A stretch of DNA of 63,462 nt, the filler included, from Kipferlia bialata (lineage: Eukaryota), in NCBI GenBank assembly GCA_003568945.1. It is 3 parts of 3 records of this genome, joined end to end, with 100 filler letters (N's around TTAATTAATTAA, not from the genome) between each part and the next. Parts side by side here need not be neighbours in the genome. Positions count along the whole stretch, not along the records: positions 28,997 to 49,220 come from BDIP01000022.1; 2 more parts are not named here. One strand, 5' to 3'. The translations under genes were made by a program, and so were the position numbers. Shown here one piece after another: positions 1 through 63,462 of this stretch. The notes beneath the pieces are model-generated. The model saw only the letters and a list, made by a program, of their open reading frames with translations, ran no database searches and had not been told where the DNA came from. The first letter of the stretch is position 1, and every line of letters starts with the position of its first letter.

Positions 1-83
1 AGAGAAGGGAGAGGGAAGGAGGGGGGGGGGGGGGGGGGGGGGGTAACTCCAACATAGAGCATTGCATATACCACACTACATAC

Positions 84-425
84 CTATCCATCAGGTCTGT
101 TGGATAAGAGAGGAGATGAGGAGTGACTATAATAATAATTGCAGGGTATGTCATGCACTACATACCTATCCATCAGGTTTGTTGCCTCCACTGGTGTGGT
201 CTCCTTGGCTCCCTCTCCCTCTTCTACCTGAATAGGGGCAACCCCATTCACCACAGGAGCGGCACCCTCTTGCTTCACCAGACCGATATGAGTGGATGCA
301 GTGTCACTCTGGGGTGTCCCGTGCACACTTCCTGTATCTGCATCTGTCACTGTGGCCTGGACAGCCTCTGGTGCCACCTGTGCACCTGGGACGGTATCCA
401 TGGGGGCCTCCTCTCTCCCACTCAC
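84..425 (-). CDS. First exon of a hypothetical protein (acidic, low-complexity N-terminus); gene runs off the window start
   Basis: ORF MSGREEAPMDTV...TNLMDR followed by a GTATGT donor at about 165. The listed start (84) is the unspliced ORF end. Confidence 0.5.
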   Translation of the reverse strand: MSGREEAPMDTVPGAQVAPEAVQATVTDADTGSVHGTPQSDTASTHIGLVKQEGAAPVVNGVAPIQVEEGEGAKETTPVEATNLMDRYVVHDIPCNYYYSHSSSPLLSNRPDG

Positions 426-914
426 TCTTCCCTATGACACACTAACTTGTCCCCTACTCTGTGTGTCAGTATATGGTACTGCCAGTATCTACACAAGGGT
501 GACAGTCCTCAGAGGTTGATCGAGGGAAAGGAAGGATGACTCTGCTCTCAAAAGAGCAAAAAACTTCAATATGAAATAAGGGTGTAGTGTCGAAAGGGTT
601 TAACAAAGCAAAAATTGACGGAGTAGTCAAGGTGTTTGTTTCAGACCACTGTGTAGGGAGGTATAGGGTGCTAGGAGTGGAATCTGCCGGTATCTACTCT
701 CCACAGGAGGGCTTTACCAAAGGGCTATTGTGGCTCTTGGTGGTTGGCTGTGTGGAGGCCAAGAGACACTCTCAAGTAGTGAGGGACACAGAGAGAGCGA
801 CACAGTGAGAGAGAGGGAGAGAGGGGTAGAAACACTGTCCCAGAGACAGAGTTTACCTAGTAGGGGTGTGCGTGTGACAGAGAGAGAGTGTGTGTGAGGT
901 AGAGACACTGAGCG

Positions 915-1050
915 ATGAGTGCCTTTGACAATGCCCACCTGGACCTCTTGATCAGGGCAGCTGAGGAGAGTGTCAGCTCATTCAAGGTAAGCATACGCAT
1001 ACAGAGTATTCCTGAGTCGTTCTCGGTATCGGTATGGTATAGGGATAGAG

Positions 1051-1083
<33 letters not shown>

Positions 1084-1428
1084 CCTCTCTCTCTCTCTCA
1101 CACACACACTCTCTTTTACTCTCCATCGGGGATGGGAGGACCTCTCACCTCCAGGTGTTTGAGGAGATGTCCTTCGACAACGAGAAGAAGAAGGTTGCCG
1201 GTATCATCAAGCAGAACGGAGCCTGCGCAGACCCCGCCAACGCAAGTGAGTCAGTATGCGGCAAGGACTGTTACTCTCTTATGTATATTCTGTTGGAAAG
1301 TGGGACACTTTGCACTCACTATCCTTGTATATCTCTTTGTCTCTCTGTTTCTTACCCCAGTGGACGCCGTCAGAAACATCTCCTTCAGCAGCACCAAGAG
1401 CGAGGTCCTTGCCATCCTCCAGGGATAG
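915..1428 (+). CDS. Small 76-aa hypothetical protein (3 exons)
   Basis: Exons 915-986, 1155-1245 and 1361-1428 join in frame with GT-AG boundaries: MSAFDNAHLDLLIRAAEESVSSFKVFEEMSFDNEKKKVAGIIKQNGACADPANAMDAVRNISFSSTKSEVLAILQG*. Confidence 0.7.
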
Positions 1429-1819
1429 AGGGCTAGAGGGACATAGGGATAGAGGGCTAGAGGGCCAGAGGGGTATATGTGTACGTGAGAACAAACTGAC
1501 TGCAAGTGTACTGTTGTCACATAGATGTCTTTGTCCAGTTGGTGAGGGAAGTGATCTCCTCATTCCAATGATTCATATCTATTTTGATTGCTCATTTCAT
1601 GCATAATACTAATCAAGTATCGGCCCAGTACCGATGGTGAATGCACTTTGTCCAGGATATAGGTACAACTGTAATTACTTCATTTTGGTACCAAACAGGA
1701 GCCTCCAGCCTAAGAACCATATACCGCAGCCCAATCGACTCCTCCACGCCTTGTCCTGCAGCATCGCTCACTTGACTGCAAAGGCTGCCTGACTGTGAAT
1801 GGATGTTACACACATACCA

Positions 1820-3080
1820 CTAGAACTGGGGTCCCCCCCATATATGCACCCTCACCTTGTTGTGCATGACTAGGGTGGGGGTCCCCTCGATGTCTCTGAA
1901 GTAGAACGTCTCACAGACCCAGGAGAAGGGGTGGGCTCTGATGACCTGGGGTCACGGGCACGGCAGTACAAGACGACTAGTAGGGGGTGGGTCAGGAGAT
2001 AGAGAGTATACACTCCGGTTTGTCAAGGTGACAGATAGACTCCCGTGGCAGGGCCAATAATATATTAATGATACCGATACCTTCTGTAGTGACTTGTGCT
2101 TCCTCTGGGCCAGGGGGTTGTCGTATACAACCTGGCAGTGAGGGCGTATGGGGAACAACCAATGATTGTCAACTAAACACTGTTGACACCGAGAGGAGAC
2201 CATAATCACAGACTGTAATAAGAGAGTGGCCTACCTCCATGGTGTTCTCTGACTTGGGAGGCATGAATCCTAGCTCAAACTGCCAGCTGGTATGAGAATC
2301 AATGCAGCAATCAATATACAATGGTCAGCCAGTCACACTAAGCACTAATAGAGACAATGACCAATACTCAATGTCAACCGAACTCATAGAGAATACAGGC
2401 ATTGTCCCTTGCCTACGGATCAGCTGTCCACTGACAAAGTGAAGCTCCACTACAGTGAGTCCCTCCACCTAGAGTGAGACAGAGCAAACGACACCAATAC
2501 AGATACAACCCATACCGGAGACTCCCCGGCTCTGAACGTGACGCCAGTTGCAATGTCCTTCAGGGACAGAAACGAGTCTGGCAGAATGTACCTTTGGGAT
2601 CAGTGGCCGTGCTTGGTTGCCAAAACATGTATATACAGTGTGGAAGGACAATTGTCAGATGGTGACAACAATGACACCTGCAATAGATACATAGAATGAA
2701 TGAATAGAGACCTACCTGATGCCCCTGTGGGGAGGGATGCCGGGCATGACCTCGTAGGACCCGATCTGGTGTCAGTGATGGCTTCAAGATTATCACAACA
2801 TCACCCCTTGTAACCACACCTGCTCTCCAGTCTCACCAACGTGAAATATGACATTGTTGGGATCGGAGCTCGATGGACTCCGAATCCGGAAATCTGTGAT
2901 AGCGAACCCACTGAGTGAGCGAGAGAGAGAGCGAGGAAAAGTGAGTGTCAAGTGAGTGTATCCCTCAATTGTTGGAATATACATGGACCAATCTCACCTG
3001 CGTGCTGTCTGCTCCTCATCGCAAAGGAAACCCTCGCATGGAGCAGTGAGGGAAAGAATATCACTGAGGGACACAGCCAT
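1820..3080 (-). CDS. UNC119: UNC119/PDE-delta family lipidated-cargo carrier (multi-exon)
   Basis: Spliced peptides GFLCDEEQ, FAITDFRIRS, RYILPDSFLSLKDIATGVTF, VELHFVSGQLIRSWQFELGFMPPKSENTME and ETFYF..LVMHNK match UNC119 motifs (FLC, F.IRD, RY.F...FL, IERHYF, SFDF.FGF..P.S.NT.E, DSFYF..LIMHNK). Confidence 0.85.
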
Positions 3081-3395
3081 ATGAACTTGAGATAGGAAGG
3101 AATAGGCTCAGAGGTGTGAGACAAGTGAAAATCGTCTAGATCTAAATAAGCTTAGTTAGGCCTACCTAAGCCTTACTTAATGACGACATTTTTAGGCTTT
3201 GTGGACTTTAGGTGTGAGCATGTGACTCTCTTCCATGGAGGACACTGATTCCCGAGTCTGAAGAAGCAGTGACAAGTGAAACTGCCCGTGGAGGTATACT
3301 TCACAGTGTTTTCTCTTATTGTCTGCATGAGTGTGTGGAGTCAATAGTTGTGACTATACATATGTGTATGTTGCACATGTTCGATGACACTCAGG

Positions 3396-6300
3396 ATGGG
3401 GTGGCTGTCTAAGGCTAAGAGTTTCACTCGCGGTGTCGGGGATGTGTTCTATCCTGAGCGGCAGAGGATGGACTCGTTTGAGAAGGCCTTCCATGTGATA
3501 AGGCTGGGGGTGGAGAGGGTGTTGGATGGCGCTACCGCCCACCCAGACATCGTCGTGTCCAGAGGGGGGGGGATGAGCAGGGAGGGCCGGAAGGAGGTGG
3601 AATCTGCCCTCGAAGTGATGGCTGCCTCTCTGCTGGCAGAGGGCGAGGACGAGTGCCCAACCGAGTGCCTGGACTACTGTGAGAGTCAGGCTGTGCTGGA
3701 CACCGTGCTGGGTCTTCTCTCCCACTCCGTGCCAGACTCGGTGCTGTGCCTCGTGTCTGCCCTGGTTGGTGAGTGTAAGATATATAAGATACATTGCAAG
3801 TAGTCTGCCCTGGTTGGTGAGTCTCTATATATATAGTGGGGTGCATTGCATGTGGGAGTGATGGGTCCCTTGGGTCTCACACTCTACGTTATATTGTATT
3901 CCTTTTAGAGTTCTACTCTCTAGCTCACCTTCAGGTTCCTTGGTCACCCGACTTCGGCCTCAAGAGCAGGCTCAGGGCAAGTCAGTGGACATACATGGGC
4001 ACACTGTGATACTGCGGGGAGTCCGGTTATACTTCGATCGCGTATGTAGTATGCAGACAAGTGGTGCTGGTTCTGTAGATCCCTCTGAGACTCGCCCCCT
4101 GGGTCTTTCAGGCCCTGTCCTGCTGTCATGTGTGTCAGTAGCATCGACATTGGCCGTGGCTCTCCCCCGGCCGCAGGGGCTGGGTGTGTTCTCCCCCTGC
4201 GTGCCCTCTGTGCTGGCCTTCCTCACCCTGCTGATAGGGAGGGACGGCCTCTCGACACAGCAGGAGCCCCTGGAGAGGGCCTGCGACCACGCCCGTCTCT
4301 CCTTCCTCACCATGTGCCGCTGTCTTCCTACAGACAGTGCATACACAGACACGGACGCAGACACCGCACCCGGCCTTCTGGACCGGGCTGCCTCCCTGGT
4401 CCTGGCCGGCCTCCTCCGGCTGCTGATGCACCTGCCTCTGTCGAGCGTGGACCACCCCGACTTCCTAGGCAGGGACCGGCCCAAGGTGGGACGCCAGGCC
4501 CCGACATCGGACCCTGCCACCCTGGGGGGGGTGTGGCAGAGGGTCAAGGGCCGCGTGGTGTATGTGTCCCACTTTCTGGCTGGTCTGGAGGGCACCGTCT
4601 GCCTGGACCTTGGTTGCAGGATGCAGGACAGGCTGGTGGGGGAGGTGCTGGAGCCCTATGTCGACAATGTGCTCACCTCGCTGACCCCCTTCGGCCTCGT
4701 GTCCTTCCAGGGTCAGACCGAGACTCTGGTGGAGGTGCAGCGTGTGAGTGCCAGCAGCAGGGGGCCCATGTGCTCTGTGCTGTACACCCTGCAGGGACTG
4801 GTCTCCGTGGCTAGGGGCACGCCTCTCCTCTCTGTACTCGAGACATGGCTGCTGGGTAGGCATGACAGTGAGACCGGTTCCCGTACTGTGGGAGGTGGGG
4901 GCCAACCCACATGGCTTGTGTCTGCTACACTTACAGGGCCAGCAAGCAGCAGCGAGCTGCCATGCGCGTTTGCTCGTGAGACTGTCAGCCCTAGGAGTGT
5001 AACAAACGGTTCCATCGCTGTGTCCATTCCCCACGACAGCGAGAGACCGCCCTCTCTACCAGCCGTGTGCGTGTTTGTGTGTTCGTGTATCCGTCATGGT
5101 GCCCTGGACGTGTCTGCGGCAGGGGTCAGTCTGGCTGCCACTTTGCTAGAGACAGTCACACAGACACCAGGTACCAGGCAGTGGGTGTGCAGTGCTGGTG
5201 TGAGTTGGGAGTATGAGTTATATGTCGCCTTTGTAACTGTCGAAGTTTCTCTACTTCATCTATGTGCCTGCATATCTATCTGACTGTCAGAGGTTCCGTC
5301 TCAGGGCCTCCTTCGCCCCAGGCACCCCTCTCGGCCGGAGAGGCAGAGAGAGAGACACAGGGAGGATGCCCAGTCTGAAGTGGAGAGGGCTGAGGTGGAG
5401 CGTATCTGTGCCCCTGTTATATCCATGGTACCACGTATACTGCACCACCCCTACCTGCATGACGTGTATGGGGAGGGGTATGCCCCTGTGCAGTCCTTCC
5501 TGGACGCCCCTGGCCTCAGGGCCCCAATGACCAGGGCCCCTGATACCGACCCCGACACCCCCCTGCCCGTGCTGACTGACTTCTTCAGCAGTATGCAGAG
5601 GTCACTGCCGGAAGGGGGAGGCCATGGGGAGGGGGGGGTGGGGTACGACGCCTCCCTGACCCTGCAGGGACTATATCCCCCGGGGGAGAGGGCGTGTAGG
5701 GCTGTGGCGCTAGACCTTGCCTGTGCCGCAGGACGTGTCGACACCCAGTGTCTGGGTGTGGACACCATGTCTCAGGGGGATACCCACCCCGACACGGAGG
5801 CAGAGACTAAGGCAGAGACTGACCTGGACCCATTCGGTGGGGCAGAGGGGCAGACAGAGGCTGGGCATGTGTCGCCAGAGGGTGGGAGTGTGTGTGAGGC
5901 AGAGGCAGAGGATAGAGATGGCGGTGCTCATGCTCCGCTGGGTGTCTCCATGCACCCTCTGTTCCACCTCGCCCTCCTAGCCGTCGAGGCTCTCTTTGCC
6001 TCAGACATAGACTACGATGAGTGTGCAGTCGGGGGCTGGTACTGGACACCCTTCCTGGCCGCATTCACTGCCAGCCGGTATGTGTCTGCCCTCGTCCGTG
6101 TCCCCTCCCCCCCCTTGGTCCGAGCCCTGATCCGGGACACGGCGTCTGGCCTCACCCCCTGCCTCCACCTCCCGTCTCTGCTGGACGTGCTCTGTATGGC
6201 CCTGCAGAGGGGTGAGCCTGTCTCTGCCGTCGAGCTGTTGTATGACAGAGCGGCAGACGGGGTGCTGGGTGGGGGAGGGTCGCCCGGCTTCCAGTTGCTG

Positions 6301-6459
6301 AAGAGACTGGCGGGTGAGGAGGGACGACGCACCGTGGGAGGGGGCAAGGAGAGGAGGTTCCAGCACCGGTGCGGCATCAGGGTGCGGGTGGTGCTGGAGG
6401 AGACCATGGCAGACATCGAGGCGGTCAGGATGTGTCTCGGTCGCATGGCTACCGAATAG
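3396..6459 (+). CDS. FHIP/FAM160 (FTS- and Hook-interacting protein)-like
   Basis: Exons about 3396-3768, 3935-5170 and 5291-6459 are phase-compatible. N-terminal ECLDYCESQAVLDTVLGL resembles PCMEYLL...ILETL. C-terminal HPLFHLAL and VVLEETMADIEAV resemble GPFL..LF and IVLEEF.KELAA. Confidence 0.7.
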
Positions 6460-6546
6460 AGCACTCGCAGCGTATATATCACTGTGTGTCTGTGTCGAGA
6501 TATTGATACAATGCGATCTATTGGTACTGCCACCCCATTCCTCCCC

Positions 6547-7981
6547 TCACTCTCCCTTCACTCTCCCTTCAGGGCTCTGAGGGCGGCCTCCAGGTTGCCT
6601 ATGGCCTCTCCAACAGCCTTGAAGTTCAGGTTGCTGACAGCAAACCTGGGGGTGAGTCAAAGATAGCAAATATATGTACATATTCAAAAGAGGATATATA
6701 CTCGAACGCCGCCCACTCACTTTGCCTGCCTCTGGGCCTCCTTGATAGCCGCAAAGTCAGGGGTGTAGGACTGGCCGGAGGTTGGGGCCGGGATGGGGTT
6801 GGACACAGGAGCAGAGATGGGGGCGGGGATGGGGGCGGGGGTGGGGGGCTGGTAGGGGGTGGCTTGGGGTGGGGGCGTGTATGCCGGGGGGGTCTGTGCC
6901 TGGGGTATCGATGGCATGGAGGGCATGGAGGGCATGGAGGGCATGGCACTGGAAGGGGGGGGGACAGGGGCAGGGGTGATGCTGGCACCGGAGGTGGGCT
7001 CGGGCTCAGCCTCCTTGGCTGCAGGGGCAGGTACAGAGCCCTGCTCCCTGATATCAGGGACTCCATATACACAGCAACAGAATCGAGTAATACTGATCTC
7101 TCTCTACCTAGCAGCCTTCAGGTTGCGTGCTGCCATTACCCGACAGTACTTGTGCCTCTTGATCCACTCCTCTCTCTCCTAACGTCAGATACATACGCAC
7201 ATAGAACCGAGAACACCTAACACTACAATTGCACCGATAGATAGTGAGCCACTCCTATCACCATGAGACACTAAGGACGCCACTCATGTATGCCCCCCCC
7301 CCCCACCTCTGCCTCCTCTGCGGGGTATGTCGTCATGTACAGGTCCAGGAAGAAGGCAGCAGCTGAGTAGTCCATGGCCAGCACCCTAGGCTCCACATGG
7401 CTCTTCTCCCTCTTCCTCACGTTGGTCAGCACCATCACAGCATGGTTCTCAAGGGCCTGTCGTCACATATATGGCCTTTTCACGACAAGAGAGTTGTACA
7501 GACAGATGTGGGTACTTGCAGTAGCCTCCAATACATAACCAAGCAAGTCTACTCTTCATAACTTCCCTCTCCTACATATGGCTCCCATAGTGACCTACCT
7601 CCTTCACCTTCTCTTCCCCAGGCAGCTGCTTCTTTCCAGAGTCGATTATGTCCATCAGCCCCATCAAATAGGACACACCATCCTGGTCTACCTGATAGGA
7701 AGTGGAACACATACATACAAGGTACCAATACGTACACTAGCACCATACCTTGCCGGCCTTGTACAGGGAGCCTGCCTTGGCTGCCGCATTAACGAGACAG
7801 AAATGACTGGGTGAGACGCCAGGTACTTCTGTCCAACTATAGACCACTCAACCGAGTAGGTGACTAACACTATATATATGTGTATGTGTGCAGACTACCT
7901 CACAATTGGAGCAGCCTTTGACAACTCTGTAGCCCTTGCTACAGCATACTTGATGCTATTGAGACACGTTGGGATGGTCAT
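6547..7981 (-). CDS. VTA1: Vta1/LIP5 (Vps4 cofactor, ESCRT), about 7 exons
   Basis: MIT-like N-terminus (ARATELSKAAPIVSHFCL; KRHKYCRVMAA), Pro-rich linker and C-terminal VSL domain EAQRQAKFAVSNLNFKAVGEAIGNLEAAL. Confidence 0.9.
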
Positions 7982-8082
7982 GGCGCGATACAAGTCGCGA
8001 GGTAGAGAGACTGTAGTTGAAAGTTTCAGAAAGCTGTTCCGAACCCCTAGATCTATCGCCAAAAAAGTGTATCAGTTCCCGC

Positions 8083-10971
8083 ATGTCTGGGACAGCACTC
8101 TCTTCTGGCACCTTGAGACGCATGTCGGAGAAGGTGAAGCAGCTGGACTGGATGGAAGGTATGCCTGGTGCAATGGGTTCATGTGGGGTGGATTCAGCTG
8201 TGTGAGTCAATCTAGCAGTATCGGTACCATATCTTTCACTGCTAGTACAGTGTCATTTATAGCTATACCCCGAGAGTGTGTTGTGTGTTGAGGTGTTATC
8301 TGGGTAGGAACCCTCCCGCTGACCTCAGGGGAGACCCCCGAGGGGGTTCCCGCCGAAGTCCTGGCCCGGTTCGCCAGCATGAGTAAGACGGACGGTGCCG
8401 ACGGGGAGGTGCTGGCCCTGTGTGCCCAGCAGGGGCTGGTGTCGTTCGAGACACTGTCTGGGGACAGCGTGGGCATTGCCTCTGCCTCCACGAGGGTAAG
8501 GCCCCAGAAGGCCCCCTCGCAGAAGAAGGCCAAGAAGTCGAAGGCCGACAAGAAGATGGAGGCAGAGAAGGCAGCCGCTGCCATCGAGAGCGCCAAGGCA
8601 GCGGCCCTGGACAGTGAGTGGGCCAAGATGGGGCTCAACATGGAGCTGGCAGCAGGGGTGATCCACAGTGGGTTTCCGTCTCCCTTTGCCATTCAGACCA
8701 GGGCCATTCCCTCTGCCATTGAGGGCAACCACACGCTGATCGAGGCAGAGACAGGGTCCGGGAAGACGCTGGCCTTTGTGCTGCCTGTGATCCACTCGTG
8801 GGTCGCCAGGAGGGAGGTGGGTTATCTCTGTATCGTGACAGTACCACTAATGAATGAATCTTTCTCTTCTCTATCCACCCCTATCCTTATCTGGCTCACC
8901 AATAGCTTGAGACCGCTAGGGGCGTTGCCCAAGGGACCGCCCCCGCAGATATCGAGCATGACCACTCCATGTATGCCCTGATGGTGGCACCCACAAGGTA
9001 CGGGCCCAGTGTCTGGATTGTGATACATGCTGAGTCAACTCTGATATCGTATGTTCACACTGGAAATAGTGCCAGATATACGTTTTGTAAAGAGTTTATA
9101 TAGAGCTCTTTCCTCTTGATGGAGTGTCCAAGTTTGTACGAGTATTCACATACCTGTAAGTATTGAATATACCGCGTAGTTTGGCCCTTCCCTGATACCA
9201 GGGAGCTGGCCCTCCAGATTGCCTCAGTGGCCACCTCCTGCGGCAGGATGGTGGGGTGCCGGGTGGCCTGTCTGGTGGGAGGCCTGGCTGTGCAGAAGCA
9301 GACACGCCAGCTGGACCACAACCCAGCCATTGTGGTATGCACCCCAGGCAGACTGCTGCAGTTCCTGGAGGACACCCCTCACACACACCTGCTGGTGGGA
9401 ATGAGGACAGTCAGGTATACACGTGTATACGTGTGTATACATGAATATCCAGAGACAAAGAGTGTATGAGAGTATGAGTATAGTGAATTGTAGGTGATGC
9501 ATGTCTGCTGTCTCTGTGAGTGTGTCTCTGACCATAGGTGGCTTGTGCTGGACGAGGCAGACAAGATGCTGGAGAAGGGCAGGTTTGGCGGCCTTGTGCA
9601 GGCGCTGAAGAAGATGGACGAGGCGTCAGTCCACCCCCAGCTCATCATTGCCTCTGCCACCCTGTCTCCCCCAGACAACCACAGGGACAGGAGCCTCAAG
9701 GTGCGGTGGGGTGTGTATGTACAAGTATCGATATGTCCCTCCCCCTCTCACCTCAGATACCTCAGAAGGGTATCATGGCAGACTGTGTAAGGGCCATCAA
9801 GAATGAGTACCAGGGAGGGGAGATCCACGGGCGGCCTGTGCGGTCTCTGATGGGGTCTGCCTCTGTCCAGACCCCCTCTGCGCTGGTGGAGAGGTGGGCC
9901 CGGTGCTCGTCCTTCGAGGACAAGGGTGCCAGGGCCCTGTACCTCCTCATCACCAGGGAGGTCAAGACCCTGGTGTTTGTGGACAGCATCAGGCTGGCCA
10001 AGTCGTTTGTGGGCATGCTGCAGCTGCTGTCGATGCCTGCCTGGAGCGTGCATGCCTCCATGCCCCAGAGGCAGAGGCTCAAGAACATGGACAGGCTCCG
10101 CAGTGTGGAGGGGTGCATCATAGTCTGCACAGACGTGGCAGCCAGAGGCCTGGACGTGCCCTCTGTCGACATGGTTGTGCACCTGTGTGCCCCTGTGTCC
10201 CCCGAGGTCTATGTCCACAGGGCAGGAAGGGCGGGCAGGGCAGGACGGCCAGGCCTCAGCGTGGCCCTGGTGGCCCCCAGGGACGAGGGCGCCTATGCCT
10301 CTGCCCGTGCACTGCTGGGTGCAGAGGAGACGGCGTCCTACAGCGGATACGACTCGATGCCCTTCCGCACTGGGTCTCTGAACCTGATGAGGAACGTGTA
10401 TGCCCAGGCCACCCTGCTGGAGAGAAGGGAGGCAGCCCTGAGGGAGAGCTGCAGGGACATCAGCACCAACGCCAGGATGCTGCTGGAGGCTGGGCTAGGG
10501 GAGCAGGAGGAGCTGACGGAGGAGCAGAAGGAGAGGGAGAGAGACAGGCACACGGAGGTGGACATCATCCGATCCGACCTCCGCAAGATGCTCAAGACTG
10601 ACATCACGGCAAGGACGGTGGCCGAGGCCCTGGCGCTCAAGAACAACACCGACGCCTCCCTGGACATAGTGCTGAGGGAGAGCCCCAGGAAGGTGGACGT
10701 GGCCCGGGGTGCCAAGGCAAAGGCAAAGGCAAAGGCAAAGGCCCTGCGGCGGCAGAGGTGGCAGGAGGAGAGGGCGGCTGAGGAGGAGGCCGAGATGGAC
10801 GCAGCAGATGCCGCCATGGAGGAGGGTGAGGAGGGGGACGCAGAGGTAGAGGAGGCCGAGGCTGAGCCTGTGGCCGTTCCTGCACCCAAGCCCAAGAGGC
10901 GGCCCGTGCCTGTGTCGCGCCTCAATGCCACAGCCCTGGTCAAGGGCATGATGCGCAAGACAAGGAAGTGA
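8083..10971 (+). CDS. DDX24: DEAD-box RNA helicase DDX24/Mak5 (60S biogenesis)
   Basis: Q motif GFPSPFAIQ, AETGSGKT, PTRELA split by an intron, TPGRL, DEADKML, SAT, HASMPQRQRLKNMDRL (Mak5-type), TDVAARGLD and HRAGRAGRAG. The start may instead be 8122. Confidence 0.88.
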
Positions 10972-11324
10972 GGGACACAAGGTTGTGGACTCGATTTTTT
11001 AGGGTTTGATATTGTTATTATTCGTATTTGTGACTCTGGTAAGTTGATTACTATCAATAGAGTGTGTATGGCTGTGTATCAATGTTCCTGAATCTGACTT
11101 GGTGGAGTGGGCCCCAACTTCATACTGTACATGTCTTATTATCCTACCTATCTGGGTCTGTGACTGATACTGATTCACTGTTGTTTGTTATTATTGAAGT
11201 TCCTTGTCACTCACAAGTTGTCACTGACTGGGTTACCAGAACTTCTGAGTCAAACACTCAGATTGAAGAAGGGGTTCTTCTCCAAGCTTCTCAGGAGAGC
11301 ATTCCTCCTTCTCATCGCTGACTC

Positions 11325-12431
11325 ATGACTGATGTATCAGCGGGTCTGACTCCACGAGAGTTGTTGCTCGTGTTCTCTTTAGCCAAGCGTGTTGGGGAGA
11401 CCACTCCGGAAGGGGATGTGGCCCACGCCCTGATGCGGCTGATCCAGACCCTGTCCTACAACAGCCCCTCCCAGTACAGCAGGGTGCAGTCCCTCTCGGC
11501 CCCTGACCTGGCTGCTCTGGTGGCCAGGCCCCAGGGGCTGAGGCAGAAGTACACCACGTATATCAGCCGCCGTGCCAGTGTGGCGAAGGGTGCCCTGCGG
11601 GTGTCACTGCTGAGGGAGATTGCACAGCTCAGGAAGGGGGTCGATCACTCATCACTCCAGGAGGACGGGGAGAGTGTATTGGAATCATGTGAGGGGGGTG
11701 CACCGGTTGAATCGTTGCGAGAGGTACCAGATCATAAGTCACATCAGTCCATGCCAGACATTGTAGATGCAAGCACTGAGGACCCCCGAGGTCCCACTGA
11801 GATCCACCCTCCCTCGCCTAGTAGGGTAGCCCCAGCCGGTGGCGTGGCCTCTCCTGTCCCTGTGACTGAGGGTGATGCCGCGATCCTTCCCCCTGCCCCA
11901 GCCCAGGATGACTATCTCAGTGGAATGGACGAGGCCAGTGCTCCAGAGTCCCCAGACACCCCTCCCCTCTCCCTCGCAAGGGGTCCCTGCCACGCCCCCT
12001 TCTTGCACGCAGCAGAGGCAGACTCTATCATCCGGCACAAGTGGGGGGCATCTTTGGCTCAGCTCTTGTCGCCTGTGTTGGATACCCTAATGGAGTCCCC
12101 CTACTCCGCTCTCTTTAGATCAGGCGATCCCCCGCTAGATAGTGCCGCGTACCGAAGTGTAGTGCGGCGCCCCATGCATCTGGAGAAGGTGAGGTCGGGT
12201 CTGGACAAGTACGCTAGCAGTCGCCATGTGATGCGAGACCTGCTGCAGATAGCGGCCAATGCCATGTACTACAACGAGGCCATGTCCTGGGACGTGCACT
12301 CAGACGCCCTGCACTTCAGACAGGAGTGCATCCTGGCCTTCGAGGCATTCTGGCAGGGCGTGGTGGACGGGACAGTGCTGCCAAAGGCGTCCAAGACAAC
12401 AAGGCGCCCCACGAGGAGGTGCCGGCGCTGA
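11325..12431 (+). CDS. Single-exon bromodomain protein (BRD8-like architecture)
   Basis: 368-aa ORF with C-terminal YRSVVRRPMHL...DLLQIAANAMYYN, retaining the acetyl-lysine-binding Asn. Confidence 0.82.
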   Translation: MTDVSAGLTPRELLLVFSLAKRVGETTPEGDVAHALMRLIQTLSYNSPSQYSRVQSLSAPDLAALVARPQGLRQKYTTYISRRASVAKGALRVSLLREIAQLRKGVDHSSLQEDGESVLESCEGGAPVESLREVPDHKSHQSMPDIVDASTEDPRGPTEIHPPSPSRVAPAGGVASPVPVTEGDAAILPPAPAQDDYLSGMDEASAPESPDTPPLSLARGPCHAPFLHAAEADSIIRHKWGASLAQLLSPVLDTLMESPYSALFRSGDPPLDSAAYRSVVRRPMHLEKVRSGLDKYASSRHVMRDLLQIAANAMYYNEAMSWDVHSDALHFRQECILAFEAFWQGVVDGTVLPKASKTTRRPTRRCRR

Positions 12432-12576
12432 ATAGATACCCATTAATGCACATGATTATTGTATGTTGTTCCATATAGAGACACAAGGCTGGTACATAAC
12501 CAATGTTAAACTACAAGCAATAAGGCATCTCACTCAATAATTGGGGTCAAAGTGTCTCTATTACTAGTACACTAAT

Positions 12577-14141
12577 TTAGGCGGTCCAGGAGTCAAATCC
12601 GAAGGGCATGCCGGTCTCCTCCTCAATGCGGAGCATCTGGTTGAGCTTGGCAGTCCTCTCAGACCTGCAGGGGGCGCCGGTCTTGATCTGGCCAGTGCCA
12701 AGGCCGCACACAAGGTCGGCGATGAACACGTCCTCGGTCTCTCCGGACCTGTGGGAAACCATGACGGACCAGTCGTCGGACATGGCGAGGAGGGTGGCCT
12801 CGATGGCGCCGGTGACGGTACCGACCTGGTTCACCTTGAGGAGGAGGGAGTTGCAGGCCTTCTTGTTGATGGCGTCCTGGACGCGCTCAGCCTGGGACAC
12901 GGTAAGGTCGTCTCCAACGATCTGGGTGGGGAGGCCAGCGGCCTTGACCTTGGCAAGGAGCACAGCGAAGGACTCGAAGTCGTTCTCGTCGAATGGGTCC
13001 TCGATGGAGATGATGGGGAACTCGCGGCACCACTCCATGTACATGTCAGCCATCTCGGCTCCAGAGATCCAGTTGGCCTCCTCGCCCTTGAAGTTGAGGT
13101 TGTACATCTTGGTCTCCTTGTTGTAGAACTCAGAGGCGGCGGTGTCCATGCAGATACCGACCTTGCCCTCGTATCCGGCGACCTTGACGGCCTCCATGAT
13201 GACCTCGAGGGGGGCACGGGGGTTGTTGATGGGGGGGGCAAAGCCACCCTCGTCACCGACAGAGGTGGAGCCGATTCCGTAGGCCTTCTTGAGGATGGAC
13301 TTGAGGTGGTGGTACACCTCAGAGCCCATGCGCATGGCCTCAGCGAAGTCCTTGGCACCGAAGGGAGCAATCATGTACTCCTGGGGGGCGAGGGCGTTAC
13401 CGGCGTGCTTGCCTCCGTTGATGATGTTCATGCAGGGCACGGGGGTGCGCATGACGTCAGTGCGGCCAGAGAGGGCACCGAGGTGGGCGTAGAGGGGCTT
13501 GCCGAGGGCAGCGGCTCCAGCCCTGGCGACGGCCATGGAGATGGGGAGGGCGGCGTTGGCACCGTAGTTGGAGAAGTGGGGGGTTCCGTCGGTCTCAAGG
13601 AGCTTGGCGTCGATAGCCTTCTGGTCGGTCACGTCCATGCCCATAACAGCGGGTCCGAAGACCTCCTCGATGTTCTTGATGGCCTTGAACACGGACTTTC
13701 CGTGCCACTGGGAGGTTCCGTCACGGAGCTCGAGGGCCTCGTGCTCTCCAGTGGAGGCACCAGAGGGGCAAGCAGCGCGGAACATGCCATCCTTGGTGGT
13801 GATGTCCACCTCAGTGGTGGGGTTTCCACGGGAGTCGTAGATCTGACGGGCCTTGATGGCTGAGGTGAGTCGGTGAAACTGTAGACGATACCAAAGAGAA
13901 AGTGGTAACCAATGGGAAGATCAAAGGTGAAAAAGTAGTTTAAATGACGGAATGTGGACACAGGACGACTAGAGTACGAAATATATAGCCACACTGTAAC
14001 GGTAGTAGAAGGAAATATCAACAAACTCGAACTCGGTACTACGCAGTAGAATCCGACTATATCATAGATCTACTACATGTCACTGTATATATATGAGGCT
14101 GTCTATGAGGTTGAAGTAGCCGTACACTGGATGGTGCTCAT
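12577..14141 (-). CDS. ENO: Enolase, 432 aa, 2 exons (14141-14126, 13859-12577)
   Basis: [61 protein letters not shown] and KTGAPCRSER. 266-nt GT-AG intron; strong codon bias. Confidence 0.98.
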
Positions 14142-14145
14142 TGAT

Positions 14146-14202
14146 GGGTGCAAAGAGAGGACTTGATTGGTTTTCGTCGACACTTGATTGGCATATCTGT
14201 TT
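14146..14202 (-). promoter_or_regulatory. Enolase proximal promoter with two CCAATCAAG boxes
   Basis: CTTGATTGG occurs twice on + just upstream of the ATG, and the block is conserved at 23782-23838 upstream of the enolase duplicate. Confidence 0.6.
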
Positions 14203-14434
14203 TAAGAATAACTGTTTGTCCTTCTGGCCCAAATGGATTAAAGTAGCGCATAAGTTCAATTCTCCAGAGAGTGTCCGACTTGGCTCCAGAGGGTCTAGGC
14301 GTGATCGCACAAACTTTAAGCCGCAAACCACTCTATTCGCTGCCAAACCCATTATGAAAGTCACCTCTGTCTTTATGGATATCTCAGGGCAACGGTGATT
14401 GTTAGTGTGACTGGAGTCCCGTTCTCAGCCTGTT

Positions 14435-21346
<6,912 letters not shown>

Positions 21347-21480
21347 ATCACATATAGATCCCATATAGATCACATTAGTTATTGGTTTTTCGACTTGTAT
21401 GTCCAATATCCAATGCACTCTGTATGTAACCAGGTCCAAAACAGTCCATTCTCAGTAACCTCTCTCCATATGGAATTCCT

Positions 21481-22868
21481 CTATCCACCATGGGACACAT
21501 AGCCAAGGCTTCCGCCTGCCTCCAACCCAAATGACCTCGACGCTCCCTTGACACACACCATGCACACACGGGCACCAAGCTCCATCTCGGCCAGGGGGTC
21601 TGTCCCACTGAGACTGACATCTATGTCATCTGGAGCATCACCCTCTGTTACAACCTCCATGTGACCCTGACAAGTAGTATTACTGGAGGGTACACTCTCT
21701 GACACATGGGGGGTGCCAACTGAGACTGCACTAAGACAAGTGTGGCCATGAGTTATGGCTTCATGGATAGCTGTCAAGGCTGGGTCGCTATGCTGTCCCA
21801 TGTCTGTTCCCCCCTGCATCAGGGATAGAGCAGACCCAAGGGCACCCCTCGCTACATACTGACCACTCTTCAGTTGGGCTAGACCCACACTTACACAGTC
21901 CCCATCATATTCATCCGTATCAATACTCCTCTGATGTGCGTCATTAGTCTTAGCATCCGCAGTATTGGTACTCTTACTGTCCACAGAGGAGTGCTGTCCC
22001 CCGGGTCTGATGCATATGTGATGTTGGGCATGCACAGAGTATGAGTGCCCATGCCCACTTAGGAAGGGGGTGGTATAGAATACGGTGACTGAGTCTGACT
22101 CCTGCACCCACCCCTTGGGTATGTGACCCTGCACCACCTGTACCCGGGGGTGTGGCCTGGGGTGTGGCCTGGGTGTCCCCTCGGATACAGAGAAGGAGAG
22201 AGTGGCGGTGGGGTTGAGGGAGGAGTGATACACCCTAGCCAATCCGGGCCCAGACGGGAATAGATGTGAACCCTCCACACTCTCTCCATTATGAGTGAGG
22301 CCTAGTATCTGGGCCCACCTCCTACTAATACTTCCTGAAACTGACACTTCAGGGAGATGAGTGGTCTCCGCTGTCCGGTATATAGACCTGTCCCGTGCCA
22401 CCACACTAACAGACCCCCCAGCCAGTATGTACCCCTTGATGCACTCCCAGGCCACAGTGTCCATACTACAGGGACTAAGGAGGCATATCTGTGCTGAGAG
22501 GTATCACTTTCGGTGGAGTGGGGGGGGGGGGGGCAGATATACTCTTCTGATATTGTTTGGTACACCATATACACACAAGTATGTATTCATATACACCAAC
22601 CTCCAGTTCACAGCTGCTCACCAGTGCTTGGGCAGCTGTCCCCCACAACCTGGTAGTATAAGAACATAATATGAGATTGTATGTTGTGGCTTACCTTTGG
22701 GGACATACAGACGTATATAATACAATGGGAATATATGTGACCACAGGAAATTGGGTGAAACAAATATGGTGGGGAGAAAGACACAAACACTGTTTACAAT
22801 CATGTCCTAAACTTGCTCTCCACGTACGAAACCTGGCGCAAATGACGGCTATCAACGGGTGTTTGCAT
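21481..22868 (-). CDS. Hypothetical protein (large last exon; two short 5' exons tentative)
   Basis: 327-aa ORF at 21481-22464. Phase-compatible upstream exons about 22868-22828 (MQTPVDSRHLRQV) and about 22649-22601. No recognisable domain. Confidence 0.5.
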
Positions 22869-23296
22869 TGTCAGTAAAGAGAATAGAAGGAGAGTGGGGA
22901 ATTAGATTTCTGAAATTGTCATTGGAATAGCTCATTGTCTCTTTCGTGTAGTCTCTGCTTCTTGTTTTTACCTAGTGACTCAAGAGGCATTTCTGGTATC
23001 TATATACATCGAGTCGTCGAAGGAGTACCACTGACCTGTCACTTGGCTAACAATGTCAGAGCTAGTGTTAGTAGTATTCATTCAGTCTAGGGCATACACT
23101 CTAAGCTAATTGGCCAGTTGTTACTGGCCCGGAGCCAGTGGTTCCATCTCTTACTTAAGCACGGTATATATCTCATCACGAAGTCATTGACTTTGTCATA
23201 TTACGACCCTTAGCCACTTTGTCTCCATATCCTAAGCGACGCTGCAAGTTGTTTCTGCATCCTCAGACATGGACGATATAGTTGGCCTTGAGCGTC

Positions 23297-23778
23297 TCAA
23301 GTACAGATATCCGACACGAATCCAACAAGCTCCCAATAGGGTTCCATCAGAGCTTGTCGGAGCTCTAGGGCCTCATGCTCTACAGTGGAGTCACCAGAGG
23401 GGCAAGCAGCACGGAACATGCCATCCTTGGTGGTGATGTCCACGTCGGTGGTGGGTTTTCCACGGGAGTCGTAGATCTGACGGGCCTTGATAGCTGAGGT
23501 GAGCTGGAACTGTAGACGGAGTCGATGAATTAATTGGAAAATGAGTTACGAGTGGTTGAAAAAGGAATCGCACAGGAATCAACCGCACAGTGGTCAGAAT
23601 AACATAATTATGCTGACAAAGGAAGATTATGTATGTGCTGGGGAACGTAAAGAGTGACTTGTAATCGCTTCTTCACTCGCTCCCTATATGTTTAGTCATT
23701 ACATTACTGCGTCATCCAGGGTCTGTTAGAGTCTGTCATAGTCTACATATCACTAGTCTTACCGATGATTGTAGACAT
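23297..23778 (-). pseudogene. Truncated 5' duplicate of enolase (promoter, exon 1, intron and about 45 codons of exon 2)
   Basis: Spliced [54 protein letters not shown] then diverges ([19 protein letters not shown]). Same intron position and phase as enolase (269 vs 266 nt). Confidence 0.9.
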
Positions 23779-24269
23779 ATTGGGTGCAAAGAGAGGACTT
23801 GATTGGTTTTCTTTGAGACTTGATTGGCGTATCTGTTTCGTGGATACAACTCGACTGGTGCGTGATGTGGGACTGTCGTAAACTGGAATATGCAATATAC
23901 AGATACAGAGATTTTGAGTTCAGACTCACAGAGGTTGACGACATTTCGACCGTGTAGTATTTGTTGGTCGGCACTGCCAGTCGGAGGAAGTCAAGACGAA
24001 GGCTCAAACCTCGGTTGTCGACGTACGGAAGCCACAAGAGACTGTTCAGTGTTATACACCGGCATTGCTTATTCATAAAATGTGGACGAGACAAGAGCGT
24101 AACTGACACTTGACCGGAACATAGGTAAAACCTTCTATTGAATCACGACTTATATGCTACAAATACAAATACACCGACAACAAAGTATGTTGAACAAACG
24201 CAGAATATACCAATCACCATGCACTCCTGTAACAGGTGCATCGTGATTATACACCGTATCCATGAGGCA

Positions 24270-25657
24270 TCACCCCAGCCTGACACACGCCAGAGACCCC
24301 AGAAGTATAATGACGACACATACGTCTGGGGGCAGGTGGGAGTAGGGTGCCAGGACGTCCTGGGAGGCCATACCCCCCGATGCCCTGCCTACCACATAGG
24401 ACAGGGTGCCTGCCCGGGTGTCATGCAGCACATCGACATGGTCACCGGTCTGCACACCCTGAAGACAGGGGGTGGAGAGGGGGAGAGACACAGCAGCGGC
24501 TGAGGCACTTGATGTCTCGTTGGTGACATACACAGCCATGAGGTGGGGGGATGCGACCAGGTCACTGAGACACATGGGTGTGTCTGTGACGGTGTCTAGC
24601 AGGGACTGGGGCACCACCCCGACCAGACACGGGCCAGACAGGTCCATGCACACACGCACCCTACAGACCCCAGGACCCCCAACACCTTCAGAACGACACA
24701 CTAACAGAGAGGGCGGGGCACCCTCAGGGCACACGGCCAGTCTGCATGAGTCAGCCAGCCTCACACAGCATCGTGGGTCACCCTTGTCAGATACACTGTC
24801 AGGGACACTGTCAGGGCCTGAGAGGGGGAGGGGCTCTGCGAAGACATGGCGCACAAGGGAGACAGACCGTGAGTACTGGCCCCAGGGGGTGGAGAGAGTG
24901 AGGTCATACACTCCCAAGGGGAGAGAGGCACTGCGGGCGCATGCCTCCAGTACGACAGGAGAGGTGAGGGAGGCATCTGCTGAGCCAGACCCTGGGGCAC
25001 ATACGCTGACGGGTGACACTCTGACTGTGAGGGGACAACCCACCCCCTGCCCCCCCTGCGGGTACCCATGCATGGCCACAGACACCTTGGCCTGGACCTC
25101 CTCGGGACCCCACTCCATGGGGACCTGGGTCCCAATGCGGAAGCGGACAGCAGACACACTCAGGGTGTCAGGAAGGTCCCACACGGGAGGGGGAGGCAGA
25201 ACAGAAGGGAGAGGGGCGGGCACCCTGAATGCCTTGGGCCCTTGGTCTGATATGACACTGCCCCTCAGAGACTGCACATGGGTCAGACCCACACGTCTAG
25301 ACACAGAGGGGGAGGCAGGCACATCGTGGGTGTACTGGTCTGGGGGTCAGAACCAGCTACCCCTAGAACGATCCAGACTCAAGACAGACTACTAATATAT
25401 GCAATACAATCATTGAGGGACTGGTGAGAATGAGTGCACGTACACCTCTTGCCCTTCAGCTCTGCCAGCACGGCATCCCGCTGGGCCAGTAACTTCTCCA
25501 ACTCCTGCCGCCTGTGGGCTAGGCGTTGTCTCTCTCGCTCAATGGAGGCCCTGTGTTCTTGGAACAGATCCCCCTGGCTGGGACCGGCCACATGATGCAC
25601 CCTGTCCCCCCCAGGGCCAGCCGAGGACACAGTCGAGGACACAGGCACCCAGGCCAT
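24270..25657 (-). CDS. Hypothetical protein with N-terminal coiled coil and C-terminal SPRY/B30.2-like region
   Basis: Exon 1 contains IERERQRLAHRRQELEKLL. Acceptor CTGACCCCCAG at 25340 leads into a 350-aa ORF. GDHVDVLHDTRAGTLSYVV resembles SPRY GDV.G..LD...GTLSF. Confidence 0.6.
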
Positions 25658-25836
25658 GGATCAAGGTGCTAGTCCTTGTGGGAATCTTCACAGTCTGTGC
25701 CACGGATGGGTCTATAGAGAGAGCAAGTCAGTGACTCTGGACTTGGGAGAGAACTCAAAAACAAGGGTTCTAGAGCATGACACATGTCATATTGACAGCT
25801 GACAGTTCTTCACCTCAAGCATCAAGGCATATCAAC

Positions 25837-27304
25837 ATGGACCCCGCTGACTTTGAGCAGACAGTAGCCATCATCCCTGAGGCCCATGCCTACAAGGTGA
25901 CTTATGCCGCCATTGTATATTCAGACTCGTCTTGATGTGTTTGTATATGTGATAGTATCATCTATTGAATACTAGTAGGTTGGCGTTCTTCTACAGCTGG
26001 AACGCCAACCCCTGTCCCCACCTGGTTGTACCCCCCACCCCAGGTCCCCCCCATGCGGGATATCCGAGGGTTCCTGTGTGCCGGGTGGAAGGAGGAGGAC
26101 AACATCTTCCGGGGCAGGCTGAGTGTCAAGACAATGGGGGACTCCCTCTCAGTCGAGATGATCAAGCCAGACGGGGCCCTGTTCACAAAGGTACCCAACT
26201 ACGTGTCCGGGGTCTCTAGGAGTCTCTCTCCCTCGATTGTTGGCTGGTATTGGCCTTGCATCTCTCATATACATATTTATATGTCAGCCCAGTCATATGG
26301 GTGGTGTTGTGAGTGTTCCCTTCTCAGGATGGGTCAGTGGCATAATGCAGATGTGTGTTGGGGAGTGTCAGTCTAGCACCGGGGCTATGACTCATTCAGT
26401 GTATCATACACGTGTACTGTATGTGTTGTGCCTCACCCCAGGTCCCTGTCACCTTCGAGGACTTTGCCCCTCTCCTGGAGAAGGCACACGACTCCAGCCG
26501 CTACTTCATCCTGATCGTCAAGGACCAGGCTTCAGGTACCGGGTGCTGTTGGTGCTTGTGAGATATACAATACGTATCATTCGTGTGTCAGGGCAGAGTG
26601 TGACACTCACATTACCTGGTATTCGCGCACATTCCCCTATCCCCCCACCCCCAGGCCGCACTGCCCACATTGGCCTCGGCTTCCCAAGCAGAGAGGACGC
26701 ATTTGACTTCAAGGTGGGAGCGCTGTATATACGGCTATCTATATGTGTACTTCAATGCGTCTGTGATTGTGGCAGTGTCTGTCTCCATCTGCTAGGTGTG
26801 CTAGGTGCCCCATCCCGTAGCCATGCCCTGACCCCAGGTAGCCCTGCAGGACCATGGCAAGTACCTGAGGCGCAAGGAGGCCCCCCCCACCCTCACCATG
26901 CCGACGGAGGACCTGTCCCTCAGATCAGGCCAGACAATCCAGGTACCAGTGGCAGAGTGCTGATATATCTCTGTAGGATCAGTATATGTAGTGCTGGATA
27001 GGTGCACTGTATGGATCAGTTCAGACCAGATATGACCCAAGACTGTGTCTACCTGATGCTGTTATCCTATCTGTCTATACACTGACACTGACCCCAGGTG
27101 AACATCCCCGGCATGCACCGCTCTGCATCTGGGTCGGCCAAGGCCAAGGCAGTCAGCTCCTTTGCCCCTCCCCCAGGCAAGGGCTTTGCCTCCCCCCCCT
27201 CCTTCTCTGCCCCTGCCCCTGCCTCTGGTCAGGACGAGTGGGCCGACTTCACCGCCTCCCCAGCCGACACCACATCCGGCACAGACGACTGGGTGGACTT
27301 CTAA
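25837..27304 (+). CDS. NECAP: NECAP (adaptin ear-binding coat-associated protein), 6 exons
   Basis: YKVPP..RGF, FRGRL, DSSRYFIL, AHIGLGF..REDAFDFKVALQDH, LSLRSGQTI, and C-terminal WADF and WVDF* (WxxF-acidic AP-2-binding motif). Confidence 0.95.
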
Positions 27305-27675
27305 GAGACACACACGAGACGTGGCCCAAGGCCTGATACACTAGGATACTAGATGGCATCCTAGTTTTAGGGCTACTCCTGATAGAGGAGACATATGGGA
27401 GGTGGCGGAAGAATGATTTATTGGGTGGGGTATTGGGTGGTGTACTATTATCGTTTGGGGTCAAGTGACCGCGACCGCTGTATCACCTCCCTTTACTGTC
27501 TTACCTCTGATGCATAGATTTACCTGTGACAGAGTGTGTTACTGACATAGTGTTAGCCTAACAGAGTTATCATGATATGAGTGAGTCTCACTCAGTGAGA
27601 GCAAAATGAGAGTCAGAGACCGTGTTAAAAAATACGAATGGAACACTTGCGGAAGCTTCCTTCTTCAAAGAGATT

Positions 27676-28480
27676 ATGTCAGCTGTTCAGCCAGATTCAC
27701 TCAATACTCTCGATGAGCCTATTTCAGCCACTCTGGTACGTGATTTATCCCTTGTGGTAAAGCAGTAACTGGTCCAGTACTGGCTATCGATGGATGGATG
27801 CAATATGCAGCTTTATGCTTTGTCTAGTCGTCTTCTGCTACTCCTGTGTGGTATTGTGGCCTATGGTCCTCTGCTCCAGTGCACTGTGTCTCATATTCAG
27901 CTTAGAGACCTGAAGGAGATTGGTATGAGGATCAAGCAAGTGCTTTGGCCTTGGTAAGTGTCTCCCCTTCTCTTCCCATTGCAATACAGGGGTTCATGGT
28001 GTGTGTGGTGTATATGCGATAGTGGGCAGCCCTGATACCAGGGGAGACAAGTCCAATGTGCTATCGACCTGGGACCTGTATGGCCCCCTCATCTTCTGCC
28101 TGGTGTACACCCTGTCCATCTCCCTCACCTCCAACAGCGACATGGTCAAGATCTTCACCATTGGATTCACCGTTGTGTTCTTTGGGGCTGTTGTGGTCAC
28201 CCTCAACTCCATGCTGCTGGGTGGCAAGGTGTCCTTCTTCCAGGTGGTCTGTCTGCTGGGCTACTGTGTGTTCCCCTTGGCCATCGGGGCCCTGCTCAAG
28301 GTCATATTCTCCAACGTCTATGTCAGGGCCCTCATCGCCCTCATTGGCGCTGCCTGGGCCGTGTTTGCGTCTGTGGGCTTCTTCGGCATGCTTGTCAAGA
28401 AGGAGCGCAGGCTGCTGGCCATCTACCCCATAGTGCTGTTCTTCGGCGTGCTGGCCTTCTTCATCGTGGTGCCATGCTAG
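27676..28480 (+). CDS. YIPF6: Yip1-domain Golgi membrane protein, YIPF6/Yip4-like
   Basis: NTLDEPISATL|LRDLK, WDLYGPL, LLGGKVSFFQVVCLLGYCVFPL and RRLLAIYP. Confidence 0.92.
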
Positions 28481-28854
28481 ACAGGGCCATGCTAGACACC
28501 CTCGGCTAGCGGTGCGGTGCCTGTTGCATCGTATGTATTTGTCAGTCAGTGAGTGGATGGCATTCTTTCAGTACCCATGTTTCACTGAGTGACATTGTTG
28601 TTATTCTCTTATGCCATAGAGACTTTTCCTGTAGGTTTTATTGTATGTTTCAGCTTGTATCATATGTGTTGGTGTTGTGGCACCAAGAGGACACTGATTC
28701 TCACCATGAGTGGGGTGCTTGGAGTGAATGTCCTCCTCTCTCAATGTCTATGTCTCTATTAGTGGTCTCTGTTTTCTCTGTCCCCATCTATGAGATATGT
28801 ATGGGAAACCAACTCTGGGGGCATCGATCTTAGCCTCCTTAGTCTCTCTCTCTC

Positions 28855-28896
<42 letters not shown>

Positions 28897-28996
28897 NNNN
28901 NNNNNNNNNNNNNNNNNNNNNNNNNNNNNNNNNNNNNNNNTTAATTAATTAANNNNNNNNNNNNNNNNNNNNNNNNNNNNNNNNNNNNNNNNNNNN
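28897..28996. other. Scaffold gap with artificial TTAATTAATTAA spacer
   Basis: N run with a six-frame-stop linker, flanked by poly-C. Confidence 0.97.
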
Positions 28997-29128
28997 TTTC
29001 CCTCCCTCCCCCCCCCCCCCCCCCCCCCCACCCATCTCTAAGTGAGATGGTCTCATTACCCCTCTATCCCCCCAGAGTATCTCAGGTATGTCTCTCTCAC
29101 TCTCTCACCCCCCCCCCTCACCCCCCAG

Positions 29129-31834
29129 AGTATCTCTGCCGTTGCAGCCACCAGAGGCATCCCATACAGTGAGGCAGAGCGGTTGCTGGCAGGTACACAC
29201 ACTCTCTCTCTCTCCAGCCACCCCTCTCTATATCCTCTATTCGTATTCATATCCTGTACTTCACAACTCTCTTTATATATATATATACACACTCTTACCC
29301 CCCAGGCCTCTTCACCTCCCTGGGTGCCAGGTGCGTGCTGTCCGGTGCCACCTTCCAGGCCATGAGTGCATATCTAGAGGCAGACAGGTTCATAGCAGAG
29401 GCCGGAAAGACAAAGTGAGTGGAGACCGTATATACATACCTAGTACATGCACTCCCTTGACTCCCTAGCTTACCCCTAGGCTGCCAGTTGTTGTCTCCCT
29501 GTGCCCCGGTGAGGTTGTATACGCCACCAAGACCAAGAGGAGTCTGCTGCCATACATGAGTGACGTGCCCAGGTACACACATTCACACACACACACCTTC
29601 ATGTATTCAATACGATATGACATGTATGAATGCAGACCATGCCCCCCCTCTCTGTGTATACCCTCACCCCAGCCAGCAGTCTGTGGCTGGCCACTACATC
29701 AAGGCAGGGCTGGTCCCTGGGTGCACAAGCCACATGTCCCTGCAGCCGTGCTTTGACAGGTATATATATATATACACTCACACATATGGATACTATATAT
29801 CATACCCCCCCCCCCTTACCCCCCCAGGAAGCTCGAGGCTGCTGACCCTGCCAATGTGTATGGGTCTACACCCCTGACCGACTTCACCCTATCCACAACT
29901 GAGGCACTGGGACTCATTCAGGTATTCATACAGACACCTATATGTGTGTATGGTGTACTACTCTACTCTTTATGCTGCTCCTCACCACCCAGGAGAGGAC
30001 CGAGGGTGATGCATCCATCCCACCCTGTGACACTGTGGCTGTGGTAGAGGGGGGACAGGCAGAGATGGGCAGCGGGAACAGGTGGGTAGACAGATACTCT
30101 ATTGTATACGAACACTATCCCTCTCTCCCCCAAAATACGATTGTGTGTTTTCATCTGTACATTCATAACCCCCCCCCTCACCCCCAGCATGGGTGGGTAT
30201 GGCGACATGCTGGCTGCCGTCCTGTCCCTCAGGGGCTGGGTGCAGGAGGGGGGCATGGGGGAGTGGCAGAAGGGCAGGAACATGCACTGGCTCGTCAGGT
30301 ATTCATCAGTAGCTATATACACATATATGAATAGTAATGATCTGGCTAGTCAGGTACAAGTATGTCCATGTAACTCTCTCTGTGTTCATACACACACACA
30401 CACAAATATATACATATTTCTCACCGGCTAGGCACGTGTCTCTGACCCCTGACTGTCCCCTAGTCCAGACACTCGGCACAGACACACTCACCCTGGCTAG
30501 GTACATAGATATGTATATGCACTAAATTATATACAGTATGTATGGGTTGGTGTGACCGTCCTTTCTTGGCACAGACACACTCACACTGGCTAGGTATGGT
30601 ACTATATATACAATATACATATATAAGATATGTAGGTAGATATGTGTCATTGCGTGTGTCCTTTCTCTCACCCCCAGGGTCTCCTCCTTCAAGAACACTG
30701 TTAACCTGACCAACGCACTCAAGAGGAAGGAGAAGATACACATGGTGGAGCTAGGTACATACAGCTATTCACTGTACATTCACACACTACATCTCTCTCT
30801 CTATATATATTTCTATTTTCTTACCCCCAGGTGCCTGTCCAGGGGGATGCATCAATGGAGGTGCCCAGCTGGCCCCCGAGAGAGAGAGGGAGTATGACCT
30901 CAGGACACTCAAGGTATATGTGAGAAGAGCATCACTGCATACTCTATATGTATGTGTGTGTATGCCCCTCACCCCCAGGTTGCAGGTGAGGTCCTTGCCG
31001 AGAGGTTTGGGTCAGGCACCGAGGACCAGGACACCTTGGACAGGGCTCTGGCAGAGGGGGCTAGGTATATAGTCTATGAATATATACATATATATATATA
31101 TAGAGAGAGAGAGTAGGACAGTCTAGACAGGGCACTGGCAGAGGGGCAAGGTGGGTGTATATGTATATTGTAGTATATATATATATATATATATATATAC
31201 ATAGAGAGAGAGAGAGAGAGAGTAGGACAGTCTAGACAGGGCATTGGCAGAGGGGAAAGGTGGGTGTATATGTATATTGTAGTATATATATATATATATA
31301 TATATACATAGAGAGAGAGAGAGAGAGAGAGCAGGACACCTTGGACAGGGCACTGGCAGAGGGGGCTAGGTATGGTTCCAATTGTTATACAAGACAGGGT
31401 CACTACAGCAGTATACTCTCTCCCTTCCCCATCCTCACCCAGGTCTGTCATTGACCGTGTGTGCATCATACTCTCTCTCTCCCTCTCTCTCTCTCTCCCT
31501 CTCTCTCTCACCCCAGGTCTGTCATTGACAGGGTGTGCACCGGTCTCAAGGTGGATGCCTCTGCCCTCAGAGTATCCCATGAGTCCAGGAGGGTGCTGTC
31601 CCCAGACGCAGTGGCAGCAGGGTGAGTGGTAGAATGTACATATGCTATATACATATATGGCAAGGTGATTATGTAAATTCATATATTCCTCTCTGCAATA
31701 TCCCCCCCTCACCCCCCGTAAGACTGGGTGAGTGATGATATATATACCGTTATGAGTTCCTCTCTGCTACTATCCTCACCCTCACCCCCAGTAAGACTGG
31801 TGTGCAGGTCAGTCTGGCAGACCTCCAGTGGTAG
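29129..31834 (+). CDS. NAR1: NAR1/NARFL/CIAO3 ([FeFe]-hydrogenase-like CIA factor); 5' end lost in the gap
   Basis: Spliced motifs SLCPGEVVYATK, LLPYMSDVPSQQ, LQPCFDRKLEA, DFTLSTTE, MGGY, SFKNTVNL and VELGACPGGCINGGAQ; ends ...ADLQW* (terminal Trp). Confidence 0.88.
31029..31372 (+). repeat. Four copies of a NAR1 exon end plus donor (GGACA..GACAGGGC..TGGCAGAGGGG..AG|GT)
   Basis: Copies at about 31029, 31115, 31225 and 31334, separated by TA/GA microsatellite. Confidence 0.92.
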
Positions 31835-32093
31835 AGACATTACCGTGACTGGAGGGTAGATGGTGATGATCCCCCCATCAAATGGGTTTAGACTACCGGA
31901 GTAAGGGGACACCAACAGGAATAGGCGGCAGGTGTATAGGGCGCTCCTGAGTCTGACATCCGAAACTGTTGGGCACACATAGTGGTATTTGTCAGTCTGT
32001 GTTGTTTGCACTGTGATGAATAGAACCCAAGTGGTATCAATAAGCCTAATACGTTGACGACCAAGGATACATTGAATGTGAGTAACCACTAAT

Positions 32094-35000
32094 CTATTGA
32101 TGCCTGCTGCTATCCGTGGGCATTGACGGTATTGTCCCCATGACACCCAGATAGGCTGGGTCGTACTTGAACACAACGGTGGCGTAGTCTATCTGGAAGT
32201 TGTACATGTACAGGCCTAGAGAATGAGAGAGGGAGTGAGGGAGGAAGAGAGCGAGAGAGAGAGAGACACAACGGTGACATAGTCTATCTGGAAGTTGTAC
32301 ATGTACAGGCCTAGAGGTGAGGTAGAGGTAGAAACCTCTATAACGATGAGCTGACTGGAAGTGTATAATAACACCCACCTCCGTGTGTGTGGAGGGAGTC
32401 CTGCACCCATGGCGCTATGCCATAGGCACCTAGTACCATGAGAGCCTGGGGGTCAGTGGTTCACATACATGTACAGCGATATATCCAGTCTGTTGTGTTC
32501 ATACACTAGCATTGCATACCTGCTGTATGAGCATGTCCCCCTCTGGTGCCTCATACACCCCACCCTGTCTGGATGCATACTCCACCCCATACAGAGACAT
32601 GTCCATGTCCACCCACACATTGGAGTTGTACACAGCATGGGCTGCAAACTAAAGTGAGCCGCAAACTGACACAACGAGGCTAATGCATGGCTGATACACA
32701 AGAATCGAGGAGAAAGAGAGAATATTGTGGGAGTTGTACACAGCATGGGCCGCAAACTAAGGTGAGGAAAGGGGGAGAGGTAGTGTAACTGACATTGGGA
32801 GTGATGCATTGTCGTACTGTGTATATGTTGCACTGAGCATGGCCAGAGTATATATCAGATATACAGGTCAAATGCATTAGGCAGACTCTAGCGAGTTGAA
32901 GTGACATATAGTATAGGAGACACACTTACCGTATATGTTGCATTAAACATGACAAGGTCCTGTGGCCCGCCCTCTATGCCCACTGAGATGGGGCCAGAGA
33001 AGGACACCTTGAGACCGGAGGGCAGGATGTCAACCTAGGGCATGAGAGAGTGGGTTGGTACTTCGGGTAATACTCAGTATCTACTGTGGTCTGGTATGCC
33101 TAAAGGGAGAAGTAAATAGTAGGTATAACGATAGCAGCGGAACGCAAAGAGGCTCCTGCATACCTCTGGGTAGGTGTACCCTGGTGTCTCAATATCATAG
33201 TATACACAAACACATACAAGACAGCATATACGACTCCCTGTACCTCTGGGTAAGTGTACCCCGGTGTCTCTGGTGTGTATGGGATGGACACACTCAGGGG
33301 CTGGTCTGGGGTGGGGTGGTATACATACTCAGGGACAATGATTCACGGTGGTGAAAACCACTCTACCGAAATAATAGTATAGACATTGGGAATAGAGTAC
33401 CTGGATACTATCCAGTGGATAGTCCTCGTATCACAGTACCTATCGAATCATCGGATACATGTATTGAATACCTGGATAGTCTTCATATAGCTGTGGCACG
33501 CTGCTCTTGTAGTATGACGTGGTCATCAATGGTTGGAAGGTGGAGGGGACAGAGGAGGGGGTGACGGTGGCCTGAGGGTGAGGGTCTTGAGTAAAAGAGA
33601 GAGAGAGAGAGAGAGAGACCATACACACAGTATGTACCTCCAGGTACCCCTGCTGTGCATGTGCGTTGAACATGGACTCTATCACTACGGGGCTGGTCAG
33701 CTGGGGTGAGGATACAGAGAGTGGCAGAGAGTAGTAGGGTGTGTATGTGCGTGATATATGTACCTGTTGATAGTCTGCATCCCCTATAGGGTCATACCCC
33801 TCTCTCTCTCTCTCCATCTATCTCTCTACTAATATATCCATATATACACTCTATACCTGCTGGTAGTCTGCGTTCCCTATCAGACTGGGCATGGGGACAG
33901 GTGTCCTGTGGGGCAGGATACCCCGGTGGGAGGGGGACCAGATGGTGCCTGGGGGTAGAAGGGAATGATATACTACTCTCCATATGCAGTACACTACTAG
34001 TACTACTCTACTATGATATGACCAAACAATCATGACCAGCCGGTGCCTGGGGGTAGCATTGGAGAGGCATGCTACCATATGTATGTAGCACTACATGCCT
34101 CACACCTATCTCTGGCATTGTGAACGTGCTGTCTGATGTACTCAGCATCCCAGGGGGCACCCTGATGTCCACTATGAAGCCACTGCCCACACCCGCTATG
34201 CCGCAGTTCAGAGAGTCTGGGGGTGAGGAGGGGGTGCAAGGATATGGACATGTATTTCAGAGAGTCTGGGGTTAAACAATACCAATCAACAACAACCACT
34301 CGAGCGTGGAAATGCCAGTTTCACAGCACCTACCCATACTCTCCATGACAGTCTCCACCACTTGATATAGAGCACACACCGTCTATGGAGTATACATACA
34401 ATACACTTACACACCTAGACTCTCCATGACCGTCTCCACCACCTCATAGAGGGCATCGGGTAGATAGAGGTTGAGCACATCAATGATGACACCCTTCATG
34501 TAAGGAAACAGGTACCCGTCTGTATAGAGTGGGAGATAGAGAGCTAGCGAGCGAGAGTAGAGACTGGGTACACCGATGATGACAGCATATATATGGATGT
34601 TTAGGAGAAAGATGCAGATGAGTATCGCTATAGAGGAAGGGGGTCAGAGTGTTCGTACCTTGAATACATCGAATATCTCGTTGAACAGAGCCCCGTCCCC
34701 TACAAGGGTCAGGTCGATGTCCTGTAGGGTTAGGGAGGAGATGAGAAGATGAGTAACAGTGAGAAGAAACCGTCACATGAGACGTCATACCTCTTTGGTG
34801 AGTGTACTGACATACTTGTAAATGAACATAGCATACATACCTCTATGGTGAGGTCGAACTGGTCCAGGTTGACGTTGAAGTTGTCATACTGGTTCACAGA
34901 CCTGGGGTAAAGCATAGTAGTAGTGCGTATATGTATACATACATATATATACCACTACTTTCAAGGAATGTTGACAGACCTGGGGTGAGGGGGATATCCG

Positions 35001-36551
35001 CCATGTAGTTATCTGCACTTACACAGATACATTAGCACAAAGGTGTATATACCACCACTCCATACATGTATGCCCTCATGTCTGTCTGACTGAGCCTCAC
35101 ACTGACAGTGCCTCTCTCTCTCTCTCTCTCTCTCCATATACATACATATATACATATTACCACCACTCACATGTATGCCCTCATGTCTGTCTGACTGAGC
35201 CTCACACTGATGGTGCCGGTCCCCTCTGCACTGGGATAGGGCCAAAAGGTGTCTACCACCTCCCAGGCAAAGGACATGTACACAGACAGACCCTCCACGT
35301 CTAGAGTGAGCCAGAACAGCATGAGCAGATACGTAACATTATATATATATATGACACGTAAACAGACAGACCCTCCACATCTGGGGTCAAGGAGTGTACA
35401 CAGAGAGATACTACAGTGTATATACACATGTATATATGTGTGTGTGCCCCAGCAAAGGACATGAGCATACATACAGACCCTCCACGTCTGGAGTAAGAGG
35501 GCACACCATACACAGGTATACTACACTACAGAGTATAGATATGTTATAAAGGGTCGTTATGATACACATATATACACATATAAACAACAAAGACACCTAT
35601 AGTACACTGTCCACTCACCCAACAGCATCTCCGGGACCCCTGTCTGTGTCTCTGGCACTGTCTCTGCTGAGAAGGCATCGTACTGGATGTCGGTCACAGT
35701 CATCTGGGTCAGGGCATAGCTGAGGGTTAGAGGAAGGGGAGAAACCCAGAGAGAGAGAGAGATAGAATGATAAGACATCTGGGTCAGGGCACAGCTGGGG
35801 TGAGAAGGGGAGGTATATACACAGGGGAGAGAGAGAGAGAGAGAGAGAGATGTAGAGACAGAGTACAGCTCCCCACCTCATGTCTGCCACCAGTAGGTTA
35901 TCCTCCCCGGTGATGTCAGGCAGGGTCTGGCGTGGGATGGAGAGAGGGATGGTTACAGTGTGGACAGTAACAGGAATACTGTTTATAGAAAGAGAGAGTG
36001 CGTGTGTACATATATACCTGCCCCACTGCGTATGTCATGACATACTTCACAGCCAGGGAGAAGAACCGGTTGAGTCCGTCCTCTGAGGTGGGGGTAGGAG
36101 AGAGAGAGAGAGAAGGAGATATATAGTGAATCGTGTACAGTCTCGGCAACACTTCTCTACAGGTATGTACATACGACAATATACTGTTTGGACCTTGGAT
36201 CTTGTTAGCGGACCAAGAAGAGAGGAAGATAAAATCACAAAGTGACATACGAATATATCAGTGCAGCGAAGACATACCCAATCATAGTCACTAACACACT
36301 CAGAATCCCATCTCTACACGTATACATGCCTACCCACCTGTGAATGTCAGTATGGAGCCAATATCACTGACTGTAGGGAGTGGTCCGTCGACATGGCATG
36401 GCTCTGTCTCTCCATCTCTCTCTCTCTCCTTCCCCCAGCTACCAAGTGACTCTGCTTCGACCACCGGTACATCATACAGAGGAGATCCCAACGCAGAGAG
36501 TACCATTGGACATGCTAGAACCAGCAACACACATATACACAGCTGATGCAT
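32094..36551 (-). CDS. Secreted BPI/LBP-like (TULIP superfamily) lipid-binding protein, many exons
   Basis: Hydrophobic signal peptide (MHQLCICVLLVLACPMVLSA); ILTFTEDGLNRF..TLPDITG resembles the BPI N-terminal ITQKGLDY..IPD.SG; beta-rich alternating strands; C-terminal VVFKYDPAYLGV. Confidence 0.68.
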
Positions 36552-36748
36552 AGCTAGTCACACCTAGCGAGAAATGGGGGACACAATTGTGCCTGGTCAT
36601 CGTTAAACCCTTCAGTGAAAAACTGCCTGTACCCTTTTGAAAAACGAGACTGAGTACACTACGAACCATGCCCTCCATATCAGCTTGAGTAGGCTAGTCT
36701 CAGCCCATAGGGTGTGATAGAGTGTAGAGACACAGTCTGTGTGTTGCC

Positions 36749-37250
36749 ATGAGCATCAACTTCAAATGGAGTGACCTACAGGGGAGCACGGCGATGCTGA
36801 AGGACTTCATACACCAGGTATGGGTGTCTATCCGGATATACATAGTACCATTCCAAAGAGTATACACATACTGGTCCACTCTCTGGTAACTGGTTGTTTT
36901 GAGAGGAGTGTGAATATGGTGGTTGGTATGTCCCTCTCTCATATATGTGTGTGTATCAAGGCACGTACTCATATCCAGTGGATTTGTATACTGTCCCTAA
37001 CCTATCTAGGCCACTGTGGCTAGTAGTGATCAGTATTTGTGTTTGTATTGACTCTGGTAGTGTTTATATGGTCCCACATACCTATCGTGCCCGTATATAC
37101 CTATTTCACCCCTCACTCTCAGGCCACTGTTGCCATCAATGACCAGGGTGTGTTCCCAGGGGGGGTGTCCCTAGACCTCCTAGAGTTGGGGTCTCCTCCC
37201 CAGTTCAACCTGAAGAGTCTGGATTGCATGTCAGAGGGTATGGGTCTCTG

Positions 37251-37285
<35 letters not shown>

Positions 37286-37489
37286 GTATGTATGCCTGTA
37301 TTCCCATTCCCTCATTCTAGGCACTGCGTGTGTGTCCTTCATGCCCTTTCACACACACACACACACACTCTCTCTCTCGTTCTACCGTATACATACATAC
37401 TAAGTATCCCTCACCCCAGGCACCGTGGGTGTCTCCTTCACGCTCTCTCTCACTCTCTTCCTCTCTCTTCCCTCACCCCAGGCACCGTG

Positions 37490-37521
<32 letters not shown>

Positions 37522-38612
37522 CCCCCCCCTAATTCTAGGCACTGTGGGCGTCTCCTTCACGCTCCGTGCCTCTGATCCAGTCAAGGTCAAGCTGAGTGCA
37601 GACGTCAACACTAGCCCATTTGCAGCGCATGACAGGTACAGCATGCATTATGTATAGATATTGTGGTGTATAGATAGCTCACCCCCCTCACACCCAAGGC
37701 CGAGGCAGCGTGCGTATGACTTCATTTATGCATACACATATATATAAGAATAAATTTTTATAAATGTATGTATGTATTGGAGATATATGTATAAATATTG
37801 CTTATACTAGGCCTAGGCAGCGTGCGTATGACTTCATGAATGTGGGCCTCGCCGCTGCCCCCGCTGTGATGCCCCTCTCCATCACCCTGTCCCACCTGTC
37901 ATTCGATGTGTCGGGGTCCATCACAGTGGATGCAGGTATTGTGCACTATCATATGAAATATACTATCGTATGGAGTTGATCTTAATTGTGTTTGTGTATG
38001 GTACCTCTGTAACACACGTTCCCTGTCTCTATCTCTATATTTGTAGTTATCAACTATATATATCACACCCCATAGTACTAACTCCCACAGTGTGCATGTT
38101 CCGTCTACCCCATCTCCCTCTCTCTCTCTCTCTCTGTGTATATATCTACTACTATATATATTCCCTTTCTCTTGAGTCTGCCTGTTCCGTGTCCCCCATC
38201 TCCCTTTCTCTCTCTCTGTGTGTGTATATATATACTACTATATATATATTCCCTTACTTCAGAGTCTGCCTGTTCCGTGTCCCCCATCTCCCTGGTCGAG
38301 GTCTTTGCACCCTTGATCTTTGGCCAACAGGGAGACCAGAAGGCCCCAGGTCAGTCTCTCTCTCTTCCTCTCTCTCTCTCTCTCCCTCTCTCTCTCTCTA
38401 TATATATATGTCTCTCTGTCTCTCTCTCTCTCTTACCCTCAGCTGGCAAGGGAGTGTTTGAGATCCTCAACGATGGGTATATATCCAACCTGGAGTTTGA
38501 GACGTCCTTCGACCACTACCCCCTCTTCACACCCATGCTCAGAAGGGTCGTGGTGCCCATACTCAAGAGGGTGCTCTACAGGGCCCTGTCCAGGGTCGAG
38601 TTTGACATCTAG
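36749..38612 (+). CDS. SMP-domain protein, Mdm34/Mmm2-like (ERMES), 220 aa, 6 exons
   Basis: Exons 36749-36817, 37123-37237, 37539-37635, 37811-37935, 38263-38349 and 38443-38612 are in frame. MSINFKW, LELGSPPQF, LSADVNTSPF, GLAAAPAVMPLSITLS and LNDGYISNLEFETSFD parallel Mdm34 MSF.FNW, L.FG..PP, L.TKVQANPL, A..PL.VP..L.LS and F.NDPL.S..VSSTFD. Confidence 0.75.
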
Positions 38613-39253
38613 GGCATGGCTGGGTGTACTACTACCTTGGGCCAAGGCGTCGAGTTTGATACCGAGGGGTGTTCTGAAGCTATGGGGTTGCTGTAGGGTA
38701 GTTGGAGGGATGATGGTAGGAGACCTAGCCCACTAGTGCTAGTGGTACTAGGGGTCCTCGTGGGGCTAAAGGGTGTTAGAGGACAAGGGTTGCAGGTGGA
38801 TGGTGCAATCCGACTTTGCTTTGTGTATGTTGTGTTGTTATGTTTGCAGAATCGTTCATTATTGAGTAATATTATGTTAATATAAGCGGAGGTGTTCATG
38901 TATTAGTTTCTTGGTATGTATACAGACAAGGGAACTGACTGTCAAACACTCACTCACGAAATCCATTGTAGCCACCCTAGACTGGCATACACCACACACA
39001 TACCATAGGAACACACTAATACACACTGGTATAGATACAGGCATCGCTAGACACCCTCATACCATCATACAACAACATCGCCAACCACACACGCACACCC
39101 TCTTCTTCGGTTAGAACATCCAAACATACACACACCTACTCTCCCACTCATACAGACTCTCTCTCTCTCTCTCTTGAAAAACCCCCTTGGCCAAAACAAT
39201 GCACTTACACCCCTACAAACAGAGGCAGACAGGGGATACTACACCCTTAATGT

Positions 39254-40546
39254 CTACCCCTTCATCTTTGCAGAAGTGGGTGTGATTGTGACCCTGTCCC
39301 CCTTGTCCCACATCTCCACATAGGGACACACACAGGCAGGGAGGGACCGGAAGGCAGTGCCGCGGTACCTGGCATTAGGGTGGAGAGAGACTATGAACAT
39401 ACACACACACACACACATACACAAACAGAAAGAGAGAGAGAGAGAGAGAGAGAGACTGTTGCCCACCTGCCATCCACGCCAAAGACATACAGAGAGGGAG
39501 AGAGATATATATACACAATATATACACAATATATACACAATATATATATATACCTGCCATCCACGCCAAAGGCCACGCTGCGCTTGGGAATACTGGGGGT
39601 GAGAGGGGTTGAGAGGGGGTGAGAGGGGATGAAGTGATGACTGGCATGTGAATGGAATGGATGCAGAGCACCCACCTTACTATGACTGTGATCTCTGAGC
39701 CCTCTCCGAACTCATCGGTGTATCGGTAGCCCTGGGGTGAGGGGGAGAGCGGAACATAGTATTGATATGCATATACTTGATCAACAGCTCTAACTTGTCC
39801 TCGCCCACCTTATCCCTCCACTGTGCCATGATATATACAGACTAGTAAAGATATCTATAGGTGTGTGTCTCTATACCTTGTTCCCCGTGCACCTGTTCCC
39901 CCCACTGTACAGGGCCCATCCCAGGGGGGTGCGGTGGATGTTCTCAAGACTGAGGGTAAGGGACAGAGAGAGAGAGAATGAAAGGGAGAGATAAAGAGAT
40001 TCATACTCACCCTGCACTGGGGTCACACACCCCTAGCATGATGCCGGATTGACACCTATCTACCCTGGGGGTGAGGGGGGGGGGGGAGTGTGTGTGTATA
40101 TGAAACAAAGGATGACGCATGTAATAATACATAGCAATGAGATCATTTACCATCACTCATCCACCCACCTGAATGTGATTGAGTGCACCCCCTCCGTCCA
40201 CCCCTTCCCCACAAGGACAGCACGCCAACCAGGGTCGCCACCGCCCTACAGGGTTAGACGACGAATCATATAGAAGTGTATTAACAGTCGATAGCTAGCA
40301 AAGAGGAATAGAAGGATATACGTACCTGTCTCTCGCATGCCCTGTTGTGTCTGTGCAGACTGATACCCCCATGGCAGAGAGTGGTGGAGAACGACAGGGG
40401 GGGAGGGCCTAGTGGGTGAGGATTGTCTACTGTAAACATACAATGTGGGTATGAAGCCACCCACCTCTCCTAACCATCCGTGTCCCAGAGCTGGACCCCT
40501 CAGTCTCTCCCCCAGTGGTAGCCCCCTCTGCCCCACTGGACCTACC

Positions 40547-40578
<32 letters not shown>

Positions 40579-43005
40579 TTGAGCCACCTGTGCCTATGGC
40601 CAGGGAGGGGATGTGGGGGACCTGGGTGTTAGTGTGTCATTACTGAAGTCTAAAGAGACGAACACAATGCAGAGAGTAGCAATATACAGTATACTGTTCC
40701 TTGGAAGGATTTGTCCCAACACTCATAACTGAACATAGTATGGTAGAGGTTACGTCTGTATAGTGCACTGTACCTTAGGCACCCTTGTCCTAAGCCTCAC
40801 TACATTATACTGTATATATATGTTAGAATTACATTGTGAACATGTACCTTGGGTGGCTTAGCCGTGTCCCCGTACCCCTCATCGTCTGTGACACTCTCTA
40901 CCTCAGACAGGGCATGGTGACACTCCTCGTCAAGCCTCTCTCTCTGCCTCTCCCTCTGCCTCTCTCTCTTGGACACGCCCTTGAAGCAGGGGATCTTGGC
41001 AGCATCTTTCCCACTCTCCCTCCCACTCTCTCTCTCCCTACCCCCCTTTACCACTAGGGTCTGAGGTGTGACTGTCATCTCAGGTGAGGCTGGGTCATCC
41101 CTACCTGACAGGACAGGCAGGGACCGGCAGGGGGCACTGGAGTGAGAAGAGAGGTAGAGAGGGAGAGAGAGAGAGAGAGAGTACCTGGGCGTGGGGTTGT
41201 CCTTGATGATTAGAATGGCATGTACATACATGCATAGAGTTATCACTATATATACAAGACATGTATGCAGCTATCTCTCTACCTCAGTGTTGGGTTGTCC
41301 TTGATGAGTGCCAGCAGGTCTGCATTGGAGGTGACAGGGTTGGGGGTGAGGGTGGCACACTGGGGTCAAAGGAGGGAGCAGGAGAGCAGCAAGAGACATC
41401 GGTGAGACAGACTAGGATGGAACAGGTAAGGAGGATGGGTGTGTGTATGTGTATATAAAGAGGAGAGTGAACTACGTACCGACACCGACTTCTGTATGTG
41501 CTCCATGGTCAGCATCACCTGCTGCGGGATGTTCTCTCTGAAGGGTTGGGGAGAGAGACAGGAAGAGAGAGAAGGATGACAATCGGCAAGTGACAGGGGA
41601 GAGAGAGAGAGTATAAAGAGCAGTGTATATGCAGAGCCACCCACCTAAGTGACCGGACTGACTCCTTAATAGAGCCCATCTCCACCAGACCTGACGCATA
41701 CTCAGACCGCTGCTGCTGACGGTAAGGCTAAATAGATATACCTGATAAGAGAGCTAAGTACTATACATATACACTCATGTCATACCTTGAGCTGTTTGCC
41801 GACATCCCATAAAACATATATATAATCATATATACTACAATATACATCTCTACTTCCTCTCCTACCTTGAGCTGTTTTCCGACGTGTCTGACGGAGTGTG
41901 TGACCTCAGAGTGCATCCTATCCAGCTTGGCATCCACACTCTTCCTGGGGTGGGTTAGGGAGATATACACATACTACCGTGAGAACAGTTACATATCTAA
42001 ATAGATACGTAGTCATATACCTGTAACTCCTGAACTCCTCCACCAGAGATATTATATATATATATTCATTTATACACATACAGGTATAGATGCGCATACA
42101 CACATATATATATATACCCATACCTGTAACTCCTGAATTCCTCCACCAGAGACAGCATGGTCTGGCAGAGAGAGTCATACTCAGCTCTGGAGACAGTGTC
42201 TCCCTTGTCCCTCTCTCTCTCTCTCTCCCTGTCTCTCCCACTCTCTCGCCGTCCCTTCTTCTTCCCATCACCCTCCCCCCACATATCTACCCCCTCACCC
42301 CTAGCTGGCCTGGATTCAGAGGGTGGAATGCATTGAGACATGAATATACACGCACTATTGGCCCAAATACTATATTCTTAGCTGTATATGCCTGAGGTCA
42401 TTTCGGTATCACTTCCAGAACGGTATCGGTATCGGTATCAAAATATGTATTCCCACGACAATATCCAGTCCATGGGTGCGAATTTACACCTAATAGAGCA
42501 TTATAGACCACCAGATAAGACTGAGGACAGACCACTGAGGTATACATCTACCCATACTGATATAATGAATAGTGTATCGTATCTACAATACCTAGGCGGT
42601 GTCATGCTGGCAGGCACGGAGTCACCTTCCAGGGGCTGCCATATCAGCTGGGAGGAGGAGGGTCTGCCAGAGCGCCTGGACCTAGGGGTGAGAGGGGAGA
42701 CTGAACAATAGGGACACTCTACAGTGTCTGGGTCTACAGTATAGGCCTGCGAGACAGGGATAGCACACATGTCCACACATAGTCATCCCCCATATAGGGA
42801 TACATAGACCTACGGCAGCCACAGATATGCATATATTCCCTCATAGTGAGGTGTTGCCAACACTTACTGTGACCGGAACTTGTATATATACGTATGAGTA
42901 TGACTCCCATTACCTACGCTTCCCCCCGGCCTCCACACCCCTCTGGTCGGTCCTCCTCCTTTCATCCGGGGCCAGATCGGCCCCTAGACTCATCACTCCC
43001 TCCAT
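39254..43005 (-). CDS. Coiled-coil plus C-terminal SPRY/B30.2 domain protein, many exons
   Basis: Helical N-terminal exons, then WRAVLVGKGWTEGVHSITFRVD, IMLGVC, GWALYS, FGEGSEITVIVD and GTAFRSLP...PYVEMWDKGDRVTI. Start codon tentative. Confidence 0.7.
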
Positions 43006-43297
43006 CTCTCGGAAGGTGGAACCACCAAGGTAGTCGAAAAGCGAGCTCCAGAGTCAAAGCAAGTTTCAGCTGGTTGACAAATCGGTTGCAGAAAGGGTCC
43101 AAAAATTCAGGTACATCAGTGAGCACTGTAGAGAGCAGATTGTCCCCTCTCTACCGCTACTGTAGATGGAGACGACACATTTGGGGGGAGGGGGGAGAGA
43201 CCGCCACTGATTGAATGCTGTCTCTCAGAGATAGACCTCCTGAAGTGTTCTTGAGCAGTCTGGTAGATCTGGTACTCTATCTGTGACCAGTCTGAGT

Positions 43298-46200
43298 ATG
43301 CAGGGTCTCCCGCTCTCTCTCCTCCTCCTGCTGGCTGTGCTGGTAGTGTCAGAGTGTGCGTACCCAGACGCAAATGCCAGTGTACTAGGCCTAGTGGTGA
43401 CCAAGGTGACACCCCCCCTCCCCCGGGTGTCTGGTGTGCTGAGGGGTGTGCTACAGACACTGGGGGTGGACTGGATGGTACCCACCAACTGGTACAACTG
43501 GCACAGCCGCAATGGTGATACAGGAGTGGGGGTGGAGGGGGGCACACTCTCTGAGGAGTACATAGGTATATACTATATATTATTATATATGTATATATAT
43601 AGTTTCTCATTACTTCTATGCATCACTGATACTGATACTGATACCTAGGTGTATGGGAGGGGTCGCTGGTCGGGGAGGTACCCGTTGACACCACTCTCCT
43701 ACCGTCACCAGTGAAGGAGGAAGCGAGAGAGGGAGAGAGAGAGAGAGAGGCAGAGGCAGAGGGAGAGACAGGTGCCGTGGGTACTATCACCATGTACACT
43801 GGGACCACCCAGCTGCAGGTAGTGGACACCCAACCCGGCACAGACACCACTGTATACGACACTGTCACTGGGGTGCTCACCGTCAGAGCAGGGGCATCTC
43901 TGCTGTGCACTTTCTTCAGGTACATATTATATTTGCCTACACATATATACTTCCGGATACCGGAGTATGTCAATCCCCCCCCCCCCTTCCTCACCCCAGA
44001 TGGGCTGTGGTTGGGAGGGTCTATGCCGGGACAGGCAGGGTGGTGTTGCAGGTGTGGTGTGGGTATACATACATGATGGAGATACCAATACTTGCATAAT
44101 ATAGGCCTCACTTGAGACTGGTTAATGTGTGCATGATGTAGCGTTCTCTCTCTTCTCTCACCCAGGGCTCCCCCACCTTCGACCCCTCCTCTGAGTACCC
44201 GGCATTCACAGTCGACAACCTGGTGGAGGTATTGGTATATTTGTCTCTGTACATGTCTGTATCGTATTCTCAATACAGATATACATAAAACTTACATAAG
44301 TAAATATTTATTAATATGTATTCTGTCTGCATATCCACTCATTCCAGGACCTTGACTCAGCCGGCTCCGACCCCTCTGTCTCATGGCCACCCTTCAACAC
44401 AGAGGACGTTATACCAAACACAACAATATCAGGTAGATACATATATACATATATATAGAGAGAGATAGGGAAGTGGATGTGGATGCTATACATGAGTATG
44501 GCTCACCCCCAGACCCCATGAAGGCCACCCTCGAGGTCTATCTAGAGCCATCGGAGTGGTCTGCTGGCATGGTACACGATACCATACCCGTCTACCCACA
44601 CGGTGACAAGCAGAGTGGCGTCATTGACATTGGTCCCTACACGATTGACACAGAGGACTGTCAGGCTGGGACAGCGTTTTCCAGGGAGTACCGGCTGACG
44701 TTCAACATGCAGGTGGGGTACACTGTGGTATATTGTGGATATTGTATACAGTATGTAAGTTTGGGTGTGATACAACTAAATTCTTGACACATTGATCTTT
44801 GTGACTGTATGTTCTGTTTCGCTCATGTCAGGTCGGGGTCTCTGATCCTGCGAGTTACACCAAGATAGCTACACGTTATGGTAGGCTGTCTCTGGCTGGG
44901 AGTGTCGGGTGTGCATTGGGGTGGTACTTACTCAAGGTACATTATCATCAAGACCACTACGTTATATGGTTCCGCCTCTCCATTATGTAACCCCCACTAT
45001 GTGTACAACACTCTACTCTAACCCCAGCGCCACTACCAGGAGGACCCCTCCATCCAGACCAGGGTGTCAGCACTAGGGCTCACACTGCTAGGTACATACC
45101 ACATACCAATCTACTTATACTCTCTGCGGTACCAACTCCACAAGTCTACTACTCCCCAGCACCCATGTACTATTCCCCCAATGAAAGACGAATTCCTGTT
45201 CTATATATATTCTTGCCATTTTTCCATTCCCTCCCTACCCCCAGTCATCTCTGACTCCTCCCTGTCCCTCCTCAACCTGGGCACTGCCGTACTGATACCT
45301 CCCATCATGACGGCACTCACAGTGGCTAGTATAGGTAAGTTGAGATAGGAGGTGATATGACAGACTTGCTGTTTCTATGTAAGCCTTAGTGCTTGAATGT
45401 GTTTGCGCGTTGGACACTCACCTCCAGTCCAGCTGATGTCTGCGGGTGTGTTTGGAGTGGCCCTTGCCCTGACCACACAGCACATAGAGGTGCCAGGGAC
45501 CAATGCACCAACTAGGGTATGGTACAGTGTATGCATACCTTGCTCTGTCTGTGTACATATACACCCGACTCACCCCGCCAGTCCTATGCCGCAGTGTATC
45601 TGTCCCAGTTCACCCTACTCACACTGTGGCTGTTCTTTGGAGAGACAGGTGGGGATAGTGTGCTTAGACACTATTGAGTGAGATTATATACCTCATTCCA
45701 TCTGACCCCAGGAGTCCTGGCCTCCCTCATCACCTTCTCCCTGTGGCCCCTGTGTCAGATACTCAAGACAGCACGCTCACGCACACTGTCCCCATTCTCA
45801 CCCCTGGCCCTGTTCCTGTTCACGGTGCCTAGGTATCTTTACTCATATCTCATAGACGGTATACATGTGTATAGTACATATCCCCATCTGACCCCTCAGG
45901 GTATGGTTCCTGGGGTACCTCTTCATGTACCGCCGCAACGTGCTAGTCTTCACCCCCTCTGCCCCCTATGCACTGGCCTCTCTCCTGGGCACCCTATGCC
46001 TCATGGGTGTCATGTGTCTGCAGAGAGTGAGTGCTACACTTGGGTTGGAGATACCAGCAAAGAACCGTTGGACATACGGTACGTAGGTGTATACTGTAAT
46101 ATCGCGTAGATACTCACCCCAAGAGCAGGACGTGCCTCAGTCCATCATAGATCAGTGCCAGATCGACTATGCCCTGGGGGGGATAGAGGGGTCATCCGCA

Positions 46201-47632
46201 TCCAGCAGTGAGGCAGAGAGGGAGCCGGAAGAGCCACCGTACCATGTGTCAATGAGTGGAAGGTGGGTGGGAGATCATTGTAAATGAGGTACAGTGAGAA
46301 CATATCACTCCTCCACTGACCACTCAATTGATCAGTGTCAGCATCCATGGAACATGTGAGGGTGGTGTTTGCACTTGTTCTCACCCACAGACTCCGTACC
46401 CGGTCACCGACCTCTGAGCCCACTACCACACCCTCTGTGGCGCTGTCCCCAGCATTGGATACACACACAGATGGTGCCTCAGTACAGAAGGGTCCCATAC
46501 CCTATGACATTGATGAGAGTGCCAGGGGTATAGGCAGGACAGATGCACCTCCCCTAGGTCCCCTTGGTGTAGGTGATGCCACCCCTACTTCAGGGTTTAC
46601 CCGAATGATGAGTGAGGGAGAGGCTGATGGGGATTGTGCCACGGACGATGATGGGCCACCCCCTAGTACTAGTGAGAGAGGGGTAGAGGCATCCATACCC
46701 ACCACTGACATATGTACTGTAGATGGGTCACAGGCTATTTCCAGAGATACCCCTGTGCTAAGTGGCAGTGTGAGTGAGGGTACCTCCCCCTGTGATGTCG
46801 TGTTTCCCCCTGTCCCCTGGGAGGATGGGGACAGGCAGTTCAACAACCCATCAGGTACTGCGTTTATGAGAATACATTCCATTCTGTGTAGAGGGGAGTG
46901 CTATTGGCTATATCTACATGGCCGCAACAACTCTCCCTGACCTAATACTAATTCAGGCACATTCTCAGTCTTGCTATCCCGCCTTCGCCGTGCCTCTCAG
47001 TCTCTGTGGCAGTGTACTACTGGTATATTGGTCAAGCTCATTGCAGCCCCAGGTGGTACCAGGGTGAGACAGGCAGACACATCACCGGAACAGGTACAGA
47101 ACTCTAACTCTCACCCGATGTTGTTCTGTGTGAGATTCAATATACATTAGAGTGGGATTCTCTATGTATATGCCTCACCCCCAGGCTGAGCCCTCCCTAG
47201 ACCCCCATGACCCACTGACACTGCTGACATGTCCAGTGTGTCTCGGGAGGTAGGTGCATATATGTGTGTGTGTGTCTCATTTACATATATATGAATACCC
47301 AACCCCAGACTGAGCCATGACTGTAGAGTATGGGTCACCCCCTGCAACCACGTGTACCACAGACACTGCCTGAGGGGGTGGATCAACCAGCACAGGTATA
47401 TATATATGTGGTATATGAGTATAAGAGTGTACTAGTATGGTGCAACTAGAATCTATATATGTATGTGTCTGTGTGGGTTGGACTGCCTGAGGGGCTGGAT
47501 CAACCAGCACAGGTATGTGGAGCATGTAGGTTCTGCCGTCGTGATGCATATTGTCACACGACTGACATACTATACCCTCACCCCAGGACCTGTCCATACT
47601 GCAGGGCAGACCTCCCGGTATGCTATGAGTAG
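43298..47632 (+). CDS. Tul1/Dsc1-like multi-pass membrane RING-H2 E3 ubiquitin ligase
   Basis: Signal peptide, luminal domain and about 7 hydrophobic segments, including FSLWPLCQILKTARSRTLSPF..PRVWFLGY..RRN. C-terminal VWVTPCNHVYHRHCLRGWINQHRTCPYCRADLP. Confidence 0.78.
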
Positions 47633-47980
47633 TTGTCATGTTCCAACAGTGACAGTCGCAGTGCTTTTGCTAACGGTTTGTAACTGGAAGGGCGTCTGAC
47701 ACAGTGGAAAGAGACACGTAATTGTAAGGGACAGTGTACTTGTGTTATGGTTACATGTGTTTCTGACAATGTTGTATTACCTCCCATGCTGTTGTGAGGG
47801 ATGCTGAGTTTGCGGTATGCCACAGATTGGGCCTAGTGCACTCGTATATGCAGCGAATAGTTCATAGAGAAGGTGTATCATCGAGTCAGTTCTGGGGTCT
47901 TGTTTTTGTTCATCTCTGAACCCTCAATGCATCGTGCCCATTGACCTTGCACGTCGGTTTACGTCCTATACCAAGGTAGA

Positions 47981-49769
47981 ATGGGTACCTGTAGCTCTGT
48001 AAATCGTGACCCGGCAACAGACATTGAACATGCTGGTGATGCTGTTCCAATACCACTGACGCAGCCTGAAAACAGCAGGTATGGTGCATACAACATGTCC
48101 AAAGATATGGTCACTCACCCTTCTCAATATTGGTGTTCAGATACTCTCTGGTTGTATACCTCTTGTACCAAGGTCTCATATTATCCTGGTCCCCCCCCCT
48201 CCCCATCCTTTTTTTGCCCCCCCCCCCCCCCCCCCCTTTTTTAAATTATTCCCCCCCCCCCCCCCCCCCCCCTTTCTTTGAATTGATGTCTCTCTCCCCT
48301 CTTCTCATACCAGACTATGTTGACTACACCGCAGTGCTCTCCCTCCTGCCTGTACACAGGACAGCCATCTTAGAGGCATCACGCATTCCAGTACACACAG
48401 GGGTATGTTGGATTATGTGCATATACTAGTTGCATAATCATGTACGTATAAGTGGTATAGGACAGCAATCCTCGAGGCATCACGCATTCCAGTACACACA
48501 GGGGTATGTGTCCATTGTTACACAGACATAACTTATAGTTGTTGTATATATATATACATATATATATAGTGTCCATAGGACAGCCATTCTAGAGGCATCC
48601 AGAATTCCAGTACACACAGGGGTATGTAACAGATGTAGTAAATGTGAGATGTATATATACAGCATCCTTTTCCTCACCCTTAGGGCGTTGTGACGTCTGT
48701 GTCTGAGATTAAGGGTCTAGAGAGGACAGGGGCTGACACAAGGGTGGCCACAGAGGCAGAGAGAGACAGGGTATGCATACAAGTAGGATATTTACATATT
48801 GATACGTCTTTACATACTGTGTTGGTTTAGTCACCTATATATTGATGTGTGGCCACGGAGGAAGAGAGAGAGAGGCGAGGGTTTGTATACAGGTGATTTT
48901 ACAAAACAGTCTGACTTATCATGGACTCATTCACACTACCACCCTCGCACCATACCCTCTTTAGTGTCACACCATCATTATCTCCCTCTGTGTATATATC
49001 TGTATATCTCTATATGTGTGTACATTTCTTACATCTAGGTGTGCCCTGTACAGTGTCACACCTTCCTCTCTCTGTCTCTCTCTGTCTCTCTCTATATATA
49101 TTCTCACTACTAGGTCTGCCAGTGTGCCCTGTACAGTGTCACATCTTCCTTCTCTCTCTCTCTCCCTCTCTCTCTCTCTTTTCTAATATCTAGGTCTGCC
49201 AGTGTGCCCTGTACAGTGTCNNNNNNNNNNNNNNNNNNNNNNNNNNNNNNNNNNNNNNNNNNNNTTAATTAATTAANNNNNNNNNNNNNNNNNNNNNNNN
49301 NNNNNNNNNNNNNNNNNNNNAATACATATGTAGACTGATAACCCCCCCCCCCCCCTCCCCCTCCAGCTCTCTCTCTCTCTCGCTCCCATTTCGTAAACTT
49401 GAGTGTGAAGGGTCCCTCTCGCCTATCTCACCCTAGCACCAACAGTGCAGCTGCCGTGCAGTTTGGCAAGAGGGTGGTGCTCTTTGATGCACCCGAGGGC
49501 ATCCAGCACTCCCTCATGCACTACAAGGTACAATACTGATACTGATACTGATACACCTATTTTAATATATGTATTGTCTCTCATGCACTGCAAGGTACTA
49601 CCCCCCTGCTACCCCCCCCCCCCTCCTTACAGTTACGCCCCTCTCTCGTGTGTTACAGTGTCTTTCTTTTTCAACGTCTAACATGCAGCCTCCCACACAT
49701 CTTAATACACTTAATATCGCTCTCCCTTCCTATTATGTCTCCGTGGGCAGGATCTCCCCCATCTCTCCC

Positions 49770-49808
<39 letters not shown>

Positions 49809-51902
49809 TCTCCCTCTCAGGTCTCCCTGGGCAAGATCTCCACCATCTTTGTGTCCCATCTTCACATGGACCATGTGGCTGGACTAGTGCCACTGCTCAC
49901 ATCCATGAACACTAGGTATAGTAGATATGTGTCTGTTTGAGTATATACAATCAGGTCACGTCCAAGAATTCAGTGTATTGTATCAGTATCTGAACATATT
50001 CATGCCACATGTATATCACCCCCCAGGGCGCTGCACACCAGAGTCATTTGGATACATGTCTATCTGAAAGTATACATACATTGAGTTGTCAGTTCATATA
50101 TATTGTATATATCGTGTGTGCATTCCCACATAACATTAGGGCCCTGCACACCAGGGTCACTGTGATAGGACCCAAGGGTATCAAGGAACTGATGGACGTG
50201 TACTGCAGACTCACCTTCTCAGACTTTGCTCCATCCCTGCAGGTGCGTACGTATACACACATATCTATATTACATAATGAAATATCTTCCTGAACAGAGT
50301 TTCTGGTGGCATTTCCATCCTATCCTAGGGTCCTAGAGATGTTAGAGATGGTATGTAACACTATACTCTTCTCACCCCTAGGTCCTTGAGATGGAGGAGG
50401 GCGTGTCTCTGACCCACCCCATATCTGAGTCCTGCACCCTGACCACACACACCCTCACCCACGCCGTGCCCTCCTTTGCAGCAGTGCTCAGGGTTAAGGG
50501 TAGAGCAGCCATAGACATAGAGAGGTATATTCCCATATTGCGGTGTGGTTCACTACTATATACTGTATACATGCATGTCTTCGGGGTCAGGCGCAGGGCA
50601 GCCATAGACATAGAGAGGTATATTCACCCATAGCAGTGTGGTTCACTGCTATATACTGTATTCATGCATATCCTCGTGGTCAGGGACAGGGCAGCCATAG
50701 ACATAGAGAGGATCCGACTTACGTATGACTCATTGTACTTGGAGTGTATCTATGTTCAATTCACATATACAGTCAAGTGTATGAATAGTCTGTTAACAAG
50801 GTATCCCTCACTCCTTCATATATATGTATATGCATAAGTATGGTCTCTTTGTCTTGTCCCTCACCCCTTAGGCTCAAGACAGCCGGGTTCCCTATAGGCC
50901 CATTGTGTGGGGACCTCATCAAGTGAGTGTACATCTATGTGGTTACAATGCTATGATCCAGTGCTGTTGTAACAATGTATTGTAGGATTGTCTTTGCCAT
51001 ACATGTGTATTTCTACATACATTCACATACCGTCTGTCCTCACTTTCAGGCTGGGCAGGGTGACTGTTAACGGCAGAGAGTACATACACTCGGACTACAC
51101 GCAGACCAACAGGGACAGAAAGGTACATAGGCGCTCACTGTATACCCTTACTGTATGTTACCCTGTTTCTGACTCCTCAGGTTGTCTTCTGCGGTGACTG
51201 CTGCTGGGACACAGCCGTGCCAGAGCACAGGTATACATCATAACACATATATTCACATACATATGAGGATTGGCAAATCCGTTATAGATATAGGTTGAAT
51301 CCATGTATATACTATCCTGTTGTTTCTGCTTCTGACCCCAGGGCTGCCCTTGTACAGGATGCCATGGACTGTGACCTCTTGATACACGAGGCAACGTTCG
51401 GAAGGTTAGCATGTACACATATACACACTATCAGTGTTTTCTTTCGTGACCCCAGGGACATGGCTGCCAGGGCCCCTGGTATGGGCCACTCCACCCCTAG
51501 TATGGCAGGGTGTGCATCCAAGGCAATGCAGGCCAGGTGCATGGTCATGACGCACATCAGCAACAGGTATGTGTCTGTTGTAGTGAATATATGCAAGTAT
51601 GATACTACTACATTTCTATTATTGCCTACCTTCTGACCACCAGATACCTCCAGGGTCTCGAGAGGGATGTACCAGCAGAGCCAACATCTGAAGGAGGAGA
51701 CAACACGAAGTACTCAAAGTACGAGCCCCTCTTCCTGTCTGGCAAATGCTTCGACGCAGTGTTTGTGACAAGTGACACAGTCCAACACGGTTGTGGCATA
51801 CCAGGCGACTCCCCCTTGTCACAGTTCATACCCGATGCACTGGAGGCAGGGGCACAGGCAGTGTGTCTGGCCAGGGCAGGGCTCAAGGTAGCATTCTCAT
51901 AA
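47981..51902 (+). CDS. tRNase Z, short form (ELAC1-like); linkage of the exons 5' of about 49100 is uncertain
   Basis: SASVP..TNSA, LFDAPEGIQ, IFVSHLHMDHVAGL (HxHxDH), IGPKG, THAVPSF, GP exosite GFPIGP, FCGD, DLLIHEATF, GHST and MTHISNRY. Confidence 0.9.
49221..49320. other. Scaffold gap with artificial TTAATTAATTAA spacer
   Basis: N run with the same linker as 28897-28996. Confidence 0.97.
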
Positions 51903-52138
51903 CCCAAATAGACACATATACTAAGTTATACACACCAAATGACATCCAGTGTGACAAGATGTTTTCTGAATACTCTATTGAGCAACTACACACAGAATCA
52001 TCCAAACCAAGCTTCCACGCCCATATACGGGGTTAAAGCCAACACATAACACACACTATCAACTCCACACAAACAATGCAACAACCCGATACTCATAGGT
52101 CGAGATGCCGCACATAAATATATGTCCAATCATATCCT

Positions 52139-54454
52139 CTAGGCCTTGGCAAGGGAGAGAGCCGTTGTCTCGACCGTATCGATGTCTGTCTCTCCCATTA
52201 CGTCTCTGGTCATCCTGCTGAAGAAGCAGAGCCAGGCACGGTGGGAGGCAGCAGCGGGGTCGGCGTACCTGGGGGTGAGGGGGGAGTATTATATCATGCT
52301 ACTATACTAAGTGAGAGTAGAAGGATGAATGGAAGCACACACCTAGTGAACAAGGGACAGAGACACGCCCTGCAGCTGGAGAGCAGGGGTATCAGCACAC
52401 TCCTTCTGACCGTCTCCCTTCTGAGGTACCCCTCCAGGTCAGACCCCTGTGCAGCACCTCTCTCCACAGGTAGCATGGCCAGTATATCCATCTCTAAGGG
52501 GTGCTCACAGGCAGCAGAGAGGAGCTGCACAACGACATGTGCCGTACTAGACACCCCCTGGTCGGTACTGCAGCATAGCATCTGCAGGGAGGCACCCATG
52601 TCTGGGGGCACTATGGACACGGGTAGGGGGGCAGAGGGTGTCACAGAGCACAGTCTCTTGGCCAAGCCCAGGGCCTGGCCTCCCATACAGGGTATCTGGG
52701 CAGCTGTCCTGACACAGAAGGAGAGCAGCACCCTGGAGCATGTATCGACACCGAGGGAGAGAGAGAAGGCCGGGGCCAGCCTGGAGTAGAAGTCGTCGAG
52801 GAAGTCCTGTGTAGCCTGGGTCGATGCTCTATCATTCAGATAGGCCACGAAGCACGTTGCGATGTCCGGGTTGAACTCCTCCATAGTAGATACGAGGAAG
52901 GAGGCGTCCTCACCCTGGGAGTGGAGGTCGACGCACTCGAAGGCCAGGTAGGCTATGTAGCACAGCACAAGGACGGAGAAGGGAGCTAGGCCATGTCTCG
53001 AGGTGCCATGCACAAGAAGCCTAGGGGTAAGGGGTATAGTAGGGGAGACTACCTAGTAACAAGTAACAGAAGGCAATGTTCTCTTTTGAACAGAGGTGTC
53101 TATAGTATTACCTCCAGAATGCGAGTGAGAATGGCTCCGTCTGTGGTCTGTACTTCATGGGCACTGCCTTCTCCAGGGTGGCAGCGTTAAGTAGCAGCAG
53201 GACCTCTGCCTCCCCAGGTACCAGGCCCTGTCCCTCAGTCTGGGGGTCATGGTCTGGGGGCAGGTACCCCCTGCTGCCGTAGAGGAAGGCCTTGACCACA
53301 CTCCACTGCAGGTCGGTACTCTTGTCGGGACTGGGAGAGGGACGGTCGGCATCGACCTTGGGGTGAGGGGGAGTGTGAACACACACATACATATTTGTAA
53401 TATTCACACACATATATATATATACGTACATGCAATATGTACCTTAGACAGCGCAGACAGGCACTGGGTGAGCATCTCCACCCCAGTTGCTACTAGACTG
53501 GCACTGGGTCCACCCAGTAGCACAGAGGCCAGCACACCCACACTCTCCACACCGGCTGCACCCGAGGCAGTGCCTAGTCTAGCTGCTAGGCCAGCATGTC
53601 TGGGTAAGATAGACGTACATAGACATAATATAGAAGAGGTATACCGTCCTACCTAGAGTACAGCACGAGAGCATCCGCCGTTGCCTTGACGCATGCTCTA
53701 CATGTCTCTGCATTACCCAGTGCCCTACCAGAGTGGGTGTGTCTGACATCCCTGATGGACCTGGTGAGTACTAGGGCCAGCATCCTGGAGTGCCACAGGG
53801 GAGGGGTGTGCATGTTGGGGAGGACGGGCTCAACCCTGCAGTGAGTATGGGATATAGATATAGAGAGATGACTTGGTATATGCCCCACCTCGGGTGTGTG
53901 GTGACCACCGCGAGATACACAGCCAGACAGTGCAGCCTGGCGATGATGCCAGACCCACTACCGGGGGAGCCCTGGCTGGCCCACAGCAGAGCCTGGTGTG
54001 GGGACGATTTTCATGAAAGAGAGAGAATATTACACCAGTATGTATATATAGAAACTGAATATAACTGTACCCATACAGCAGAGCGTGGGGTGGGAGTAGA
54101 TCACAGAGTGGATGATGACGCCCCTCTATGACATATATGCTATATCCATACCTGAGCTGTCATTGAGTTGAGGACCCCCGGGGACACGAGGCTCAGGAGA
54201 GGGGTGACGAGGGAGAGGTCCATGTCTAGGACATTGCTAGGGGGTTAGGTATATACAGAGAATGCAGAGAGGGCTGATGTAGACATATATTCCTATACCT
54301 GAACGCACTCCCCCTGTGTGCGGGTCTGGACCTAGCAGTCTGTGCCACGTTGTATGTGTTTCCCGTCCTCCTCCAAGGCCCGCCAGGTGCATACTGCTCA
54401 GACAGGTGGTGGTGCAGGGGGGCGGCAGGGAGGGTCATGAAGTCACGGCCTGCG

Positions 54455-54497
<43 letters not shown>

Positions 54498-54540
54498 TTG
54501 GAAGGGTCATGAAGTCACGGCCTGGGGAGTAAGTAGATGA

Positions 54541-54579
<39 letters not shown>

Positions 54580-57500
54580 GTACCTGGGGGAGGTGGGAAG
54601 GGGGCCCTCCTTCTGAGTGCAGACTGGGTGCTGAAGACTGACAGCTTGGATGGTCTAGTGGGTAGGTCTGAGGTGGTGGCTGCGGCCTGGGTCTGACGCA
54701 CCACGGCATCGTACACAACCTTGGTTAAAGGGACTCTACACACTACACTATATATATATATTTGCAATAGACAGCGTACCTGGTGAGCGATGTACTTTGC
54801 CAGGTCCCCCCTGTCTGCACCGAGTGACCCCTCGCCCTGGGCCTTGTTGAGGACGGCAAAGAGGAAGTTACCTACCAGCTGGGGGAGGAGCTTGTACCTG
54901 GGGTCAATGGGAGAATATGCAATTTCTGGCAAGTCAGTTGTACTCACCTGTGGAACACGACTCCGTTCAGCAGCACTGCCGGGAAGCATGGGCCATAGTC
55001 CCCCCCATTGGTATGTGCCAGGTTTGTCAACAGCATGTATGCGGCCTCCTCTGCGTCTGTGCACTTTGGCACAGAGAGAGGGGGTAGCAGCATGGAGGCA
55101 GGGGAGAGAGAGGCCTCCCAGGGTGCGTCCCTCAGCTTGTCGACTAGGTACGACACGAGCGAGGCGTCAGGCCTAGCAGATATCTCAGCCACGGCCCTGG
55201 CGACATAGGAGGTGGGGGCATCATGGCACGTGGCAACGATCCAGTGCAGCCTGGGGTGGGTATACACACTATAATAGATATACTATCTGGTATGCCCCCA
55301 CCTTCTGAGTAGTCTCCTGGACACCCCCTCCGCCCCTGCTCCCCCATGGGTACTGCCCCTATCCAGAGCACTCTCACCCACTAGGGCATCAGCCCACAGC
55401 GTCTGCAGCACCCACCCGTACTGCCCCAGGCTGTACTTGGAGGGGTGGGTCTCATCGCACTCGGGACTGGTCTGCACACACAGTCTGGTGAGGACTAGCA
55501 ATATATCGATCAACTCGGTGGTCAGGGAGGGAGAGGGGGCAAAGCCTAGCCTGCACAGTCCGATGGTGGGGTGGCCGAGTCCACTCTCCCTTGGGTCGGC
55601 ACTGCTGACCAAGGGCCTGAAGGCTGACACCACCTCTGCGCATATCCTGATGGCTGATACCCTAGCAGGTGCAGCCAGCATAGGGAGGCATGACACCACA
55701 CCCCTGACTATGGGCACACACAGGGGGGGGCACACCATGCCTATGGACCTGGCCACCTCGGTTGATACCTGCAGGGCATGCACATACTCAGTGGGGGTCT
55801 GGATGGGTAGGTAGGGGGCAGCGGTGCGAAGGACAGACAAGGGCTGGGCTAGGGCCGCTGAGACGGTGAGGGGCTCGGAGTCGTCGTTGGCCTCATCCTC
55901 ATCCAGACCGGCCTGGGGTCAGGGACATAGTATACAGTACAGTTATAATGAATATATATACTTACCTGTGCCAGGAAGCATGAGAGTGCGTCAGTCGTGT
56001 GCTGTCTGATGTGTGGGTCAGTGTCCATCAGTAGCACCAAGGCCACAGCTAGTACCATCCCTAACTGATCCAGGGACCCATAGACGGCACTCAGCTTGTC
56101 CTCATTAGACATGTCGACACTCTCTGCCACTGACCTGTCAACACCCTCTAGCAGCACCTGTGTTGAGAAATATATATGTATATCTAGAGTAGTCATAATA
56201 CATACATGTATATTAGGAGCACCTGCCCTGCATCGGGTGCATCCACCAGGAATCAAAATGTATATCTAGAGTAGCCATGATATATATATGTATACTATTA
56301 TAATATTAGGAGCACCTGCCCTGCATCGGGTGCATCCACCAGGAACCCAAAGATGGCATCGATGTGGGCAAGGGCCAGGAGGAGAGGGGTGGTGGTGTCC
56401 TGGGGGTAGAGGCCATATAGAGCACATCATCACAACTCTCTCTCTATATATATAACAAATATTATACCTTTGGGGGGTACAGCAACAGAGCATAACAGCT
56501 ATATACATACAGGCCATACCTTTGCCACGACTGGCTCATCACAACTATACATACATATACATATATTTAGTATATATATGAAGTATATATCTCTACCTTT
56601 GACACCACTGGCTCTGGCGCAGGGTGGCAGGGCAGAGACATCATGATGACAACAGGACGGACATCCTGGGGTCAGAGAGTGACTTAGAGTTATATATATG
56701 TATATGAATATATATATACCTGCTCCTCGTCGAGTGTGTGTGTGTGGCAGGGGTATGCCGCATATGTCACAGACTGTACGGGTACTCTGTTGGCACTCAC
56801 TAGCAGGGTGCCGCAGAATGCCTTCAACAGCTGGGTGCGGGCGGCACCTGCGTTGTCGAGGGCAGCAGAGAGTACCTTAGGTGAAGACGTGGGAGAGATA
56901 CACACACATATACATATACACCCTACACCCACCTTTGTAACCCCTGGCAGTGTGTGTGGCCCATGCTTGAGGAAGGGCAGGCAGAAGGGCACAATGGCGT
57001 CACTGAGGGAGAGACCCCTGCAGTCTGCATACACCAGTGCCTCAACAGCAGTTAGTAGAGTACACTCTGCCCAGCAGTTGGGTGCAATGTCCCCACTGAT
57101 CAGAGGCTGTTTGGGTAAGTGGTCGCAGGTGATGCGCAGTCTCTTGAAGAGAGGCCACAGGGAGGGGCAGAGGTCGGGGCTTGTCACAAACAGCCTCACA
57201 CTGTTGAACACCCCCTCCTGTGACATGCCGCCCATGGGGTCTGTGCTGAAGGGGGTGGGGGAGTCTGCCATAAGTGGGTTTGGCACTGCTCTAGTGGGTG
57301 CAGGGGAGATGGGGCTGTCAGGCTGCGACCTCTGTCTAGAGGGGGGCGTACGGGGTGTACGGGTAGGGGGCAGATCGGCGCTGTCCGAGAGGCTGGGCTC
57401 GTCCAGGTCCCCACTCCTCTCTCCCTCTCTCTCCTCCCCCTCAGGCTCTCTGGCCTCCTCTCCCTCTCCATCCATTGGCATGTCAGGCCCCCTCAGCACA

Positions 57501-57994
57501 GTCTCCCTGAGGTTGAGTGTCAGTGTGACTATCCTCACCATGGAGTGGACCAGCGTGGCAGAGACTGCCATGGTGCCAGGCAGCCTCAGCCCTGCCCCCC
57601 CTCTGAACAGCTTGACATTGCTAGGAATGGCCTCCCCCTGCTCCTCCACCCAGTGTCTGACTACCTGCACAGCCTCACACACTACGGGGTGGGTAAGCAC
57701 CTCTCTGATCAGGGCGTCTGTGATTGTGGGGCATGTGCGCACCCTCTCCACCACAGCTGCCAGGGTGGACTCCATCAGGGGGAGGGAGCAGGGGTCATAC
57801 CTGGAGGGTCAGAGCAGCATATAGTTACTAATATACTACAACAATGAGCAAGTCTCATCGTACCTCAGGTATGCATCCCCCTCTCTCTCTGCAGCTGTTG
57901 TCAGGGGCTTGCGCTTGGCCTGCTTGTACCTCAGGGTCACACCCTTGTTCTGAGAGCCCTGCGGTAAGGATTCTAGCCAAGAACAGAAGCATTA

Positions 57995-58028
<34 letters not shown>

Positions 58029-61000
58029 CTTTAGCAAAAGCTGCATGGCAACAGTGTCTGCATGGGCCGGTCCAAAGAGTCTCCTCTCAGTAGCATACAC
58101 CCCCAGCCCCCTCCACACACTCCCAAAGGTGACACTCCCCCTCCTACACGATAGGGCCAGGCCTAGCTCTCTCCTCAGTATGGCTCTCACTGCCTCAGAA
58201 GGATGCCTCTGCATGCGGTAGGTCTGTCTCAGCACCTCCAGCATGGGGTCTACCCCTGCATGCTCTATCAGGCCTAGCAGCATACGGGTATACCCTAGCC
58301 ATGTCACAAAGTCAGGGTGGGACTCATCGACGGGGAGGCCTGGGGGTGAGGGGGAGGGGTGTGAGTATACATACACTCCAAGCTATAGGAAGAGTATTGC
58401 TATTACCACCTGCCACGTTGATTAACAGTGCCGGTGACACATCACTGGATGGCACGACTGCCCTAGGAGAGAGGACCTCAGTGGTGGTGGCACACCCATG
58501 CTTGGGCACTGGGAATGATGTGGCGGCAAAGGCCTCGGACTCATCTGGTGAGCCAAACAGCTCCCAGCTGGAGAGACACCAGGAGGGTGCTATGGCAGCC
58601 CAGGCCTCGGCTAGGACAGGGGCAACCATGACTAGCCTAGTGTGAGTAGTGGGGGGGGGGGGTAGTGTATGTATCTATCTATCATAGTATATATGTATGT
58701 GTTAGATGCACCCACCTGTGGTCTCTGCTTGTGTCCCCTTGGCACAGGGCCAGTAGGTACTCTACAAAGGCCGCAGGGGAGTCGCCCTCTCCCTCACCCC
58801 CAGATGAGATGGAGAGAGAGGGTGGTATGAGGCTGGCCAGGGGTGGGTGGGAGGGGGTGAGCTCAGCTAGAGAGGGGCTGCCCAGTTTGACTATGACCTC
58901 CTGTGCGGCAGAGGCCATGAAGTAGTTGGAGCAGGGCGCAAAGGCCAGGCAGATGCCCTCAAGGCGCTGCCTGGGAGGTGAGTGACTACATAAAGAGTAT
59001 GAATATGAATGCATATATAATACATATATATACCCACCTAGTGTCTATGAATGTCTGTGTCCACACGCTGCCCCCCTGCTCAATGGGTCTCTCCACCAGT
59101 CCCTCCAGCAGCACCCTCAGAGAGCTGAACATCTTGACACCCAGCTGATGGAGACCACCGGCGTGGATGCGGCACAGCAGCTGGTGGAACACATCGAGAA
59201 CCTGGGGTCGGTTATAGGGATCGTACATCTATCTATCCACCAATATATGTCTAGAGAGAGAGAAACATGTCCTAGCAGCTGGTGGAACACATCAAGAACC
59301 TGGAGGTGGGGAGTGGGATATATATACAAATATATATATTTGGAGAGAGAGACGGTCTACCTCTGAAATGCAGTTGTCGAACTGTGCAAACTGCATGAGT
59401 GCCGTGACGGCTGAGTTGACGACTGTGATGTCAGAGGCAGACAGGCACAGGGACTTGATGCGCTCAAAGAGGGCGGGGCGCTGCTCCTGGAAGGGTGAGA
59501 CGGTAAGGGTAGGAATACTAATACACACTCTAACCATTTATGTATACGTAAACACAATATACCTCAGTTGGCACCAGTACCAGTGGGAAGCATGCCAGGG
59601 CGGCACATATACATATGAATTCATATACATGTATAAATACATATATACTATACCTCAGTAGGCACCAGCACCAATGGGAAGCATGCCAGGGCGGCACAGA
59701 TGAGGGCAGCGTACTGGTGAGGCGGGTAGGACAGGTAGGGCTCGATCTCAGCATACAGGAACAGACTGCTCTTCTGCATGGCGGCCTGCACAAGCTGGGG
59801 TTAGACTATATCTATTTGATATACATACTTAACTATCATATCCAACACCCGCCATCTCCCACCTGGGTTGACGTGGCTGACCCGAGTGCCCTGGCCCCCC
59901 CGTCCCTGTCTGTGTCCTGGGTCTGACCGGTGCCAACGGCAATGTCAGCTAGACAGTTCAGAAGCACAACTCTGACGTCAAAAGAGTGTTCACAAACAGA
60001 AATACATGATCAATATCGTGCAAAGTACAGATTACCCCACCTGCTGTTGATGTTCTGGCTGTTCTTGCTGTTGATGTCCTTGGAGGCCAGGAGGGCCTGG
60101 ACCTGCTGCACAACACGCCCAATCAGACCTGGGGGGTCAGGAAATAGAGGATAAAGAAAGAAACATGTACATATAGGATACATGAGTATCTCTCTGACCT
60201 GGATCGTATAGGTCAAACTGTATGTATGAATTCAAATTATAGTAGTAAGTGTCTCCTGACCTGGCACAAATGCAAACCCGATGATGCACCGCCTGAGGAG
60301 CTGCTCCTCAGACTCTATCAGCCTCGGCTTCAGCTCAGTCTTCCTCCGCAGTATCAGCTCCACCACATCCCTAAAGACACCCACAATGTCCTCCTCGGCT
60401 ATGTCAAGGACCCTGGGGGTAAGAACAAAGAAGACATCCAATTCATGCATGCGTATAGAAATATACATGCATCGAATACAATTACCTAGCAGACAGAGAG
60501 CAGAAGAAGTCTGCCAGCATTGACAGGTAGGGCACCCTCTCCTCGACCTCGGTGGCACTCACCACAGGCTCAACAACACCCTCAAGGACCTGAGGGGTTA
60601 GAGTATTATGTATATGCTCAATGACAATCATATACACGTATACGGTGGGTATCTGTATGTATATATGCCTCGCACCAGGTGTCTGAGCCGTGTCACCCCC
60701 TTGGGCAGTCTCTCTGTGTAGAAGCGTCTGTTGCCCAGTCTGGCCAGCACCAGCTGGGTGCGGCGGCAGAACACTCTGGGGATGAGAGGACACACCGGAC
60801 TTTCCACACTTGCGCCCATGAATGAATAATGGAAACAACTTCAATGAATATAGATGTAATAAATAATTAGAATGAAGGTGAATTCACACTATATGTAACC
60901 ACGAATACCTGTGCTTTGCCCTCTTTGCCCACTTGTCCACAGTCTCATAGAGGGTGAAGAACCTAAAGGGTCAGAACCAGTATCAACATTTAGAATATAG

Positions 61001-61941
61001 ATAGATCATTCATATTACATCACACATAAGACTATATATATCATACATATGACTATATGTACACAGCACTGCCACTGGAAAATACAAGAGTATTTCTGAG
61101 TGAAATACCATAGTATAGAAGTAGTATAGTGCATATAGTCCTGCACCTGCCCCAGAATGGGTCCCCGTCTGTCATTGCATCCACACTAGGGGGGATGATG
61201 GCCTCAAACTGCTTGGCCAGCACACGGCACAGCTCCTGGGGTTACATCTGGATATATATATATGTATATATACATGACTAATATGTATAGAGAGAGGGAA
61301 TGCTTCGTTAGCACACGGCACAGCTCCTGGGGTAAGGCATCCACACAAATACCTACAACACACACAATAGCAACTCTTGGATTATACAATGCGGTCAGTA
61401 AGTACATATATATACTATAAGAGTGGTCAAAGTGCACCTGTCTGAGCACCCCCCTCTGCACCCTGGGTATACAGACTCTATATACTATATATATATACTA
61501 TAGAATATACCCCCCTACCTGTCTGAGCACCCACCTCTGCACCCTAGGTATACATACTAAATACACTATATATATATACTATAGAATATACCCCCCTACC
61601 TGTCTGAGGACCCCCCTCTGCACCCTAGGAATATATACTCTATCTACTATATATATATATATATATACACTATATATACTATTTTATATATATACCCCTA
61701 CCTGTCTGAGCACCCCCCTCTGCACCCTGGGCAGCAGAGACAGCACAGCATCAAGGACCTGGGGGGTGAGGGAGGAGTAGGTTGGTACAATATCACTATA
61801 CAATATACACTGAGTGATCCACACCCTTTGTATACCTTGATAGTGGCTGGTGTCTGTGGGCTGTCCCCCAGACCCAGACCCAGGTCAGTCAGGGAGGAGG
61901 CATACGTGGCATAGTCTCTGGGGGTTAGCATAGAGAGAGAG

Positions 61942-61982
<41 letters not shown>

Positions 61983-63462
61983 GAATAGTTATACCCTACT
62001 ATGGATTAGTGAGGGAGGAGGCATACGTCGCATAGTCTCTAGTGGTGAGTATGTATATATATAGTACATTGTATATAACACATATACCCATACCTGCAGT
62101 CTGTCTTCCTCATGTCCTGGATGAATGTGGCATGCATATATAGTATATACAGTATATAGTATATAGCACATGTATCTATACCTGCAGTCTGTCTTCCTCA
62201 TGTCCTGGATGAACGTGACATGCATTATATAGTGTATATAGTATATAGTATATATACATGCCCATACCTGCAGTCTGTCTTCCTCATGTCCTGGATGAAT
62301 GTGGCATGCAGTGACACCACCCTATTAAGGTGGGGTGTGTGTGTGGAGAGCAGACCCAGTGTTCTAGAGGCAGCCTCCCTCACGTCCAGAGGGTAGTTGT
62401 AGGCCAGCTTGCCCCACAGCATCTCAATCAGGGTGTCGGGGACAGCGGATAGAACAGAGGCCTGGGATAAGGAGTGCTACTATACATACATACATACTAC
62501 ACTAAGCTGTGGTCAAAGGGCAAGAAGGATGCCTAGTTCTAGGACAGATAAGGGATGTTCACAAACTCTCTCTGTTAACCTCAATATCTGTATACTGATA
62601 CTCAATATCTGTATAGTGATACTATATATACTACAAGACCCACCTTGTCTGTGTGGTCCAGACTCCCATTGACCACCCCGTCCATCAGTGTGAACAGGGT
62701 ATGGGTCAGCCAGTAGTCCACACTCTGGCCCTCCCTGGGGGCCATGGCCTCGGCCTGGGGGGTCAATACACTCATATATAGAGAGCCAATATATATATAT
62801 ATATCTATATAACCATGACTAGGGGGCCATGGCCTCGGCCTGGGGGGTCAATACATCACCATATGATACAAAATACTTATACAAACATATACAGAGAGAG
62901 ATTCTACTGGAGGGTACTCCCTGGGAGCCATGGCCTCGGCCTGGGGTGTTAATGTACAATAAGATTGAAAGAAAGTAAGAGAGACTGAGACAGAGAAAGG
63001 GTGACAGAATATCTCATACCTTCTCCAGGTCAGCCTGTGCTGGGCGTCTCTCATCTGAGGACACGGGGAACTCTGGGGGTAAGGCAATGGGAGAGTAGAT
63101 AGTATACTAGGCGAAGTATTATACATAACAATATATATATATATATATATACCTGATGGCAGGGCATCACCCAGGGCTAGCACCCTATTGATGGTGTACA
63201 CCACCCCATCTGGGAGAGGGGACCCCAGGGCCACAGAGACCAGCGCAGACTGGAGGGTGAAGAGAGCAGACTCGCACAGGGAGACTGTGTAGTCGGGCAG
63301 ACAGTTGTCGGTGGGGAAGGGGAAGGCGAGGTAGTCAGGGACGGAGAGCAGCTTGGCACGGCGGATGAGGACATCCTGGATCTGGTTGCAGGTGGAACTG
63401 GGGGTCAGAACGTAAAGGGGAGGGGGGAAGGGGGGGGGGGGGGGGGATGGGTGGGGGGGATT
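52139..63462 (-). CDS. Very large HEAT/ARM-repeat-like protein; 5' end beyond the window
   Basis: Dozens of minus-strand exons with CCCCAG acceptors. HEAT-like segments include LLMDTDPHIRQHTTDAL, YPLDVREAASRTLGLL and SASDITVVNSAVTALMQF. Stop TAG at 52141-52139. The family could not be assigned. Confidence 0.65.
61436..61730 (-). repeat. Four copies of a HEAT-gene exon end plus donor (+ strand ACCTGTCTGAGCACCCCCTCTGCACCCT)
   Basis: Copies at about 61436, 61517, 61598 and 61700, separated by TA-rich filler. Confidence 0.92.

Follow-up and report, generated by a model that had tools for sequence, protein, structure and literature searches.

At locus KIPB_000230, Kipferlia bialata encodes a 220-residue protein (GIQ79569.1) that is predicted to be one SMP lipid-transfer domain, and that is probably an orthologue of the ERMES subunit Mmm2 (Mdm34). 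The wider question is where the reduced mitochondria of anaerobes get their membrane lipids. Parabasalids have ERMES and Giardia lacks it; Kipferlia falls in between, its lone Mmm2 marking an intermediate stage of ERMES loss. This intermediate-loss point, together with the accession, was already in print in 2023 (Kucerova et al., 2023, BMC Biol; PMC10648710). What we add is an independent fold-level check, an exact exon map and contig support for three introns, along with a caveat: both the choice of Mmm2 over Mdm12 and the claim that it is the only subunit rest on thin evidence for GIQ79569.1, which ordinary sequence searches connect with nothing.

Gene structure and splicing

KIPB_000230 occupies positions 36749-38612 on the + strand of the window (the whole 63,462-nt stretch of DNA that was analysed), where six exons separated by GT-AG introns (5 of 5 GT..AG; 305, 301, 175, 327 and 93 nt, in order) join into a 663-nt CDS of 220 codons plus a stop, with the frame open throughout. 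The start ATG at 36749-36751 is the earliest one behind an in-frame stop (the stop-to-stop frame runs 36728..36889), and the stop codon is a TAG at 38610-38612. The spliced product is identical in every letter to the annotated 220-aa protein GIQ79569.1 (EP00704_Kipferlia_bialata_P000230), and the 55 residues of exon 6 by themselves are sufficient to retrieve that entry. GC content is 57% in the exons (74% at third codon positions, GC3) and 34-50% in the introns. The sequence-only reading of this DNA had proposed a 220-aa spliced product at exactly this position, hidden from the list of ORFs, in a host that might be a fornicate. All of this holds: the longest ORF across the gene (38082..38612, 176 aa) contains only the last exon's 56 coding residues, and K. 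bialata is a fornicate, a free-living anaerobic flagellate. The features of the gene are as follows.

36749..36817, + strand: exon 1, 69 nt, residues 1-23; in the annotated protein, without contig confirmation
36818..37122, + strand: intron 1, 305 nt, GT..AG; one weak decoy
37123..37237, + strand: exon 2, 115 nt; the X1 contig covers it, 0 letters differing
37238..37538, + strand: intron 2, 301 nt, GT..AG; three decoys; contig pieces agree with its removal
37539..37635, + strand: exon 3, 97 nt; covered by the X1 contig
37636..37810, + strand: intron 3, 175 nt, GT..AG; one decoy; explicit joint in the contig
37811..37935, + strand: exon 4, 125 nt; covered by the X1 contig
37936..38262, + strand: intron 4, 327 nt, GT..AG; tandem array across its 3' part
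38263..38349, + strand: exon 5, 87 nt; its first letters are carried by the contig
38350..38442, + strand: intron 5, 93 nt, GT..AG; mainly (TC)n and (TA)n
38443..38612, + strand: exon 6, 170 nt, ending in the TAG stop

Introns 2-4 are spliced out in a 2239-nt contig from the public run X1 (mean word depth 228; the run's listing as 'RNA?' is a guess), whose match spans exons 2, 3 and 4 and reaches the start of exon 5. The joint is explicit for intron 3, where the contig skips 175 nt bounded by GT..AG, and the pieces are consistent with removal of the other two: they stop at 37233 and restart at 37538 around intron 2, and past 37935, the end of exon 4, the contig continues with the opening letters of exon 5, leaving out intron 4. 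At the 5' side, the match starts at 37100 and includes the last 23 nt of intron 1, and exon 1 has no cover in this contig. A possible antisense intron lies at 36610-37100.

As a separate observation, the introns here often contain decoys, tandem copies in which an exon edge is repeated together with its splice site. Intron 1 has a weak copy of its acceptor and the exon 2 start (37008-37040, 73% identical to 37121-37153), intron 2 has three copies of its acceptor and the exon 3 start (at 37311, 37410 and 37472; 80%, 83% and 71% identical, respectively, over 35 nt), and intron 3 has a single copy of its acceptor and the exon 4 start (from 37689, 83% over 35 nt). Across the 3' part of intron 4 and the start of exon 5 lies a tandem array (38085-38293) with 2.4 copies of an 86-nt unit; its decoy from 38165 shows 89% identity over 35 nt, with TG in place of the acceptor AG. 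No decoy was found in the 93 nt of intron 5.

Fold-level evidence for an SMP domain

In ordinary sequence searches GIQ79569.1 is an orphan. Against 1,835,955,588 representatives, phmmer at E<=0.001 matched only the protein itself, and published fornicate Mmm2 proteins were thus likewise not recovered. Word-indexed searches among proteins of near length, with E cut-offs of 0.1 and 10, each returned only the query (1 of 478 candidates), phmmer against PDB sequences gave 0 matches at E<=10, and a metagenome scan for relatives gave 98 pattern matches, 0 of them confirmed by tblastn. An hmmscan against Pfam matched 0 families at E<=10, hence neither a C2 nor a PH domain, in a set that included MMM1 (PF10296) and SMP_LBD (PF17047) but from which Mdm34_N (PF26545) and Mdm12 (PF26544) were apparently absent, and with HMMER filters that discard weak matches.

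Comparison at the level of features and predicted structure places the protein among SMP domains. When the whole protein was compared with the Atlas by features, the best cluster was Mdm34_N (score 0.89, 178 of 256 features shared), followed by MMM1 (0.87) and Mdm12 (0.87, 174 shared); the Atlas rates scores <0.9 as 'a lead only'. By structure, using the Atlas's own model (pLDDT 0.61), the top two rows were both Mdm34 clusters that 'meet the bar for a name' (0.68 and 0.62 as TM by query, 0.73 by the second row); a tricalbin-like SMP cluster is also among the neighbors (TM 0.67), and all ten of the best ten rows are SMP-containing clusters, at TM 0.53-0.68. Removal of exon 1, leaving residues 24-220, gave much the same picture: Mdm34_N kept first place by features (0.89, 175 shared) and the two top rows by structure (TM 0.65/0.69 and 0.62), and MMM1 scored 0.87-0.88 across the searches with and without this exon. 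The structure alignments cover residues 1-220 or 14-218; those that begin at residue 1 place the SMP domain at the N-terminus, and their reach to residues 218-220 agrees with the earlier proposal that the protein has no long C-terminal tail.

The single-sequence AlphaFold model has low confidence (mean pLDDT 39.9, pTM 0.31). Its order of secondary structure elements, a helix at residues 12-30, then eight strands, then a helix at 194-215, fits the TULIP fold, in which the lipid groove is made by a long helix at the N-terminus, an antiparallel sheet with a strong twist, and closing helices. Foldseek and HMMER had been put forward as checks on the sequence-only reading; Pfam contributed 0 families, as described above, and in the Foldseek search of the PDB with the AlphaFold model Mdm12 filled ten of the top 11 rows (1-8, 10 and 11), with no match at E<=0.001 (best row: E 3.4e-3, probability 0.89, TM 0.30). 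VIA-align was run with the same model over 48,161 representative chains, without Foldseek preselection. The SMP domain of E-Syt2 came first (Z 7.9, rmsd 4.0, 142 residues aligned), followed by Mdm12 from 5yk7 (Z 7.6, rmsd 4.4, 152 residues aligned), and the best 10 chains have Z 5.9-7.9, where the tool calls Z <8 common. These best 10 rows, which include E-Syt2, Der f 7, Der p 7, CETP, Mdm12, BPI, Takeout, the TMEM24 SMP domain and latherin, are all known as TULIP-superfamily proteins. A second structural comparison gave a similar list, with E-Syt2 at Z 8.1.

The protein has no evident transmembrane-like stretch (maximum Kyte-Doolittle 19-residue mean 1.65), and its net charge is -6; Mmm2/Mdm34, too, is a soluble type of protein, lacking a membrane anchor and beginning with its SMP domain. 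From these models, GIQ79569.1 is predicted to be a single SMP/TULIP-type domain with no extra domain, in keeping with the earlier description of an SMP-only protein: the Atlas and the structure comparisons both place it in SMP/TULIP with nothing attached.

Probable assignment to Mmm2 and its alternatives

The identification as Mmm2 is supported but is not new, as the same accession was published in 2023: Table S2C of the survey reads 'Kipferlia bialata NCBI mmm2 GIQ79569.1' (Kucerova et al., 2023, BMC Biol; PMC10648710). The sequence-only reading had named a lineage already known to have ERMES as grounds for refuting it, and ERMES parts were indeed on record here, which makes the possible ERMES subunit that it proposed a rediscovery. 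In that survey, subunits were called with clade-specific HMMs and HHpred, Mmm2 is the sole ERMES component found in Kipferlia (and likewise in Dysnectes), no Mmm1, Mdm12 or Mdm10 was found in Kipferlia, and ERMES is described as having been lost stepwise within Fornicata (PMC10648710). The long C-terminal region of the fungal type (MDM34_C) is absent from GIQ79569.1, which ends at residue 220, directly behind the SMP domain.

The likeness to Mdm34/Mmm2 proposed earlier stands insofar as the nearest named Atlas neighbors are Mdm34_N, but the feature margin is small (Mdm34_N 0.89 vs Mdm12 0.87 vs MMM1 0.87-0.88), and we favor Mmm2 over Mdm12 only narrowly. It is rather unlikely, in our judgment, that GIQ79569.1 is instead an orthologue of Mdm12, the cytosolic middle subunit of ERMES. 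Mdm12 is similarly tail-less, SMP-only and about the same size, the best Foldseek matches are all Mdm12 chains, and Mdm12 reached Z 7.6 in the unbiased VIA-align scan; we know of no solved structure of Mdm34, and Mdm12 would therefore be the nearest solved relative even of an Mmm2. In the Atlas, the Mdm12 cluster (174 shared features) lies near Mdm34_N (178), and in some clusters (rows 3 and 6) the Mdm12 and Mdm34_N models match the same proteins, but Mdm34_N ranked first on both features and structure whether or not exon 1 was included, and no Mdm12 cluster is among the best ten structure rows of either search. The published survey also names the protein Mmm2 rather than Mdm12 (PMC10648710).

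We likewise assign a low probability to a non-ERMES SMP/TULIP lipid binder, such as a pared-down relative of tricalbin/E-Syt or of Nvj2/TEX2, or a TULIP protein peculiar to the lineage, which would carry lipid in the soluble phase or act at another contact site. Consistent with such a protein, E-Syt2 is the top solved match (Z 7.9-8.1), TM is 0.64-0.67 for tricalbin-like, Nvj2 and euglenozoan SMP clusters (vs 0.68 for Mdm34), no sequence similarity to any ERMES protein was detected, and the other ERMES subunits are reported absent from Kipferlia. However, the transmembrane, C2 and PH parts of the tricalbin, E-Syt, Nvj2 and TEX2 families are all missing, the only named families among the Atlas feature rows listed are Mdm34_N, MMM1 and Mdm12, and the Atlas aligned-part scores are higher for Mdm34_N (627-669) than for the tricalbin-like cluster (421) or Nvj2 (242). 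That KIPB_000230 is a mispredicted or decaying, non-functional gene model whose SMP likeness arose by chance would fit its orphan status in every sequence search, the low confidence of the structure models and the unconfirmed exon 1, but we find this very improbable given the five canonical GT..AG introns within an open joined frame, the difference between exon GC3 (74%) and intron GC (34-50%), a contig of mean word depth 228 from which introns 2-4 are removed at their annotated sites, and the agreement of three different fold-level routes (Atlas, Foldseek and VIA-align) on one superfamily.

Possible role and comparison with known systems

If GIQ79569.1 is an Mmm2, analogy suggests how it could work. 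As in other SMP domains, a hydrophobic groove would hold the acyl chains of glycerophospholipids; as for Mmm2 in yeast and Trichomonas, its place would be the cytosolic side of the outer membrane, here that of a hydrogenosome-like organelle, where it would dock on a beta-barrel protein and pass ER-made phospholipids to that membrane. The ER-MRO lipid-transfer contact site that the sequence-only reading suggested for a fornicate host is hypothetical. Our literature search found no localization or phospholipid-binding result for the Kipferlia Mmm2 protein. Because its canonical partners are reported absent, an ERMES-type bridge from ER to organelle could not be assembled from known parts, and the lack of any reported Mmm1, Mdm12 or Mdm10 leaves two options: either partners exist and are too divergent to have been recognized so far, or Mmm2 is a remnant that shuttles lipid alone or as a homo-oligomer. 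We tentatively suggest, as a possibility that we hold with some doubt, a very fast-evolving lone Mmm2 without partners, working alone or with a new anchor, or else a cryptic full ERMES with divergent subunits. The former would be a natural single-subunit ERMES remnant supplying lipid to a hydrogenosome-like organelle; the latter, with missing subunits too divergent for the survey, would mean that a full ERMES persists unseen in a fornicate.

Among solved structures, the E-Syt2 SMP domain (4p42) has the highest Z of any chain (7.9-8.1, with 6-8% identity to GIQ79569.1), and we therefore conclude that they have the TULIP/SMP fold in common. In E-Syt2, which acts at ER-plasma-membrane contacts, the SMP domain is accompanied by a membrane hairpin and C2 domains; both the hairpin and the C2 domains are absent from GIQ79569.1. 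The closest solved ERMES structure to our model is Mdm12 (5h5a, 5h55, 5gyd, 5vkz and the 5yk7 chain), with 7-19% identity in the alignments, although the Atlas puts Mdm12 clusters below Mdm34_N. Mdm12 is the middle subunit of ERMES, not the organelle-side subunit. Fungal Mdm34 (Mdm34_N PF26545 plus MDM34_C PF28355) provides the nearest Atlas clusters, both by features and by predicted structure, and in both proteins the SMP domain starts at residue 1. No sequence-level match between the two was obtained, and the fungal proteins of the matched clusters, which include the C-terminal region, are 494-570 residues long, compared with 220 in Kipferlia.

The most similar arrangement is found in another metamonad, Trichomonas vaginalis, whose TvMmm2a (TVAG_217400) and TvMmm2b (TVAG_375920) are SMP-only Mmm2 proteins like that of Kipferlia, and very divergent from the yeast protein, as the Kipferlia protein also is. 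According to the survey, the T. vaginalis proteins have C-terminal tails of 12 residues, whereas GIQ79569.1 has none (PMC10648710); given such short tails, MDM34_C is not family-defining across eukaryotes. The same source places TvMmm2 in part at hydrogenosomes and models it as docking on Porin2, a beta-barrel anchor found in T. vaginalis, and it reports Mmm1 (five paralogues) and Mdm12 in T. vaginalis, whereas for Kipferlia it reports no partner (PMC10648710).

A six-exon gene and its spliced product

The gene for the predicted 220-aa SMP protein (KIPB_000230) lies on the plus strand, and its exons are as follows.

Exons of KIPB_000230
36749-36817, + strand, exon 1; its ATG is the first after the in-frame stop (frame 36728..36889)
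37123-37237, + strand, exon 2
37539-37635, + strand, exon 3
37811-37935, + strand, exon 4
38263-38349, + strand, exon 5
38443-38612, + strand, exon 6, ending in TAG

All five introns (305, 301, 175, 327 and 93 nt) are GT..AG, and the joined exons come to 663 nt, or 220 codons plus TAG. Composition differs between the two classes of sequence: exons are 57% GC (GC3 74%) and introns 34-50% GC. When the last exon's 55 residues were compared with longer proteins, one of 16 candidates was retained, the 220-aa "hypothetical protein KIPB_000230 [Kipferlia bialata]" (GIQ79569.1; UniRef100_A0A9K3CM81; EP00704_Kipferlia_bialata_P000230), and the spliced product equals that protein in every letter. Exon joining and the annotated protein agree with the coordinates, the length and the absence of a tail given in the sequence-only reading. 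The gene is, as that reading also held, invisible in the ORF list: the longest stop-to-stop frame over it (38082..38612, 176 aa) holds, of the coding residues, only the last exon's 56. That reading was also correct in supposing that the host might be a fornicate: Kipferlia is a free-living member of this group, its organelle is hydrogenosome-like and its introns number ~125,000 (PMC5874029).

Transcript-like support came from X1, a public sequencing run whose RNA nature is a guess and which contains 0.36 of the sampled words; its contig was compared over 36600-38190. This contig (2239 nt, mean word depth 228) matches 37100-37233, 37538-37633 and 37809-37935 with 0 differences, has an explicit GT..AG joint across intron 3 (175 nt skipped), agrees with the junction of exons 2 and 3, and continues past 37935 into the first letters of exon 5. 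These pieces and joints support removal of introns 2, 3 and 4 at the annotated sites. Exon 1 found no support in the contig, whose match begins 23 nt inside intron 1. The loose letters ahead of the 37100 match correspond to 36579-36608. Should they lie directly at the joint, the contig would connect ~36609 with ~37101, leaving out exon 1, and the interval 36610-37100 would read CT..AC on the plus strand, or GT..AG in minus-strand orientation. The contig may thus include a spliced transcript, antisense or divergent, that overlaps exons 1-2. Reading the minus strand downward from 36609, one meets an ATG, then an open frame and a donor-like GT.

Fold and identity of an orphan sequence

By sequence, KIPB_000230 is an orphan. 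A word-indexed protein search returned only the protein itself among 478 candidates, at both E<=0.1 and E<=10, as did phmmer against 1,835,955,588 representatives (E<=0.001); a metagenome scan gave 98 pattern matches and 0 confirmed, and PDB sequences gave 0 matches at E<=10. Pfam likewise yielded 0 families at E<=10, a null that is weaker than it appears because the profile set held MMM1 and SMP_LBD and lacked Mdm34_N (PF26545) and Mdm12 (PF26544). The protein has neither a transmembrane-like stretch nor a further domain.

In comparisons with ESM Atlas clusters, the whole protein was nearest by features to Mdm34_N (0.89, 178 of 256 features), followed by MMM1 (0.87) and Mdm12 (0.87, 174 shared). 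By structure, using the Atlas's own model (pTM 0.52, pLDDT 0.61), the best two rows were Mdm34 clusters (TM 0.68; 0.62/0.73), and all 10 rows listed contain SMP domains. The first residues may also resemble the conserved start of Mdm12/Mdm34; the Mdm34_N call is independent of this N-terminal motif, since Mdm34_N still led the feature ranking (0.89, 175 shared) and filled both top structure rows when residues 24-220, without exon 1, were compared.

An AlphaFold model made without an alignment was poor (pLDDT 39.9, pTM 0.31), yet in its Foldseek comparison with the PDB Mdm12 entries filled 10 of the first 11 rows (best E 3.4e-3; no match reached E<=0.001). VIA-align, which is independent of Foldseek and covered 48,161 representative chains, put the E-Syt2 SMP first (Z 7.9) and the 5yk7 Mdm12 chain second (Z 7.6), with Der f 7, Der p 7, CETP, K. 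lactis Mdm12, BPI, Takeout, TMEM24 SMP and latherin at ranks 3-10; we take all of these best 10 chains to be TULIP superfamily members. A structural re-ranking of the Foldseek list resembled the VIA-align list. The Z-scores are middling, values of such size being common for this tool; what counts as evidence is how coherent the lists are. At the level of these models, the three routes (Atlas whole, Atlas without exon 1, and AlphaFold) agree. We consider it very likely that KIPB_000230 is an SMP/TULIP domain and likely that it is an SMP of the ERMES type, and we lean toward Mmm2 (Mdm34) specifically.

The Mmm2-like identification made from sequence has fold-level support and agrees with published work. 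Its presentation as a discovery fails by the standard that the sequence-only reading itself set, because GIQ79569.1 has been in print as Mmm2 since 2023. Table S2C of Kucerova et al. (2023, BMC Biol 21:259; PMC10648710) lists "Kipferlia bialata, NCBI, mmm2, GIQ79569.1", which is the protein described here. Using clade-specific HMMs followed by InterProScan, HHpred and phmmer checks, that study described ERMES parts as "gradually lost in Fornicata", with Kipferlia and Dysnectes retaining Mmm2 as their sole part and none left in Ergobibamus, diplomonads and retortamonads; Carpediemonas "possesses Mmm1 and Mmm2", to which Tables S2A-C add Mdm12 (KAG9392018.1). It was the only paper that our literature search found treating ERMES with Kipferlia or with Carpediemonas.

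Apparent duplication of exon-intron boundaries

In four of the five introns, the intron's own 3′ splice site, together with the initial 25-31 nt of the exon that follows, recurs as decayed tandem copies.

Decoy copies in the introns of KIPB_000230 (+ strand)
Intron 1, a single weak copy with 73% identity over 33 nt
Intron 2, three copies, 71-83% identity over 35 nt
Intron 3, one copy, 83% identity
Intron 4, 38085-38293, 86-nt array of 2.4 copies, one copy 89% identical

Of the 36 local direct-repeat pairs that a seed scan detected in the window, 35 lie beyond 30 kb; the spacing is mostly 80-120 nt, and many pairs take in a donor-like or acceptor-like boundary on either strand. TRF reported eight arrays, all within 31-63 kb (period 72-109 nt, 1.9-2.9 copies).

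Tandem arrays found by TRF
31080-31364
38085-38293
49039-49220
50505-50711
54431-54566
56176-56345
61436-61663
62056-62310

The repeat units can be read as an intron end plus exon start, or an exon end plus intron start; in the arrays, an exon-like edge occurs with a splice-site-like motif and (CT)n/(TA)n intron sequence. Arrays and repeat pairs together suggest that stretches across exon-intron boundaries are often tandemly duplicated in Kipferlia, which leaves decoy splice sites in introns; the duplications may be seeded by microhomology with the intron (CT)n and (TA)n tracts. The known model of intron gain, in which an AGGT-containing exon segment is tandemly duplicated, would give another layout. 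Our literature search found no report of Kipferlia introners, and the passages searched in the genome paper (PMC5874029) make no mention of duplication.

A further small local duplication lies at the gene's 3′ end, where the final 20 coding nt, stop included (38595-38614), recur 54 nt downstream (38649-38668, 85% identity). The array at 49039-49220 is interrupted by N runs at 49221, and its copy number may be understated; each filler block (28897-28996 and 49221-49320) shows two 44-N runs, and a 41-nt poly-C run (28856-28896) adjoins those at 28897. Positions 1-30000 are GC-richer (up to 0.63), with open frames of 350-695 aa, and positions 30000-63462 (GC ~0.45-0.57) have exons that are short and contain the majority of the boundary repeats. 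Two long open frames on the plus strand, 9538-10968 and 11322-12428 (Helicase_C, E 1.8e-23; bromodomain, E 3.8e-07), probably belong to a single, intron-poor gene for an SNF2-type chromatin remodeller.

A possible role for a putative lone Mmm2

For this locus, the data show the gene, its splicing and the predicted fold class. By analogy with its family, the protein would carry glycerophospholipids in its SMP groove and, as the organelle-side subunit, would be seated on a beta-barrel anchor in the hydrogenosome-like organelle's outer membrane. With Mmm1 and Mdm12 unreported in Kipferlia, the parts known there do not make up the canonical ER-to-organelle conduit; either divergent partners would have escaped detection, or Mmm2 might work alone, perhaps as a homo-oligomer. 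Overlooked partners are plausible, given that this lineage's Mmm2 is itself beyond the reach of ordinary searches.

A short Mmm2 has precedent in Trichomonas vaginalis: the C-terminal tails of its Mmm2a and Mmm2b are just 12 residues long, so tail-less Mmm2 was already known in metamonads (PMC10648710). In the same study, T. vaginalis Mmm2 localises partly to hydrogenosomes, and Mmm2b was modelled docking onto the beta-barrel Porin2.

What the first reader, a model, noticed from the sequence alone, without database searches (positions are those of the whole stretch)
37318..37565. Intact decoy acceptors immediately followed by GT/GC: candidate recursive ('ratchet') splicing or strict exon definition
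Seen in sequence: the Mdm34-like intron 2 has three upstream acceptor echoes (TTCTAG|GCACTG, CACCCCAG|GCACCG twice) before the real TTCTAG|GCACTG at 37538, and two of them match the consensus better than the real site. Similar AG|GT or AG|GC echoes occur at 31442, 34981(-), 49037/49112, 54522(-), 59302(-) and 62841/62942(-). Inference: using a decoy would destroy the frame unless it regenerates a donor (recursive splicing) or is skipped by exon definition, which is unexpected in a short-intron genome. Caveat: exons often start with G anyway, and several echoes lack GT/GC.
Basis: partly seen in the sequence, partly recalled or inferred. Interest (0 to 1): 0.7.

Follow-up and report, generated by a model that had tools for sequence, protein, structure and literature searches.

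The report
Exon-edge echoes copied from other alleles
In this single-celled eukaryote about a third of the introns in the right half of the window carry short copies of the neighbouring exon's edge, splice signal included, which the RNA that could be examined mostly skips; they differ from the working exon almost only at silent positions, so they were likely copied from another allele during DNA repair rather than serving stepwise (recursive) splicing.

Summary
The three decoy acceptors in intron 2 of the Mdm34-like gene are real (AG at 37320, 37419, 37481; true site 37538) and two outscore the true site. They are not ratchet points. They belong to a window-wide class of exon-edge copies: 28 acceptor echoes and 31 donor echoes in 40 of 113 introns, period 49-121 nt. 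The GT/GC after the AG is the copied exon start (20 of 21 identical to it), is not enriched (10/17 vs 39/96, p=0.19) and makes a poor donor. Spliced RNA contigs use the exon-proximal sites, even past an in-frame, stronger decoy. Unexpected result: echoes differ from the working exon mainly at synonymous sites (0-fold/4-fold ratio 0.19, CI 0.12-0.31; a dead copy gives 0.5 or more). So both versions evolved as coding sequence: the echo likely came from a diverged allele, by one-sided homologous repair closed by end-joining in the non-alignable intron. Echo units make up a third of intron DNA there. The skipping fits exon definition, not yet proven. A protein from the window matches a Kipferlia bialata record. 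Not found in print in eight searches.

The parts
36749..38612 (+). Mdm34-like SMP-domain gene, six exons (36749-36817, 37123-37237, 37539-37635, 37811-37935, 38263-38349, 38443-38612), 220 aa; four of five introns hold acceptor echoes
   Evidence: open frame; identical to P0001; Mdm34_N fold; echoes
37238..37538 (+). intron 2, 301 nt; 83 nt without its three echo units
   Evidence: RNA contig record 5 leaves exactly 97 nt for exon 3 between exon 2 and exon 4
37307..37344 (+). echo 1 (decoy AG 37319-20, offset 218, frameshift): oldest copy, 24 nt exon-like, non-synonymous changes (TACVSFM vs TVGVSFT)
37406..37445 (+). echo 2 (decoy AG 37418-19, offset 119, frameshift): 26 nt exon-like, two changes, both synonymous (ACC/ACT, GGT/GGC)
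37468..37497 (+). echo 3 (decoy AG 37480-81, offset 57, in frame, no stop, strongest acceptor score 14.3), same two synonymous changes, runs into a CT tract; not seen used in RNA contigs
37525..37564 (+). true acceptor (AG 37537-38) and start of exon 3
37636..37810 (+). intron 3 with a much stronger decoy acceptor at 37699 (10.9 vs -0.4) that is skipped
   Evidence: joint 37633-37809
31065..31516 (+). intron with three donor echoes and one AG|GT acceptor echo (31443) around a 73-nt core
   Evidence: true acceptor 31517 used
31622..31791 (+). whole-intron duplication with a 9-nt in-frame exon piece between the halves; first acceptor decayed to CG
   Evidence: (spacer z=3.5); joint
32649..32929 (-). 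intron with one acceptor and one donor echo, spanned without differences by an unspliced 340-nt contig (physical check; partial retention)
   Evidence: record 3
35720..35876 (-). intron with an in-frame, stronger decoy acceptor at 35794; extra RNA cover inside it (decoy use or retention)
48403..48683 (+). two donor echoes (48504, 48622), both scoring above the true donor
50525..50871 (+). two donor echoes, period 93, intron part still homologous
61236..62267 (-). two introns with arrays of donor echoes (3 and 2) and one acceptor echo each
62755..63019 (-). intron with two AG|GC acceptor echoes (62940, 62839)

Best explanation
The decoys are leftover copies of exon edges, made at donors and acceptors alike and mostly skipped in the RNA examined, and they likely arise when a DNA break near an exon edge is repaired from a diverged allele and closed out of register. 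Inferred steps: the end with the long exon arm invades the homologue and copies across the splice site and about 40-90 nt into the homologue's intron; the other end has only 9-52 nt of mismatched exon before a non-alignable intron, fails to re-anneal and is joined by end-joining; the old exon edge with its splice site is left inside the intron as the echo. Repeats of this, some from the sister or a close allele, give arrays. The spliceosome likely pairs sites across the short exon, so the exon-proximal site wins, and echoes that break this are likely purged. The GT/GC after the decoy AG is the copied exon start.
For: Shown: 28 acceptor and 31 donor echoes in 40 of 113 introns, null under 1; 39 of 49 introns over 130 nt have one, 1 of 64 shorter ones; removing the units leaves a median of 77 nt, the same as echo-free introns. 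Echo against true exon: 31 of 747 0-fold sites and 43 of 200 4-fold sites differ, ratio 0.19, bootstrap 0.12-0.31, p=4e-5 against 0.5 (47 echoes, best one per intron side); 0.21 for interior sites only, 0.18 stratified by base and CpG, and a dead-copy simulation with the same detector gives mean 0.59, minimum 0.34 in 300 runs; the signal vanishes in shifted frames; the 25 least diverged echoes differ at 3 of 422 0-fold and 19 of 115 4-fold sites; echo-echo differences are also third-position (18/106 vs 5/107 and 7/112). The intron part of the unit is detectably homologous to its counterpart in only 12 of 47, and those carry fewer synonymous differences (9/65 vs 54/201, p=0.04). The flank resembles intron, not the other exon, so the template was unspliced. 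RNA: 7 of the 15 joints displayed cross echo-bearing introns at the exon-proximal sites; depth in 22 of 30 bins matches the exon models within 1000 depth x nt; 14 of 19 echo-bearing introns in the laid stretch show only the canonical form. 12 of 21 intact decoy acceptors and 13 of 25 intact decoy donors score as high as or above the true site. No echo borders an exon over 194 nt among the 113 introns (3.3 expected, p=0.013). From papers: metamonads lack canonical NHEJ and fornicates lack Rad51A and have two Dmc1 (PMC8516963 section 8); Dmc1 stabilises mismatched joints (PMC6719624 abstract).
Against: No second allele was seen: the RNA contigs list no other letters and two metagenome scans found no relative, so the donor allele is inferred. 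Among the 18 echoes without amino-acid change the link between spacer homology and synonymous difference is not significant (p=0.15), and spacer-homologous echoes still show synonymous bias. Later conversion of the true exon edge by other alleles gives the same signal. Exon definition: the long-exon test is weakened by clustering of echoes (35 runs, p<1e-4), and a donor echo at 3817 follows a 374-nt exon in a gene whose parse was not clean. Four echo-bearing introns show alternative forms (30299-30431, 35720-35876, 32649-32929, possibly 32216-32378), and intron 1 of the Mdm34-like gene has no cover. Contigs drop rare forms and decay of frameshifted RNA could hide decoy use. Outside 29221-38040 the true sites rest on open frames from my own GT-only gene finder plus hand curation.
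Confidence: 0.55

Rival explanations
1. Ordinary same-allele tandem duplication (slippage or sister repair) makes an identical echo; afterwards the true exon edge is converted by other alleles while the echo is not. It also needs diverged alleles and exchange between them, but at a later step.
For: 12 of 47 units still have a homologous intron part and some arrays are clean tandem repeats; 13 of 47 echoes show no interior difference at 0- or 4-fold sites; synonymous bias also in spacer-homologous echoes.
Against: Several echoes with no amino-acid change have a spacer with no detectable homology (11 of 18); echoes in one array differ from each other at third positions; the upper limit of about 50 nt of exon is not explained.
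Confidence: 0.22
2. Dead copies from simple tandem duplication, with no second allele; the synonymous excess is an artefact or a mutation bias.
For: AG and GT of echoes are lost at the neutral rate (21/28 vs 0.83 expected; 25/31 vs 0.82); GC-to-AT changes outnumber the reverse at third positions 33 to 19.
Against: Ratio 0.19-0.21 lies below all 300 simulations (minimum 0.34) and holds within each base class.
Confidence: 0.08
3. Assembly artefact: two haplotypes joined in tandem across divergent introns.
For: Synonymous bias is what two haplotypes would show; echo clusters lie near the two scaffold gaps; only part of the echoes could be checked against reads.
Against: An unspliced 340-nt contig of run X1 spans one intron with two echoes without differences; no other letters are listed over the exons, so no second allele is evident in that run; arrays of three different copies and decayed copies with lost AG/GT and a stop. 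X1 may be the sample the window was assembled from.
Confidence: 0.08
4. Recursive splicing: the decoy AG is used first and the following GT/GC is reused as donor.
For: 13 of 21 intact decoys are followed by GT/GC; remaining pieces (49-218 nt) are long enough to splice; one GC donor exists in the window (15803); human recursive sites occur in introns down to 0.2 kb (PMC10156609 passages); mature RNA cannot tell the routes apart.
Against: No enrichment; dinucleotide copied from the exon in 20 of 21; regenerated donor scores equal those of ordinary exon starts (p=0.44) and do not improve over their own exon (5 up, 5 down); in intron 2 they score -3 to -5 against 5.3-5.5, and 0.5-2.1 even if GC is read as GT, against 7.8 for the real GC donor; a downstream donor to define an RS-exon in 3 of 28 only; 8 of 21 decoys cannot regenerate any donor; donor echoes unexplained.
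Confidence: 0.04
5. For the skipping step only: not cross-exon pairing but local context (enhancers deeper in the exon, CT/TA/CA tracts silencing the decoy) or decay of the wrong products. Confidence refers to this step alone.
For: Acceptor echoes often run into CT tracts (39% vs 12% of intron windows); alternative forms in four echo-bearing introns; 5'-most donor choice without competition is described for human F7 (PMC1557585 abstract).
Against: First-come choice explains donors but predicts the wrong acceptor; the in-frame decoy at 37482 cannot be hidden by a premature stop and shows no cover.
Confidence: 0.4

Closest known systems
Repair-mediated duplications by SDSA (Pace et al. 2009, PMC2671141; abstract seen)
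   Same: short, closely linked duplications attributed to strand-invasion repair, some copying splice sites
   Different: there about 1000 events in the human genome, up to 619 bp; here 59 in 34 kb, each centred on an exon edge, 49-121 nt apart, with the signature of a diverged coding template
Human F7 intron 7 minisatellite with 5' pseudo-sites (PMC1557585; abstract seen)
   Same: a repeat unit spans the exon-intron boundary; functional decoy donors stay silent and the exon-proximal one is used
   Different: one locus, donors only, identical 37-bp units; here both ends of introns, many genes, diverged copies; 5'-to-3' scanning cannot explain the acceptor choice
Recursive splicing / ratchet points (PMC8605326 and PMC10156609; passages seen)
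   Same: an intronic acceptor directly followed by G(T/C)
   Different: ratchet points have a strong, conserved donor and a cryptic exon with its own downstream donor, mostly in long introns; echoes have weak donors, decay neutrally and are exon-start copies
Intron birth by tandem genomic duplication (Hellsten et al. 2011, PMC3265369; abstract seen)
   Same: a duplication creates or multiplies splice signals; one whole-intron duplication with a 9-nt exon piece is seen (31622-31791)
   Different: here existing introns grow; a window-wide test for duplication-born introns was null

Membership tests
Recursive splice site (ratchet point) | acceptor directly followed by a consensus donor (YAG|GT) | tested here: not met
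   GT in 3 of 21 intact decoys, none with purine at +3; 2 of 21 reach the weakest real donor
Recursive splice site (ratchet point) | donor motif enriched or conserved beyond background | tested here: not met
   10/17 vs 39/96, p=0.19; 20 of 21 copy the exon start; AG lost at the neutral rate
Recursive splice site (ratchet point) | cryptic RS-exon with a downstream donor | tested here: not met
   donor-like site after 3 of 28 acceptor echoes, 1 of them with intact AG
Recursive splice site (ratchet point) | intermediates: donor-to-site junction reads, lariats, saw-tooth | not testable with these tools
   only assembled contigs of one run
Repair-mediated duplication (SDSA type) | short duplication close to its source | tested here: met
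   period 49-121 nt, median 91
Repair-mediated duplication (SDSA type) | genomic (unspliced) template | tested here: met
   flank resembles the true intron (6.5 vs 5.2; 5.0 vs 3.6 of 12), not the other exon (3.1 vs 3.3; 2.8 vs 2.9)
Repair-mediated duplication (SDSA type) | breakpoint microhomology or filler | tested here: inconclusive
   far ends often fall in CT or TA tracts but the donor sequence is unknown
Repair-mediated duplication (SDSA type) | empty site in a relative or second allele | not testable with these tools
   no whole genome held; no relative in two metagenome scans
Exon definition | exon-proximal site chosen over a stronger site that would give a shorter intron | tested here: met
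   introns 37238-37538, 37636-37810, 35301-35618
Exon definition | dependence on exon length | tested here: inconclusive
   0 echoes beside exons over 200 nt vs 3.3 expected, p=0.013; clustering and one counter-example
Exon definition | acceptor choice depends on the downstream donor | not testable with these tools
   needs mutagenesis
Splice-site minisatellite (F7 type) | near-identical head-to-tail units spanning the boundary | tested here: not met
   whole-unit homology in 12 of 47 only; a few arrays qualify

The most novel reading that the evidence does not exclude
Introns of this fornicate grow mainly by out-of-register repair from diverged alleles, so its introns hold thousands of fossil exon edges of other alleles: a record, readable from one genome, of inter-homologue recombination and of very high silent diversity (about 0.13 at 4-fold sites) in a lineage without known sex, tolerated because a reduced spliceosome defines exons although its introns are short.
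Probability: 0.4. Interest if true: 0.85.

Novelty: new variant of a known kind. Interest (0 to 1): 0.68.

Why it matters
First, short-intron protists are usually taken to splice by intron definition (my recall of the field); here stronger decoys that would give shorter introns are passed over at both ends, and the genome offers dozens of natural competition experiments per 30 kb. Second, the synonymous-only divergence turns intron junk into evidence for exchange between diverged alleles in a free-living fornicate that, by PMC8516963, repairs breaks without NHEJ or Rad51A. Third, it gives a concrete mechanism of intron growth: echo units are 5248 of 15754 intron bases in the right half, and their density changes from 1 of 46 to 40 of 113 introns along the window, which could map recombination. 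It also warns annotators that such decoys mislead gene finders.

Tried and rejected
No whole genome was held, so all counts are from this window. The run search listed one run, X1, RNA by guess; reads could be laid on 29221-38040 only, so echoes beyond 38 kb have no RNA check. Two metagenome scans found no relative. Pfam on single exons and on P0001 gave no family for the Mdm34-like gene. A self-trained gene finder drifted and was discarded; later models were restricted and hand-curated. Offsets are not a clear multiple of three (acceptors 5 of 21; donors 13 of 25, most with stops): no frame-keeping role. A cDNA template was rejected. Duplication-born introns window-wide: null. Microexon intermediates as the general route: rejected, 3 of 28 and 3 of 31. 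An annotation-free repeat scan found 1 hit touching 3578 intergenic bases, at a stop codon: too few to prove that duplications favour splice sites. Two-way conversion between echo and exon was rejected by reasoning: it does not lower the ratio below 0.5 while keeping 20% silent divergence. Rows dropped: two mis-registered donor copies in intron 31065-31516 from the site counts, that intron's donor side, one of 47 left-half introns with a wrong boundary; left-half genes at 21-25 kb and 27.8-28.5 kb were not annotated. Earlier findings: two look-ups, nothing. Eight paper searches showed no description of such echoes; subscription journals are largely outside that library and no supplements were read.

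Full report
Observation. The window is intron-rich eukaryotic DNA with two gap linkers (28897-28996, 49221-49320). The finding lies in intron 2 (37238-37538) of a six-exon gene that gives an open 220-aa frame. A search with its last exon returned one protein, P0001, identical to my parse and named by its source as a Kipferlia bialata hypothetical protein; its model matches Mdm34_N. The three decoy AGs are at 37320, 37419 and 37481, the true one at 37538; two score above the true site. Use of the first two shifts the frame; the third adds 57 nt in frame without a stop.

The class. I built gene models for 29-63 kb (eight genes, 113 GT-AG introns, all frames open; the finder allowed GT donors only). 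A scan for copies of each exon's start or end inside the adjacent intron found 28 acceptor echoes in 23 introns and 31 donor echoes in 24, 40 introns in all, against under 1 when exons are shuffled. An echo is 9-52 nt (median 27) of exon edge with its splice signal; copies lie 49-121 nt apart (median 91). 39 of 49 introns over 130 nt have one, 1 of 64 shorter ones; without the units the median is 77 nt, as in echo-free introns. Units make up 5248 of 15754 intron bases. Left of the first gap only 1 of 46 curated introns has an echo (p=2e-6; an annotation-free scan gives 4 hits there against 59), and echoes cluster along the right half.

RNA. One run, X1, holds spliced contigs. All 15 joints displayed are GT-AG on one strand or the other (7 more not shown, 7 dropped at repeats); 7 of them cross echo-bearing introns at the exon-proximal sites. 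Record 5 leaves exactly 97 nt between exon 2 and exon 4, so the true acceptor at 37539 is used (hand arithmetic on table 8). Depth predicted from my exons and the records' depths, with some record ends inferred, matches 22 of 30 bins within 1000 depth x nt. Of 19 echo-bearing introns in the stretch, 14 show only the canonical form, 4 show extra cover (30299-30431, 35720-35876, 32649-32929, perhaps 32216-32378) and 1 has no cover. At 32649-32929 an unspliced contig spans both echoes without differences, at about a third of the local depth. At 35720-35876 the decoy is in frame and stronger, and may be used. Contigs drop rare forms.

Recursive splicing. 49 of 113 true exons begin with GT or GC. 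After intact decoys 13 of 21 do, 20 of 21 repeat their own exon's first two bases, and introns with such decoys are not enriched (10/17 vs 39/96, p=0.19; p=0.12 with two short echoes added). Regenerated donors score like ordinary exon starts, 2 of 21 reach the weakest real donor, and no AG|GT decoy of the 21 has the +3 purine of 110 of 113 donors. One GC donor exists (15803) but it is otherwise a perfect donor. Published ratchet points have strong conserved donors and an RS-exon (PMC8605326, passages); short-intron cases exist in human (PMC10156609, passages). I rate this route at 0.04; intermediates could not be searched.

The unexpected signal. A dead copy should differ from its living source at 0-fold sites at least half as often as at 4-fold sites. 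Observed: 31/747 against 43/200, ratio 0.19 (0.12-0.31; p=4e-5). It holds for interior sites (0.21), within base classes (0.18) and against a simulation with the same detector (mean 0.59, minimum 0.34). In intron 2, echoes 2 and 3 differ from exon 3 by two synonymous changes only, while echo 1 has decayed. Echoes of one array differ from each other mainly at third positions. The amino-acid changes that do occur are no more conservative than chance (mean BLOSUM -0.32 vs -0.53) and AG/GT are lost at the neutral rate, as expected for later decay. So the two versions of the exon edge diverged while both were coding: about 0.13 at 4-fold sites before decay. The intron part of a unit matches its counterpart in only 12 of 47, and those have fewer silent differences (p=0.04 over all, p=0.15 among the youngest). 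The template was unspliced.

Mechanism (inferred). A break near an exon edge; the long arm invades a diverged homologue and copies across the splice site into its intron; the short arm, with under about 50 nt of mismatched exon before a non-alignable intron, is joined out of register; the old edge stays behind as the echo. This accounts for the symmetry of donors and acceptors, the limit on echo length, spacers of 38-90 nt (shorter than an intron) and the silent differences. It fits the repair kit reported for fornicates: no NHEJ, no Rad51A, two Dmc1 (PMC8516963, section 8 read), Dmc1 tolerating mismatches (PMC6719624, abstract). The main rival is same-allele duplication followed by conversion of the true edge; it also needs diverged alleles. 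No second allele was seen. Mis-assembly is unlikely but checked at one intron only.

Skipping (inferred). The exon-proximal site wins at both ends although 12 of 21 decoy acceptors and 13 of 25 decoy donors are as strong or stronger. First-come choice, described for the human F7 repeat (PMC1557585, abstract), explains donors only. Cross-exon pairing explains both, and no echo borders an exon over 194 nt among the 113 introns (p=0.013), but clustering and one counter-example weaken this; local enhancers, silencers and survivor bias are open.

Comparison and verdict. It works like repair-mediated duplication (PMC2671141, abstract) and like the F7 splice-site repeat; it fails the tests for ratchet points. 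The species' genome paper reports 124,912 introns, and the passages seen do not mention such copies (PMC5874029); eight searches found no description; supplements were not read. New variant of a known kind; interest 0.68; best explanation 0.55.

Noticed in passing
window 36610-37100 (-): An RNA contig has a 491-nt minus-strand intron here, so the 5' end of the minus-strand neighbour overlaps exon 2 of the Mdm34-like gene head to head; the Mdm34-like start exon lies inside that intron and had no contig cover.
   Followed up: partly
window 31791-32214: The 3' end of the highly covered plus-strand gene (Nar1-like by recalled motifs, untested) runs into the last exon of the convergent minus-strand gene (record 1).
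   Followed up: no
window 31622-31791 (+): Whole intron duplicated with a 9-nt in-frame exon piece and a donor between the halves; first acceptor now CG. Looks like a gained and lost microexon.
   Followed up: partly
window 29063-29140 (+): An acceptor echo directly followed by a good donor (29086); possible 10-nt microexon; the upstream exon is cut by the gap, frame unresolved.
   Followed up: partly
window 15803-15894 (+): GC-AG intron with an otherwise perfect donor, in a 20-exon Ski2-like helicase gene (14759-21345; Brr2/ASCC3 class; single cassette suggests MER3 by recall, untested).
   Followed up: partly
window 23297-23493 (-) and 12577-13859 (-): A truncated second copy of the enolase 5' end about 10 kb from the full gene.
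   Followed up: no
window 38593-38668 (+): An echo of the last codons and stop of the Mdm34-like gene 54 nt downstream, the only such repeat outside introns in the right half.
   Followed up: no
acceptors of the 113 introns: A branch-point-like YTVAY motif sits 7-9 nt from the 3' end (72 hits), like the fused branch point and acceptor of diplomonads (PMC6679479 passages).
   Followed up: partly
window 16784-16849 (+): Four 16-nt tandem copies of the branch-point motif without AG just before an acceptor.
   Followed up: no
window 56158-56315 (-): The intron's first bases resemble the next exon's first bases, as in an intron born by duplication; the window-wide test was null.
   Followed up: partly
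window 28897-28996 and 49221-49320: Gaps of 44 N, a 12-nt linker and 44 N; the second lies inside an RNase Z-like gene (Lactamase_B hit); echo density and intron microsatellite content are lower left of the first.
   Followed up: partly
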